Made by a program: the position numbers and the translations under genes
DNA from: an uncultured Actinomycetes bacterium
Lineage (GTDB): Bacteria; Actinomycetota; Actinomycetes; S36-B12; CAIYMF01
Assembly: GCA_963843975.1 (NCBI GenBank)
Contig: CAWJMG010000003.1
Span: 1,410,001 to 1,442,000 of the forward strand
Direction: 5' to 3'
DNA length: 32,000 nt
The notes under the pieces: model-generated
What the model was told of the DNA's origin: nothing
The model's input: the letters and a program-made list of their open reading frames with translations, nothing else
The model's database searches: none
In this document: in pieces, positions 1 through 32,000 of the stretch
How positions within the stretch are numbered: position 1 is the stretch's first letter
Layout of the letters: every line of letters starts with the position of its first letter

Positions 1-784
1 CGTCGCTGGGCACGGGCTCGGGGCTGATCACGCCGACCTCGAGCATCTCGTGGACGGCGCCGGTGCTCATCATCTGGATGCGCTCACGGGTCGACAGGCG
101 ACCGTCGATGACGCGCACGTAGGTGACCACGCCGCGGTAGGTGTCGTAGACCGAGTCGAAGATCATCGCGCGGGCAGGGGCCTTGGGGTCGCCGACCGGC
201 GCCGGCACGCGGCGTACGACCTCGTCGAGCAGCTCGGTCACGCCCTGGCCGGTCTTGGCGCTGACCTTGAGCACGGTGTCGGGGTCGCAGCCGATGATGT
301 GCGCGAGCTCGGCGGCGAACTTCTCCGGCTGCGCGGCAGGAAGGTCGATCTTGTTGAGCACCGGGATGATCTCGAGGTTGTTCTCGAGCGCCAGGTAGAG
401 GTTGGCGAGGGTCTGCGCCTCGATGCCCTGCGCGGCGTCGACGAGGAGCACGGCGCCCTCGCAGGCCGCGAGGCTGCGCGAGACCTCGTAGGTGAAGTCG
501 ACGTGGCCCGGGGTGTCGATCAGGTTGAGCGTGGTGCGGGTGCCGTCGGACGCCGTGTAGGGCAGGCGGACGGCCTGGCTCTTGATCGTGATGCCGCGCT
601 CGCGCTCGATGTCCATGCGGTCGAGGTACTGGGCGCGCATGTGGCGGGCGTCGACGACGCCGGTGACCTGCAGCATGCGGTCGGCCAGGGTCGACTTGCC
701 GTGGTCGATGTGGGCGATGATGCAGAAGTTCCGGATGGACGCGGAGTCGGTCCACCCGGGCTTCGCGGGGTCGGTCTGGGCCAC
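1..784 (-). CDS. lepA: Elongation factor 4 (LepA), N-terminal part; the gene runs off the left edge
   Basis: Reverse translation from GTG at 784 reads [42 protein letters not shown]...[16 protein letters not shown]..., with translational GTPase G1/G3 motifs. The frame stays open to position 1, so it is absent from the ORF track. It sits in the conserved lepA-rpsT-holA neighbourhood. Confidence 0.9.
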
Positions 785-1159
785 GGCGCTCTGGTCGTCC
801 TCGGGTCGGGTTCGGGGGCGCCCTCCCGCCGCCGAGGCGGCGCACGAGGCGCGGGCACCATCGTCCCACGTCCGCGGGCGTGCGCCCGCCGCACGTCCGT
901 GCGGGCGAGTCCGGCGCCGCGTCCGGGCCTGCGGGGTCGCCGTACGCCGCTGACCTGCGGTTTCGCCGGTCGCGAGGCGGTCGCGGCGGTGCCGGGCCGC
1001 CGACCGGACCGGATTTGGCCCCCGGACCCGCCGCCGGGTACCCTGGGCAGGTCAGTTGTGCGCGCTGTCCGCACGCGCGCCGACGCACCACTCCAGACCT
1101 GGCTCCACTCAGGCACGCCCACCGGCGTCCTGACGACACCGACGAAGGCGATAGGCACC

Positions 1160-1429
1160 GTGGCGAACATCAAGTCGCAGATCAAGCGCAACCGCACCAA
1201 CGAGGCAGCGCGCCTGCGCAACAAGTCGACCAAGTCGGCCCTCAAGACCGCGGTGCGCAAGTTCCACGCCGCCGCCGACGCCGGCGACGCCGCCCAGGTC
1301 GAGGAGCTCGCCCGCCAGGCGACCCGCGCCCTCGACAAGGCCGCGAGCAAGGGCGTCATCCACAAGAACCAGGCCGCCAACCGCAAGTCGGCGATCGCCA
1401 CCCGCGCCGCTGCGCTGGCCAAGGCCTGA
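1160..1429 (+). CDS. rpsT: 30S ribosomal protein S20
   Basis: GTG at 1160 lies in frame with ORF 50..1429. The product [35 protein letters not shown]...[22 protein letters not shown] (89 aa) is a typical S20. The upstream 370 codons of the ORF are Arg/Gly-rich off-frame shadow. Confidence 0.95.
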
Positions 1430-1445
1430 CGCACGCACCACGTCC

Positions 1446-1480
1446 GAGAGGGCGCCACCCCGCTGGGGTGGCGCCCTCTC
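1446..1480. terminator. Bidirectional stem-loop between convergent rpsT and holA
   Basis: A perfect 16-bp stem, GAGAGGGCGCCACCCC / GGGGTGGCGCCCTCTC, encloses a 3-nt loop. It lies 17 nt after the rpsT stop and 23 nt after the holA stop. Confidence 0.7.
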
Positions 1481-1502
1481 GCGTTGCTGGGGGAGGTGGC
1501 GG

Positions 1503-2561
1503 TCAGCGGGAGCGGTTGCGCACGGCGTGCAGCAGGGCGCTCTCGAGCACGTAGGTGCCCTGGTCGCGGTCGAGGCCCTCGTCGCTCATACTGCGCCCGG
1601 TGACCGAGCGGCCCTTCACGGCGGCGTCGGCCTTGGCGATCTCGACCAGGGCGGCAGCCAGCGCGGCGGGGTGCCAGCGGCCGGCCTGCTCGCGCAGGGT
1701 GCGGACCTTGAAGGGCGGCACTCCGGCCTCACGGGCGACGTCCGCCTCGGACGCACCCCGCGGGGCAGAGGCGACCCGGGCGAGGCCGCGCACTCCCCCG
1801 GCCACCGCAGCCGACAGGGCCGGGCCGGCGCCGGGGTCGTTGGCGAGCGCCCAGCGGGTACGGCGCAGCACCTCGACGGCCCGGCCGCCGAGCACGGCGT
1901 CGGACACGAGGTAGCCGGGGACGTCGGCGACGCCGCCGTAGTAGAGCGCGACGGACTCAGGGGTGATGGGGTCGTCCTGGACGTCGCTCACGAGCTGGGC
2001 GCAAGCGGCGGCCAGCGACCGCAGATCGTCGCCGATCGCGACCCGCAGCGCCTCGAGGGCGTCCGGGGTGGCCTTGCGCTTGGCGGTGTGCAGCTCGCGG
2101 GCGACGAAGTCGTCGACGGCGCGGCCCTTGGCCTTCTCGCACGGGGCGATGACGTAGCCGCCGGCGGCGAGCTGGTCGACGATCTTGCGGCCCTTCACCC
2201 CGCCCGGGTGCAGGACGACGACGCGGACCTCGCCCGACTCCGCGGCCTCGAGCAGCGAGGCGAGCATCCGCTCGTCGGCGCTCTCGGCGCCGCGCGCCAC
2301 GACCACGGCGGCGTCGCCGAAGAGGTTGGGCGAGCAGGCCTCGACGAGGTCGCCGAGCCCGGACTCGGACGCGAGGTCGACGTCGCGCCGCTCGATCGTG
2401 GGGTCCTCGGAACGCGCGGCTGCGACGACCGCGCCGACGACGCGCTCGGCCAGGAAGTCCTCGCCGCCGACGGCGACGACCGCGCGGTGGCGTGCGGCGT
2501 CGACCTCGGGCGTGGTGGTGGCCGCGGCCTTGGGGGCGGCGGACTTCTTGGCAGGCGGCAT
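1503..2561 (-). CDS. holA: DNA polymerase III subunit delta
   Basis: 352-aa ORF with good codon bias. Its position between rpsT and comEC matches other actinobacteria. The pattern ...FGDAAVVVARGAE...LHPGGVKGRKIV...YYGGVADVPGYLVSDAVLGGRAVEVLRRTRWAL... is consistent with HolA. Confidence 0.8.
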   Translation of the reverse strand: MPPAKKSAAPKAAATTTPEVDAARHRAVVAVGGEDFLAERVVGAVVAAARSEDPTIERRDVDLASESGLGDLVEACSPNLFGDAAVVVARGAESADERMLASLLEAAESGEVRVVVLHPGGVKGRKIVDQLAAGGYVIAPCEKAKGRAVDDFVARELHTAKRKATPDALEALRVAIGDDLRSLAAACAQLVSDVQDDPITPESVALYYGGVADVPGYLVSDAVLGGRAVEVLRRTRWALANDPGAGPALSAAVAGGVRGLARVASAPRGASEADVAREAGVPPFKVRTLREQAGRWHPAALAAALVEIAKADAAVKGRSVTGRSMSDEGLDRDQGTYVLESALLHAVRNRSR

Positions 2562-2603
2562 CTCGGCGTCAGCCTCTCACGCCGCCCCGACAAACCGGTC
2601 GCA

Positions 2604-4214
2604 CTACCTGCCGCGGCGCAGGAGCCCGAGCGCTCCGGCGTCGTCGACCACGACGGCGAGGTCGCCGTCCTCGTCGGTGCGGCCGACCACCGCCCCGACA
2701 TCCCGATAGGCCGCGACCGTCTCGGGGGCGGGGTGGCCGTAGTCGTTGTCGACCCCGACGCCGATCAGGGCGATACGCGGCCGGAACGATGTCGCCCAGG
2801 CCGCCGACTGGTAGCGCGAGCCGTGGTGCGGCACCTTCACGACGTCGACGGGCGTCACCGGCGTCTGCGCGAGCACGGCGTCCTGCGCCGCCTCCTCGAG
2901 GTCGCCGCCGAGGGCGAAGGTGACGCCGTCGACCTCGGCGAGCACGGTCACGCTCGCGTTGTTGGCGTCGGAGCCCTCGCCGCGGATGAACCGCGTCGGC
3001 CACACCACCCGCAGGTGGACCGACCCGATCCGCCACTCGTCGCCGGGGGACGCCGTCCGCATCGACGCACCGGAGTCCGTCAGCCAACGCAGCACGCGCC
3101 GCTCCTCCCCCGGCGGGTCGTCGAGCGGTGACGTGACCACGACGCCCACGGCCCGGCCGCGCAGGACGCCGGGCAGCCCCTCGACGTGGTCGGCGTGGAA
3201 GTGCGTGAGGAGCACGAGCGGCACGCGGGTGACCCCGAGCCGCCGCAGGCACCGGTCGACCAGGGACGGATCGGGCCCCGTGTCGACGACGACCGCCTCG
3301 CTCGTCGCCACCCGGAGGACGAGGGAGTCGCCCTGGCCGACGTCGCACATCACGGCCCGCCAGCCCGACGGCGGCCAGGCGAGAGCACCGGGCACGACGA
3401 CGGGGACGGGCGCCACCGCGACGACCACGCAGGCCACGGCGCCGACGACCAGCGAGGTGCGCAGCACCGGCCCGCCGTGGCGCCGGGCGAGCCACGCACC
3501 CGTCGCCGCCAGCGCGGTGACGACGGTGATCGACGCCGCCCCGGCCCAGCCCGACGGCCACGGCAGGCTGCCCGCGAGCACCGAGGTCTGGCGGGCGACG
3601 ATCGCGATCCACGAGACCGCCCACCCAGCAGGCAACGCGACGACCGAGGCCGCCGGTGCCGACACCAGTCCCACGACCGCTGCGACCAGTCCGAGGGACG
3701 TCGCCGGCGCGACCGCGGGCTCGGCGAGAAGGTTGGCGACGACGCCGCCCACCGGCACTCCCCCGCCGATGCCGACCACGAGCGGTGCGACCGCGAGCTG
3801 GGCAGCCGCGCTCACCACCACGAGCGCACCGACCGCCCCGCGAGTGCGCTGCCACCACGTGCCTTCCACGAGCCCCGGCCCGGCCCGGGCGGCCACGAGG
3901 ATCAGCGCGGCCGTGGCGGCCACCGACATCGCGAAGCCGACCGAGAGGGCGAGGAACGGGTCGAGCAGCACGAGTGAGGCGACGGCGACGGCCAGCGCGT
4001 CGAGCGGCTTCACCCGCAGGTCGAGCAGCAGCACCACCAGGACGACCGCGGCCATCGCGGCGGCCCGGAGCACCGACGGCTGCGGCCGCGCGACCACGAC
4101 GTACGCCGCCACCGCCAGACCCACGACGAGCAGCTGCGCGACGCCGCGCCGCAGGCCCACGAGGCGGCCGAGCACGACGACGACGGCGACCACCACTGCG
4201 ACGTTGCCACCGCT
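2604..4214 (-). CDS. comEC: ComEC/Rec2 C-terminal fragment (membrane competence domain remainder plus metallo-beta-lactamase domain), separated from its 5' part by the inserted element
   Basis: The minus frame is open from 4226 and reads SGGNVAVVVAVVVVLGRL..., followed by many TM helices. It continues ...MCDVGQGDSLVL...LLTHFHADHVEGL...VVKVPHHGSRYQ... (MBL fold). The first in-frame start is GTG 4196 and there is no plausible promoter or RBS. It continues the frame of the fragment at 13913-14707 across the shared core. Confidence 0.9.
   Translation of the reverse strand, partial: SGGNVAVVVAVVVVLGRLVGLRRGVAQLLVVGLAVAAYVVVARPQPSVLRAAAMAAVVLVVLLLDLRVKPLDALAVAVASLVLLDPFLALSVGFAMSVAATAALILVAARAGPGLVEGTWWQRTRGAVGALVVVSAAAQLAVAPLVVGIGGGVPVGGVVANLLAEPAVAPATSLGLVAAVVGLVSAPAASVVALPAGWAVSWIAIVARQTSVLAGSLPWPSGWAGAASITVVTALAATGAWLARRHGGPVLRTSLVVGAVACVVVAVAPVPVVVPGALAWPPSGWRAVMCDVGQGDSLVLRVATSEAVVVDTGPDPSLVDRCLRRLGVTRVPLVLLTHFHADHVEGLPGVLRGRAVGVVVTSPLDDPPGEERRVLRWLTDSGASMRTASPGDEWRIGSVHLRVVWPTRFIRGEGSDANNASVTVLAEVDGVTFALGGDLEEAAQDAVLAQTPVTPVDVVKVPHHGSRYQSAAWATSFRPRIALIGVGVDNDYGHPAPETVAAYRDVGAVVGRTDEDGDLAVVVDDAGALGLLRRGR
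4204..4214. repeat. attL core (TTGCCACCGCT)
   Basis: The same 11-mer, with one A/G difference, recurs at 13926-13936. On the minus strand both copies encode the S-G-G-N codons of comEC. Confidence 0.8.
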
Positions 4215-4233
4215 AATTGTGCATAGTTAGGGT
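4204..4233 (+). promoter_or_regulatory. Candidate integrase promoter overlapping the att core (TTGCCA, 18 nt spacer, TAGGGT)
   Basis: The -35-like TTGCCA (4204-4209) is the left half of the att core. The TANNNT-type -10, TAGGGT, is at 4228-4233. The ATG at 4240 lies 7 nt after the -10, which suggests a leaderless transcript. Confidence 0.35.
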
Positions 4234-4239
4234 GTGCAG

Positions 4240-5628
4240 ATGCGAGCCATCACCTACGCCAGGAAGTCGAACACCGACACGCGCAACCCCGGCAAGAGTG
4301 TCCGAGACCAGCAGCGCGAGGCACGCACCGAAGTCGAACGCCGCGGCTGGACCCTCATCGACGAGCTGAAGGACGACGGCATCGGAGCAAGCCGCCACAG
4401 CCGTAAGCGCGAGCGCCCCGGCTTCGACGCGCTTCTCGACCTCATCGCCACGCGCAAGGTCGATGCAGTGGTGCTGCCTGAGCAGAGCCGCGCCACCCGT
4501 CGCTTATCGATCCTCGGCGCCCTGCTCGAGGAGTGCGCCGACGCCGGAGTGCTCCTCGTGATCGACGGCCGCGAGATGGATCCGAGCAACGCCGGTGACC
4601 TCCTACAGCTCGGCGTGCAAGGCGCCGTCGACGTCGCCGAGGTCGAGCGCACCCGCGAGCGGGTCGAGCGCGGGATGCGCGGATCAGCCGCAGCAGGCAG
4701 GCCCCACGGGCGCCCCGTGTTCGGGTACACGCGCATCTACTCGCCCTCGAGCCGCGAGCTGCTGCGCGTGGACGTCCAGCCGCAGCAGGCGGCAATCGTG
4801 CGTCGCATCGCGGAACACCTCCTCACCGGTGGCACGGTCCGCAGCATCACCCTGGCGCTGAACGCCGAGGGCGTCCCGAATCCGACCGGTCGCGCGTGGC
4901 ACCCGTCGAGCGTGCGACGCATGATCGTGTCGCCGACGTACGCCGGGCGCAGGGTGCACCGCGGGGCAGTCGTCGGCGACGGTGACTGGCCCGCGATCCT
5001 CACCCTCGACGAGCACCTGGCGCTCGTTGCGGCCATGACCGCGCCCGGACGAGCCTCCAAGCGCCCCAGCGTGCGCAAGCACTTGTGCAGCGGGCTCGCG
5101 CGGTGCAGCGAGTGCGAAGGCCCTCTGCGCGTCGTCCTCGACCGTCGACGCCCGACCTACGCCTGCGCGACACCGGGGTGCTACCGAGTGACCGTCGGGA
5201 AGGAGTCTCTGGACGCCTTCGTGAGCGAGGCCCTCCGGGCTCGGCTCGCGCGTCCGGACGTCGTCGCCGCGCTCGGCCGCGGAGACATCGCAACGGTGCA
5301 GGCCGCACGGGACGCGCTCGACGACCTCGACGCACGCCGCGCGGACGTGCTCGCGATGCTCGCGGACGGCACGCTGCGCCGCGCCGAGGCAACCCCGATC
5401 CTGAAGAGCATCGACGCCGAGCGTCGCGACGCCGACGCGCGCGCCCTCGCCGCCGTCGGCTCCCGCGAGCTCCTCGATCTCGACGTCAACAGGCTCGACG
5501 CTCCGACGCTCGCGCGCGTCGCCCCCCTTGTCCTGTCACGTGTCGTCGTCCGACGATCGGCGCAGGTTCGTGGGCACAACAGGTTCGATGCGTCGCGTGT
5601 GACGTTCGAATGGATCGGCGCGGACTGA
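4240..5628 (+). CDS. Large serine recombinase (integrase)
   Basis: The N-terminus MRAITYARKSNTD carries the YxRxS catalytic-serine context of the resolvase domain. A recombinase domain and a Cys-rich zinc ribbon follow (CSGLARCSECEGPL...YACATPGCY), then a coiled-coil tail. An alternative GTG start is at 4234. Confidence 0.9.
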   Translation: MRAITYARKSNTDTRNPGKSVRDQQREARTEVERRGWTLIDELKDDGIGASRHSRKRERPGFDALLDLIATRKVDAVVLPEQSRATRRLSILGALLEECADAGVLLVIDGREMDPSNAGDLLQLGVQGAVDVAEVERTRERVERGMRGSAAAGRPHGRPVFGYTRIYSPSSRELLRVDVQPQQAAIVRRIAEHLLTGGTVRSITLALNAEGVPNPTGRAWHPSSVRRMIVSPTYAGRRVHRGAVVGDGDWPAILTLDEHLALVAAMTAPGRASKRPSVRKHLCSGLARCSECEGPLRVVLDRRRPTYACATPGCYRVTVGKESLDAFVSEALRARLARPDVVAALGRGDIATVQAARDALDDLDARRADVLAMLADGTLRRAEATPILKSIDAERRDADARALAAVGSRELLDLDVNRLDAPTLARVAPLVLSRVVVRRSAQVRGHNRFDASRVTFEWIGAD

Positions 5629-5642
5629 CGACACGCCGTCGC

Positions 5643-5672
5643 TTGACTTGCCCGGTTTGCGCGACCTACGTT
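5643..5672 (+). promoter_or_regulatory. Candidate sigma-70-type promoter for the xis-rep operon (TTGACT, 18 nt spacer, TACGTT)
   Basis: The hexamers were read directly at 5643-5648 and 5667-5672. They lie in the 265-nt gap after int and upstream of the co-directional coupled genes 5894-7496. Confidence 0.35.
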
Positions 5673-5818
5673 CGTAACAGGCGATGACCAGCAGCCGCAA
5701 GCCGAAGCGAGCCTTTCGGCGGTTGATGTAGCCAACCAGATGCAGTTGCACGTCGGGAAAGACCATCCCGCCCGGACAGGCTCGGGGCGCTTCAGCGGAT
5801 GGCGAGCACCCGGCAGTC

Positions 5819-5876
5819 GAATCCCTCTGGATTCCGCACTGCCTGGCGATCTCAACCGACAAGCGAAGCGGAATCC
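5819..5876. promoter_or_regulatory. GAATCC/GGATTC inverted-repeat set (possible operator or 5'-UTR structure) upstream of the Xis-like gene
   Basis: GAATCC at 5819-5824 and GGATTC at 5829-5834 form a 6-bp hairpin. TGGATTCCGC (5828-5837) is inverted relative to GCGGAATCC (5868-5876). CCCCGTTCGGGG follows immediately before the RBS. Confidence 0.3.
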
Positions 5877-5893
5877 CCGTTCGGGGAGACCGA

Positions 5894-6073
5894 ATGCCGC
5901 TCCTACCCTCGATCCAAGATCACACGCTCTACGTTCGCGACGTCGTGGAGCTCCTCAACGTCGACGCCACAACGGTTCGCCGCTGGGTCGCCGACGGGAA
6001 GCTGCCCGCCGTACGCGTTGGCAATGTGCTGCGATTCCGCGCAGTAGACGTCGACGCTCTCGTGAAGCGATGA
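5894..6073 (+). CDS. Excisionase-family helix-turn-helix DNA-binding protein (candidate recombination directionality factor)
   Basis: This 59-aa ORF is below the ORF-track cutoff. It reads MPLLPSIQDHTLYVRDVVELLNVDATTVRRWVADGKLPAVRVGNVLRFRAVDVDALVKR, the classic Xis/MerR-type HTH_17 pattern. The RBS GGGGAG lies 6 nt upstream, and its stop overlaps the next start (ATGA). Confidence 0.8.
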   Translation: MPLLPSIQDHTLYVRDVVELLNVDATTVRRWVADGKLPAVRVGNVLRFRAVDVDALVKR

Positions 6074-6189
6074 CTGCCCTCACACCGGACGCCCTCGAGT
6101 TGGCGCGCCAGGCTGCCGACGAGGCCCCGGAGCTCAGCGCTGCGCAGGCCGCGCGAGTCGTCGCCGTGCTCTGCGAGTCATCGAGGTGA
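6070..6189 (+). CDS. Small hypothetical protein (39 aa), translationally coupled on both sides
   Basis: MTALTPDALELARQAADEAPELSAAQAARVVAVLCESSR. Its ATG overlaps the xis stop, and its TGA overlaps the GTG of the next gene (GTGA). No family was recognised. Confidence 0.45.
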   Translation: MTALTPDALELARQAADEAPELSAAQAARVVAVLCESSR

Positions 6190-7496
6190 GCGACTCAACG
6201 CCCATCCCCCGCGACGAGCTTGAGGTCGCCGTGGCGTGCCTGTCGGAGTCGGACCTGCGGGCACTCATGGGCGACGCCGTACGCGCAAACCTCCTCGAGC
6301 TACGGCGAGACCCGCGGGGCCTTGTCGGAGTCGGCACCTACAGCGAGCGCGCCGACAGGCGGAAGGCCGCGGAGGCCGTCGCCGACGAGCGCCGTCGCCA
6401 GCAGGCCCGCGAACAGGTCCGAAGGGAACGCGCAGACGCCGCCTTCAGGGCTCCAAGTGCCCTCGAAGTCCTCTCGAACGCCCCCGATCACGAGACCGAC
6501 GACGTGCACCGCGTCGAAGGCTTCCTGCCCCTCGACGGAAGCGCGACCGTCATCGGCGCGGCTAAGGTTGGAAAGTCCACGCTGCTCGTCGAACTCGTGC
6601 GCTGCCTCGTCGACGGCGAGCCGTTCCTTGACGCCTACCCGGTGAAGCAGGTTGACGACGGCCGCGTGGTCGTGCTCAACCTCGAGGTGAGCCCGCGCAC
6701 CTACCGGCGGTGGCTGCGCCGTGCCGGCATCCGCAACGCCCACGCGGTCGGGGTGCTGCACATGCGCGGTACGGGTTTCGAGATCGAGTCGCCCGCAGCC
6801 CGAGCCTGGCTGGTCGACCAGCTCCGGCAGGCGTCAGCCCGCGTTCTCATCGTTGACCCGTTCTCGGCCATTTACCGGGGGCAGTCCGACGTCGACAACC
6901 GGGAGGTGCGCGGTTGGCTCGACGAGCTGTCAGCCGTGGCGCTCGAGGCCGGGGTGCGGGAGGTGGTGCTCGGCGTGCACGCGGGGCGGGACAAGAGCCG
7001 CAGCCGCGGCGCGTCCGCGCTCGACGACTGGCCGGACGCCGTGTGGACGATCACCCGCGACGCGAGCACCAACCTGCGCTCAATCGCCGTCGACGGCCGC
7101 CACGACCGCAAGGCCGGCGACGTCGTGCTCACGTTCGACGAGTCGACCCACAGAGTCGCCCTCGACGTCCGCGCCTCCGGGATCACACCAGCACAGCGGA
7201 AGGCGCACGAGGCCGACCGACGGCGCGCAGAGCGCTACAGCGCCGACCGTGCCGACGAGATGCAGCTGCTCCACCTGGTCAGAGAGCGCCCCGGCATGTC
7301 GGCGCGGGAGCTGCGCTCCGAGCTTCGTTCGCGGCTAAGTAGTGGCGCGGAGCGTGCTGGGCAGGCGATTGACCGCTGCGTGGTTGAAGGCGACGTGGCG
7401 AAGGTGAAGGTGGGAAGGTCGACGGTCCTCGAGCTGACTGACAAGGGTCGTGCCCGGATCGAGCTCCCTTCGCTCATCGCAGGGGCGGCGCAGTGA
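6186..7496 (+). CDS. RecA-like P-loop ATPase (AAA_25 / RepA-type) with C-terminal winged-helix; probable replication initiator/helicase of the element
   Basis: Walker A is GAAKVGKST and the Walker B-like strand is ARVLIVDPFSAIY. The layout resembles plasmid RepA/DnaB-like AAA_25 proteins common on integrative elements. The C-terminus LLHLVRERPGMSARELRSEL...VKVGRSTVLELTDKGRARI looks like a wHTH. Confidence 0.7.
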   Translation: MSDSTPIPRDELEVAVACLSESDLRALMGDAVRANLLELRRDPRGLVGVGTYSERADRRKAAEAVADERRRQQAREQVRRERADAAFRAPSALEVLSNAPDHETDDVHRVEGFLPLDGSATVIGAAKVGKSTLLVELVRCLVDGEPFLDAYPVKQVDDGRVVVLNLEVSPRTYRRWLRRAGIRNAHAVGVLHMRGTGFEIESPAARAWLVDQLRQASARVLIVDPFSAIYRGQSDVDNREVRGWLDELSAVALEAGVREVVLGVHAGRDKSRSRGASALDDWPDAVWTITRDASTNLRSIAVDGRHDRKAGDVVLTFDESTHRVALDVRASGITPAQRKAHEADRRRAERYSADRADEMQLLHLVRERPGMSARELRSELRSRLSSGAERAGQAIDRCVVEGDVAKVKVGRSTVLELTDKGRARIELPSLIAGAAQ

Positions 7497-7501
7497 TCTG
7501 C

Positions 7502-7684
7502 GTGCCTTGGCAGTCGACCGCGCCGGCGAGGTCTGGGCCGCCTCGGCCGCATCGCCATGACTGTGCCTCGGTGCCTTCGGTGCCTCCCTATAAGCGTGCG
7601 AGGCACGCATATCGACGTGCGTCCGTGCCTTGGTGCCTCGGTGGCTTCCAGCGGGACCAAGTCCCACCGAGGCACACAAGGCAC
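7502..7684. repeat. Iteron-like cluster of GTGCCT(Y)GG motifs (candidate origin of replication)
   Basis: Direct GTGCCT copies lie at 7502, 7563, 7571, 7580, 7625 and 7633, with variant GTGGCT at 7641. Inverted AGGCAC copies lie at 7601, 7670 and 7679. Two tandem sets with 8-9 nt spacing flank a more AT-rich stretch (CTATAAGCG...CATATCGAC). The cluster starts immediately 3' of the ATPase gene. Confidence 0.55.
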
Positions 7685-7725
7685 ACCGGAAGACCAACGA
7701 ACCCACCCACACTGAGGAGCGAACG

Positions 7726-7998
7726 ATGACCGACTTCTACGACGGCCCTACTCGCGAGCAGGCGGAGGCCGCGCACGCCAATCTCGCCGCCCAGCTCATC
7801 GTCGCCTGGGATGCCGCACGACACCTCGCCGACGACCACGAGGCGCGTCCGATGCGCGACCTCCTCGAGACTGCGCCGGCAGACGCTGCTTGGGCGCTCG
7901 GCGTGCTGCTCGGACACGCGATCGAGTACGGCGCGGACCGCGCCCTGGACGAGGCCCTCGAGAGTCTGCGGCTCGACGTCGAGGCGGTGGCCTCGTGA
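7726..7998 (+). CDS. Hypothetical protein (90 aa)
   Basis: The ATG at 7726 is preceded by the RBS GAGGAG. The product is acidic and helical (MTDFYDGPTREQAEAAHANLAAQLIVAWD...). Its stop overlaps the next start (GTGA). No family was recognised. Confidence 0.6.
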   Translation: MTDFYDGPTREQAEAAHANLAAQLIVAWDAARHLADDHEARPMRDLLETAPADAAWALGVLLGHAIEYGADRALDEALESLRLDVEAVAS

Positions 7999-8315
7999 CG
8001 CCGCCTCGCGCCGCTCAGAGCGCCCAACGGCCCGCCTGGGTTCCTCCTGTTCCGAGCCCCACCTCCGTGGAGCCTGATGCCCTCTTCGCCCTCCTGCGGC
8101 GCCTCGTCGAGGCGAGCGAGCGGCAGGCGGAGGCGGCGGAACGGCACACCTACCTGCTCGCGGCAATCTTGACCGCGATCGACGACGGCACCGCAGCCAG
8201 GATCGAGGGTCGGGCATCGGTGGCCGTGCGGGATGCCGAGGACACGCGCTTCAACCTCGGCCGCCTCACCGACCAAGCCGAGCGGCTCGCCGCCGTCGAC
8301 CGGGAAGATGGGTAG
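7995..8315 (+). CDS. Hypothetical protein (106 aa), Pro-rich N-terminus plus predicted coiled coil
   Basis: The GTG at 7995 is coupled to the upstream stop. The sequence ...LFALLRRLVEASERQAEAAERHTYLLAAILTAIDDG... looks coiled-coil. Its stop overlaps the start of the connector-like gene by 1 nt. No family was recognised. Confidence 0.55.
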   Translation: MTPPRAAQSAQRPAWVPPVPSPTSVEPDALFALLRRLVEASERQAEAAERHTYLLAAILTAIDDGTAARIEGRASVAVRDAEDTRFNLGRLTDQAERLAAVDREDG

Positions 8316-8782
8316 TGGCGCCGCCCTACGCCGAGGTCGGCGATCTCGAGACACGGTTGGGTCGCGAGCTCCGCGACACCGAGCTTGATCGCGCAGGGAC
8401 GCTCCTCGAGACGGTCTCCGTCTACATCGACCTTCACCTCGAAACCTGCGTCGACACGATCGCCACCGACTACCCGCAGGTGCTCGTCGACGTCGTGTGC
8501 GGCGCAGTGCTGCGTGAGCTCGCTCGCGACCCCAGCCGTGACCCCACCGCCGTCAGCGTGCAGCTCGGCGACACCGCGGTGGCCTACCGCTATGACAAGC
8601 CTCGGGGCTCCGCATTGGGGCCGCTCACCGAGGACGAGGTCGCCACCCTGCGACGGGCGTGTGGGCAGCAGTCGACGCGAGGCGTCTCAAGCGTCCCACT
8701 GGCGTCGACGTTGCAAGCGATGCCTAACGTCGAGGACGACGAGACTGCTGGCTGGCGGCCGATGTACCCCAACCTCCCCTAA
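8315..8782 (+). CDS. Phage head-tail connector/adaptor-like protein (Gp19/Gp15/Gp42-type)
   Basis: The N-terminus (V)APPYAEVGDLETRLGRELRDTELDRAGTLLETVSVYIDLHL matches the characteristic opening of actinophage head-to-tail adaptor proteins (YATVEDLEARLGR-LTD-E--RA--LL-DAS). This is recognition-based only. Confidence 0.5.
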   Translation: MAPPYAEVGDLETRLGRELRDTELDRAGTLLETVSVYIDLHLETCVDTIATDYPQVLVDVVCGAVLRELARDPSRDPTAVSVQLGDTAVAYRYDKPRGSALGPLTEDEVATLRRACGQQSTRGVSSVPLASTLQAMPNVEDDETAGWRPMYPNLP

Positions 8783-8789
8783 CCACCGT

Positions 8790-8824
8790 GGCCCGGCGTG
8801 CACACGAGCGCGGCACGCCGGGCC
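8790..8824 (+). terminator. Stem-loop after the connector-like gene
   Basis: A perfect 12-bp stem, GGCCCGGCGTGC / GCACGCCGGGCC, encloses an 11-nt loop and begins 8 nt after the stop. There is no U-tract, which is common in high-GC actinobacteria. Confidence 0.5.
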
Positions 8825-9074
8825 GCGGTCCTGCCTTACTCCCTCGCAGGCTCGGGTTAACCTCGAAGCGGACAACGGATCCGGTGAGCTGGCCGACACG
8901 GCGAGCATCGGTGACGGGCTGGCAGCCGACAAGGTGCAGCACCCACGTGAGGCGCGGACACCGCGCGGCATGCCCACAGCGTCGGGGTGCCGCAGCGAGC
9001 CGGCAGCGCTCGTGACACACCACCGATTCTCCGGGTGTGCACGCGCGCGCCCGCATCCCACTTCAGGAGTACCC

Positions 9075-9881
9075 ATGTCCGTCACCCGTGACAGCTTCAA
9101 CGGGGAGCCGTTCCCCACCGCCGTCGTGCAGAAGATCCTCAACGACTCCCTCGAGGACACCCCTCTGCTCGGCAACATCACCGTCGAGCGCACCAACCGC
9201 GAGAGCAAGACCTTCCTCGCCGCCGACCCGTCCGGCTTCGACTGGCGAGCCGAGGGCGCCGAGCTCCCAACCGTCGCGCTCAACGACGACTCCGCCGTGT
9301 TCGCGCCCGCGAAGCTCGCCGGCCTCATCGAGATCACCAACGAGGCGATCGACGACAGCGAGTTCAGCATCACCGGCGCCATCACCAACGCGATCCGCGA
9401 CTCGATGCTCGTCAAGGCCGAGCGCGACACCCTCTACGCGCCCGCCGTCCCGAACGCCGCGGCACCCACGCCCGTCGTGCCCGGACTCGGCGCGGCCGTT
9501 TCCGGCGACTCGCTGCGGCTCGCTGCTATCGCCGCGTGCGGCGAGATCCTCGGCGCAGGTGGCAGGCCCGACCGCATCTTCATCTCCCCTGACCTGTGGG
9601 TGGCGGAGATGCAGGGCCGCGCGCTCGACGGTGGCAGCCTCGTCGACCCATTCACGGACCTCGGCCTGCGCACCGTCATCGTGCCCAACCTCGACGCCGA
9701 GGACGGCATCGTGGCGGACAGCAGCCGTGTCTACGCGGTGTGGCGCAAGGACGCGTCGATCGAGATGAGCGACACCCCTGCGTGGAGCCGCGACGCGTGG
9801 TCGTTCCGCGTGAAGGCCCGTCTGGTGCTCGCCATCCCGCAGGTCGCGAAGGCCGCACGGCTGCTCGCCGTCACCCCCTAG
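9075..9881 (+). CDS. HK97-family phage major capsid protein (short form, 268 aa)
   Basis: The ATG at 9075 follows the RBS AGGAG. The pattern ...VVQKILNDSLEDTPLLGNITVERTNRESKTFLAADPSGFDWRAEGAELPTVALNDDSAVFAPAKLAGLIEITNEAIDDSEFSITGAITNAIRDSMLVKAERDTLY...IFISPDLW...VIVPNL...VYAVWRKDASIEMS...RVKARL matches the Phage_capsid (HK97) sequence pattern. Confidence 0.8.
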   Translation: MSVTRDSFNGEPFPTAVVQKILNDSLEDTPLLGNITVERTNRESKTFLAADPSGFDWRAEGAELPTVALNDDSAVFAPAKLAGLIEITNEAIDDSEFSITGAITNAIRDSMLVKAERDTLYAPAVPNAAAPTPVVPGLGAAVSGDSLRLAAIAACGEILGAGGRPDRIFISPDLWVAEMQGRALDGGSLVDPFTDLGLRTVIVPNLDAEDGIVADSSRVYAVWRKDASIEMSDTPAWSRDAWSFRVKARLVLAIPQVAKAARLLAVTP

Positions 9882-10074
9882 CAAGGCAGCTCGGCTCGTG
9901 TCCTGGTCGTCACGAGGCGAGAGCTCGAGGCCGCACGGTCAGCGGCGCGACGAGAGCCCGCGGACGCTTCAGGGACGTCGCGGCGGGCAACCCATGACAA
10001 TGCTTGGTGCGAAGGATGACCGTCGGTACGGTCGGCGGGTGGCAACTCATGCGCAGTCGGATTCAGACTCGAAT

Positions 10075-10893
10075 ATGAACCGCGTCTCAGGGCTGACCGA
10101 CTGGTTGCGCAGTAACGCGCCGTGGCTTGCTGGCCTTGTCTGGGCGGCAGTGGTCGCCGTTCGAGTTGCCATTCTTGCCGACGGGGACTGGGGCAAGGCA
10201 CAGGCAATTGCTCAGGTTGCGGGGCTCGTTGGCCTCGCCCTGTCTACGGCAGTCGCTGTGCTCCCGTTGTTCCTGGCCATGGTGGCCTTTCTTTGCCTGC
10301 TCTGGTTCCGTCGCCGCCGCTTGCTGTCGATGCAGCTTTTGACTGCGGTGCTACTCGTTTCCCTCCTCGTCTTGGCCATGCCAGCGATACAAGCCGTGAT
10401 CTTGTCGCTAACGGCCTGTGGAGCGGGGCTCATGTGGTGGGCCGTCAAGCGGGAAGACAAAGCCGGGCCCGGAACGGAGTCGGAGTCAACGTCAGAGGAG
10501 GCTGACGAATCGGAGGCAATGGGATCGCCGGCACAGGACCCGCCGCTGTCCCCGGAGATCGCTGTGCTGAGCGACCCGGTTGGACGCCTGCTCTGGTACA
10601 CCCTGACGGCGACGTTTGTGGTGGTGACCTTCTCGTTCCTTGCTCCGTGGGGGGCCACAGAAAGAATCACGTTCACAGATGCCAAAGGGAAGCAGACCTT
10701 AGCCGTGGGCTACGTGATCCCGAGCAGCGACTTCTACCTCGTGGTCCCGAAGTCAGATGATCAAATGTTCTACGTGCGCACGGACAATATCGTTCAACGA
10801 GACCTCTGCAGCACAGCCAAGTCAGGTCGATCCTTGGAATTGTCAATCGTGGCCCTTGTGGATGGCCGGACGCCGCTGCCGACCTGCGATTGA
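10075..10893 (+). CDS. Multi-pass membrane protein of unknown function (about 6 TM helices, an acidic linker, and a ~70-aa C-terminal soluble domain)
   Basis: Part of ORF 9898..10893. MNRVSGLTDWLRSNAPWLAGLVWAAVVAV... is the most natural N-terminus; alternative ATGs lie at 9994 and 10000. GC is visibly lower and A/T third positions are more frequent than in the flanks. No family was recognised. Confidence 0.6.
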   Translation: MNRVSGLTDWLRSNAPWLAGLVWAAVVAVRVAILADGDWGKAQAIAQVAGLVGLALSTAVAVLPLFLAMVAFLCLLWFRRRRLLSMQLLTAVLLVSLLVLAMPAIQAVILSLTACGAGLMWWAVKREDKAGPGTESESTSEEADESEAMGSPAQDPPLSPEIAVLSDPVGRLLWYTLTATFVVVTFSFLAPWGATERITFTDAKGKQTLAVGYVIPSSDFYLVVPKSDDQMFYVRTDNIVQRDLCSTAKSGRSLELSIVALVDGRTPLPTCD

Positions 10894-10958
10894 GGCACGG
10901 GGGGGGGTCTCCCGAGCTTCCACCTGCTCCCCGCAACGGGGTCTCTGCACGTAGTTGG

Positions 10959-11729
10959 CTACGGGTTTTGACCTTTGGCGGCCGCGCTCGGCCCTTCGGC
11001 CAACTCGGCTGATGGTTTCAAGGCCGACACCTCTGCCATGAGCTGCTCAATCAACTCACGCTGCGCCCGCATCTCGGTCAGCAGCTCGTCCTCACCCTGC
11101 CGCGTTCGCTGTACGAACCATGCCGCTACCGCTGCGGTGATGACGCCGAGCATGGAGATACCGACCAGCATCAAGGCGAAGGCAACCACCCTTCCCACTG
11201 GCGTGACGGGAAAGACGTCGCCGTACCCAACGGTGGTGACCGTCGCACCTGCCCACCACAACGCATCACCGATCGTTGAAACGTGAGTGCCCGGGGCGTC
11301 TCGCTCGGTGTCGAGCATCGCCAGCGCAGCAACGAGCAGTAGAAGCGCGGTGGCGGCGACGGCAGCTGCGACGGTGCGCCCGATCGCGAAGCGACCTCCG
11401 CGCGAGATTACGTAGTTTGCGGCAGTGAACACGCGCAGAACGCGCAGCGGGCGCAGCATCGGCAGCGCCACCAGCAGGAAGTCGATGGGGTGCCGCATGA
11501 GGTACTGACCTGGGCTGCCAGAGAGATACGCGCGCAAACCCAAGTCACACACGAACACGACCCAGACGGCGAAACTGAGCAACTCGTCGCCCAATGCCAG
11601 ACCGGGCGGAAGCGAGGGCCAGACGATAGGCAGGGCGTACAGAACAAGGAATGCGCCGGCGAGGATCAACAAGGGGATCGTTGTTCGGTGCTCATAGCGA
11701 TCGAGACGTTCGCGAGCAGGCGACGACAT
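10959..11729 (-). CDS. Voltage-gated-type (6TM) potassium channel
   Basis: The selectivity filter reads TTVGYGD. An S4-like helix has Arg at every third residue (LRPLRVLRVFTAANYVISRGGR), and the C-terminus is a coiled coil. The start is taken at MSSPARERLDRYEH (ATG 11729, with RBS GTGGAG upstream) rather than the ORF-track start at 11828. Confidence 0.85.
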   Translation of the reverse strand: MSSPARERLDRYEHRTTIPLLILAGAFLVLYALPIVWPSLPPGLALGDELLSFAVWVVFVCDLGLRAYLSGSPGQYLMRHPIDFLLVALPMLRPLRVLRVFTAANYVISRGGRFAIGRTVAAAVAATALLLLVAALAMLDTERDAPGTHVSTIGDALWWAGATVTTVGYGDVFPVTPVGRVVAFALMLVGISMLGVITAAVAAWFVQRTRQGEDELLTEMRAQRELIEQLMAEVSALKPSAELAEGPSAAAKGQNP

Positions 11730-11872
11730 CTCCACATCCGGACCGTACCCAGCATCACCCAGGCGGGACCCGCGCCACGCTGGGTACGTGCTCCGGCAAC
11801 GGGCGCCCCATCTCGCTACGGTGGCCACATCATCGCCGCGAGAAGGCGGCTAACGGGGAACGGGGCACTTCC

Positions 11873-12754
11873 ATGAAACGTGGCTTGACGCTTGGTGTCG
11901 CAGCTCTGGCGACTTGCCTGAGTGCGATGACCATTGCCGGGCCGGCCGCGCAGGCCACGCCGACCCAGCCCACGGCCGCGATCGCGGTCACGCCGCGGGC
12001 ACTCTTGGCGAAGTTGACGGTCGCTGCCGAGGTGGGCTTCTCCTCTTACGCTCGGGAGAAGTTCCAGTACCCGACCGACGCCAACTCCGACTGCCAGAAC
12101 ACCCGCGCCGAGGTTCTCTTGCAGGAGACCCGAACGAAGGCTTCCTTCACCTCGTCGTCGCGCTGCACGGTGCAGTACGGAACCTGGCTCTCCTATTACG
12201 ACGGGCTCACGATCAAGAAGGCCTCGAGTCTTCAGATCGATCACTTGGTCCCGCTCTACGAGGCATGGACGTCCGGCGCTAGGAAGTGGAATGTCGCCAC
12301 GCGCAAGGCGTATGCCAACGATCTCTCCTACGGACCCACGCTCGTCGCTGTCTCCGCGTCGACGAACCTGTCCAAGGGTTCGAAGGACCCCGCGCAGTGG
12401 CTACCATCTCTGGCCGCCGCCCGTTGCAAGTACGCGATCCAGTGGATGCAGGTGAAGTACCGGTGGCGCTTGACTGTTGACTCGTCTGAGAAGTCGGCCC
12501 TTCTGTCCATCCTGTCCGGCGCTTGCGGCACCAAGGCCGTTGTGCTGCCAGCACGCGCCTCGGTGAGCTACACCACCACGACGTCGGGTTCAGGCGGTAG
12601 CACTGGGGGCGGTGGCAACAGCAGCGGCACCGACCCGCGTTACGGGACTTGCACGGAGGCCAAGAGCCACGGCCTAGGGCCCTACTACCGAGGCACCGAT
12701 CCCGAGTACTACTGGTACAACGACCGAGACAACGACGGCATCGTCTGTGAATGA
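11873..12754 (+). CDS. Secreted HNH/DUF1524-type nuclease with C-terminal Excalibur calcium-binding domain
   Basis: The signal peptide is MKRGLTLGVAALATCLSAMTIAGPAAQA. The DUF1524 core reads LQIDHLVPLYEAWTSGARKW...ANDL...NLSKGSKDPAQWLP...CKY, followed by a Gly/Ser linker. The Excalibur motif is DPRYGTCTEAKSHGLGPYYRGTDPEYYWYNDRDNDGIVCE. Confidence 0.8.
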   Translation: MKRGLTLGVAALATCLSAMTIAGPAAQATPTQPTAAIAVTPRALLAKLTVAAEVGFSSYAREKFQYPTDANSDCQNTRAEVLLQETRTKASFTSSSRCTVQYGTWLSYYDGLTIKKASSLQIDHLVPLYEAWTSGARKWNVATRKAYANDLSYGPTLVAVSASTNLSKGSKDPAQWLPSLAAARCKYAIQWMQVKYRWRLTVDSSEKSALLSILSGACGTKAVVLPARASVSYTTTTSGSGGSTGGGGNSSGTDPRYGTCTEAKSHGLGPYYRGTDPEYYWYNDRDNDGIVCE

Positions 12755-12900
12755 AATGGCTGCCCGGTTGTCGTCCGTGTAGGTGACGGCTTGTGCAGGC
12801 CGGGCGCCCTCGACCCGATGATTGAAGGGTCGTTGACGGGCGCGTGGCAACGGCAGGGGAACGTCGACCAGCAGACGACCGACGGGCTGACTGTCTGGAC

Positions 12901-12958
12901 GACACCTACGACGAGTCGGCCCCGGCGAATTCGCCGGGGCCGACTCGTCGTAGGTGTC
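12901..12958. terminator. 58-bp perfect palindrome (29-bp arms, no loop, centred on GAATTC); probable bidirectional terminator between the convergent nuclease and doc genes
   Basis: GACACCTACGACGAGTCGGCCCCGGCGAA | TTCGCCGGGGCCGACTCGTCGTAGGTGTC was verified base by base. It overlaps the doc stop codon by 2 nt. Confidence 0.6.
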
Positions 12959-13388
12959 ACTCGTGCTGAGATCCCTCAGCCAGTCGGACATCGACCTCTT
13001 GGTCCTCCGTCAGGCCCGGGACGGCCACGCACGCCGACTTCAGCACCTCGGCGAGTTGCGTGACGTCCAGTTCATGTCGAGCCACGCGCATCGCCACCTC
13101 GTAGACCTCGGAGTCCGACAGCAGAAGGGTGTGAGCATTCAGCGCGAAGAAGACTCGGGTCGCCGTGAACGCCGTGCGCTTGTTTCCCTCCAAAAAGGGC
13201 TGATGGCCGTCGATGCTCGTCCACAAGGCCGCAGCCTTGTCATACAGGGTTGGGTACGCGTCCTCACCACCTACGGTCTGCTGCGGCCTGGCGACCGCCG
13301 CTTCGAGACCTGAGGGGTCTCGAAGCGGCGCATCGTCCAGATCGTCGTGAATGCGGACCACGTCAGCGACGGTGAGGTAGTGCGTCAT
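12957..13388 (-). CDS. doc: Fic/Doc-family toxin (death-on-curing type)
   Basis: The start is MTHYLTVADVVRIHDD (ATG 13388). The Doc signature HQPFLEGNKRTAF (HxFx[D/E]GNKR) is present. The product is 143 aa and lies 19 nt downstream of a small RHH-like gene. Confidence 0.85.
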   Translation of the reverse strand: MTHYLTVADVVRIHDDLDDAPLRDPSGLEAAVARPQQTVGGEDAYPTLYDKAAALWTSIDGHQPFLEGNKRTAFTATRVFFALNAHTLLLSDSEVYEVAMRVARHELDVTQLAEVLKSACVAVPGLTEDQEVDVRLAEGSQHE

Positions 13389-13407
13389 CGTCTTGCTCCA
13401 GTTGGCT

Positions 13408-13644
13408 CTAGCCCCTGAGCTTGTCGAGGGCGACCACGTGGCGCTCCTGCGTCTCCGTGACCACAGCTCCGATGAGTTCCGCGCGGCCGGGACCATCAAG
13501 AAACTCGCGGAGCAGGTTCGTGATGGTCTCGTTCGCGCTACGGCGCGTGTGGAACGAGTACGTGCGGAGTGCCTCGTGCAGATCGGGATCAAGCCGAACG
13601 GTTACGGCTTGACGCTGGATGTCGTGCGTGTGGACTTCGTTCAT
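13408..13644 (-). CDS. Antitoxin (ribbon-helix-helix / Phd-like) partnered with Doc
   Basis: The ATG at 13644 is preceded by the RBS GGAGGA. The 78-aa product reads MNEVHTHDIQRQAVTVRLDPDLHEALRTYSFHTRRSANETITNLLREFL..., a typical RHH beta-strand followed by helices. It sits directly upstream of doc. Confidence 0.7.
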   Translation of the reverse strand: MNEVHTHDIQRQAVTVRLDPDLHEALRTYSFHTRRSANETITNLLREFLDGPGRAELIGAVVTETQERHVVALDKLRG

Positions 13645-13671
13645 TGCCGTCCTCCGGTGGTCGAGGGGAGG

Positions 13672-13722
13672 ACGACGCAGCGGGGAAGACTGCTGTGTCA
13701 CTGGAATCGTTGGCTGCGTCGT
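13672..13722. promoter_or_regulatory. Inverted repeat ACGACGCAGC / GCTGCGTCGT upstream of the antitoxin gene (possible TA operator)
   Basis: The 10-bp arms lie at 13672-13681 and 13713-13722, 28-78 nt upstream of the antitoxin start codon on the minus strand. Confidence 0.3.
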
Positions 13723-13775
13723 TTGTGAGAGGTTTGGGATACCAAGCGAGGATGCTTTTTGGCGACGAGTTGCTG

Positions 13776-13827
13776 GCTAGGTTTCTGATTGCTCGCGGTT
13801 TGCTAGGTCTCTGAAGTTCTCGCGGTT
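13776..13827. repeat. Tandem imperfect ~25-bp direct repeat in the AT-richer right arm of the element
   Basis: GCTAGGTTTCTGATTGCTCGCGGTT (13776-13800) is followed, after one intervening base (13801), by GCTAGGTCTCTGAAGTTCTCGCGGTT (13802-13827). Confidence 0.5.
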
Positions 13828-13912
13828 GTTGGAGTTGGCCACCTCCGTGACGCCATGATGGCATGCTATCAAGATCATTACAACCCAATCTCGAAGTTCT
13901 CCCCTGCCCCTC

Positions 13913-14707
13913 CTAGCAATGCGCATTGCCGCCGCTCACCGCCGTCAGGTGGGCGAGGCCCGAGTCGCGCATGGCCTGTGCGAGCTCGGGGCTCTGCGCG
14001 GACGTGTCGCCGACGACCAGGCCGGGCAGGAGGCCGCGGACGTCCGACGACCGGTCTGAGACGGATGCCCGCAGCGACTCGCGGACGGCACCCGCACCGA
14101 CCTGGACCGGCGGCGGGCCGCGCACGACCTCCACCGTGTCGGCCATGAGCGTGGCAGCTCGGCCACGACGTGGATCCGCGGGAAGGAGCCGGCCGGTGGC
14201 GTGCAGTCCGGTGCCGGGCAGCAGCGAGGCGACGCCTGCGGACGCGTCTCCCGATGTGATCACCTGCACCGGCAGGTCGAGCTCGTACGTCTCGCCCGTA
14301 ACGGTGGCCGTCAGCAGCGCGGCCTCGAACGTCCACGCGTCGTCCATGCGTCGCGAGCCCGACGTACGGCCGTCGCGCACGCGCGGGTCGGACGTGGTCA
14401 CCAGCTCGGCCCGGACGAACGAGTGCGCGCCCGCCGCTGCCGCGAGCGGGCCGTCGAGCAGCGGCGCGACCCGCCACGCGGAGACGGACGCCGACAGGAG
14501 GACGAGCAGCCCGACGGCCGTGACGTCGACGGCTGTGACGGACGTGCGGCGGGAGGCCAGGGCGAGGGCTGCCGCGACGACGAGCGCGAGCGCCATCGCG
14601 AGCCCTGCGGGCGGGAGCGGGATCGACGGCGCCAGCCCGACCACAGCCGCGGCCGAGCCCCAGACGGCGACAGCCGCGATCGAGGCCCTCGTGGGTCGCG
14701 CGGTCAC
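13913..14707 (-). CDS. comEC: ComEC/Rec2 N-terminal fragment (truncated by the insertion; the last 3 codons, AHC, and the stop are element-derived)
   Basis: The GTG at 14707 overlaps the comEA stop (GTGA). TM helices and an OB-like region follow. The fragment ends ...LPGLVVGDTSAQSPELAQAMRDSGLAHLTAVSGGN-AHC*, so it breaks inside the conserved HL-AVSG-N competence-domain motif. Confidence 0.88.
   Translation of the reverse strand: MTARPTRASIAAVAVWGSAAAVVGLAPSIPLPPAGLAMALALVVAAALALASRRTSVTAVDVTAVGLLVLLSASVSAWRVAPLLDGPLAAAAGAHSFVRAELVTTSDPRVRDGRTSGSRRMDDAWTFEAALLTATVTGETYELDLPVQVITSGDASAGVASLLPGTGLHATGRLLPADPRRGRAATLMADTVEVVRGPPPVQVGAGAVRESLRASVSDRSSDVRGLLPGLVVGDTSAQSPELAQAMRDSGLAHLTAVSGGNAHC
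13926..13936. repeat. attR core (TTGCCGCCGCT)
   Basis: This is the second copy of the 11-nt core. The element-side sequence just before it, GCAATGCGCATTGC, is itself a 14-bp palindrome. Confidence 0.8.
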
Positions 14708-15447
14708 ACGGTCACCAGCGGCGCGAGCCGCTCGAAGGTGCGGTCGCCGATCCCCGACACCTCGCGCAGCTGGTCGACCGAGGCGAAGCGGCCGTTCTGC
14801 GTGCGCCAGTCGATGATGCGGCCGGCCATCACCGGACCCACCCCGGGCAGCGTGTCGAGGTCGTCGACGGTCGCGGTGTTGAGGTTCACGGGCCCGGCCG
14901 GTGCTCCGCTCCCGGAGCCGCTCGCTACCGGCGGCGCGGTCGCCGCGTCGTGCGCGACGTCGACCTGCTCGCCGTCCACGAGCAGGCGGGCGAGGTTGAG
15001 GCCGCCCGAGCTGCCGCCTTTGCTCAGCCCGCCCGCGGCCTCGATCGCATCGGCCACCCGGGATCCGGGCGGCAGCCGCACCAGCCCGGGACGCCGCACC
15101 TCCCCCACCACGTGCACGACGAGATCGGGCTGCGCGCTCGGCGAGGCCGAGCTGCCCGGCCGCCCGGCGAGCGAGCCCGACACCACCGGCATCGGCGTGC
15201 CGGGCACGAGCGCGACCGGAGTGGGGGCACCGCCGGTGACCGTACGCAGCAGCAGCCACGCGGCGAGCGCCGTGACGCCGACGGCGACGAGCACCGGGCG
15301 CGCCGCCATAGGCAGCACCCAGCGAGGTGCGCCCGGGGACGGACCGGTGCCGTCGTCGTCGTGCGGCGCTGCCCCGCCCGCGGCGAGCGCTCGGAGCCGC
15401 TCACGGACTGCGTCCGGGTCGGGGCGGGGTCGAGGGCGGGGCAGCAC
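14704..15447 (-). CDS. comEA: ComEA-like DNA receptor (SLBB plus helix-hairpin-helix)
   Basis: An N-terminal TM helix is followed by VVHVVGEVRRPGLVRLPPGSRVADAIEAAGG (SLBB). The C-terminus reads VNLNTATVDDLDTLPGVGPVMAGRIIDWRTQNGRFASVDQLREVSGIGDRTFERL (HhH). The start is uncertain; an internal ATG at 15309 is possible. Confidence 0.85.
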   Translation of the reverse strand: MLPRPRPRPDPDAVRERLRALAAGGAAPHDDDGTGPSPGAPRWVLPMAARPVLVAVGVTALAAWLLLRTVTGGAPTPVALVPGTPMPVVSGSLAGRPGSSASPSAQPDLVVHVVGEVRRPGLVRLPPGSRVADAIEAAGGLSKGGSSGGLNLARLLVDGEQVDVAHDAATAPPVASGSGSGAPAGPVNLNTATVDDLDTLPGVGPVMAGRIIDWRTQNGRFASVDQLREVSGIGDRTFERLAPLVTV

Positions 15448-15540
15448 GCCCGATGCTCGGCCGCGTCCTGCGACCTCCTCCCACGCGGCGCCTTACCGCC
15501 TGGGGACGACACGGCCCCGTCTCTGCCTGGGGACGGCCCG

Positions 15541-16161
15541 TCAGGAGCGGGTGACGACCGCCTGCAGGTTCTTCCGATGACGTACGACGACGAGCACGGT
15601 CAGCAGCGCGGCGAAGGCGATGTCGCTGCTGGGGTCGTCGAACCACAGCGCGGCGGGCACGAGCATCAGGCAGCCCGCGACCGAGGCCAGGCCGATGCGG
15701 CGCGTGACCGCCCACGCGCCGGCGAACACCACCAGCACGGGGATCGCCCAGAGCGGCTGCACCGCGAGGATCGCACCGAACGACGTGGCGACCCCCTTGC
15801 CACCCTTGCCGCGCAGCAGCGGCGAGGTCACGTGCCCGAGGACGGCGGCGAGGCCCGCGACGAGCGCGGGCACGTGGAGGCCGAGGGCCTCGAACCCGAC
15901 CACCACGACGTAGCCCTTGAGGATGTCGACGACGCCGACCAGGACGCCGACCTTCCAGCCGAACGCGCGGCCGGCGTTGGTCGCGCCCGGGTTGCCTGAG
16001 CCGACCGCTCGCAGGTCCGTGCTCCGCAGCCGCGCGATGCCCGCGGCCGGGTTGAGCATGCCGACGGCGTACCCGATCACAGCGGCACCGACGACGAGCA
16101 GCACCTGCACGGCGATGCTGCTGCCGGCCCAGGTGACGGCGAGACCGACGTACGCCTGCAT
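15541..16161 (-). CDS. plsY: Glycerol-3-phosphate acyltransferase PlsY
   Basis: The GSGNPGATNAGRAFG motif is present, along with multiple TM helices. The ATG at 16161 overlaps the degV-family stop (TGATG). The ORF-track start at 16182 is an alternative. Confidence 0.85.
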   Translation of the reverse strand: MQAYVGLAVTWAGSSIAVQVLLVVGAAVIGYAVGMLNPAAGIARLRSTDLRAVGSGNPGATNAGRAFGWKVGVLVGVVDILKGYVVVVGFEALGLHVPALVAGLAAVLGHVTSPLLRGKGGKGVATSFGAILAVQPLWAIPVLVVFAGAWAVTRRIGLASVAGCLMLVPAALWFDDPSSDIAFAALLTVLVVVRHRKNLQAVVTRS

Positions 16162-17010
16162 CACGCGGTGGGGCGCGGGCACACGGCGACCGCGACCATG
16201 CCCGGGCCGACATGGGCGCCGACGACGGCACCGACCTCGCTGACCATCACGACCGAGTCGGTGAGCCGCGTGTGGATCTTGGCGGCCAAAGTGCTGGCGC
16301 GCTCAGCCGCGTCGAGGTGGTGGACGGCGATGTCGCACGGGCGGCCGTCCGCGCGCTCGACCACGATCTCCTCGAGCCGGGCCAGGGCGCGCGAGCTCGT
16401 GCGCACCTTCTCCAGCGGCGTCACGCGTCCTTCGACGAGCTCGAGGATGGGCTTCACCGCCAAGGCCTGGCCGAGCAGCGCCTGGGCCGCGCCGATCCGG
16501 CCACCGCGGCGCAGGAAGTCCAAGGTGTCGACGTAGAAGAGCGCCGAGCTGCTCTCCGATGCGCGCACGCACGGCCGCAGCGACGTCCTCGAGGGACCCG
16601 CCTGCCTGGGCCACCCTCGCGCCGTCGAGGACGCCGAAGCCCATGCCCATCGCGACGCTGCGCGAGTCGATGACCTCGACGGGGATGGTGGCGTCGCGCG
16701 CGGCGAGGTGCGCGGAGTCGTAGGTGCCGCTCATGTCGCCCGACAGGTGCACCGACACCACGGCGGTCGCACCGGCGGCTGCGGCGTCCGCGTAGGCGCG
16801 GGCGAAGCGCTCGGGCGACGGGCGCGAGGTGGTGACGACGCCCCAACGGCGCAGCGCGGCTGCGACCTCGGTCGGCGTGATCTGCGTGCCCTCGTCGTAC
16901 GCCTGGCCGTCGACGACGACCTGCACGGGCACGACGGTGATGCCGTTGGCCGAGACGAGGTCGGCCGGCAGATAGGCGGTGGAGTCGGTGACGACTGCAA
17001 CCCTGCCCAT
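16161..17010 (-). pseudogene. DegV-family fatty-acid-binding protein, frame-disrupted near 16555-16572
   Basis: The N-terminal part MGRVAVVTDSTAYLPADL...GGSLEDVAAAVRAR is in one frame (ORF 16303..17034). The C-terminal part SESSSALFYVDTLDFLRRGGRIGAAQALLG...KPIL is in another (ORF 16161..16568). The total of 850 nt is not a multiple of 3, and the switch falls in the GTGCGTGCGCGCA tract. Confidence 0.8.
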
Positions 17011-17052
17011 AGCGCCGACCCTACCCACTGCCACCCGGTCGCTGAGACTGAT

Positions 17053-17089
17053 CGATCCGTCGCTTCCCGGTGCAGGAAGCGACGGATCG
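17053..17089 (-). terminator. Stem-loop downstream of leuS
   Basis: A 15-bp perfect stem, CGATCCGTCGCTTCC / GGAAGCGACGGATCG, encloses a 7-nt loop. It lies about 22 nt after the leuS stop. Confidence 0.65.
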
Positions 17090-17110
17090 GTCAGTACGAG
17101 CGGGGTGGGG

Positions 17111-19603
<2,493 letters not shown>

Positions 19604-19640
19604 CGATGTCTCTCGTCAGCTCGTCATGGCCCCGGACAAG

Positions 19641-19665
19641 GAAAAACCCCTCACGCAGGAGGGGT
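19641..19665 (-). terminator. Intrinsic-terminator-like hairpin with a U-tract inside the leuS upstream region (terminator of the upstream gene or a leader attenuator)
   Basis: The minus strand reads ACCCCTC-CTGCGT-GAGGGGTTTTTC. The hairpin lies only about 38 nt upstream of the leuS ATG and about 130 nt downstream of the methyltransferase stop. Confidence 0.5.
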
Positions 19666-19795
19666 CAGCCGCACCGGTGCCGCCGGCGGGGGTGCCTAGC
19701 GGCTGTCGTTCCGGTGCGGCCCCGTAAGCAGGAGGCCGTTTCGCACCCGTCCAGGATAGCCGAGCCGGGCGTTCTTCCTCGCGCAGGATGGCGGG

Positions 19796-20404
19796 TCAGG
19801 ACCTCGGCGTACGGCGGAGCACGGCGACCACGAAGTCGGCGCCGTCCTTCCACGGCCGCAGGTCCCAGGTGGAGAACAGGTGCTCGACCTCGAACCCGGC
19901 CGTGGCCGCGTCGGCGGCGAGGTGCTCGGGCTCGTAGCCGCGGCCGGTCGCGAACCCGAGGACCGCGGGGCCGTCGTCGACGAGGTGGGCGGCCAGGCGC
20001 TCGAGGACGGCGCTCTCGGTGCCCGGCGCCACGAAGACCATGACGTTGCCGGCCATGACCGCGCCGTGGAAGGGCTCGGTGTGGCCCTCGGCCGCGAGGT
20101 CGAGCTCGGTGAGGTCGGCCACGTGCCAGGACGGGCCGGGGTGGTCCTCGCGGGCGGCCGCCACGAGGACGGGGTCCGCATCCACGCCCACCACGGTGTG
20201 GCCGCGGCGGTGCAGCTCGGCACCGACGCGCCCGGTGCCGCTGCCGGCGTCCAGCACCCGCGACCCGGGCGGTACGAGCGCGTCCAGCAGCCTCGCCTCG
20301 CCCGAGATGTCGCGGCCCTCCGCGGCGTACGCGCGGAACGTGGCGACGTACTGCTCGGAGTGGTCGTCCGGAGTCTCGGTCGCCCAGCGGGTCGGCTCAG
20401 CCAT
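19796..20404 (-). CDS. Class I SAM-dependent methyltransferase
   Basis: Motif I reads VLDAGSGTGRVGAEL and the acidic post-I motif is VVGVDAD. The product is 202 aa. Confidence 0.8.
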   Translation of the reverse strand: MAEPTRWATETPDDHSEQYVATFRAYAAEGRDISGEARLLDALVPPGSRVLDAGSGTGRVGAELHRRGHTVVGVDADPVLVAAAREDHPGPSWHVADLTELDLAAEGHTEPFHGAVMAGNVMVFVAPGTESAVLERLAAHLVDDGPAVLGFATGRGYEPEHLAADAATAGFEVEHLFSTWDLRPWKDGADFVVAVLRRTPRS

Positions 20405-20429
20405 GCGCCCAGGCTACGGCGATGAGGGA

Positions 20430-21158
20430 CTACCAGCGGGCGAGGAGGTCGGCGGCGAGGGCGCGACCGATGGCCGTGTGGACCTCCCACCCCCAGTGCA
20501 TCCCGTCGGGGTTGCCCGTGCCGGCGGCCAGCGACGGCGCCACGATCGGGTCGAGCTCGACCAGGCCCGTGCCATGGGCGGTGGCCCAGCGACGCGCGGC
20601 CGAGACCGCGGGGTCGTGCTGGCGGTGCGACGGGTACGACGGCGCCGCGTGCGGCGACGGCCCGAGCAGCACCGCCGGGATCCCCGGCCGGTAGTGGTGG
20701 ACGCCGTCGACGATGCGGCCGAGGTAGTGGTCGGTCGCGGCCTGCGGCAGCTGCCGCATCCGGCCGTCGGTCGCGCGGATCACCCACGGCGCCGCGGCGT
20801 TGTACGCCGTCCGCACGCGCCGGCGCAGCGATCCCGGGCGCACGAACGGGATGCCCTCGCGCAGGTACGTCGGCAGCGCCGCCGGCAGGTGGTCCATCTG
20901 CCCGACGCCGAGCACGAGCGCGTCCGCGCGCGGCATGAGCTCGCCCCAGGTGTTCGGGTCCTTGGTCAGCGACCACCAGGCATCCCGCGCGGTCCAACCG
21001 AGGCGTGCGACGAGGTCCGCGTGCACCTCCTCGCCGAGCGCCTCGGTCAGCGCCACGGCCATCACCTGCGGATAGAGCCGCGGGTCGCTAGGCCGGTGGG
21101 CCTGGTCGGGCCCGTGGAAGGCGAGTGAGTCGCCGAAGACCAGGACGTGCCGCGTCAC
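20430..21158 (-). CDS. SGNH/GDSL-family hydrolase
   Basis: Block I reads VLVFGDSLAF and block V-like reads NPDGMHWG. The product is 242 aa. Confidence 0.7.
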   Translation of the reverse strand: MTRHVLVFGDSLAFHGPDQAHRPSDPRLYPQVMAVALTEALGEEVHADLVARLGWTARDAWWSLTKDPNTWGELMPRADALVLGVGQMDHLPAALPTYLREGIPFVRPGSLRRRVRTAYNAAAPWVIRATDGRMRQLPQAATDHYLGRIVDGVHHYRPGIPAVLLGPSPHAAPSYPSHRQHDPAVSAARRWATAHGTGLVELDPIVAPSLAAGTGNPDGMHWGWEVHTAIGRALAADLLARW

Positions 21159-21162
21159 CGGC

Positions 21163-22521
21163 TCACTGCCCGAGCTCGGTCAGGACGGCGTCGAGCTCGG
21201 TGACGAAGCGGTCGGCGTCCTCGAGCGAGAAGCACAGCGGCGGCCGGATCTTCAACGCGTCGTTGTAGATGCCCGCAGTGCCGACGAGCACGTGGTGCTC
21301 CTTGAGCCCGTTGACGACGGCGAGGGTGAGGTCCTCTGCCTCGGCGTACGACGCGAGGCCGAACTCGAGCGCCACGAAGAGGCCTGCGCCCCGCACGTCG
21401 CTCGCAGCCGGATGCCGCGAGGCCAGCGAGCGCAGCGACTCCTGCAGGTGGGCGCCGACCACGCGCGCGTTCTCCTGCAGTCCCTCCTCGCGGACGACGT
21501 CGAGCACCGCCTGCGCTGCCGCGATCGCGACGGCGTTGCCGCCGAAGGTGTTGAAGTAGCGCATGTCGCGGCCGAACTCGGACACGACCTCGGGCGTCAT
21601 CACCGTGGCTGCGACGGGGAACCCGTTGCCCATCGGCTTGCCGATCGTCATGAGGTCGGGCACGAACGGCGACTCGGCCGTGCCGTGCCGCTGGAAGCCC
21701 CACATCGCGTCACCGGTTCGACCGAAGCCGGGCTGCACCTCGTCGGCGAGGTAGACGCCGCCGGCCGCGGCGACGACCGAGCGCACCGGGGCGAGGAAGC
21801 CGGCCGGGTCGGCGAGCACGCCGTCGGAGGCGAAGATCGAGTCGGCGACGAAGGCAGCGAGCTTCACGCCGTGCGCAGCCAGGTCGTCGATGGCCTCCTG
21901 CACCTGCGCGGCAAACCAGTCCCCCAGCGAGTCGTAGCCCGACCAGTCGACGCGGCGCGTGTCCGGCGCCGGCACCCACCGCACCCAGTCGGGAAGCGCG
22001 TCGACGCCGATCAGCGACGGCGAGATCGACGCGATCTCGGTCGAGACGCCGTGGTACGCGTTGCGCGTCACGATCACGCCGGTGCCGCCGGTGTGCTTCT
22101 TGGCGATGCGCAGCGCGAGGTCGCCAGCCTCTGACCCGGTGCACGTGAACATCACGTGCCGGAGCTCGCCCGGCAGCGTCGAGAGCAGGTCCTCGGCGTA
22201 GTCGACGATCGCCTCGTGCAGATAGCGCGTGTGCGTGCTCAGCACCGCCGCCTGCTCCGCGATCGCAGCGGTCACCCGGGGGTGCGCATGCCCCACGGAC
22301 GGCACGTTGTTGTAGGTGTCGAGGTACTCCACGCCGTCGAGGTCGTACAGCTTGGTGCCGGAGCCGCGCACGATGTGGAGCGGCTGCCGGTAGAAGAGCC
22401 GGTACGCCGGGCCGAGCGCGTCGATGCGTCGACGCACGAGGCCGCCGGTGACGGGGTCGAGCCGGTCGAGATCGGCCGGGTCGAAGTACGACGACGGACC
22501 GATCGTGCGGGGCTCGCTCAT
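21163..22521 (-). CDS. Class III (PLP-dependent) aminotransferase-fold enzyme
   Basis: The start is MSEPRTIGP (ATG 22521, overlapping the upstream stop as ATGA). Motifs include ...FTCTGSEAGDLALRIAK..., ...ADEVQPGFGRTGD...W and ...TIGKPMGNGFP (PLP lysine context). The ORF-track extension to 23076 is off-frame shadow over the kinase gene. Confidence 0.85.
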   Translation of the reverse strand: MSEPRTIGPSSYFDPADLDRLDPVTGGLVRRRIDALGPAYRLFYRQPLHIVRGSGTKLYDLDGVEYLDTYNNVPSVGHAHPRVTAAIAEQAAVLSTHTRYLHEAIVDYAEDLLSTLPGELRHVMFTCTGSEAGDLALRIAKKHTGGTGVIVTRNAYHGVSTEIASISPSLIGVDALPDWVRWVPAPDTRRVDWSGYDSLGDWFAAQVQEAIDDLAAHGVKLAAFVADSIFASDGVLADPAGFLAPVRSVVAAAGGVYLADEVQPGFGRTGDAMWGFQRHGTAESPFVPDLMTIGKPMGNGFPVAATVMTPEVVSEFGRDMRYFNTFGGNAVAIAAAQAVLDVVREEGLQENARVVGAHLQESLRSLASRHPAASDVRGAGLFVALEFGLASYAEAEDLTLAVVNGLKEHHVLVGTAGIYNDALKIRPPLCFSLEDADRFVTELDAVLTELGQ

Positions 22522-23573
22522 GACACTCCCTGGACGGGGCTGGGCGGCTCGGCCGCGACGAGGCGGCGCAGCGCAGCGATCGCGTGGCCGTTCGCGCGCA
22601 GCGTGTGATGGGCGTTGCCGGGATTGGTCGCGGCGAGCCAGGAGTTGACGAGCATCCGCTGCGCCATCCGCGCCCGGACCAGGTGCGGCAGCAGGTCGAT
22701 CTCGTCTGCGGTCAGCGGGCGGGTGCTCACGTACCCGTCCGCCAGGTCGTACGCCGGCCGCCACGGGTCGACCGTCGGGTCGGCGAGGGCCTCGACCGAG
22801 GGCACGGCGTACGCCATGGCCACCGCGAGATCGGCCACGACCGCGGTGCTCACCATGTCGCCGAAGTCGAGGATGCCGCTGACCCAGCCGGCGTCGTCGA
22901 CGACGACGTTGTCCATGTTGGCGTCGTTGTGCACGACCTGGTGCCGGACGCGCACGAGCCCCGGCGCGGTCACGGCGTCGTACCGGTCGAGCTCGGCCTC
23001 GACGTCTGCACGTGCCTCGGCGTCGTCGATGTGGACCAGGTGCGGTCGCAGGGTCGCGAGCCTCTGCAGGTCCCACGCCAGCACCCGATCGGCGCCGGGG
23101 TGCGAGAACCCCACCAGCGCGAGCGAGAGCCGCCCGATGGCGGCGCCGACCGCCCGGCGCTGCTCGGGTGTCGTGCGGTCGTAGTCGAGGGTGCGGCCCG
23201 GCAGGAACGACAGCACGCGCATGAGCCTCGGCTCGCCGTCGGTGCCGGCAACCGTGCAGGACGCAGCGCCGCCGACGTCGGGCACCACCCGCGGGAGGGG
23301 GAAGCCTGGGTCGACGCGGGCGACGTGCTGAAGGGCGGCGAGCTGCATCGTGACGACCTCGACGTCGTCGGCCGGGTTCGCGATCTTGAGCACGTAGCGG
23401 TCGGCGCCGACCGTGAGGCCGAAGGTGTCGTCGCGCTCGGTGTCGAAGCGGCGCACACCGGTGACCGCGAGGCCGTACCTCTCCGTGGCCAGCTCGACGG
23501 CCCGCTCGAGCCCGAGCGGTGTGAACGGCGCCGCGATCGCGTCGTCGGTGCGCAGCTCGTCCACCCGCCGCAC
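22518..23573 (-). CDS. Aminoglycoside-phosphotransferase (APH)-fold kinase
   Basis: The catalytic loop reads VVHNDANMDNVVV and the metal-binding motif reads ILDFGD. The product is 351 aa and is translationally coupled to the aminotransferase. Confidence 0.8.
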   Translation of the reverse strand: MRRVDELRTDDAIAAPFTPLGLERAVELATERYGLAVTGVRRFDTERDDTFGLTVGADRYVLKIANPADDVEVVTMQLAALQHVARVDPGFPLPRVVPDVGGAASCTVAGTDGEPRLMRVLSFLPGRTLDYDRTTPEQRRAVGAAIGRLSLALVGFSHPGADRVLAWDLQRLATLRPHLVHIDDAEARADVEAELDRYDAVTAPGLVRVRHQVVHNDANMDNVVVDDAGWVSGILDFGDMVSTAVVADLAVAMAYAVPSVEALADPTVDPWRPAYDLADGYVSTRPLTADEIDLLPHLVRARMAQRMLVNSWLAATNPGNAHHTLRANGHAIAALRRLVAAEPPSPVQGVS

Positions 23574-23591
23574 GCTATCCGACGACCTCGC

Positions 23592-25163
23592 TCAGTCCGC
23601 AGGCTCGGTGCGGGTGCGGCGGAATCGGGCGCGCAGGATCTGGATGTCGGTCAGCACGACCTGCGGATCAGGGTCGCCCTTCTCGCCGTACCAGCCCGCG
23701 AGGCGGCCGGCCCGGCTCACCGCCCGGAGGCGCCGCTCGACGTCGGCGCGCAGGTGGCGCGGAACGACGATGAGCAGCTGATCCGCTTCGCGCAGGCGCA
23801 TCTCGCGGGCGGGCACGAGCGGCTCGTGGTCGCGCGCGATGAGGCTGACCACCGCACCCTTGGGCAGGCGGAGCTCGCCGATCGTGACCCCCTGCAGCTT
23901 CGAGCCGCCGGGCACGTCGAACTGCAGGACGTCGGCATGGATGTCCTCGAGAGGCGCTGCCTCGATCGCGATCTCGGCGGTGTGCTCGGGGTCGACGACG
24001 CCGAGACGCCGGGCGAGGAACGGCAGCGGCGGCGCCTGGATCAGGGTGAACACGACGACGAGCAGGAAGACGACGTCGAAGATCTCCTGCGCCACCGGGA
24101 GACCCTGGCTCAGCGGGATGGTCGCGAGCACGACGGGCACCGCGCCCCTCAGCCCGGCCCACGACAGGAACGCCTGCTCGCGCACGCCGACGCGGAACAG
24201 GAACGTCGAGAGCACGACCGACGCGGGCCGCGCGACGACCAGCAGCACGGTGCCGAGGACCAGCGCCGTCGGCAGGGCCGCGAGGAGTCGCTCGGGACTG
24301 GCCAGCAGGCCGAGCAGCACGAACAGACCGATCTGCGCGATCCAGCCGAGCGCCTCGACGAAGCCGACCGTGGTCGACCGGTGCGGGAGGTCGGCGTTGC
24401 CCAGCCAGAGCGCGGCGACGTAGATCGCGGCGAAGCCCGAGGCCTCGACCACGCCGGCCGCGGCGAACGCCAGCATCGCGATGGCGACGGTGGCGACCGG
24501 GTAGAGACCGGACGACGGCAGCGCGACGCGGCGCAGCATCTCCTGCCCCAGCCGCGCCACGACGAGGCCGATGAGGACGCCTCCGACGAGCTCGTACACG
24601 ACGAGGCCGAGGGTCGACCACGGGTTGAGCGAGTCCCAGCCGTCCGAGGCGAGCAGCGTGACGAGCAGGATCGCGAGCGGGTCGTTCAGGCCCGACTCCG
24701 CCTCGAGCGTCGACGAGACGCGGCGCTTCACCGGGAACCGGCGCAGCACCGAGAACACGGCGGCGGCATCGGTCGAGGACACGACCGCTCCGAACAGCAG
24801 CGCCGTGCGCAGGTCGAGGTCGAGCAGCAGGTGCAGGAAGCCGGCGGTGACCGCGACGCTGACCGCGACGCCGACGGTCGCGAGCATCAGGGACCGGCCG
24901 AGCACCGGGCGGATCGAGTCCCACCGGGTGGTGAAGCCGCCCTCGGCCAGGATGATCGCGAGGGCCACGAAGCCGAGCACGCGCGTGAGGGCGGCGTCCT
25001 CGTACTCGATGCCGAAGCCCGCCTCGCCGAGGACGAGGCCGAAGCCGAGGTAGATGAGCAGGGTCGGCAGCCCGGCCCAGCGCGAGAAGCGCACCGATAC
25101 GACGGCGAGCAGCAGCACGCCCGTGCCGACGAGCAGCGCGGTGTAGAGGTCGTGCGTGGTCAT
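23592..25163 (-). CDS. K+/H+ (cation/proton) antiporter, CPA1 NhaP2-like, with a C-terminal TrkA-C domain
   Basis: A polytopic membrane domain of about 400 aa (…LAIILAEGGF…SSTDAAAV…ESGLNDP…) is followed by a soluble TrkA_C-like domain (VTIGELRLPKGAVVSLIARDHEPLVPAREMRLREADQLLIVVP). Confidence 0.85.
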   Translation of the reverse strand: MTTHDLYTALLVGTGVLLLAVVSVRFSRWAGLPTLLIYLGFGLVLGEAGFGIEYEDAALTRVLGFVALAIILAEGGFTTRWDSIRPVLGRSLMLATVGVAVSVAVTAGFLHLLLDLDLRTALLFGAVVSSTDAAAVFSVLRRFPVKRRVSSTLEAESGLNDPLAILLVTLLASDGWDSLNPWSTLGLVVYELVGGVLIGLVVARLGQEMLRRVALPSSGLYPVATVAIAMLAFAAAGVVEASGFAAIYVAALWLGNADLPHRSTTVGFVEALGWIAQIGLFVLLGLLASPERLLAALPTALVLGTVLLVVARPASVVLSTFLFRVGVREQAFLSWAGLRGAVPVVLATIPLSQGLPVAQEIFDVVFLLVVVFTLIQAPPLPFLARRLGVVDPEHTAEIAIEAAPLEDIHADVLQFDVPGGSKLQGVTIGELRLPKGAVVSLIARDHEPLVPAREMRLREADQLLIVVPRHLRADVERRLRAVSRAGRLAGWYGEKGDPDPQVVLTDIQILRARFRRTRTEPAD

Positions 25164-25328
25164 CGCGCGCGACCGTGGTACGCGGTCGGGGTTCGCGGCA
25201 CGGCGGAGCAGGCCCTGATCGGGACCGCTCTGCAGGTCACGCGCCCTCCGTCCGCCGTGGCGTGCGACTCACCCTACTGAGCCCCCGTCACATGCAGGTT
25301 TCGCGAGGTTGCGCCCGGAGACGCCCAC

Positions 25329-25356
25329 GGCCGGCCCGGGGTCTCCGGGGCCGGCC
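25329..25356 (-). terminator. GC-rich hairpin downstream of the secreted-protein gene
   Basis: GGCCGGCCC...GGGCCGGCC forms a 9-bp stem, extendable with a bulge. It lies about 50 nt after the stop at 25405. Confidence 0.4.
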
Positions 25357-25404
25357 GCAGTGGGGTGGGATCGATCGAGAGGTCGTGCTGCGCGAGGTGC
25401 GGTG

Positions 25405-26022
25405 TCAGCTGTGCTGGCCCGCGCCCGCTGGCTTGCCGGCGTGCGACGGCTTGCCGTGCTCGGCCTTGTGCGAGGCGGCGTTCGAACGGCCGTGCTCGCC
25501 GGGCTGCGCCGGGGTCATGCGCGAGTCGACCGGGCCGGTCGGCGAGGGAGTGGCCTTCTTCGCGAGCAGGACGGCGGTGCAGTAGTCCTCGACCGTGCCG
25601 TCACCTGCGGCCGTCACGAGCGACTGGGCGGCGGGGTTGCCCTTCTCGGCCTTCGCGTACGACAGGCCGCCGTGCGCCCACGCGGTGCAGAGGCCGAACG
25701 CCGCCGGGCCGGTGGCGTCCGGGCCCTTCGTGCGGTCGGCGGACGGCGTCGCCGTGCCCGTCGCGTCGTCGGTCGCGTCGTCCGTGGCACCGCCGGTCGA
25801 GTCGTCGGTGGTGGTGGACGACACGGTGCTGGTCGCGTCGTCCGAGACCGACTCCGACTGGTCGTCCGAGCCCGACTCGTCGTCCGACGCCGTCGCCGCG
25901 TGACCGCCCGCGTTGCCCAGGGCGACCGGGACGGCGACCGCTGCCGTGGCGGTGCCCGCCAGGAGGACGGCGCCGACGGCCGCAGCGGCGGCCTTGGAGG
26001 TGAGCAGTGCGCTGAGCAGCAT
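25405..26022 (-). CDS. Secreted hypothetical protein with an acidic Asp/Thr/Ser-rich low-complexity region
   Basis: A signal-like N-terminus, MLLSALLTSKAAAAAVGAVLLAGTATAAVA, is followed by an acidic region and a Cys-containing domain (FGLCTAW...DYCTAVLL). No family was recognised. Confidence 0.6.
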   Translation of the reverse strand: MLLSALLTSKAAAAAVGAVLLAGTATAAVAVPVALGNAGGHAATASDDESGSDDQSESVSDDATSTVSSTTTDDSTGGATDDATDDATGTATPSADRTKGPDATGPAAFGLCTAWAHGGLSYAKAEKGNPAAQSLVTAAGDGTVEDYCTAVLLAKKATPSPTGPVDSRMTPAQPGEHGRSNAASHKAEHGKPSHAGKPAGAGQHS

Positions 26023-26164
26023 GGCGGTTCCCTACGTCGTCGACGGGGGTGTGCCCGTCTGCGCGGAGAACGGCCCGATGCAGCGCCCTGTTACGCCCGA
26101 GACGCGTTCTGCGACATAACTGCGCCATCCGGGTGACGGATCTTGGATCGCCGTGCGGGAGGCC

Positions 26165-27989
26165 TCAGGAGTTCGTGAACGAGGCGCCGAACGCCGTCCC
26201 GGAGGTCTGCCGGATGTTGCCCGAGCGGTCCGTCACGGTGACCCGCCACAGCGTCCACGTCCCTGCGGGTGCATGGGCCGGGAGGAATCCGGACGTGGTC
26301 CAGACGCCGTTGTTCAGCGTGCCGCTCACGAGGCAGAAGTCGATCGCCTCAGAGCAGGGGTCCGAGCCCGCGAAGGCTTCGAGCCCGACGCGCGTCGGGT
26401 TCGACGCCGGTGCGAACTCGAGGTCGATGCTCGCCACGCCCGAGAGGGCGTCGGTCGCCGTCACCGTGAACCTCACCTCGGCCTCCTGCGCGCCCGTGCT
26501 GACCGACGGGGTGTCGACCGTCACCGACGTGACGACCGGCGCAGTCTCGTCGCCTGAGCCGGTCTGCTCGATGCTCGTGGCCAGCGGGTGGTTCGGCACC
26601 TCGTCCGGGTTCTCCAGACGCGAGTTCCCCGCGCGGTCGCCTGCGGAGATGGAGACGAGGTCGTACGTGCCCTTGCCGATCCACTGGGGGAAGACCCCCC
26701 AGGCGCGGTACCAGCCGTCCTTGAGCGTCCCGCTCTCCAGGCAGTACGGCGTCTCGGAGAACTTGATGTCCGCGACCGCCGGCAGGTCGGGTCCGCAGGT
26801 CGGCGCATCGGCGGGGTTCACGTGCATCGCGGGGAAGGGCCACAGGTAGTCCACGACCCGGCCGTCGACCCGCTTGACGCGTCCCCACTCGAGGTAGAGG
26901 CCGCTCACGCCCGAGAGGGCATCGGTCACGTGGATACGTGCGCCGACGAGCTGATCCGCATCGGTCGTGCTCACGGATGGGGTGAGCACCTCGACCGCCC
27001 GCACGACCGGTGCGATCGAGTCGCCCGGGCCGATCTGCTTGAAGCTCACGGAAAGCCTGCGGTCGACCAGGGTGTCCCAGGGCAGACTGCGGCGGTTCCC
27101 GGCCGCGTCCCACATCGCAACACGCATCAGCCGATAGGTGCCCGTCGGGGCCCACCTCGGGATCCAGCTGCGCATCTCGTACACGCCGGCCTGCGGTGTG
27201 CCCGACACCAGGCAGATGGAAGCTCTCACCCTTCGGCGGCGTGGGTGCATGGCGCGACGCCGTGCAGAACTGGTCCGCGAAGGCTGTGCCCGCCTGGAAG
27301 TCGACCTTGTTGGGCGTGGAGCCCGAGGGCAGGCGGCGGGCGAACTCCATCGACACGCGCGCGAGCCCGGTGCCCTTGTCAGCGACCCGGAACCGCACGG
27401 CGACGACGCGGTCGGCGTACGTCGTGCTCACCGTCGGAGTGCCGAGTGCGATGCTGACGAGCGAAGGCGCTGAGATGTCGAAGTAGCAGGACTTCTGGAT
27501 GTCGCCGGTGTCCTTGCGGCAGTAGTCGACGCCCGTGCCACCGTCGACGTCGTCCGCGCCCGAGCCACCCACGATCGAGTCGTCGCCGGACCAGCCGTCG
27601 AGCTCGTCGCCGCCCGCGTCGCCCCACAGCCCGTCAGCACCGGGTCCGCCCATGGAATAGTCGTCGCCCGACCCGAGGTGCACCTCGTCGTCGCCGTACC
27701 CGGCGCTGACCCAGTCGTTGCCGGCTGCGGTGTCGATGTAGTCGTCGCCGCCGAGCCCGAAGACCGTGTCGTTGCCGCCGAGGCCGAAGATGACGTCGTC
27801 GCCCGCGGTGCCGCAGATGATGTCGTCGCCCTCGGTGCCGGTGGCCACGCCGTCCACGACGAAGACCGTGCAATCAGCGGTGGTGTGCGCCGCAGCCGCG
27901 GCGGTGGACGGCAGTGCGACTCCGAGAACGCCCAGGACGAGCGCGGACGACAGCATGACTGCGGCGATCCGCCGCTCCCCCGAGATCAT
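26165..27989 (-). pseudogene. Secreted calcium-binding (RTX/hemolysin-type GGxGxD repeats) protein with three ~120-aa repeated modules; frame-disrupted near 27212-27225
   Basis: The N-terminal part (ORF 26349..27989) has a signal peptide and repeats: GTAGDDVIFGLGGNDTVFGLGGDDYIDTAAGNDWV...GGSGADDVDGGTGVD. It makes sense until ...FADQFCTASRHAPTPPKGESF, then continues in another frame (ORF 26165..27250) from ICLVSGTPQAGVY. The 1825-nt total is not a multiple of 3. Module repeats share xAPxVxxVxVxTPSVST...ALSGV...CLxSGT.... Confidence 0.75.
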
Positions 27990-28140
27990 GCGGCGAGGGT
28001 ACGTGGCGGCCGCCGCCCACGGAAGCCGGGACGCGCCGCACTCACCCCACCGAGTGCGGGCACCCCGGCGACCCCCGGCACCGAGGGCCGATTTCGCCTC
28101 TGGCGGGCCTCTCCCTTATGCTTTCCCGGCACGACTGCAC

Positions 28141-28213
28141 GGGGCTGTGGCGCAGCTGGTAGCGCACCTGCATGGCATGCAGGGGGTCAGGGGTTCGAGT
28201 CCCCTCAGCTCCA
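28141..28213 (+). tRNA. tRNA-Ala (anticodon GGC)
   Basis: It was folded by hand. The 7-bp acceptor stem GGGGCTG/CAGCTCC carries the G3:U70 alanine identity pair. The D arm is GCGC-AGCTGGTA-GCGC and the anticodon stem is CCTGC/GCAGG with loop AT-GGC-AT. The T arm is AGGGG-TTCGAGT-CCCCT with discriminator A. CCA is not encoded. Confidence 0.93.
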
Positions 28214-28222
28214 CGTAGTAAG

Positions 28223-28251
28223 AGGTCCGGACCATCTGGTCCGGGCCTTTT
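28223..28251 (+). terminator. Hairpin plus T-tract after tRNA-Ala
   Basis: AGGTCCGGACCA-TC-TGGTCCGGGCCT forms a 12-bp stem with one G.U pair and is followed by TTTT. Confidence 0.6.
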
Positions 28252-28294
28252 CGCGTATCTCGTGCCCTGCGCGGCGCTCGTGCCCGGGCGCGGG

Positions 28295-28934
28295 TCAGGA
28301 CTCGTCGCCGAAGACGTCCTCGGGGAGCGAGCGGGCGTTGTGCTCGGTGAGGCGCCAGCGGCCGTCCGCGAGCTCCTCGAGCACCGACCACGCGCAGTTC
28401 ACGAGGCCGCCGAGGGCAGTCCAGTGCTCCTGCGGCAGGTGCAGCAGGGTGCCGATGCCCGCGCGGATCGCACCGCCGTGGCTCGCGACCACGAGCGTGC
28501 CGCCCGGCGGCAGCAGGTCGGCGTGCCGGAGGACGGCGTCGCTCACGCGCACCGAGACGTCGGTGCGCGTCTCGCCGTCGCCCGCAGGGACGTCGTCGCC
28601 GGAGAGCCAGCGACGGAAGTGGACTCCGTCCGTCGCGATGATCTCGTCGCGCACGAGGCCCTGCCAGCGGCCGGCGTACGTCTCGCGCAGGGCGGGGTCG
28701 GTCTCGACGGGGAGCCCCACGAGCTTCTCCCAGCTTCTCAGCGGTGACGCGGGCCCGGGAGAGGTCGCTCGCGACGATCCGCGCGGGAGCAAGGGTGGCG
28801 AGGTCGCGTGCTGCTCGCTCGGCCTGGGCGATGCCGACCTCGTCGAGAGGGACGTCGGTCGTGCCCTGGAACCGTGACTCGGCGTTCCACGCCGTACGGC
28901 CGTGCCGCCAGAGGACGACCCGGCGCGCGGTCAC
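28295..28934 (-). pseudogene. Histidine phosphatase family protein (phosphoglycerate-mutase-like; occupies the position of GpgP/Rv2419c), frameshifted by a 10-nt tandem duplication
   Basis: The GTG at 28934 overlaps the rsfS stop. The N-terminus VTARRVVLWRHGRTAWNAESRFQG carries the RHG catalytic motif and reads through to ...RARVTAEKL. The gene then continues in another frame as VGLPVETDPALRETYAGRWQG...VVASHGGAIRAG.... At the switch the minus strand reads GAGAAGCTGG GAGAAGCTCG (28720-28741). The 640-nt total is not a multiple of 3. Confidence 0.8.
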
Positions 28935-29347
28935 GCGTCGCTCGCTGCGTCGCCGTCCCGCTCGCTGTGGACGTCGCGCGGCTTGCCGACGGACTCGGGC
29001 AGCGGGATGCGGGTGCCGTCCTTCCACAGCCGCTCGAGGCCGTAGTAGTGACGCTCCTCGTCGTGCTGCACGTGCACGACGATGTCGATGTAGTCGAGCA
29101 GCACCCAGCGGCCGTCGCGCTCGCCCTCGCGGCGCACGGGGTCGACGTCGATCTTGTCGAGCGCCTCCTCGATGCCGTCGACGATCGCCTTGACCTGGCG
29201 GTCGTTGGCGGCGGAGCACAGCAGGAAGACGTCGGTGATGACGAGGGTCTCGGACACGTCGAGCGCGACGATGTCCTCCGCGAGCTTCTCGGCCGCTGCC
29301 TCGGCAGCGATGGCGGTCAGCTCCAGCGCACGGGCGGAGGCGGTCAC
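28931..29347 (-). CDS. rsfS: Ribosome silencing factor RsfS
   Basis: The GTG at 29347 follows the RBS AAAGGA. The sequence ...AAEKLAEDIVALDVSETLVITDVFLLCSAANDRQVKAIVDGIEEAL...WVLLDYIDIVVHVQHDEERHYYGLERLWKD is the RsfS/iojap pattern. It lies immediately downstream of the nadD-LCP genes. Confidence 0.9.
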   Translation of the reverse strand: MTASARALELTAIAAEAAAEKLAEDIVALDVSETLVITDVFLLCSAANDRQVKAIVDGIEEALDKIDVDPVRREGERDGRWVLLDYIDIVVHVQHDEERHYYGLERLWKDGTRIPLPESVGKPRDVHSERDGDAASDA

Positions 29348-29415
29348 GGACGGTCCTTTCGACGGGGAACGTCCGATTCTCTCACGGACCGGAGGGCTCT
29401 CCGACCCGTCGCGCG

Positions 29416-31263
29416 TCAGGACGCGGTGGGCTTGAAGTCCTCGCCGAGCACGACGATGACGTCGGCGACGCTCTGCCCGTCCTCGGCGACCTTCACCGCC
29501 GAGTCCGGCAGGCCCAGGGCCTTGGTGATGTCGGCGCCCCACGCGAGTGACTCGGGCGTCGTGTCGGGGAGGATCACGTTGGTCTTGGTCTGGCCGAACG
29601 ACGACGCGTTCCCGCCGTTGACGAAGGTGAACCCGGCGTCCACGAGCAGGGTGCGCGCAGCGGTGTTGAGGCCCGGGGACCCGACGCCGTTCTGCACGAG
29701 CACGCGGACCTTGGAGTTGGGGCCGGGGGTGCGCAGGGCGTCGGGCAGGAGGTCCTGCACGAGAACGGCGGTGGCCTCCTGGTCGACGCGGTAGGCCGCG
29801 GGGCCGCCGGTGTCGATGCCCTGCACCGGGAGGTTCTTGTACGCGACGTCGTCGGCGTTGACGTCGGCGTTGAGGCGCAGGAAGAAGTCGGCGAGCTGCG
29901 TGAACGGCACCGTGGCGCGGGCGGAGGCGCCGAGCTGGGTGAGGATCGTCTCGATCTTGGCGCCGTCGGTCGGCAGCTTCGCGACGGTGAGGCGCAGCAC
30001 CTGCGCGAAGCGCGCCATCCGCGCCTCCTCGGTCTCGCCCTTGTCGAGGAAGGTCGCGAAGGCCTCCGCCTGCTGGCCCTGCAGCACCTGCCCGGGACCG
30101 GCCGGCACGATGATCACGGTGGTGCCGTCGGCCTTCTCCTGCGTCACGTCGACGTCGACGTCGGCGGTGATGCCGCCGACCGCGTCGACGAGGCCGGACA
30201 GCGCACCCGGGTCGAGCACGAGCGTGCCGTTGACGTCGACGCCGATCGCGTCGGAGAGCGCGCCGGCCGAGCCGCCGGGGTCGGGCAGTCGGTTGATCTG
30301 GCCGAACGGCAGCGTGCCGCCCGTGGCGACGTCCATGAGGGTGTTCTGCGGGATGCCGATGACGTTGGCACGACCGAGCGGCCCGCCGACGGACAGCAGC
30401 GCGTTGGAGACCGCGACGCCCTGGTCGTCGGCTACCTGCAGCAGCAGCGTCGGCTGGGTGGGCCCGGTGGGCGAGGCCGACGCCGTCGGCTGCGGGTCGG
30501 GCGCCGGCGCCTGACGGCTCAACCACGTCCAGGCGAGGCCGGCGACGGCGAGCACGACGATGGCGACGACGCCGAAGACCACGAGCCGGTTGTGGGCGCG
30601 GTGCGACTGCACCCGCGCCGCGTCCTCGGCCGCGCGACGGCGGGCCGCACGCCCACCGGCGCTCTGGGCCTCGCTCCAGTCGGCGGGAAGGTCGCCTGCA
30701 GGCGGGTCCTCGGCGTCGGGTTCCTGCGGCGCCCACCCGTCGATCTCGGAGTCGGACTCGACGGCCGGCTCGACGTCGGCGGGGGCGTCGTCGCCCGCGA
30801 GGCTCGAGGCACCAGCCGATGCCGCTGCGGCCGCTGCGGCGGCCTCGGCGGCACGGCGACGGGCGGCGCGACCGCCGTCCACGGGCTCGGAGCCGCCGTC
30901 GACGGGCTCGGAGCCGGCGTCGACGACGTCTGTGTCGTCGTCGGCGAGGGGCTCGGTCACGGGCTCACTGGCAGGCGGGTCCAGCGGCACGGCGATCGGC
31001 GGTCCGACGGGGGCGGCGAGCGGAACGCCGGAGGGTGCGCTGGGCTGAGCCTCGTCGACGGCCGCCGGGTGCTCGGCATCGTCCTGCGGCGTCGGCTCAG
31101 CGGGCACGACCGGCACGGGTGCGGTCACGTCGGGACCGCCGTCGGCGTCGGGTGCGCCGGGCTGCTGGCCCGGGTAGGGCTCGAGCGCGGGGACCGGGAG
31201 CGCCCACGGGTCGGGCGTGGTTCCGTCGCCGTGCTCGTCGCCGGGGCGGGGATCGTCGGTCAT
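29416..31263 (-). CDS. LytR_C / LCP-like cell-envelope protein with a long disordered Pro/Asp/Ala-rich N-terminal region and a single TM helix
   Basis: The 615-aa ORF has a TM helix, [23 protein letters not shown]-terminal LytR_C-like region follows ([29 protein letters not shown]...VILPD...[10 protein letters not shown]). Its position between nadD and rsfS is conserved. Confidence 0.7.
30882..30923. repeat. Two tandem 21-bp repeats inside the LCP-like gene (encode [14 protein letters not shown])
   Basis: CGGGCTCGGAGCCGCCGTCGA (30882-30902) is followed directly by CGGGCTCGGAGCCGGCGTCGA (30903-30923), with one mismatch. Confidence 0.7.
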
Positions 31264-31856
31264 GACGACACCTCGCGGTAGAGCCCGTGCTCGGCGACGT
31301 ACCGCTCGACGCCGTCGGGGACCAGGTAGCGGATCGGGGCTCCGTCGGCGACACGGGCGCGGATGTCGCTCGAGGAGATCTCGAGGGCCGGGATCTCGAC
31401 GTACGTGACCGAGCCCTCCGGCAGACCCTCGGGGGCTTCGAGCTCGTGGCCCGGCCTGGTCACGCCGACGAGGTGGGCGAGCGACGGGATCTGGTCGGCG
31501 CTGTGCCAGGTGGCGATGCCCGCCAGTGCGTCGGCACCGGTGATGAAGAAGAGCTCGACGTCGTCTCCGAGGGCGGCGCGGAGGTCGGCGAGCGTGTCGA
31601 CTGTGTAGGTGGGCCCGTCACGGTCGAGGTCGACCCGGGACGCCGAGAGGCGCGGGTCGGACTCGGTCGCGATGACGGTCATGGCGTAGCGGTCCTCGGC
31701 TGGGCTGATGTCCGGACGGGTCTTCTGCCACTGCAGGCCGGCGGCGACCAGCAGCACCTCGTCGAGCCCGAGTCGGTACGCGACCTCGCTCGCGGCCACG
31801 AGGTGTCCGTGGTGCACGGGGTCGAACGTGCCTCCGAGGACCCCGATGCGACGCAC
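31260..31856 (-). CDS. nadD: Nicotinate-nucleotide adenylyltransferase
   Basis: The N-terminus [19 protein letters not shown] carries the (T/H)xGH nucleotidyltransferase motif, and ...[10 protein letters not shown] sits near the C-terminus. The product is 198 aa. Confidence 0.93.
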
Positions 31857-31872
31857 AGCCGTACGGCGCCGG

Positions 31873-32000
31873 TCAGCGGTCGATGTTGACGCGCGTGACG
31901 ACGAACAGGAGGGCGAGGAGCGCGACGAGGGCGAAACCGCCGAAGAACCACTTCGACGGGAGATCGCTGTGCTCGTTGGCGACCAAGATGGCCTCGGCCA
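31873..32000 (-). CDS. C-terminal end of a small membrane protein; the gene starts beyond the right edge
   Basis: The minus frame reads ...[41 protein letters not shown], with a stop at 31873-31875. One TM helix is present. No family was recognised. Confidence 0.4.

Follow-up and report, generated by a model that had tools for sequence, protein, structure and literature searches.

The minus-strand comEC gene in the analysed window (the whole 32 kb stretch of DNA) is broken between positions 4214 and 13926 by a 9.7 kb insert. The most probable explanation, to which we assign a probability of roughly 0.8, is that a phage-derived, satellite-like element entered comEC through recombination between attP and attB, for which it supplied the large serine recombinase. 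The host would be a Sporichthyaceae-like actinobacterium, with Longivirga as the closest named relative, and the element would span positions 4215-13925. The presumed target is the stretch of comEC that codes for the conserved motif A-V-S-G-x-N, at the beginning of the membrane 'Competence' domain, and a 2-bp crossover within the common core would result in neither duplication nor deletion there. Because such a crossover is scarless, it would leave 261 codons in an N-terminal piece and 532 in a C-terminal one, and all 793 would be regained if the reaction were exactly reversed. Insertion of a serine-recombinase element into comEC is already known from Streptococcus; the interesting new part is the wider pattern in which related integrases target DNA-uptake genes.

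Table 1. Features of the interrupted comEC gene and of the inserted element
Feature	Position	Strand	Remarks
comEC C-terminal fragment	2604..4214	-	rest of Competence domain and metallo-beta-lactamase domain; joined protein from the SGGN codons onward
attL core	4204..4214		TTGCCACCGCT; on the gene strand AGC GGT GGC AA (S-G-G-N)
Large serine recombinase (integrase), 462 aa	4240..5628	+	Resolvase and Recombinase domains; catalytic Ser10 in YARKS
Excisionase-family HTH protein, 59 aa	5894..6073	+	HTH_17 / TIGR01764; candidate directionality factor
ORF, 39 aa, function unassigned	6070..6189	+	ORF call
AAA_25 (RepA/primase-helicase-like) ATPase, 436 aa	6186..7496	+	AAA_25; weak primase-helicase PHROG matches
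Two small ORFs, 90 aa (7726-7998) and 82 aa (8067-8315)	7726..8315	+	no family match
Head-tail adaptor Ad1-like protein, 155 aa	8315..8782	+	phrog_137, E 4.5e-15; Phage_Gp19 weak
HK97-type major capsid protein, 268 aa	9075..9881	+	PF25209, 43.5 bits (cut-off 27); phrog_10; TIGR01554, 45.4 bits (cut-off 27.5)
Predicted membrane protein, 299 aa	9994..10893	+	no family match; opens the lower-G+C cargo half
Potassium-channel-like protein	10959..11729	-	Ion_trans_2
Nuclease-like protein, probably secreted	11873..12754	+	GmrSD_C/DUF1524 domain, Excalibur Ca-binding domain
Perfect palindrome, 58 nt (29 + 29, no spacer)	12901..12958		between the nuclease and doc genes, which converge
Doc/Fic-family toxin, 143 aa from MTHYLT	12957..13388	-	family match
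Arc/ribbon-helix-helix-like protein, 78 aa	13408..13644	-	upstream of doc; probable antitoxin
comEC N-terminal fragment	13913..14707	-	261 codons of comEC, followed by AHC (three codons from the element) and a stop
attR core	13926..13936		TTGCCGCCGCT

The split gene and its intact orthologues

The original prediction, made from the letters alone, was that comEC is split in frame and that precise excision would rebuild it; it proved correct at every coordinate, and each of its sequence statements held when checked. The minus-strand ORF of the N-terminal fragment reads ...RDSGLAHLTAVSGGN-AHC-stop at its end, and the minus frame open from 4226 reads (LCTI)SGGNVAVVVAVVVV... and continues to the stop at 2604. 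Both junctions bear the shared 11-nt core TTGCC[A/G]CCGCT, and the single difference between the cores is synonymous (GGT versus GGC, both glycine). With up to one mismatch allowed, this 11-mer occurs on the plus strand of the window at the two junctions only, and the minus strand has one unrelated core-like match, at 12608. Joining 2604-4214 to 13937-14707 gives a continuous frame of 793 aa (261 + 532 codons) from the GTG at 14707, which overlaps the stop of comEA. The latter gene lies directly upstream of comEC, and holA downstream. In the joined protein Pfam places the Competence domain (PF03772) at aa 230-494 (E 6e-46), so that it extends across the joint (aa 257-261); Lactamase_B (PF00753) follows at aa 548-731. 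Based on the presence of Competence and metallo-beta-lactamase domains in one predicted polypeptide, adjoining comEA, the joined product is assigned to ComEC/Rec2. In addition, G+C content changes precisely at the junctions, from 75-78% outside them to 62-72% in the insert.

Gene callers start the C-terminal fragment at a GTG at 4196, giving a 530-aa product. Since the two halves are thus called as separate genes, one of them as 'ComEC', the strain would be wrongly scored as having, or as lacking, comEC. The start codon at 4196 also means that both half-proteins may be expressed. In the integrated state no one-piece ComEC would be possible, so that ComEC-dependent uptake of DNA should be lost.

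To assess the joint, the virtual protein was compared with intact orthologues. Its identity to proteins with a ComEC annotation is 81-93%, with no gap or insertion, and the region across the ...LAHLTAVSGGN/VAVVVAVVV... joint is colinear in 17 intact orthologues (0 gaps or insertions), the most distant of which is about 43% identical and the closest 93%. In the three closest relatives (L003, L004 and L005) comEC is uninterrupted, that is, the site is empty and not occupied by two fragments. The neighbourhood common to these relatives is lepA-rpsT-holA-comEC-comEA-plsY-degV-leuS. The predicted attB core is matched exactly in L003 and L005 (GTGAGCGGCGGCAACGTCGC) and with one synonymous base difference in L004 (GTGAGTGGCGGCAAC), and the joined DNA agrees with the empty-site DNA of two relatives. 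Thus, on both points that the original prediction had named as able to overturn it, namely orthologues that are not colinear and the same fragments without an element, the comparison came out in its favour. The empty sites also indicate that this lineage does not carry the insertion as a conserved trait. More broadly, the AVSGxN motif that serves as attB hardly varies among ComEC proteins of the phylum.

For the split gene and its nearest intact orthologue, dN/dS is 0.135 (0.20 for the N-terminal and 0.10 for the C-terminal part), compared with 0.15-0.25 between pairs of intact comEC genes, and the two halves are free of stops and frameshifts over 793 codons. These values resemble purifying selection and, together with the open frames, give no sign of comEC decay. 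The undamaged state of both predicted halves argues for an insertion that is recent or still reversible.

Recombinase, attachment sites and cargo

The recombinase begins with an ATG 26 nt past the core, as had been claimed, and its assignment to large serine recombinases holds: the Resolvase (PF00239, E 6e-19) and Recombinase (PF07508, E 1.7e-14) domains both score above Pfam cut-offs, whereas the zinc ribbon (Zn_ribbon_recom, PF13408) reaches 22.7 bits, under its cut-off of 25.3. Nonetheless, Cys289, Cys292, Cys309 and Cys314 of the ribbon are invariant among relatives, and Ser10, Arg8 and the S83-R84..R87 (SR..R) motif are conserved in two alignments of relatives (A1 and A2). The protein therefore has the layout of the family, a resolvase-type catalytic domain with its serine followed by the Recombinase domain and then the zinc ribbon. 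Judging from its sequence, the recombinase is intact and untruncated, and none of the catalytic or zinc-ribbon residues is missing. It is rare in databases, where one identical copy was found and the nearest relative is 49% identical.

The HTH gene starts 265 nt past the recombinase stop and, as had been proposed, encodes an Xis-type protein, which passes the TIGR01764 'excise' model at 43 bits (cut-off 28.8) and resembles gp36 Xis of mycobacteriophages L5 and D29 (~40% identity). Small Xis-like directionality factors work with serine integrases in phiRv1 and phiJoe (PMC5311408), and the 59-aa protein is the obvious candidate for this role. Large serine recombinases integrate without a cofactor, and excision would require the recombinase together with such a factor.

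Reconstruction of the sites yields an attP of ...GCAATGCGCATTGCC[A/G]CCGCTAATTGTGCATAG... and a predicted attB of ...GCGACGTTGCC[A/G]CCGCTCACCGCCGTC.... The inverted repeat proposed to flank the attP core is present (10/13), but the dyad as a whole (12/22) lies only at the 95th percentile of shuffled sequence and is therefore weak evidence standing alone. The crossover dinucleotide can be placed in more than one way. In the reconstructed attP the dyad is best centred on the CC at 4210-4211, and crossover there would mean that the host attB had GGT. All three closest relatives have GGC at this glycine codon, in which case the crossover would fall in TTGCC, 4204-4208. Searches of public viral and metagenome contigs revealed neither an attP junction nor an excised circle.

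Apart from the integrase module, the element encodes an AAA_25 protein that is the probable replication initiator, two phage head proteins and a set of cargo genes (Table 1). The order of the structural genes is atypical in that the adaptor precedes the capsid. No element ORF matched portal, protease or terminase families in Pfam, PHROG or NCBIfam, and profile searches found no tail or lysis genes among these ORFs. Lacking portal, terminase, tail and lysis genes, the element has the look of a phage satellite or of a prophage in reduced form. It may be degenerate, as the predicted gene set is without the portal and terminase typical of complete capsid-forming satellites. Transfer would probably depend on a helper phage, unless the element is a reduced prophage. 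The right half has a distinct G+C of 62-65%, suggesting mosaic cargo. It includes the nuclease-like protein, the N-terminus of which resembles a signal peptide (MKRGLTLGVAALATCLSAMTIAGPAAQA), and the Doc toxin with its antitoxin-like partner, a pair that would stabilise the element.

Targeting of DNA-uptake genes by related integrases

The original prediction described a single comEC-splitting element, which is real; related integrases reveal many more actinobacterial cases than could have been known from one sequence. About 12 related recombinases, with identities of 31-41%, lie immediately beside a piece of ComEC in which the break falls at the same AVSGxN codons (L006-L011, L031, L034, L035, L036, L045, L053 and L095). 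They come from several actinobacterial orders as well as the class Acidimicrobiia and occur in both orientations. In L011 both junctions are visible, with the core GGTGTC[C/G]GGCACCAA and an insert of 10.2 kb that bears capsid, portal and large terminase genes, and the elements at the comEC site in L006 and L007 bear primase and terminase genes. Use of the same comEC site by this recombinase clade in many actinobacteria indicates that the choice of site is a heritable specificity of the lineage and not an accident. Other relatives are found at a second comEC target, the PHHGS motif (L022, L026 and L066), at the 3' end of comEA (L023 and L027) and at three or more positions in tadA, the ATPase gene of the tad pilus locus (L013, L015, L017, L029, L056, L063, L076, L083 and L084). 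Further relatives are located in NIF3, MFS, acyltransferase, FtsK-like and AMP-binding genes, but within the sampled relatives comEC, comEA and tadA are targeted far more often than other genes.

Two alternative readings concern the state of the element itself. It could be an immobile relic of a single integration, no longer able to excise or transfer, with comEC now a plain pseudogene. The missing portal, terminase, tail and lysis genes, the atypical order of structural genes, the G+C of the right half, the rarity of the recombinase and the lack of an attP junction in public viral or metagenome contigs all fit such a relic. We nevertheless regard it as unlikely, given the full-length recombinase with its complete set of catalytic and zinc-ribbon residues, the intact att cores, and 793 undamaged comEC codons with a dN/dS resembling purifying selection. 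The same integrity of recombinase, Xis-like gene and comEC halves, combined with scarless in-frame insertion, exact restoration and the want of genes for lytic growth, would also suit a domesticated switch, whether of the 'active lysogeny' kind or in the form of a developmental intervening element, with which the host turns competence on in particular conditions by controlled, non-lytic excision. This is less probable still, since nothing links excision to a host signal, the closest relatives have empty sites, and elsewhere the same site holds unrelated cargo (the L011 island and the L006 and L007 elements), which is the signature of an attachment site for mobile elements and not of a host-fixed switch.

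A third alternative accepts a mobile element and concerns the benefit of its target: comEC may be a neutral 'safe harbour', used only for its highly conserved AVSGxN DNA and its dispensability, in the laboratory and in many cases in nature, with nothing gained from blocked transformation. Serine integrases often occupy conserved coding sequence, one example being the phiJoe site, close to where a radical-SAM gene ends (PMC5311408). The near-invariance of the motif and the insertions of relatives into genes such as NIF3 and MFS point the same way, and we take this possibility seriously while considering it doubtful. Against it, separate clades strike four DNA-uptake targets, comEC at AVSGxN, comEC at PHHGS, the comEA 3' end and tadA, the last of which bears on uptake in that transformation of the actinobacterium Micrococcus luteus requires Tad pili (PMC4322843). 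Convergence on one pathway is not expected under neutral choice and fits the chromosomal-curing argument (PMC12637031). Our tentative proposal, held at somewhat less than even odds, is that across Actinomycetota related large serine recombinases, mostly on small (8-10 kb) phage-derived islands with head proteins and without tails, have repeatedly evolved specificity for DNA-uptake genes (two comEC motifs, the comEA 3' end and several tadA positions), amounting to a systematic, excision-reversible sabotage of natural transformation by satellites and prophages.

The frequent targeting of comEC, comEA and tadA among the sampled relatives provides a concrete, testable case for the view that integrated elements disable transformation to escape their own deletion by it. 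If sabotage is the right reading, the insertions would be indirect evidence that integrated elements face a real and widespread threat from transformation through ComEC, ComEA and Tad. To our knowledge, competence has been shown in few species of Actinomycetota. As the attB of the clade is a near-universal coding motif, its integrases could also serve as broad-host-range integration tools for actinobacteria that are hard to manipulate, at the price of losing comEC. Finally, candidate phage satellites are added in a phylum where few have been described.

Comparison with known systems

The parallels drawn in the original prediction, Listeria comK, skin and SPbeta, are comparable, but the closest precedent was missed. 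Judged by target and recombinase type, this is the group of Streptococcus phi1207.3 (Tn1207.3), phi10394.4 and Tn1207.1, site-specific elements that integrate into comEC/celB and carry serine recombinases; they do so at the dinucleotide GA, with no long repeat (PMC4260502, PMC4288039). In pneumococcal lineages, disruption of comEC blocks transformation (PMC12637031). The streptococcal elements reside in Firmicutes and are full prophages of 52-59 kb with resistance genes and three resolvase-type recombinases, whereas the present one is 9.7 kb long, satellite-like and actinobacterial.

In Listeria monocytogenes, the comK prophage (phi10403S/A118) is likewise a serine-integrase element that splits a competence gene restored by precise excision (PMC7397523). 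There, however, regulated non-lytic excision and a benefit to the host have been shown experimentally, and the target is the regulator comK and not the channel. Large serine recombinases also rejoin a split gene exactly in B. subtilis SPbeta/spsM and skin/sigK and in Anabaena fdxN (XisF), with directionality set by small accessory proteins such as SprB and XisH/I (PMC5311408). The NCBIfam XisF model matches our recombinase partially (E 1e-22), far below the equivalog cut-off. Deletion at the att cores restores the comEC ORF exactly (793 aa, colinear, matching empty-site DNA), as in gene-splitting elements. Excision of SPbeta, skin and fdxN is developmentally programmed in terminal cells, whereas the present element behaves as a mobile element, with variable cargo and empty sites in relatives.

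Among actinobacterial serine integrases, phiRv1 of M. tuberculosis and the phiJoe/SCO2603 elements of Streptomyces use directionality factors of 58-62 aa, and one attB is shared, from host to host, by small elements that range from a few kb to 40 kb and differ in cargo (PMC5311408). Crossover in these systems is at 5'-GG (PMC5311408), and the best dyad centre found here is likewise GG/CC. The sites used there are REP13E12 repeats and, at its 3' end, a radical-SAM gene that may retain its function, unlike the mid-domain insertion in comEC. In addition, the directionality-factor gene of phiJoe lies across attP from int, whereas the HTH gene described here is on the same side.

In module order, the element resembles cfPICIs, in which an integrase, a small AlpA/Xis-like HTH gene and a replication ATPase are followed by capsid and head-tail connector genes, without tail or lysis genes and at a size of about 10 kb (definition in PMC10085698). 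It has the integrase/AlpA-Xis-like/replicase module at one end and its own capsid and connector genes. Complete cfPICIs also have packaging genes of their own (portal, protease, terminase or HNH); portal, protease and terminase matches are missing here, so the element is classed as satellite-like and not as a cfPICI. Known cfPICIs come mostly from Proteobacteria and Firmicutes, whereas the present element belongs to Actinomycetota.

Reconstruction of comEC from its two fragments

The original prediction was that a serine-integrase element interrupts comEC, and that joining the gene across two short cores yields one continuous ORF. Translation of the window reproduces both claimed fragments: the minus-strand ORF with its stop at 13913 ends in ...RDSGLAHLTAVSGGN, followed by AHC and the stop, and the minus frame open from 4226 translates as (LCTI)SGGNVAVVVAVVVVLGRL... 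and stays open until the stop at 2604. The junction cores, TTGCCACCGCT at 4204-4214 and TTGCCGCCGCT at 13926-13936, are present as described, and they are the only 11-mers on the plus strand of the 32 kb window within one mismatch of the core. Deletion of 4215-13936 gives the expected in-frame ORF of 793 codons, free of stops and frameshifts and beginning at a GTG (14707) that overlaps the comEA stop codon. In the joined protein, Pfam detects a Competence domain (PF03772, residues 230-494, E = 6e-46) spanning the joint at residues 257-261, and a Lactamase_B domain at residues 548-731. The comEC halves in the window are separated precisely by 9.7 kb of foreign DNA that encodes an intact serine integrase, and removing this DNA at the cores would restore the gene.

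Searches with the joined protein retrieved full-length ComEC proteins (756-794 aa) with identities of 93, 86, 83, 82 and 81%, the last from Longivirga aurantiaca (family Sporichthyaceae). When 17 orthologues are aligned, with identities reaching down to ~43% (Streptomyces), the joint between ...LAHLTAVSGGN and VAVVVAVVV... shows neither gaps nor insertions. comEC is uninterrupted in all three of the closest orthologues (L003, L004 and L005), which share with the window the neighbourhood leuS, degV, plsY, comEA, comEC, holA, rpsT and lepA. The core of the predicted attB junction, ...GCGACGTTGCC[A/G]CCGCTCACCGCCGTC..., is matched exactly in L003 and L005 and differs in L004 by one synonymous Ser-codon change (AGT for AGC). 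Because the orthologues are colinear and the relatives' comEC is uninterrupted, neither of these two comparisons refutes the prediction; together with the joined ORF, they support in silico its core reading of a serine-integrase element splitting comEC.

Compared with its nearest intact orthologue, the split comEC has a dN/dS ratio of 0.135 (0.20 for the N-terminal and 0.10 for the C-terminal part), against 0.15-0.25 for pairs of intact comEC genes. The insertion is recent or reversible. The C-terminal fragment (2604-4196, minus strand) starts with a GTG located at the very junction. Public pipelines annotate it as a 530-aa 'ComEC' and group it with genuine ComEC fragments, so the split gene is readily taken to be present and whole.

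Gene content and composition of the element

The genes of the element are listed in the table below. The large serine recombinase claimed from the sequence is borne out by its Resolvase and Recombinase domains and its phrog_95 match, and the Xis-type HTH gene by a TIGR01764 score above cut-off. The catalytic Ser10, the SR..R motif and four Cys residues of the recombinase are conserved in alignments with its relatives. An independent assembly contig (L001) carries the same attL junction and the same gene order.

Genes of the element inserted in comEC (window positions)
Feature	Position	Strand	Evidence
Large serine recombinase, 462 aa	4240-5628	+	Resolvase E 6e-19; Recombinase E 1.7e-14; zinc ribbon just below cut-off; phrog_95 integrase E 8e-78
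HTH_17 / TIGR01764 'excise' protein, 59 aa	5894-6073	+	43 bits vs cut-off 28.8; ~40% identity to L5/D29 gp36 Xis
39-aa ORF	6070-6189	+	
AAA_25 ATPase	6186-7496	+	primase-helicase PHROG matches weak
Two small ORFs	7726-8315	+	
Head-tail adaptor	8315-8782	+	phrog_137, E 4.5e-15
HK97-type major capsid protein	9075-9881	+	PF25209 and TIGR01554, both above cut-off
Membrane protein, family-less	9994-10893	+	
K+ channel-like protein	10959-11729	-	
Nuclease-like protein	11873-12754	+	signal peptide, GmrSD_C/DUF1524, Excalibur
Doc toxin	12957-13388	-	
Arc/RHH-like partner of Doc	13408-13644	-	

The G+C content is 75-78% in the flanks, ~70% at 4.2-9.8 kb and 62-65% at 10-13.9 kb, with the drop falling exactly between the junctions. 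The right half with lower G+C (9994-13701) consists of non-phage cargo, namely the membrane protein, the K+ channel-like protein, the DUF1524/Excalibur nuclease-like protein, and Doc with its RHH partner. The nuclease-like protein is probably secreted; if so, breakdown of extracellular DNA would further lower transformation, beside the predicted block of uptake. The nuclease-like and doc genes converge on a 58-nt perfect palindrome (29 + 29, spacer 0; 12901-12958), which is unique in the window and may terminate transcription in both directions or serve as a binding site for a protein. A promoter and terminator scan of the element gave nothing above chance, and PADLOC returned only a weak PDC-S23 match, to the Doc protein.

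Among the element ORFs, neither packaging genes (portal, protease, terminase) nor genes for a tail or lysis were detected, and a tblastn search with the capsid protein against 50,697 phage records gave no matches. By the published definition of capsid-forming PICIs (cfPICIs; PMC10085698), the element shares with them the integrase-regulator-replicase module, the capsid, the connector and the absence of a tail, but lacks the packaging genes that the definition includes; we therefore refer to it as a satellite-like element or reduced prophage, not as a cfPICI.

Related recombinases and their targets in DNA-uptake genes

The recombinase is rare in databases, with one identical entry and the next relative (L002) at 49% identity; known phage integrases, such as those of Gordonia phage CarolAnn and Mycobacterium phages Gengar and OkiRoe, are 36-38% identical. 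On the 9 kb contig of L002, the recombinase is surrounded by small ORFs, and neither a comEC-like core nor a window-like attP was found. An alignment of 16 recombinases proved too diverse to scan genomes with, whereas one of five sequences yielded 25 loci in species-representative genomes and 65 in metagenome contigs. Targets were called from flank searches with ComEC, ComEA and T2SSE queries and from reading of the junctions. Four were found among the relatives: comEC at AVSGxN, comEC at PHHGS, the 3′ end of comEA and the gene for a T2SSE ATPase. Further relatives lie in or beside NIF3, MFS, acyltransferase, FtsK-like, AMP-binding and membrane-protein genes, and none of six relatives in viral contigs had ComEC, ComEA or TadA flanks. 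At a threshold of 1e-4, the recombinase is all that the window element and the other elements have in common, several of which carry phage head or replication genes.

Breaks of comEC at AVSGxN, at the codons that are also split in the window and with a recombinase directly adjoining, occur in Pseudosporangium (L006), Actinoplanes (L007), an Acidimicrobiales MAG (L008), Jatrophihabitans (L009), Nocardioides (L011), Aquihabitans (L010 and L036, apparently one sequence) and the metagenomic loci L031, L034, L035, L045, L053 and L095. As read from these junctions, the same integrase lineage uses the AVSGxN site in many genomes. Both junctions are present in L011, with the core GGTGTC[C/G]GGCACCAA and an insert of 10.2 kb (9825-20037). 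This island encodes a recombinase, an RHH protein, an HK97 capsid protein (E = 1e-44), an SPP1-type portal and a large terminase; no tail genes were detected in it. It makes a good candidate capsid-forming satellite from Actinomycetota.

In a neighbour-joining tree, all AVSGxN-site recombinases fall into one large clade, together with one membrane-protein-gene group and several unclassified loci. The former group (L037-L042, e.g. L037 8030-8270) is tight and adjoins a membrane-protein gene at its 3′ end (...LMAGAVAIWAQTWL...), which looks like a target switch within the comEC-site clade. The second comEC attachment site is (V)PHHGS in the metallo-β-lactamase domain, where recombinases of a clade of their own adjoin a ComEC C-terminal fragment starting at the motif (L022, Rugosimonospora, 7630-7904; L026, Micromonosporaceae, 62-219; L066, 4-204). 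The comEA group likewise forms its own clade: in L023 (9369-9932) and L027 (9039-10001) the recombinase directly follows comEA, which stops ~12 codons early (HHH_3 profile position 53 of 65), and comEC is intact 8-10 kb downstream.

The T2SSE ATPase gene is split in L015 by a 10.1 kb insert, with pieces at 9186-9986 and 20134-20595 that match Pfam T2SSE positions 4-182 and 187-273, and in L013 by an 8.3 kb insert (about 9960 and 18295). Because T2SSF and TadE genes come next, the split gene of L013 is tadA/cpaF of a tad pilus locus. L017, L029, L056, L063, L076, L083 and L084 likewise carry a broken ATPase gene, with the break at one of these positions or elsewhere. There are at least three different insertion points, and outside the AVSGxN clade the tadA-site recombinases fall into three or more separate groups.

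Crossover, choice of target and known systems

At most loci of the AVSGxN clade, comEC and the recombinase gene run in the same direction, with the recombinase gene beside the N-terminal fragment; the window, L035 and L045 have it beside the C-terminal fragment and divergent from comEC. The two insertion orientations are interleaved in the tree (window 4204-4262 versus L011 9803-9880; L035, L045). The best dyad centre of the reconstructed attP is CC at 4210-4211, which read on the gene strand is GG in the first Gly codon; with a score of 12 of 22 arm positions (95th percentile of shuffles), this placement is suggestive but weak. The same analysis of the independent L011 element likewise places the centre on the Gly-codon GG in V-S-G. 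In the orientation of the integrase gene, the centres are thus CC in the window and GG in L011. In serine integrases, the central dinucleotide alone sets polarity. These centres fit a reading in which the central dinucleotide of attP was flipped with respect to the integrase gene, which would be the simpler explanation of the two orientations. A palindromic GC crossover as the cause of two-way insertion was dropped, since the best dyad centres in the window and L011 are GG/CC.

The crossover of phiJoe is reported as 5′-GG (PMC5311408). Elements of the phiJoe/SCO2603 type, considered because the conserved neighbourhood has a radical-SAM gene close by, were rejected as occupants of the same site: the phiJoe attB lies at the end of an SCO2606-like radical-SAM gene and outside comEC. 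If crossover took place at CC 4210-4211, the variable base would imply a host attB with GGT. That Gly codon is GGC in 3/3 relatives, and GGT makes up 8 of the 79 Gly codons in the window comEC. Crossover within TTGCC (4204-4208) is the alternative. The exact attP junction, ...GCAATGCGCATTGCC[A/G]CCGCTAATTGTGCATAG... (33 nt, R at the variable base), had no matches in viral or metagenome contigs, a result of little weight given how very few copies of the element databases contain.

Integration would be an attP × attB reaction catalysed by the element's integrase, with the 59-aa excisionase-family protein as putative directionality factor; small directionality factors of phiRv1 and phiJoe are precedents (PMC5311408). 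ComEC function would be lost for as long as the element stays integrated, since the break lies ~30 residues into the membrane Competence domain. Transfer of the element would need a helper phage, and Doc with its partner would stabilise it.

Integrated elements escape deletion by incoming homologous DNA when transformation is disabled, as argued in PMC12637031. An adaptive, anti-transformation choice of comEC is accordingly a plausible reading; we hold it tentatively, at somewhat below even odds, because the sample is made up of relatives of one integrase and is uncorrected for phylogeny. Neutral choice of comEC as a conserved safe harbour is less favoured, because separate recombinase clades converge on comEC, comEA and tadA and because transformation of Micrococcus luteus requires tad pili (PMC4322843). 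A regulated switch is less likely than plain mobile-element behaviour. The recurrent hits on actinobacterial DNA-uptake genes by one integrase radiation are the part that merits follow-up.

No description of comEC-resident elements in actinobacteria was found in the full-text literature searched, which leaves most subscription-journal papers outside its coverage. The closest precedent is in Streptococcus, where the prophages phi1207.3 and phi10394.4 and the defective Tn1207.1 all reside within comEC/celB, having integrated at a GA dinucleotide, and encode serine-family recombinases (PMC4260502, PMC4288039). The Listeria comK phages, SPbeta and skin of B. subtilis and the Anabaena fdxN element are established gene-reconstituting serine-recombinase systems defined by regulated excision, and the window element adds to the known comEC-inserted and gene-splitting elements.

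Follow-up and report, generated by a model that had tools for sequence, protein, structure and literature searches.

We analyzed a 32-kb stretch of DNA (the window) from an uncultured Sporichthyaceae-like actinobacterium, a host represented solely by a metagenome-type assembly. The host comEC gene is interrupted in the window by a 9,711-bp element with precise borders (positions 4215-13925). The element and its junctions carry the following features:

4204..4214, unstranded, left att core, TTGCCACCGCT on the + strand and AGCGGTGGCAA in comEC orientation, adjoining the C-terminal part of comEC (L016 alignment)
4234..5628, + strand, large serine integrase, 464 aa, alternative ATG start at 4240 (Pfam Resolvase 6e-19, Recombinase 1.7e-14, Zn_ribbon_recom; PHROG integrase 8.1e-78)
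5894..6073, + strand, HTH_17 excisionase-type protein, 59 aa (Pfam HTH_17 3.6e-12; TIGR01764 excisionase 43 bits, cutoff 28.8; PHROG excisionase families)
6070..6189, + strand, 39-aa ORF overlapping the genes on both sides, called on an identical Logan contig
6186..7496, + strand, AAA_25 (RecA/DnaB-like) replication ATPase, 436 aa (Pfam AAA_25 4.2e-25; PHROG primase/helicase families at about 1e-6)
7502..7690, unstranded, iteron cluster GTGCCTYG in direct and inverted copies (exact-match counts; repeat search)
7726..7998, + strand, p90, small acidic all-helical protein (GC3 frame support; AF2 pLDDT 74.9, four helices)
8067..8315, + strand, p82, predicted two-helix hairpin protein, start possibly at 7995 (AF2 pLDDT 82.6, helices 3-35 and 40-81)
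8315..8782, + strand, head-tail adaptor of Ad1 type, 155 aa (PHROG 137 at 4.5e-15; Pfam Gp19 2.5e-3, below cutoff)
8785..8829, + strand, 17-bp GC-rich hairpin directly after the adaptor stop, terminator-like without a U tract (inverted repeat, 94% complementary)
8830..9074, + strand, non-coding leader of the capsid gene, AGGAG 8 nt ahead of the ATG (no coding signal in the GC3 frame plot)
9075..9881, + strand, short HK97-type major capsid protein without a delta domain, 268 aa (Pfam, PHROG, TIGR01554 and family-profile matches)
9994..10893, + strand, multi-pass membrane protein, 299 aa, cargo (GC3 frame; hydrophobic segments in the translation)
10959..11828, - strand, ion-channel (K+ channel-like) protein, cargo (Pfam Ion_trans_2 9e-17)
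11873..12754, + strand, secreted GmrSD_C/DUF1524-type nuclease with an Excalibur domain (Pfam Excalibur 6.5e-13, GmrSD_C 1.4e-7)
12957..13701, - strand, Doc/Fic toxin with a small RHH-like antitoxin upstream, a toxin-antitoxin pair (Pfam Fic 3e-13; TIGR01550 DOC_P1 39.4 bits, cutoff 38.65)
13926..13936, unstranded, right att core, TTGCCGCCGCT, adjoining the N-terminal part of comEC (L016 alignment)

The element is a discrete, intact and strain-specific insertion. In close relatives comEC is uninterrupted (794 aa) and represents the empty site; one of these relatives, L016, aligns to window positions 20157-13926 and 4214-2606 with an 11-bp overlap. The 11-bp core AGCGGYGGCAA is present twice, one copy per junction, with the left 11-mer found again at 13926-13936 with one mismatch. 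When proteins were looked up in clusters at 90% identity, all seven from the element were singletons, and those of the host had 6-8 members. The + strand genes at 5894-6073, 6186-7496, 7726-7998, 8067-8315, 8315-8782 and 9075-9881 are backed both by the GC3 frame plot and by genes called independently on the identical Logan contig, and coding bias is retained in all element ORFs.

A previous sequence-only reading had described a 9.7 kb element with an integration module, a P-loop ATPase and iterons, and profile matches, junctions, iteron counts and the motif in a related element, L005, confirmed this description. The HTH_17 protein is likely the recombination directionality factor (RDF), as judged from its profile matches. 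The overlapping 39-aa ORF had no family match. The AAA_25 ATPase shares 57% identity with the equivalent gene of L005. GTGCCTYG has 13 exact matches in the window, 7 of them inside 183 nt, against a chance expectation of 4.5 for the whole window. In L005, about six copies of a GTGCCTC core lie directly 3' of the AAA_25 gene, showing that both the iteron motif and its position are conserved. The cluster is a probable origin of replication or Rep-binding site.

Downstream of the iterons, the two small genes previously placed at 7726-8315 were supported as + strand ORFs (7726-7998 and 8067-8315), although the second may start at 8067 and not near 7995. p90 has a homolog in the related element L001 (56% identity); it had no match in Pfam, PHROG or further family profiles, and its AF2 model had no fold match. 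p82, whose stop codon overlaps the adaptor start by 1 nt, had no family match in PHROG and further profiles, and Foldseek returned generic hairpins alone, none at E<=1e-3. The hint, from the position of this pair, at helper-interference or scaffolding functions was overstated. p82 is a candidate scaffold or size-determination factor.

The next two genes encode virion proteins. The first had been read as a Gp19-type adaptor; the PHROG Ad1 match establishes it as an adaptor, with the Gp19 match itself remaining sub-cutoff. A homolog is the adaptor of L015, a contig of a genuine uncultured siphovirus derived from a different sample than the element, and the two share 69% amino-acid and 75.6% nucleotide identity. 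The L015 module encodes TerL, an SPP1-type portal, scaffold, capsid protein, adaptor, head-closure protein Hc1, tail terminator and major tail protein, with the adaptor gene placed between the capsid and head-closure genes. In the element, the adaptor gene precedes the capsid gene, and the hairpin and a 245-nt leader stand between them; this adaptor-then-capsid order differs from the order of the phage head module, as in L015. The adaptor is not family-wide: it is missing from L005, and the small genes of L001 are unrelated to it. Therefore, its role is lineage-specific.

The second virion gene was confirmed as a short HK97-fold capsid gene by matches to Pfam (Phage_capsid_4 6.4e-11, 43.5 bits, cutoff 27; Phage_capsid 1e-7), PHROG (major head protein 1.5e-13) and TIGR01554 (major_cap_HK97, 45.4 bits, cutoff 27.5), and by family-profile matches to solved structures, namely actinophage capsid proteins (8ec8, 6e-17) and HK97 gp5 (3e-10). 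Residue 1 aligns to TIGR01554 profile position 104, and HK97 gp5 is cleaved at about residue 103/104; thus, the protein lacks the delta domain. It shares only 23% identity with the L015 capsid protein, and tblastn with adaptor and capsid gave no match in the phage genome collection. Adaptor and capsid genes are separated by a 293-nt non-coding gap with the 17-bp hairpin (minimum free energy fold of 8783-9074, z = -3.28). An in-frame extension of the capsid gene into the leader had no PHROG match. Long gaps also precede the capsid gene in several relatives, and the leader sequence is not conserved in L001. The leader might hold a separate (late?) promoter or a packaging signal.

The right half of the element is cargo, consisting of the membrane protein (no family match in Pfam, PHROG and further profile searches), the ion channel, the secreted nuclease and the Doc toxin-antitoxin pair. 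GC content of these cargo-like genes is lower, at 62-65%. The GmrSD_C nuclease has homologs in L014 (41%) and L005 (37%), and related elements carry the nuclease downstream of the capsid gene. The Doc toxin resembles PADLOC PDC-S23.

As previously claimed, terminase, portal, protease, tail (tape-measure) and lysin genes are undetectable: neither the called genes (Pfam, PHROG and TIGR profiles) nor the long alternative-frame and antisense ORFs gave a match. Within the element, neither a cos nor a pac site was identified, nor a gene for TerS or for a Stl-like sensor/repressor, and the 32-kb window holds no helper prophage.

The short capsid defines a family of 66 clusters (E<1e-30) with a uniform length of about 270 aa, and neither 50,697 phage genomes nor IMG/VR yielded a relative. 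In all nine independent contexts recovered, three of them on host contigs of 24-193 kb, the capsid gene sits in a 5-10 kb island with an integrase, either serine or tyrosine, and a replication gene. None of the nine has TerL, portal, tail or other head-module genes collinear with the capsid gene, an absence that is firm only for L005-7, L012 and L013 and partly so for L008 and L014, several of the related contigs being short. Capsid is the sole gene common to all related elements, and the remaining modules are mosaic. The slot between the replication and capsid genes is variable, carrying the adaptor here, a head-scaffolding gene in L004 (3.8e-11) and a small terminase subunit, TerS, in L008 (1.5e-5). 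The element is one member of a recurring family that is uncharacterised but of a known kind.

We infer that the region at 4215-13925 is probably an integrative, self-replicating phage satellite residing in comEC of this Sporichthyaceae-like actinobacterium. This agrees with the sequence-only reading, all of whose testable predictions held, and is supported by the profile matches of capsid and adaptor, the intact insertion, the empty site, the recurring islands without collinear head or tail genes and the L015-like adaptor. Because the element brings genes for integration and replication but no more than two for the virus particle, hijacking of a helper phage is its most likely means of spread; the L015-type siphoviruses would be a concrete candidate helper lineage, because the adaptors are 69% identical. 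In the model we propose, infection or induction of such a helper would be followed by excision of the element through the integrase and the HTH_17 RDF, and by replication from the iteron origin. The capsid gene would be expressed as a separate transcription unit. Its product could form a whole small shell around the helper portal, on a scaffold that comes from the helper or is of the p82 type (the route of EPIPs and cfPICIs), or it could co-assemble with the helper capsid protein and force small capsids (as does SaPIbov5 Ccm). The helper terminase would then package the ~10-kb genome, and the satellite adaptor, a near copy of the helper's, would link the filled head to the helper head-closure proteins and tail.

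An unlikely alternative is an integrative island in which the capsid and adaptor homologs serve only as anti-phage decoys poisoning siphovirus assembly, either as a dominant-negative capsid or as an adaptor blocking tail joining, while the island itself is unpackaged and moves rarely or by other means. The close mimicry of a phage protein by the adaptor, the defence-like cargo (Doc toxin with PDC-S23 similarity, GmrSD_C nuclease, ion channel), the lack of an identified packaging signal or TerS and the suppression of helpers by satellite capsid-interference genes (Ccm) would all fit this. However, a static defence island would have no need of the complete excision and replication module, conserved iterons included, that the element retains; TerS or scaffold genes in relatives point to packaging and assembly and not to poisoning alone; and capsid length is strongly conserved over >60 clusters. 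Moreover, known satellites can combine interference with transfer.

That the element is an inert remnant of a full-length prophage, with terminase, portal, tail and lysis genes deleted, is largely refuted and now improbable. In its favour, there are just two virion genes, the location is chromosomal with lower-GC cargo-like genes in the right half, and phiRv1/2 were long called cryptic prophage-like elements. Yet the element has exact att junctions, an undamaged integrase and RDF and a known empty site, coding bias persists in all ORFs, the adaptor-then-capsid order is unlike a phage head module, and the capsid clade is absent from the phage collections searched. In addition, nine divergent relatives repeat the minimal layout even though their integrases and replication genes differ; therefore, independent decay would not explain it. 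The earlier reading had allowed that homologous elements might prove to be such remnants, and we observed the opposite, as the capsid relatives lie in small islands and never adjoin collinear terminase, portal or tail genes.

We give very little weight to a portal-less, tail-less "mini" HK97 entity or encapsulin-like compartment, that is, a helper-free shell packaging the element or cargo proteins. A 2025 preprint on 5-11.6 kb contigs without terminase, portal or tail weighs a helper-independent lifestyle (10.1101/2025.06.18.659913), and our capsid protein, at 268 aa, has the size of an encapsulin and lacks a delta domain. In contrast, the family profile matches phage capsid proteins only, the PDB matches contain no encapsulin, there is no Linocin_M18 Pfam match and no cargo-type enzyme gene is adjacent. 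No mechanism is known by which dsDNA would enter an HK97-type shell that lacks portal and terminase. Furthermore, the element has a head-tail adaptor gene, and Ad1 proteins act at the portal vertex and join portal to tail; therefore, portal and tail must be supplied from elsewhere.

Least probable of all is an AICE-like integrative conjugative or mobilizable actinomycete element with two phage-derived genes by chance: AICEs (pSAM2 type) share the layout of integrase, Xis and replication gene, and AAA_25 proteins are found on plasmids too, but FtsK/TraB-type translocase, Nudix/Spd and relaxase domains were undetected in any element gene, and what the whole family conserves is the capsid gene, not a transfer gene.

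The satellite reading also finds counterparts among known systems. The view that actinobacterial satellites are barely characterised is outdated, as MulchRoom/MiniFlayer, Ando and the 11-kb EPIPs have been isolated, and phiRv1/phiRv2 of Mycobacterium tuberculosis were called putative PICI-type satellites in 2023 using SatelliteFinder (PMC10085698). The likeness to phiRv1/phiRv2 drawn previously is apt in architecture: all are ~10 kb, with a serine integrase and a small HTH Xis-type RDF, in the order integrase, xis, replication gene, small genes and capsid as the last virion gene, and all miss portal, tail and lysis genes. By annotation, genes for a primase and a prohead protease and a terminase-like gene precede the capsid gene of phiRv1. 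Our element encodes an AAA_25 ATPase and an Ad1 adaptor instead, it has no protease gene, and its capsid protein of 268 aa lacks the delta domain. The element also targets comEC, whereas the reported target of phiRv1 is the REP13E12 repeats.

The Extracellular Prophage-Inducing Particles (EPIPs) of Mycolicibacterium aichiense (bioRxiv 2025, PMC12822802) are likewise actinobacterial, ~11 kb, and encode a serine integrase, an HTH protein, a head-to-tail adaptor and a major capsid protein. They form small capsids and depend on a helper siphovirus prophage. By description, EPIPs additionally have genes for TerS, a head-to-tail stopper, a scaffold and a tape-measure protein, and no such gene is detectable here.

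SaPIs have tyrosine integrases and the Stl repressor. The cos-type SaPIbov5 (PMC8569155) resembles our element in that its sole capsid-type gene encodes a divergent HK97-fold capsid homolog, Ccm, 24% identical to the helper capsid protein (compared with 23% between the element and L015). Portal, terminase and tails are supplied by the helper, of whose cos site SaPIbov5 has a copy. Ccm, however, has a delta domain and forms only the pentamers of a mixed shell.

The capsid-forming PICIs (cfPICIs) and the Streptomyces satellites MulchRoom, MiniFlayer and Ando likewise encode a capsid protein and a head-tail connector of their own and use helper tails, but they carry a complete set of head and packaging genes (portal, protease or scaffold, TerS, TerL, HNH), none of which is present here. 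Conversely, MulchRoom and MiniFlayer have no recognisable primase or replicase and Ando has no replication genes, while our element has one. The "Twilight" mini HK97 genomes (bioRxiv 10.1101/2025.06.18.659913; 5-11.6 kb) share the capsid gene, with or without a scaffold, the replication gene, integrase and excisionase, and also have no terminase, portal or tail genes. They come mostly from the human gut, their capsids are enriched in encapsulin domains and tail-connector genes were undetected in them, in contrast to the Phage_capsid-type protein, actinobacterial host and siphovirus-borrowed adaptor gene of our element. Judged by analogy, its architecture matches phiRv1/phiRv2, the EPIPs and the SaPIbov5 Ccm precedent; the satellite reading is the best supported.

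The GC content of the window is about 72%, falling to 62-70% between roughly 4.2 and 13.9 kb, and the two halves of comEC flank this low-GC segment. The ORF at 2604-4196 (-) encodes the C-terminal part of ComEC (Pfam Competence profile positions 35-265 plus a metallo-beta-lactamase domain), while the ORF at 13913-15259 (-) ends with Competence profile positions 1-31 (Pfam). Thus, comEC is split by the low-GC segment. Three contigs from close relatives (L016, L017 and L018; ~85% nucleotide identity) carry an intact 794-aa comEC in the same gene order: leuS, degV, plsY, comEA, comEC, holA. Blastn aligned positions 1-6302 of L016 with window 20157-13926, and positions 6292-7900 with window 4214-2606; the two alignments overlap by 11 bases, the core AGCGGYGGCAA, which occurs once at each junction (4204-4214 and 13926-13936). 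These junctions and empty-site relatives make exact the 9.7 kb proposed by the sequence-only reading: the element spans 4215-13925, or 9,711 bp. Rejoining the host flanks restores ...LAHLTAVSGGNVAVVV..., the interruption lying at the codons for ...AVSGGN.... The attP junction of the circularised element would read CAATTAGCGGTGGCAA followed by TGCGCATTGCTAGG.

LeuS, HolA and other housekeeping proteins share 90%-identity clusters with Longivirga aurantiaca (Sporichthyaceae, Actinomycetota) and 'Candidatus Nanopelagicales' MAGs. All seven element proteins looked up were the sole members of their 90%-identity clusters, whereas host proteins had 6-8 members, which argues that the element is strain-specific. 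Because comEC is split, carriage of the element probably abolishes DNA uptake and competence unless it excises. Serine-recombinase elements that interrupt developmental or competence genes, with the gene restored on excision, are known, and the comEC case is similar. On another relative's contig (L019 1-550, from ENA ERZ27272703) the alignment to comEC is limited to its last 211 nt, beside holA; the contig opens with 236 nt that bear no relation to comEC, owing either to an assembly break or to a further insertion or rearrangement in the gene. A related element, L007, comes from that sample too. The rest of the window is housekeeping, and a search of it for a prophage found none. It does contain a 546-aa ORF, unrelated to the element, with RTX calcium-binding nonapeptide repeats (26349-27989 (-); HemolysinCabind 8e-18), in a lower-GC region near a tRNA-Ala (28141-28214).

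Gene calls from a GC3 frame plot agreed with an independent call on an identical Logan contig, and gave the following content.

Genes of the element (window coordinates)
4234-5628 (+): large serine integrase (Resolvase 6e-19, Recombinase 1.7e-14; PHROG integrase 8e-78)
5894-6073 (+): HTH_17 protein, above the TIGR01764 excisionase cutoff
6070-6189 (+): 39-aa ORF without a family match
6186-7496 (+): AAA_25 ATPase (4e-25; weak primase/helicase PHROGs)
7726-7998 (+): p90, without a family match
8067-8315 (+): p82, without a family match
8315-8782 (+): Ad1 head-tail adaptor (PHROG 137 at 4.5e-15; Pfam Gp19 2.5e-3, below cutoff)
9075-9881 (+): 268-aa capsid protein (Phage_capsid_4 6e-11, Phage_capsid 1e-7, PHROG 10 1.5e-13, TIGR01554 45.4 bits)
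Downstream cargo: a membrane protein; an ion channel (-); a secreted GmrSD_C/Excalibur nuclease; a Doc toxin with a small antitoxin (-)

No terminase, portal, protease, tail or lysis family matched the called genes or the long alternative-frame and antisense ORFs. The earlier claim that the capsid and adaptor genes are the only virion genes of the element was therefore confirmed by Pfam, PHROG and TIGR01554 profiles and by the all-frame ORF search. The sequence shows a discrete integrative element equipped with a recombination module of its own and with a replication module whose iteron site is conserved; its virion genes number only two.

The iterons lie between the AAA_25 gene and p90, where the motif GTGCCTYG occurs in 7 copies within 183 nt, direct and inverted. 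The whole window contains 13 matches against 4.5 expected, a count reached in none of 100 shuffles. In a related element (L005), whose AAA_25 protein is 57% identical to ours, a GTGCCTC core is repeated about six times directly after the AAA_25 gene. As both motif and position are kept there, the comparison supports the reading of these repeats as a putative origin or Rep-binding site. Further downstream, a 17-bp GC-rich hairpin directly follows the adaptor stop codon (8785-8829). A leader of 245 nt comes next, in which AGGAG stands 8 nt ahead of the capsid ATG, so that the capsid gene looks like a separate transcription unit. Long gaps precede the capsid gene in several relatives too; aligning the leader with that of the relative on L001 gave no convincing conservation. 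A sigma-70 promoter scan returned no sites, and a terminator scan gave nothing above chance.

Several further features accompany these genes. Only ~20 nt separate the integrase start codon from the att core, so that a promoter would not fit on the left side of the integrated element; after circularisation the gene would follow the AT-richer right end, with its 26-nt tandem repeat (13776-13827, 2 copies), and integrase expression may depend on circularisation. Between the converging nuclease and Doc genes lies a perfect 58-nt palindrome (12901-12958; 29-nt arms, no spacer), probably a bidirectional terminator; an Rfam scan of the element gave only spurious miRNA-model matches, on this palindrome. 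The nuclease (11873-12754) has a signal peptide and an Excalibur Ca-binding domain. Three related serine-integrase elements (this one; L014 6783-7466; L005 12667-13941) have a GmrSD_C/DUF1524-type nuclease gene after the capsid gene, with 37-41% identity, and the nuclease may have a conserved accessory role instead of being random cargo. The Doc/Fic toxin and its small upstream antitoxin, at the right end (12957-13701), could serve element stabilisation or abortive infection: Doc is weakly similar to the PADLOC candidate system PDC-S23, and the other cargo genes have no PADLOC match.

The two small proteins before the adaptor matched no Pfam, PHROG, PADLOC or TIGRFAM-type profile, and the database homologs of p90 are itself and a copy in L001. 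AlphaFold2 predicted p90 as a four-helix protein (pLDDT 74.9), without a fold match in Foldseek, and, from its single sequence, p82 as a confident two-helix hairpin (pLDDT 82.6), for which Foldseek returned generic hairpins and coiled coils, none at E<=1e-3. The predicted shape of p82 would fit a small scaffolding or size-determination protein; the models speak neither for nor against p82 or p90 acting as a scaffold, a Sid-like or a TerS-like factor.

Next, we examined the capsid protein. It scores 43.5 bits against PF25209 (cutoff 27; residues 19-247), 32.1 bits against PF05065 (cutoff 24.2) and 45.4 bits against TIGR01554 (cutoff 27.5), so that curated-threshold matches extend across the A and P domains of the HK97 fold. 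A profile of 42 family members searched against the PDB found the actinophage capsid 8ec8 (6e-17), then others, with HK97 gp5 at 3e-10. The assignment of 9075-9881 to a capsid fold therefore holds. Residue 1 aligns with TIGR01554 profile position 104, which we take to be about where HK97 gp5 is cleaved; the protein thus has no N-terminal delta (scaffolding) domain like that of gp5. Together with the ~270-aa length of the whole family, this points to a capsid of the type that needs a separate scaffold. An N-terminally extended ORF (8385-9881) was rejected: coding bias is absent before 9075, PHROG has no match for the extension, the ATG at 9075 has AGGAG 8 nt ahead of it, and every homolog starts there.

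A word-indexed search found only seven capsid homologs. When 1.84 billion cluster representatives were searched exhaustively with a profile, 1,242 matched, 257 with E-values below 1e-10 and 66 below 1e-30. The full-length matches are nearly all 265-300 aa long; ordinary capsids of 375-407 aa scored much more weakly, matching from about residue 100 onward. Searches with the capsid and adaptor proteins found nothing by tblastn in 50,697 phage genomes or by scans of 2.9 million IMG/VR contigs, and scanning GTDB genome contigs with the capsid and AAA_25 alignments confirmed nothing; broader capsid alignments held no stretch conserved enough for scanning. No description of this actinobacterial short-capsid family was found in the literature. 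Nine genomic contexts of capsid relatives were recovered.

Gene order on contigs carrying capsid relatives (bare numbers, ORF lengths in aa)
L005, L006, L007 (88-193 kb host contigs): serine recombinase, (Xis-like), AAA_25, 71-aa ORF, capsid
L008: tyrosine integrase, 192, HTH_17, 507-aa Rep, four small ORFs, capsid, WhiB
L012 (76-kb MAG contig): ~8-kb island with tyrosine integrase, Mrr, capsid
L013: DUF3631 Rep, 72, 191, capsid, ..., tyrosine integrase
L014: serine recombinase, 70, 799-aa Rep, 143, 79, capsid, GmrSD_C nuclease
L001: small ORFs, then capsid
L004: small ORFs, then capsid
L009: capsid, with a serine-recombinase-like match downstream
JGI 4.7-kb contig: small ORFs, capsid, serine recombinase

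These contexts bear on a rival explanation, that the element is a full-length prophage from which the collinear head and tail genes have been deleted. Were this so, homologous elements should be remnants of full prophages; the reverse was seen, as none of the nine contexts contains TerL, portal or tail genes. Since no relative of the capsid clade was detected in the 50,697 phage genomes or 2.9 million IMG/VR contigs either, a deleted prophage is very unlikely, and the satellite interpretation of the sequence-only reading gains support from both comparisons. An encapsulin is contradicted by the lack of a Linocin_M18-type Pfam match, by the absence of encapsulins among the PDB matches of the 42-member profile, and by capsid neighbours that are integrase, replication and adaptor genes, not a cargo enzyme. 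An AICE was dismissed because the transfer genes sought in the element were not found.

All-against-all BLAST identified the capsid as the only gene common to all contexts; the other modules (integrases, replication genes, small ORFs) are mosaic. The slot between the replication and capsid genes holds a head-scaffolding protein in L004 (PHROG 1793, 3.8e-11) and a small terminase subunit in L008 (PHROG 34561, 1.5e-5).

In our element this slot contains the adaptor, which led us to a possible helper. Its assignment to the Ad1 type comes from PHROG 137 (4.5e-15), Pfam Gp19 alone reaching 18.7 bits against a cutoff of 22, and from the position of its homolog between the capsid and head-closure genes of a phage; a profile search of the PDB gave no match. 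Among 5.8 billion proteins it has only three homologs. Of these, P0163 shows 69% identity across residues 3-136 and is encoded on L015, a 13.8-kb Logan contig (SRR29476930; 70.6% GC) carrying the module of an uncultured actinobacterial siphovirus. Its genes run in the order small ORF (Terminase_7, weak), TerL, SPP1-type portal, 267-aa protein, scaffold (PHROG 1793, 4e-15), 316-aa capsid (PHROG 10, 1.6e-47), Ad1 adaptor (P0163), head-closure protein Hc1, gp10-like protein, tail terminator and major tail protein. L015 also encodes a 686-aa protein matching PHROG 14065, which has no assigned function. The phage collection holds no close relative of L015, and its portal is ~30% identical (max 33%) to those of Arthrobacter, Streptomyces and Mycobacterium siphoviruses.

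DNA similarity between the element and L015 is restricted to the adaptor gene (75.6% over 344 nt), and the two capsid proteins share only 23% identity (E = 1e-3). A near copy of one helper connector beside a foreign capsid is what one would expect if the satellite had to dock its heads on the phage neck and tail. In L015-type phages the scaffold is a protein of its own and the capsid protein lacks a delta domain, an arrangement that would be compatible with the satellite capsid protein. Through the shared adaptor, we infer that an L015-type siphovirus is a candidate helper lineage, and a 69%-identical adaptor in a real siphovirus offers a concrete satellite-helper pairing open to testing. The last ~19 adaptor residues (8740-8782; ...VEDDETAGWRPMYPNLP) differ completely from P0163, and this end is common to P0162, a second homolog. 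If, as we presume, the C-terminal arm of an Ad1 adaptor contacts the portal, the divergent end could reflect a change of partner.

Our model is that the element would excise by means of its integrase and RDF, replicate from the iterons and express the capsid gene in a helper-dependent way. Small heads might then form by either of two routes: the satellite capsid would build whole shells on the helper portal and scaffold, resembling EPIPs and cfPICIs, or satellite pentamers would be placed within the helper shell in the manner of SaPIbov5 Ccm. The helper terminase would package the genome, and tails would be attached through the helper-like adaptor. Judged on these sequence comparisons, the element is probably a phage satellite, an interpretation that we favour with some reserve. 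More tentatively, and as a proposal that we consider doubtful on balance, the ~270-aa delta-less capsid may mark a widespread, unnamed family of actinobacterial satellites in which it is the sole constant virion gene. The slot before it would be filled by an interchangeable module matched to the helper: an adaptor in our element, a scaffold in L004, TerS in L008 and no recognisable gene in L005.

If the family proposal is true, one satellite capsid together with helper portal, scaffold and terminase suffices for satellite-sized heads, which would be fewer virion genes than any capsid-encoding satellite is known to have, and our element additionally uses a helper-derived adaptor to claim helper tails. 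If the satellite reading is right, it extends capsid-encoding satellites to Sporichthyales-/Nanopelagicales-type freshwater and soil actinobacteria, and defines a family by a simple marker, a ~270-aa delta-less capsid beside integrase and replication genes. Such a family would comprise at least 66 sequence clusters, with the searched members absent from IMG/VR and the phage genome collection. Its natural series (capsid only, plus scaffold, plus TerS, plus adaptor) could reveal the minimum needed for redirecting head assembly. We regard the importance as moderate, since elements of this kind have been described before, the host has not been cultured and the reading rests on comparison.

Finally, we compared the element with known satellites. 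The sequence-only reading had called actinobacterial satellites barely characterised; this no longer applies, as capsid-encoding ones are now established (MulchRoom, MiniFlayer, Ando and EPIPs). The cfPICI head and packaging set comprises capsid, portal, protease, connectors, TerS, TerL and HNH genes, of which the element has only the capsid and one adaptor; portal, protease, TerS, TerL and HNH were found in no frame. As cfPICIs, MulchRoom, MiniFlayer and Ando encode portal and terminase, the element lies outside those families. SaPIbov5 offers a capsid homolog, Ccm, that is only 24% identical to the helper capsid protein (PMC8569155). The 'twilight' entities are 5-11.6 kb long and carry capsid, scaffold, replication gene and integrase without portal, terminase or tail genes (bioRxiv 10.1101/2025.06.18.659913); they come from the gut and are enriched in encapsulin domains, whereas our element is actinobacterial and has no encapsulin match. 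EPIPs are 11-kb Mycolicibacterium satellites with serine integrase, adaptor and capsid that form 32-51 nm heads (PMC12822802). From the EPIP set (~11 kb) the element shares serine integrase, HTH protein, adaptor and capsid protein, and has no counterpart of the TerS, stopper, recognisable scaffold or tape-measure protein.

The gene content of a PICI by SatelliteFinder-type rules (integrase, AlpA/Xis regulator and primase-replicase, 5-20 kb, one orientation) is present, as serine integrase, HTH_17 excisionase and AAA_25 Rep, all on the + strand of a 9.7-kb element. The definition also asks for helper-specific induction, in which a helper protein relieves a master repressor, and for a packaging-hijack gene (TerS, Rpp, Ppi or CpmAB); profile searches of all-frame ORFs found no repressor, TerS, Rpp or Cpm homolog. 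There is also a correspondence with phiRv1/phiRv2 of M. tuberculosis: the element likewise combines ~10 kb, a serine integrase with an Xis-type RDF, a replication gene and a distal capsid. Compared by published gene list only, phiRv1 and the element share the order integrase, Xis, replication gene, small genes, capsid. The likeness drawn by the sequence-only reading stood in architecture; it did not extend to the terminase-like and protease genes of phiRv1, which had no profile match beside our capsid gene. phiRv1 has already been classed as a putative PICI-type satellite by SatelliteFinder (PMC10085698), and the family described here would provide a comparative handle on these long-unexplained elements.

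Follow-up and report, generated by a model that had tools for sequence, protein, structure and literature searches.

The lower-GC block at 9882..13924 of the 32,000-nt stretch of DNA analyzed here (the window), running from the capsid stop codon to the right attachment core, is the variable, capsid-distal accessory end of a satellite-like element of ~9.7 kb in comEC. Its four units, namely an uncharacterised membrane protein (gene A), a K+ channel (gene B), an exported nuclease (gene C) and a Doc toxin-antitoxin pair (genes D and E), are probably passengers that were acquired and are transcribed independently of one another, and not one system. The element spans ~4217 to ~13925, with the cargo block making up ~42% of the total, and interrupts comEC, a DNA-uptake gene, in a Longivirga-like actinobacterium. 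The gene was broken at its S-G-G-N codons, within which the right attachment core TTGCCgCCGCT (13925..13935) lies; this core pairs with TTGCCaCCGCT at 4206-4216, and the two comEC fragments matched positions 1-31 and 27-265 of the Pfam Competence model. The core gene set consisted of a large serine integrase, an HTH_17 protein, an AAA_25 protein, a head-tail adaptor and a major capsid protein. The capsid gene (9075..9881, plus strand; Phage_capsid_4 6e-11, TIGR01554 5.8e-12, phrog_10) was the last of these and forms the left border of the cargo block.

GC was 0.602-0.660 in all eight 500-bp windows of 10001-14000, compared with 0.69-0.71 in the windows of 6001-10000 (the left half of the element) and 0.69-0.79 in the flanking chromosome windows. 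The five cargo genes had individual GC values of 0.61-0.64 and GC3 values of 0.73-0.81; the corresponding values from integrase through capsid were 0.63-0.71 and 0.75-0.93, and GC3 was 0.76-0.98 for comEC, holA and leuS. Taken as whole regions, 9882-13925 had 60-66% GC, the left half of the element about 70% with GC3 of 0.84-0.93, and the chromosome 72-79% with GC3 of 0.94-0.98. The switch in composition, including the drop in GC3, occurred at the capsid stop codon (9881). Window GC and per-gene GC3 thus confirmed the lower GC and weaker GC3 bias that the initial annotation had reported for the right ~40% of the element. All five genes it had called were intact, and their identities were correct apart from details on A and the antitoxin. 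The mixed orientation was also as described (+,-,+,-,- from A to E), the cargo units being separate transcription units of alternating orientation. Genes B and C diverge from one 143-bp intergenic region (11730..11872) holding a perfect 10-bp inverted repeat (11744-11753 / 11779-11788). Convergent C and D are separated by a perfect 58-bp palindrome (12901..12958) that abuts the stop codon of D and occurs as a single copy in the window. A 101-nt stretch of the palindrome region folded at -78.5 kcal/mol (z = -11), and the palindrome probably terminates transcription from both sides or acts as an insulator.

At fixed hotspots, satellites exchange their accessory and defence genes quickly (PMC13586616, PMC10085698), and the position after the capsid gene behaved in this way. 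In a small sample of five capsid relatives, on short contigs and with no close relative at the same insertion site, five different downstream contents were seen. One of them (L077) carried an Mrr type IV restriction enzyme (PADLOC mREase_IV 2.4e-30) and another (L002) an IS30-type transposase; in L074 and the P0008 contig, just one small ORF was present between the capsid gene and a serine recombinase. The view of this end as an accessory, compositionally distinct hotspot was therefore upheld.

Gene A, on the plus strand, begins at 9994 (299 aa) or 10075 (272 aa) and ends at 10893. Public annotation covers the C-terminal 153 aa only; GC3 favours coding across all 272 aa. Searches of Pfam, NCBIfam, PHROGs and PADLOC returned zero matches, in line with the earlier statement that the product belongs to no recognised family. 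Six TM helices had been assigned to it; we found five instead, four before the linker and one after it. Hydropathy and charge predicted an N-in topology in which the linker is acidic and cytoplasmic. In the AF2 model (pLDDT 71), the structure prediction that the initial annotation had asked for, the C-terminal part is predicted to be an SH3-like barrel of five strands that lies outside the cytoplasm and holds a pair of conserved Cys residues; comparison of this model at the fold level gave no significant match. Gene A would then encode a five-TM protein showing a disulfide-stabilised small beta-barrel outside the membrane. The family is sparse, with 12 distant relatives that have a common architecture and the motif PWLPxExI..VGYV..R..C..P..C. 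Members were found in eight further contexts, on mutually unrelated mobile elements and islands, and no channel, Doc or any conserved neighbour was present across these eight. One member was fused in an operon with an OLD/GajA-like ATPase; a UvrD/GajB-like helicase adjoined a family member, and a C-type nuclease directly adjoined one in L083-85. The confinement of the family to mobile elements and islands suggests an envelope-level role in exclusion or sensing, and we regard the family as a lead worth following.

Gene B (10959..11729, minus strand) encodes a 256-aa, six-TM Kv-type K+ channel, as had been proposed. The product consists of an S1-S4 sensor, a TTVGYGD filter and a C-terminal coiled coil. 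The pore was supported by matches to Ion_trans_2 (1.3e-16) and KcsA (1.9e-21), and the voltage sensor by a match to Ion_trans (1.6e-11) over residues 53-211 and by the S4 segment RPLRVLRVF, from whose sequence gating is predicted. KvAP aligned to residues 54-229, with the KvAP chains 1orq, 2a0l and 6uwm starting at residue 53/54. Relatives (n = 63) were spread across Actinomycetota at 21-57% identity (mostly 36-53%); they were chromosomal in Streptomyces, Nonomuraea, Arthrobacter, Nocardioides and others, with housekeeping-type neighbours. B would be a tetrameric voltage-gated channel whose relatives elsewhere in Actinomycetota are chromosomal, and on the element it may shift the membrane potential, leading to exclusion or abortive infection or altering host physiology. 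No trigger or partner for B was found.

Gene C (11873..12754, plus strand) encodes a Sec-exported His-Me nuclease. It carries an N-terminal signal peptide ending in AQA, a GmrSD_C/DUF1524 domain (8.5e-8) with the motif IDHLVPL..AW, and a C-terminal, Ca-binding Excalibur domain (5e-13). These features agree with the earlier reading as an exported DUF1524-Excalibur DNase, an activity predicted from the domains, and place C in the extracellular DUF1524 + Excalibur subgroup of His-Me group 3, an architecture that earlier work had presented as that of a putative extracellular nuclease (PMC5714182). Relatives were found in 518 plasmid records and 328 viral stretches, and two of them (L083 and L089) had the same domains as C. 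The closest was 61% identical and lay in a provirus, 2.4 kb from a tyrosine integrase; on a Streptomyces plasmid, a DUF1524 gene lay 2.3 kb from a Doc pair. Nucleases of the C type are thus widespread cargo of mobile elements and are often found on the plasmids and proviruses of actinobacteria. The protein would pass through Sec and degrade DNA outside the cytoplasm in a Ca-dependent manner, and the likeliest gain for the element would be the destruction of incoming or competing DNA, complementing the disruption of comEC.

Genes D and E adjoin attR. Gene D (12957..13388, minus strand) encodes a 143-aa Doc toxin, its Fic fold being recognised by the family models (Fic/DOC 1.3e-13, phrog_577 1.1e-24); its score against TIGR01550 was 40.8 bits, above the cutoff of 38.65, and it matched the Doc structures 9vzc (6.7e-11) and 3k33 (5e-4). 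In its motif G-H-Q-P-F-L-E-G-N-K-R, the catalytic His lies one residue away from its place in HxFx[D/E/N][A/G]NKR; a Q stood at the His position in the alignment to 9vzc, and a one-residue insertion followed the His in that to 3k33. Gene E (13408..13644, minus strand), which precedes D with a gap of 19 nt, encodes a 78-aa ribbon-helix-helix (RHH) antitoxin/repressor that matched phrog_3180 Arc-like repressors (1.9e-7); its match to Omega_Repress (0.002) was below the cutoff, and no PhdYeFM match was obtained. Of the Phd/Doc pair originally named, the Doc toxin and an RHH antitoxin were retained, and the Phd/YefM assignment of the antitoxin was not, E matching Arc-like RHH repressors. By analogy with P1 Doc, E/D would be an RHH-Doc type II pair in which a labile antitoxin acts as repressor of the operon and keeps a translation-blocking kinase inactive. 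The toxin would be released once the element is lost or host expression is shut off, which may favour retention of the element and possibly abortive infection.

The initial annotation had grouped the four units as one candidate module and had proposed checking in homologous elements whether they co-vary as a cassette. They did not; the units were unlinked, the outcome that it had itself set against the module. None of the 62 genomic loci with a relative of B contained A, Doc, E or element core genes, and DUF1524 + Excalibur genes were present at one of the 62 (Nocardioides phosphati chromosome), a frequency compatible with chance. Likewise, 80 viral loci that encode a relative of C, covering 795 kb, were free of A, B, D and E. 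In PADLOC 2.0, A, B, C and E had no matches and D gave only weak Fic-domain matches to PDC-S23; no system was matched, in keeping with the earlier remark that the combination was not one known by name. Together with the alternating transcription units, these surveys of A, B and C argue against a single module. Several observations count against full independence. The near-uniform GC of the five cargo genes (0.61-0.64) could reflect joint arrival, the shared B/C intergenic region with its perfect inverted repeat may allow co-regulation, and there may be some pairwise coupling, as in the A/C adjacency in L083-85 and the B/DUF1524-Excalibur proximity in N. phosphati. Since nucleases of this family abound on actinobacterial mobile elements, the adjacency in L083-85 is too slight to restore the cassette.

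It is very improbable that A, B and C work together, alone or along with the Doc pair, as a single new defence system, in which A would sense infection at the envelope and open B, causing depolarisation and abortive infection, and C would attack DNA at the surface. The genes do share one satellite hotspot, which in a related element holds a known defence gene, ion-channel effectors are established (PMC6426596, PMC13434031, PMC13586616), and the neighbours of A-family members (the OLD/GajA-like ATPase operon, the UvrD/GajB-like helicase and the C-type nuclease) point the same way. However, the alternating orientation means that there is no operon; A never occurred with a K channel in the eight other contexts, B never with A at 62 loci, and neither A nor B accompanied C at 80 viral loci. 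Moreover, cytoplasmic phage DNA would be out of reach for an exported nuclease, and no cytoplasmic sensor partner (RexA/DUF4747 or a HalB-type nucleotidyltransferase) was found. Somewhat less improbable, yet still unlikely, is that the block, the nuclease above all, serves an intragenomic conflict over DNA uptake and not phage defence, with comEC inactivated by the insertion and transforming DNA destroyed by the exported DNase, so that the element is shielded from curing by recombination. Both strategies are listed for mobile elements in a review (PMC12378983), comEC is split at the SGGN codons, C joins a signal peptide to His-Me nuclease and Ca-binding Excalibur domains, and nucleases of this type are frequent on the plasmids and proviruses of actinobacteria. 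Against this, comEC is already broken, so that the DNase would be redundant in that cell unless excision of the element is reversible; the fold of C differs from those of Dns and IdeA, natural transformation would have to be assumed for this host, and one of the four units only is accounted for. That comEC disruption and an exported DNase occur together is nonetheless a lead worth following.

Ordinary host-type actinobacterial chromosomal genes, carried passively and with no role in mobile-element conflict (serving, for example, K+ homeostasis or nutrient scavenging of extracellular DNA), are improbable as an explanation of the block. The chromosomal relatives of B with their housekeeping-type neighbours, one of them near DUF1524 and Excalibur genes in Nocardioides, fit such an origin. 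However, the best relative of B was only 53% identical, arguing against recent capture, and the GC3 of the cargo was far under that of the host, indicating a long stay in the mobile gene pool; the A and C families were concentrated on mobile elements, and useless DNA would be hard to accommodate in a satellite of 9.7 kb. As a long shot, A could found a new five-TM/disulfide SH3-like-barrel family of mobile elements and defence islands, acting in envelope exclusion or sensing and partnered by OLD/Gabija-type ATPases or, as here, by an exported DUF1524-Excalibur nuclease; comEC disruption, surface DNA degradation and the K+ channel would then form a barrier to incoming DNA. Four independently acquired passengers remain our preferred reading. 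The sequence analysis shows what the genes are, their composition, where the element is inserted, that the position varies and that the units are unlinked, whereas the biochemical activities and phenotypes given for them are all inferred.

Among known systems, B resembles KvAP-type channels in its six TM helices, S4 RxxRxxR pattern, TVGYG filter and alignment over sensor and pore, and differs in being borne on a mobile element (its relatives are chromosomal) and in its short C-terminal coiled coil. Like RexAB/Sbash gp30-31 and Hailong HalA-HalB, it is a prophage- or satellite-encoded membrane channel that could collapse the membrane potential. In the RexAB-like Sbash gp30/31 system, a 4-TM RexB-like channel with a DUF4747 RexA-like partner is the defence effector (PMC6426596). 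B is not homologous to RexB/gp31 (4 TM), having six TM helices, a K-channel pore and its own voltage sensor, and DUF4747 was not detected; this assignment was rejected. Hailong HalA is an ion-channel defence effector, and one protein with a K-channel domain, encoded in a P4 hotspot, has been validated (PMC13434031, PMC13586616). Hailong was also rejected, the neighbours of B being A and C and no HalB-type nucleotidyltransferase domain being found in 9882-13925. C shares the DUF1524 (GmrSD_C) His-Me domain with GmrSD enzymes (DUF262 + DUF1524). It lacks DUF262 (GmrS) and is exported rather than cytoplasmic, so that it belongs not to GmrSD type IV restriction but to the 'putative extracellular nuclease with Excalibur' subgroup (PMC5714182).

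Mobile elements block transformation by insertion into comEC, comFA, comK and comM and by the exported DNases Dns, IdeA and SxnA (PMC12378983). C, like Dns of CJIE1 and IdeA/SxnA of SXT-type ICEs, is a signal-peptide nuclease on an integrated element, and in the present case the element disrupts a competence gene as well; unlike them, C is a DUF1524 His-Me finger protein with Excalibur, from a Gram-positive host and known from sequence alone. D/E shares with P1 Phd-Doc the Doc/Fic fold, the ..F.EGNKR motif, a small upstream antitoxin gene and carriage on a mobile element, but its antitoxin is RHH (Arc-like) instead of Phd/YefM and the His of D is displaced relative to solved Doc proteins. The cargo position resembles P4-like/PICI hotspots in its fixed core-to-att location, its unrelated genes including the defence gene Mrr, and its distinct composition, whereas no cargo gene in this copy is a recognised defence system. 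Capsid-forming PICIs (cfPICIs) are defined by a full head/packaging set of capsid, protease, portal, connectors and terminases (PMC10690885); no terminase, portal or protease was found in the element, its head genes being limited to capsid and head-tail adaptor. The element belongs to neither the P4-like satellites, the PICIs nor the cfPICIs; its set comprises large serine integrase, AAA_25 protein, adaptor and capsid.

The cargo block (9882-13924) lies at the lower-GC end of an element of approximately 9.7 kb inserted in comEC. GC content was 0.60-0.66 in 10001-14000, compared with 0.69-0.71 in the left half of the element and mostly 0.72-0.79 in the chromosome, showing that the composition claimed in the initial annotation was correct; the switch was located at the capsid stop codon. 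Individual cargo genes had a GC of 0.61-0.64 and a GC3 of 0.73-0.81, whereas GC3 was 0.75-0.93 in the element core genes and 0.94-0.98 in the C-terminal part of comEC, holA and leuS. The five genes, a membrane protein (A), a Kv-type K+ channel (B), an exported nuclease (C), a Doc toxin (D) and its antitoxin (E), lie on strands +, -, +, - and -, and all are intact with a coding GC3 signal. A and B are convergent with stop codons 65 bp apart; B and C are divergent, and the 143 bp between them contain a perfect 10-bp inverted repeat. C and D converge onto a perfect 58-bp palindrome (12901-12958) that is unique in the window, has 29-nt arms, no spacer and an EcoRI site at its center, and probably insulates the toxin-antitoxin operon from C. 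The 101-nt stretch containing it folds at -78.5 kcal/mol (z = -11). An independent Logan assembly of the element stops about at the palindrome, its contig end being estimated from the coordinate offset at approximately 12926-12930. When aligned over 9800-12700, this assembly differed from the window solely by a 2-bp indel at about 10914-10915, in the A/B intergenic region beside a G-run. Scanning the block for sigma-70 and terminator consensus sequences gave no informative result.

The host chromosome is that of a high-GC actinobacterium (about 73% GC in the window). At 90% identity, LeuS clustered with Longivirga aurantiaca (Sporichthyaceae); HolA co-clustered with proteins from 'Candidatus Nanopelagicales' MAGs. 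The element (4206-13935) splits comEC into an N-terminal fragment (13913-15259, - strand) ending at positions 1-31 of the Pfam Competence domain and a C-terminal fragment (2604-4226, - strand) in which the domain resumes at positions 27-265 and which carries the metallo-beta-lactamase domain. Both junctions share an 11-bp core (TTGCCaCCGCT at 4206-4216, TTGCCgCCGCT at 13925-13935) within the S-G-G-N codons of comEC. Precise excision would therefore rejoin the two fragments into an intact gene, and the element could serve as a reversible DNA-uptake switch. Insertion at the SGGN codons is by the large serine recombinase (4234-5628). In the left part of the element, this core gene is followed by those for an excisionase-like HTH_17 protein (5894-6073), an AAA_25 protein (6186-7496) with small ORFs after it, a head-tail adaptor (8315-8782) and an HK97-type major capsid protein (9075-9881). 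Genes for a terminase, a portal and a protease are all missing from the element, indicating that it is satellite-like but falls outside the capsid-forming PICIs under the definition quoted in PMC10690885. It fits no named satellite family.

Relatives of the capsid were rare, with seven proteins among 5.8 billion. A capsid-profile scan found none in 185,579 species genomes or in IMG/VR, and a capsid scan of metagenomes gave three short contigs. The content downstream of the capsid differed among these relatives. On one contig (L077, 691-2847), the gene immediately after a capsid relative (44% identity) encodes a type IV restriction enzyme of the Mrr type (PADLOC mREase_IV, 2.4e-30); on another (L002), an IS30-type transposase lay downstream; and on two others (L074 and the P0008 contig), just an ORF of approximately 100 aa or 62 aa separated the capsid from a serine recombinase. 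These differences support a variable cargo site that at times holds recognized defense genes, and the proposal that the block is an accessory hotspot of a satellite was supported.

Searches of phage and plasmid records and of Pfam, NCBIfam, PHROGs and PADLOC gave no match to gene A (9994/10075-10893, +). Its gene models differ: the public annotation (P0001) covers the last 153 aa only, and the Logan assembly gives 299 aa from 9994. The long form is backed by GC3, which shows coding from at least 10120. Word-indexed protein searches with A, either singly or as a family profile, returned essentially A itself; relatives emerged only when 1.84 billion representatives were scanned in full with HMMER, which gave 12 weak ones (E 4e-7 to 1e-3, 230-387 aa). 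In the layout that family members share, a helical membrane domain bearing a conserved GD loop occupies the N-terminus and is followed by a linker that varies and is often acidic, one further TM helix and a C-terminal motif, PW(L/M)PxExI ... VGYV ... R..C ... P..P.C. The AlphaFold2 model built on the family alignment (mean pLDDT 71) consisted of five long helices, a disordered segment at 130-162, and a five-strand barrel with one helix; the six TM helices originally assigned to A were thus not borne out, and the protein has five. From hydropathy and charge distribution, the N-terminus, RRRR and acidic loops would lie inside the cell and the barrel outside, and the two conserved cysteines would fit an extracytoplasmic disulfide. 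Fold searches returned nothing significant, the best weak matches being generic SH3-like, Sm or Tudor barrels. GPCR matches of the family profile in the PDB were rejected as compositional TM similarity only.

Relatives of A were found in diverse contexts. One (L003) is flanked by a 414-aa gene on one side and a large serine integrase on the other, and its element likewise encodes an AAA_25 protein; this locus was rejected as the same satellite type, its 247-aa protein being no capsid relative and the AAA_25 proteins matching only at the P-loop. Others adjoin a TrwC relaxase, HTH_17 and MerR (L005), lie amid three tyrosine recombinases and group II intron reverse transcriptases (L006), or are near an AAA_16 ATPase (L008). 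The alignments were too divergent for degenerate-pattern scans, and sub-family scans of IMG/VR yielded one locus (L081). In L007 (129-3741), the relative follows a UvrD/GajB-like helicase and precedes a DUF3987 protein. In L010 (1333-4079; also L009), on an island beside dprA/comM, the gene of the relative begins within the final part of that for an OLD/GajA-like ATPase (PADLOC GajA, 5e-22; PDB OLD 6p74, 8e-6). The last two adjacencies hint that A-family proteins can act as a membrane component in islands of the Gabija/OLD type. A second A-C adjacency was found in L083 (279-2283; the same in L084 and L085), where 110 bp separate the A relative from a convergent gene for a membrane-anchored nuclease of the DUF1524 + Excalibur type (39% identity to C), followed by a lamin-tail-domain (LTD) protein. 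No neighbor was conserved across these contexts, indicating that the family is tied to mobile elements and islands and not to the satellite type of the window, and neither a K+ channel nor Doc was ever found beside A-family relatives in the contexts examined. The genes of approximately 375-414 aa beside A-family members were rejected as a conserved partner, since they are mutually unlike. This uncharacterized membrane-protein family, found only on mobile elements and islands, is a lead for further work.

In the product of gene B (10959-11729, -), Ion_trans_2 and Ion_trans domains were recognized, together with a TTVGYGD filter and an S4 segment, RPLRVLRVF; the protein aligned to KvAP over residues 54-229 and to KcsA at 2e-21. 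A full Kv-type channel as satellite cargo is a further lead. In species-representative genomes, 63 loci held relatives with 21-57% identity (mostly 36-53%), in Streptomyces, Nonomuraea, Arthrobacter, Nocardioides, Terrabacter, Microbacteriaceae and Acidimicrobiia, the best match (53%) being in a Nanopelagicales MAG. When all element proteins were searched against these loci by local tblastn, no relatives of A, D, E, the capsid, AAA_25 or the integrase were found, and ordinary chromosomal genes flanked the channel at the two best loci. In Nocardioides phosphati (L014, 3628-6627), separate DUF1524 and Excalibur genes lie two genes from a chromosomal B relative (50% identity). This may reflect an ancestral B-C neighborhood or coincidence; as one case in about 780 kb, it is compatible with chance. 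The same channel gene also adjoins a DUF4234 membrane protein. Phages have distant pore-domain relatives of B, including phrog_7872 (3.8e-26).

The product of gene C (11873-12754, +) carries GmrSD_C (DUF1524) and Excalibur domains after a signal peptide ending in AQA, with the His-Me motif IDHLVPL..AW. Proteins of this architecture had already been described as forming a subgroup of putative extracellular nucleases in the His-Me finger superfamily (PMC5714182). The family is plentiful on mobile elements: it occurred in 518 plasmid records, mostly from Streptomyces, Rhodococcus and Clavibacter, where identity across the nuclease domain reached 51%, and in 328 IMG/VR stretches; exported DUF1524 nucleases were present in up to 6 places on one actinobacterial plasmid. 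A high-GC provirus encodes the closest relative, which shares both domains and 61% identity and whose gene is 2.4 kb away from that of a tyrosine integrase. Gordonia phage Finkle encodes a C homologue, gp27, which overlaps a second Excalibur-ending membrane protein, gp28 (L082, 4878-6205); gp28 is no A relative. Among 80 viral loci with C relatives (795 kb), no relatives of A, B, D or E were found. On one Streptomyces plasmid, a DUF1524 gene is 2.3 kb from a Doc pair, as expected for plasmid accessory regions.

Gene D (12957-13388, -) was identified as a Doc toxin (Fic 1.3e-13; TIGR01550 above cutoff; solved Doc proteins 6.7e-11 and 5e-4). In its motif HQPFLEGNKR, at 62-71 (window 13197-13226, Doc residues 55-64), the catalytic His is one position off from that of the two solved Doc proteins (9vzc and 3k33), and the toxin may be altered or inactive. 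Gene E (13408-13644, -), 19 nt upstream, encodes a 78-aa Arc-like ribbon-helix-helix protein. The initial identities held for the channel, the nuclease and the Doc pair with its ribbon-helix-helix antitoxin, with corrections to the helix count of A and to the label Phd, since E is not Phd/YefM.

The initial annotation had read 9994-13644 as a candidate for one defense or competition module, a reading that was not supported: by the refutation criterion of that annotation, the genes behave as unlinked passengers, and the block is not coherent as a defense system. A functional A-C or A-ATPase partnership, which would define a new envelope-level system, is a residual possibility based on two adjacencies. 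As separate passengers, E and D would most likely serve element retention, with possible abortive infection; B would act as a membrane-potential effector or have a physiological function; and A may have an envelope-exposed exclusion or sensing function. C would break down extracellular or incoming DNA, in line with the ways in which mobile elements are known to counter transformation (PMC12378983) and with the disruption of comEC by the element itself. An element that both disrupts comEC and exports a predicted DNase is a third lead, consistent with the idea that mobile elements suppress natural transformation.

The known channel-based defenses RexAB/Sbash gp30-31 (PMC6426596) and Hailong (PMC13434031) differ from B in that they depend on partner proteins, which are absent from the block. 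Sbash gp31 was dropped as a K+ channel homologue of B, being published as a 4-TM RexB-like protein. The position of the block after the capsid is comparable to the variable sites with defense genes in P4 and PICI satellites (PMC13586616, PMC10085698), showing that the satellite swap-site rule for accessory and defense genes reaches a poorly known capsid-encoding satellite type of freshwater and soil Actinomycetota.
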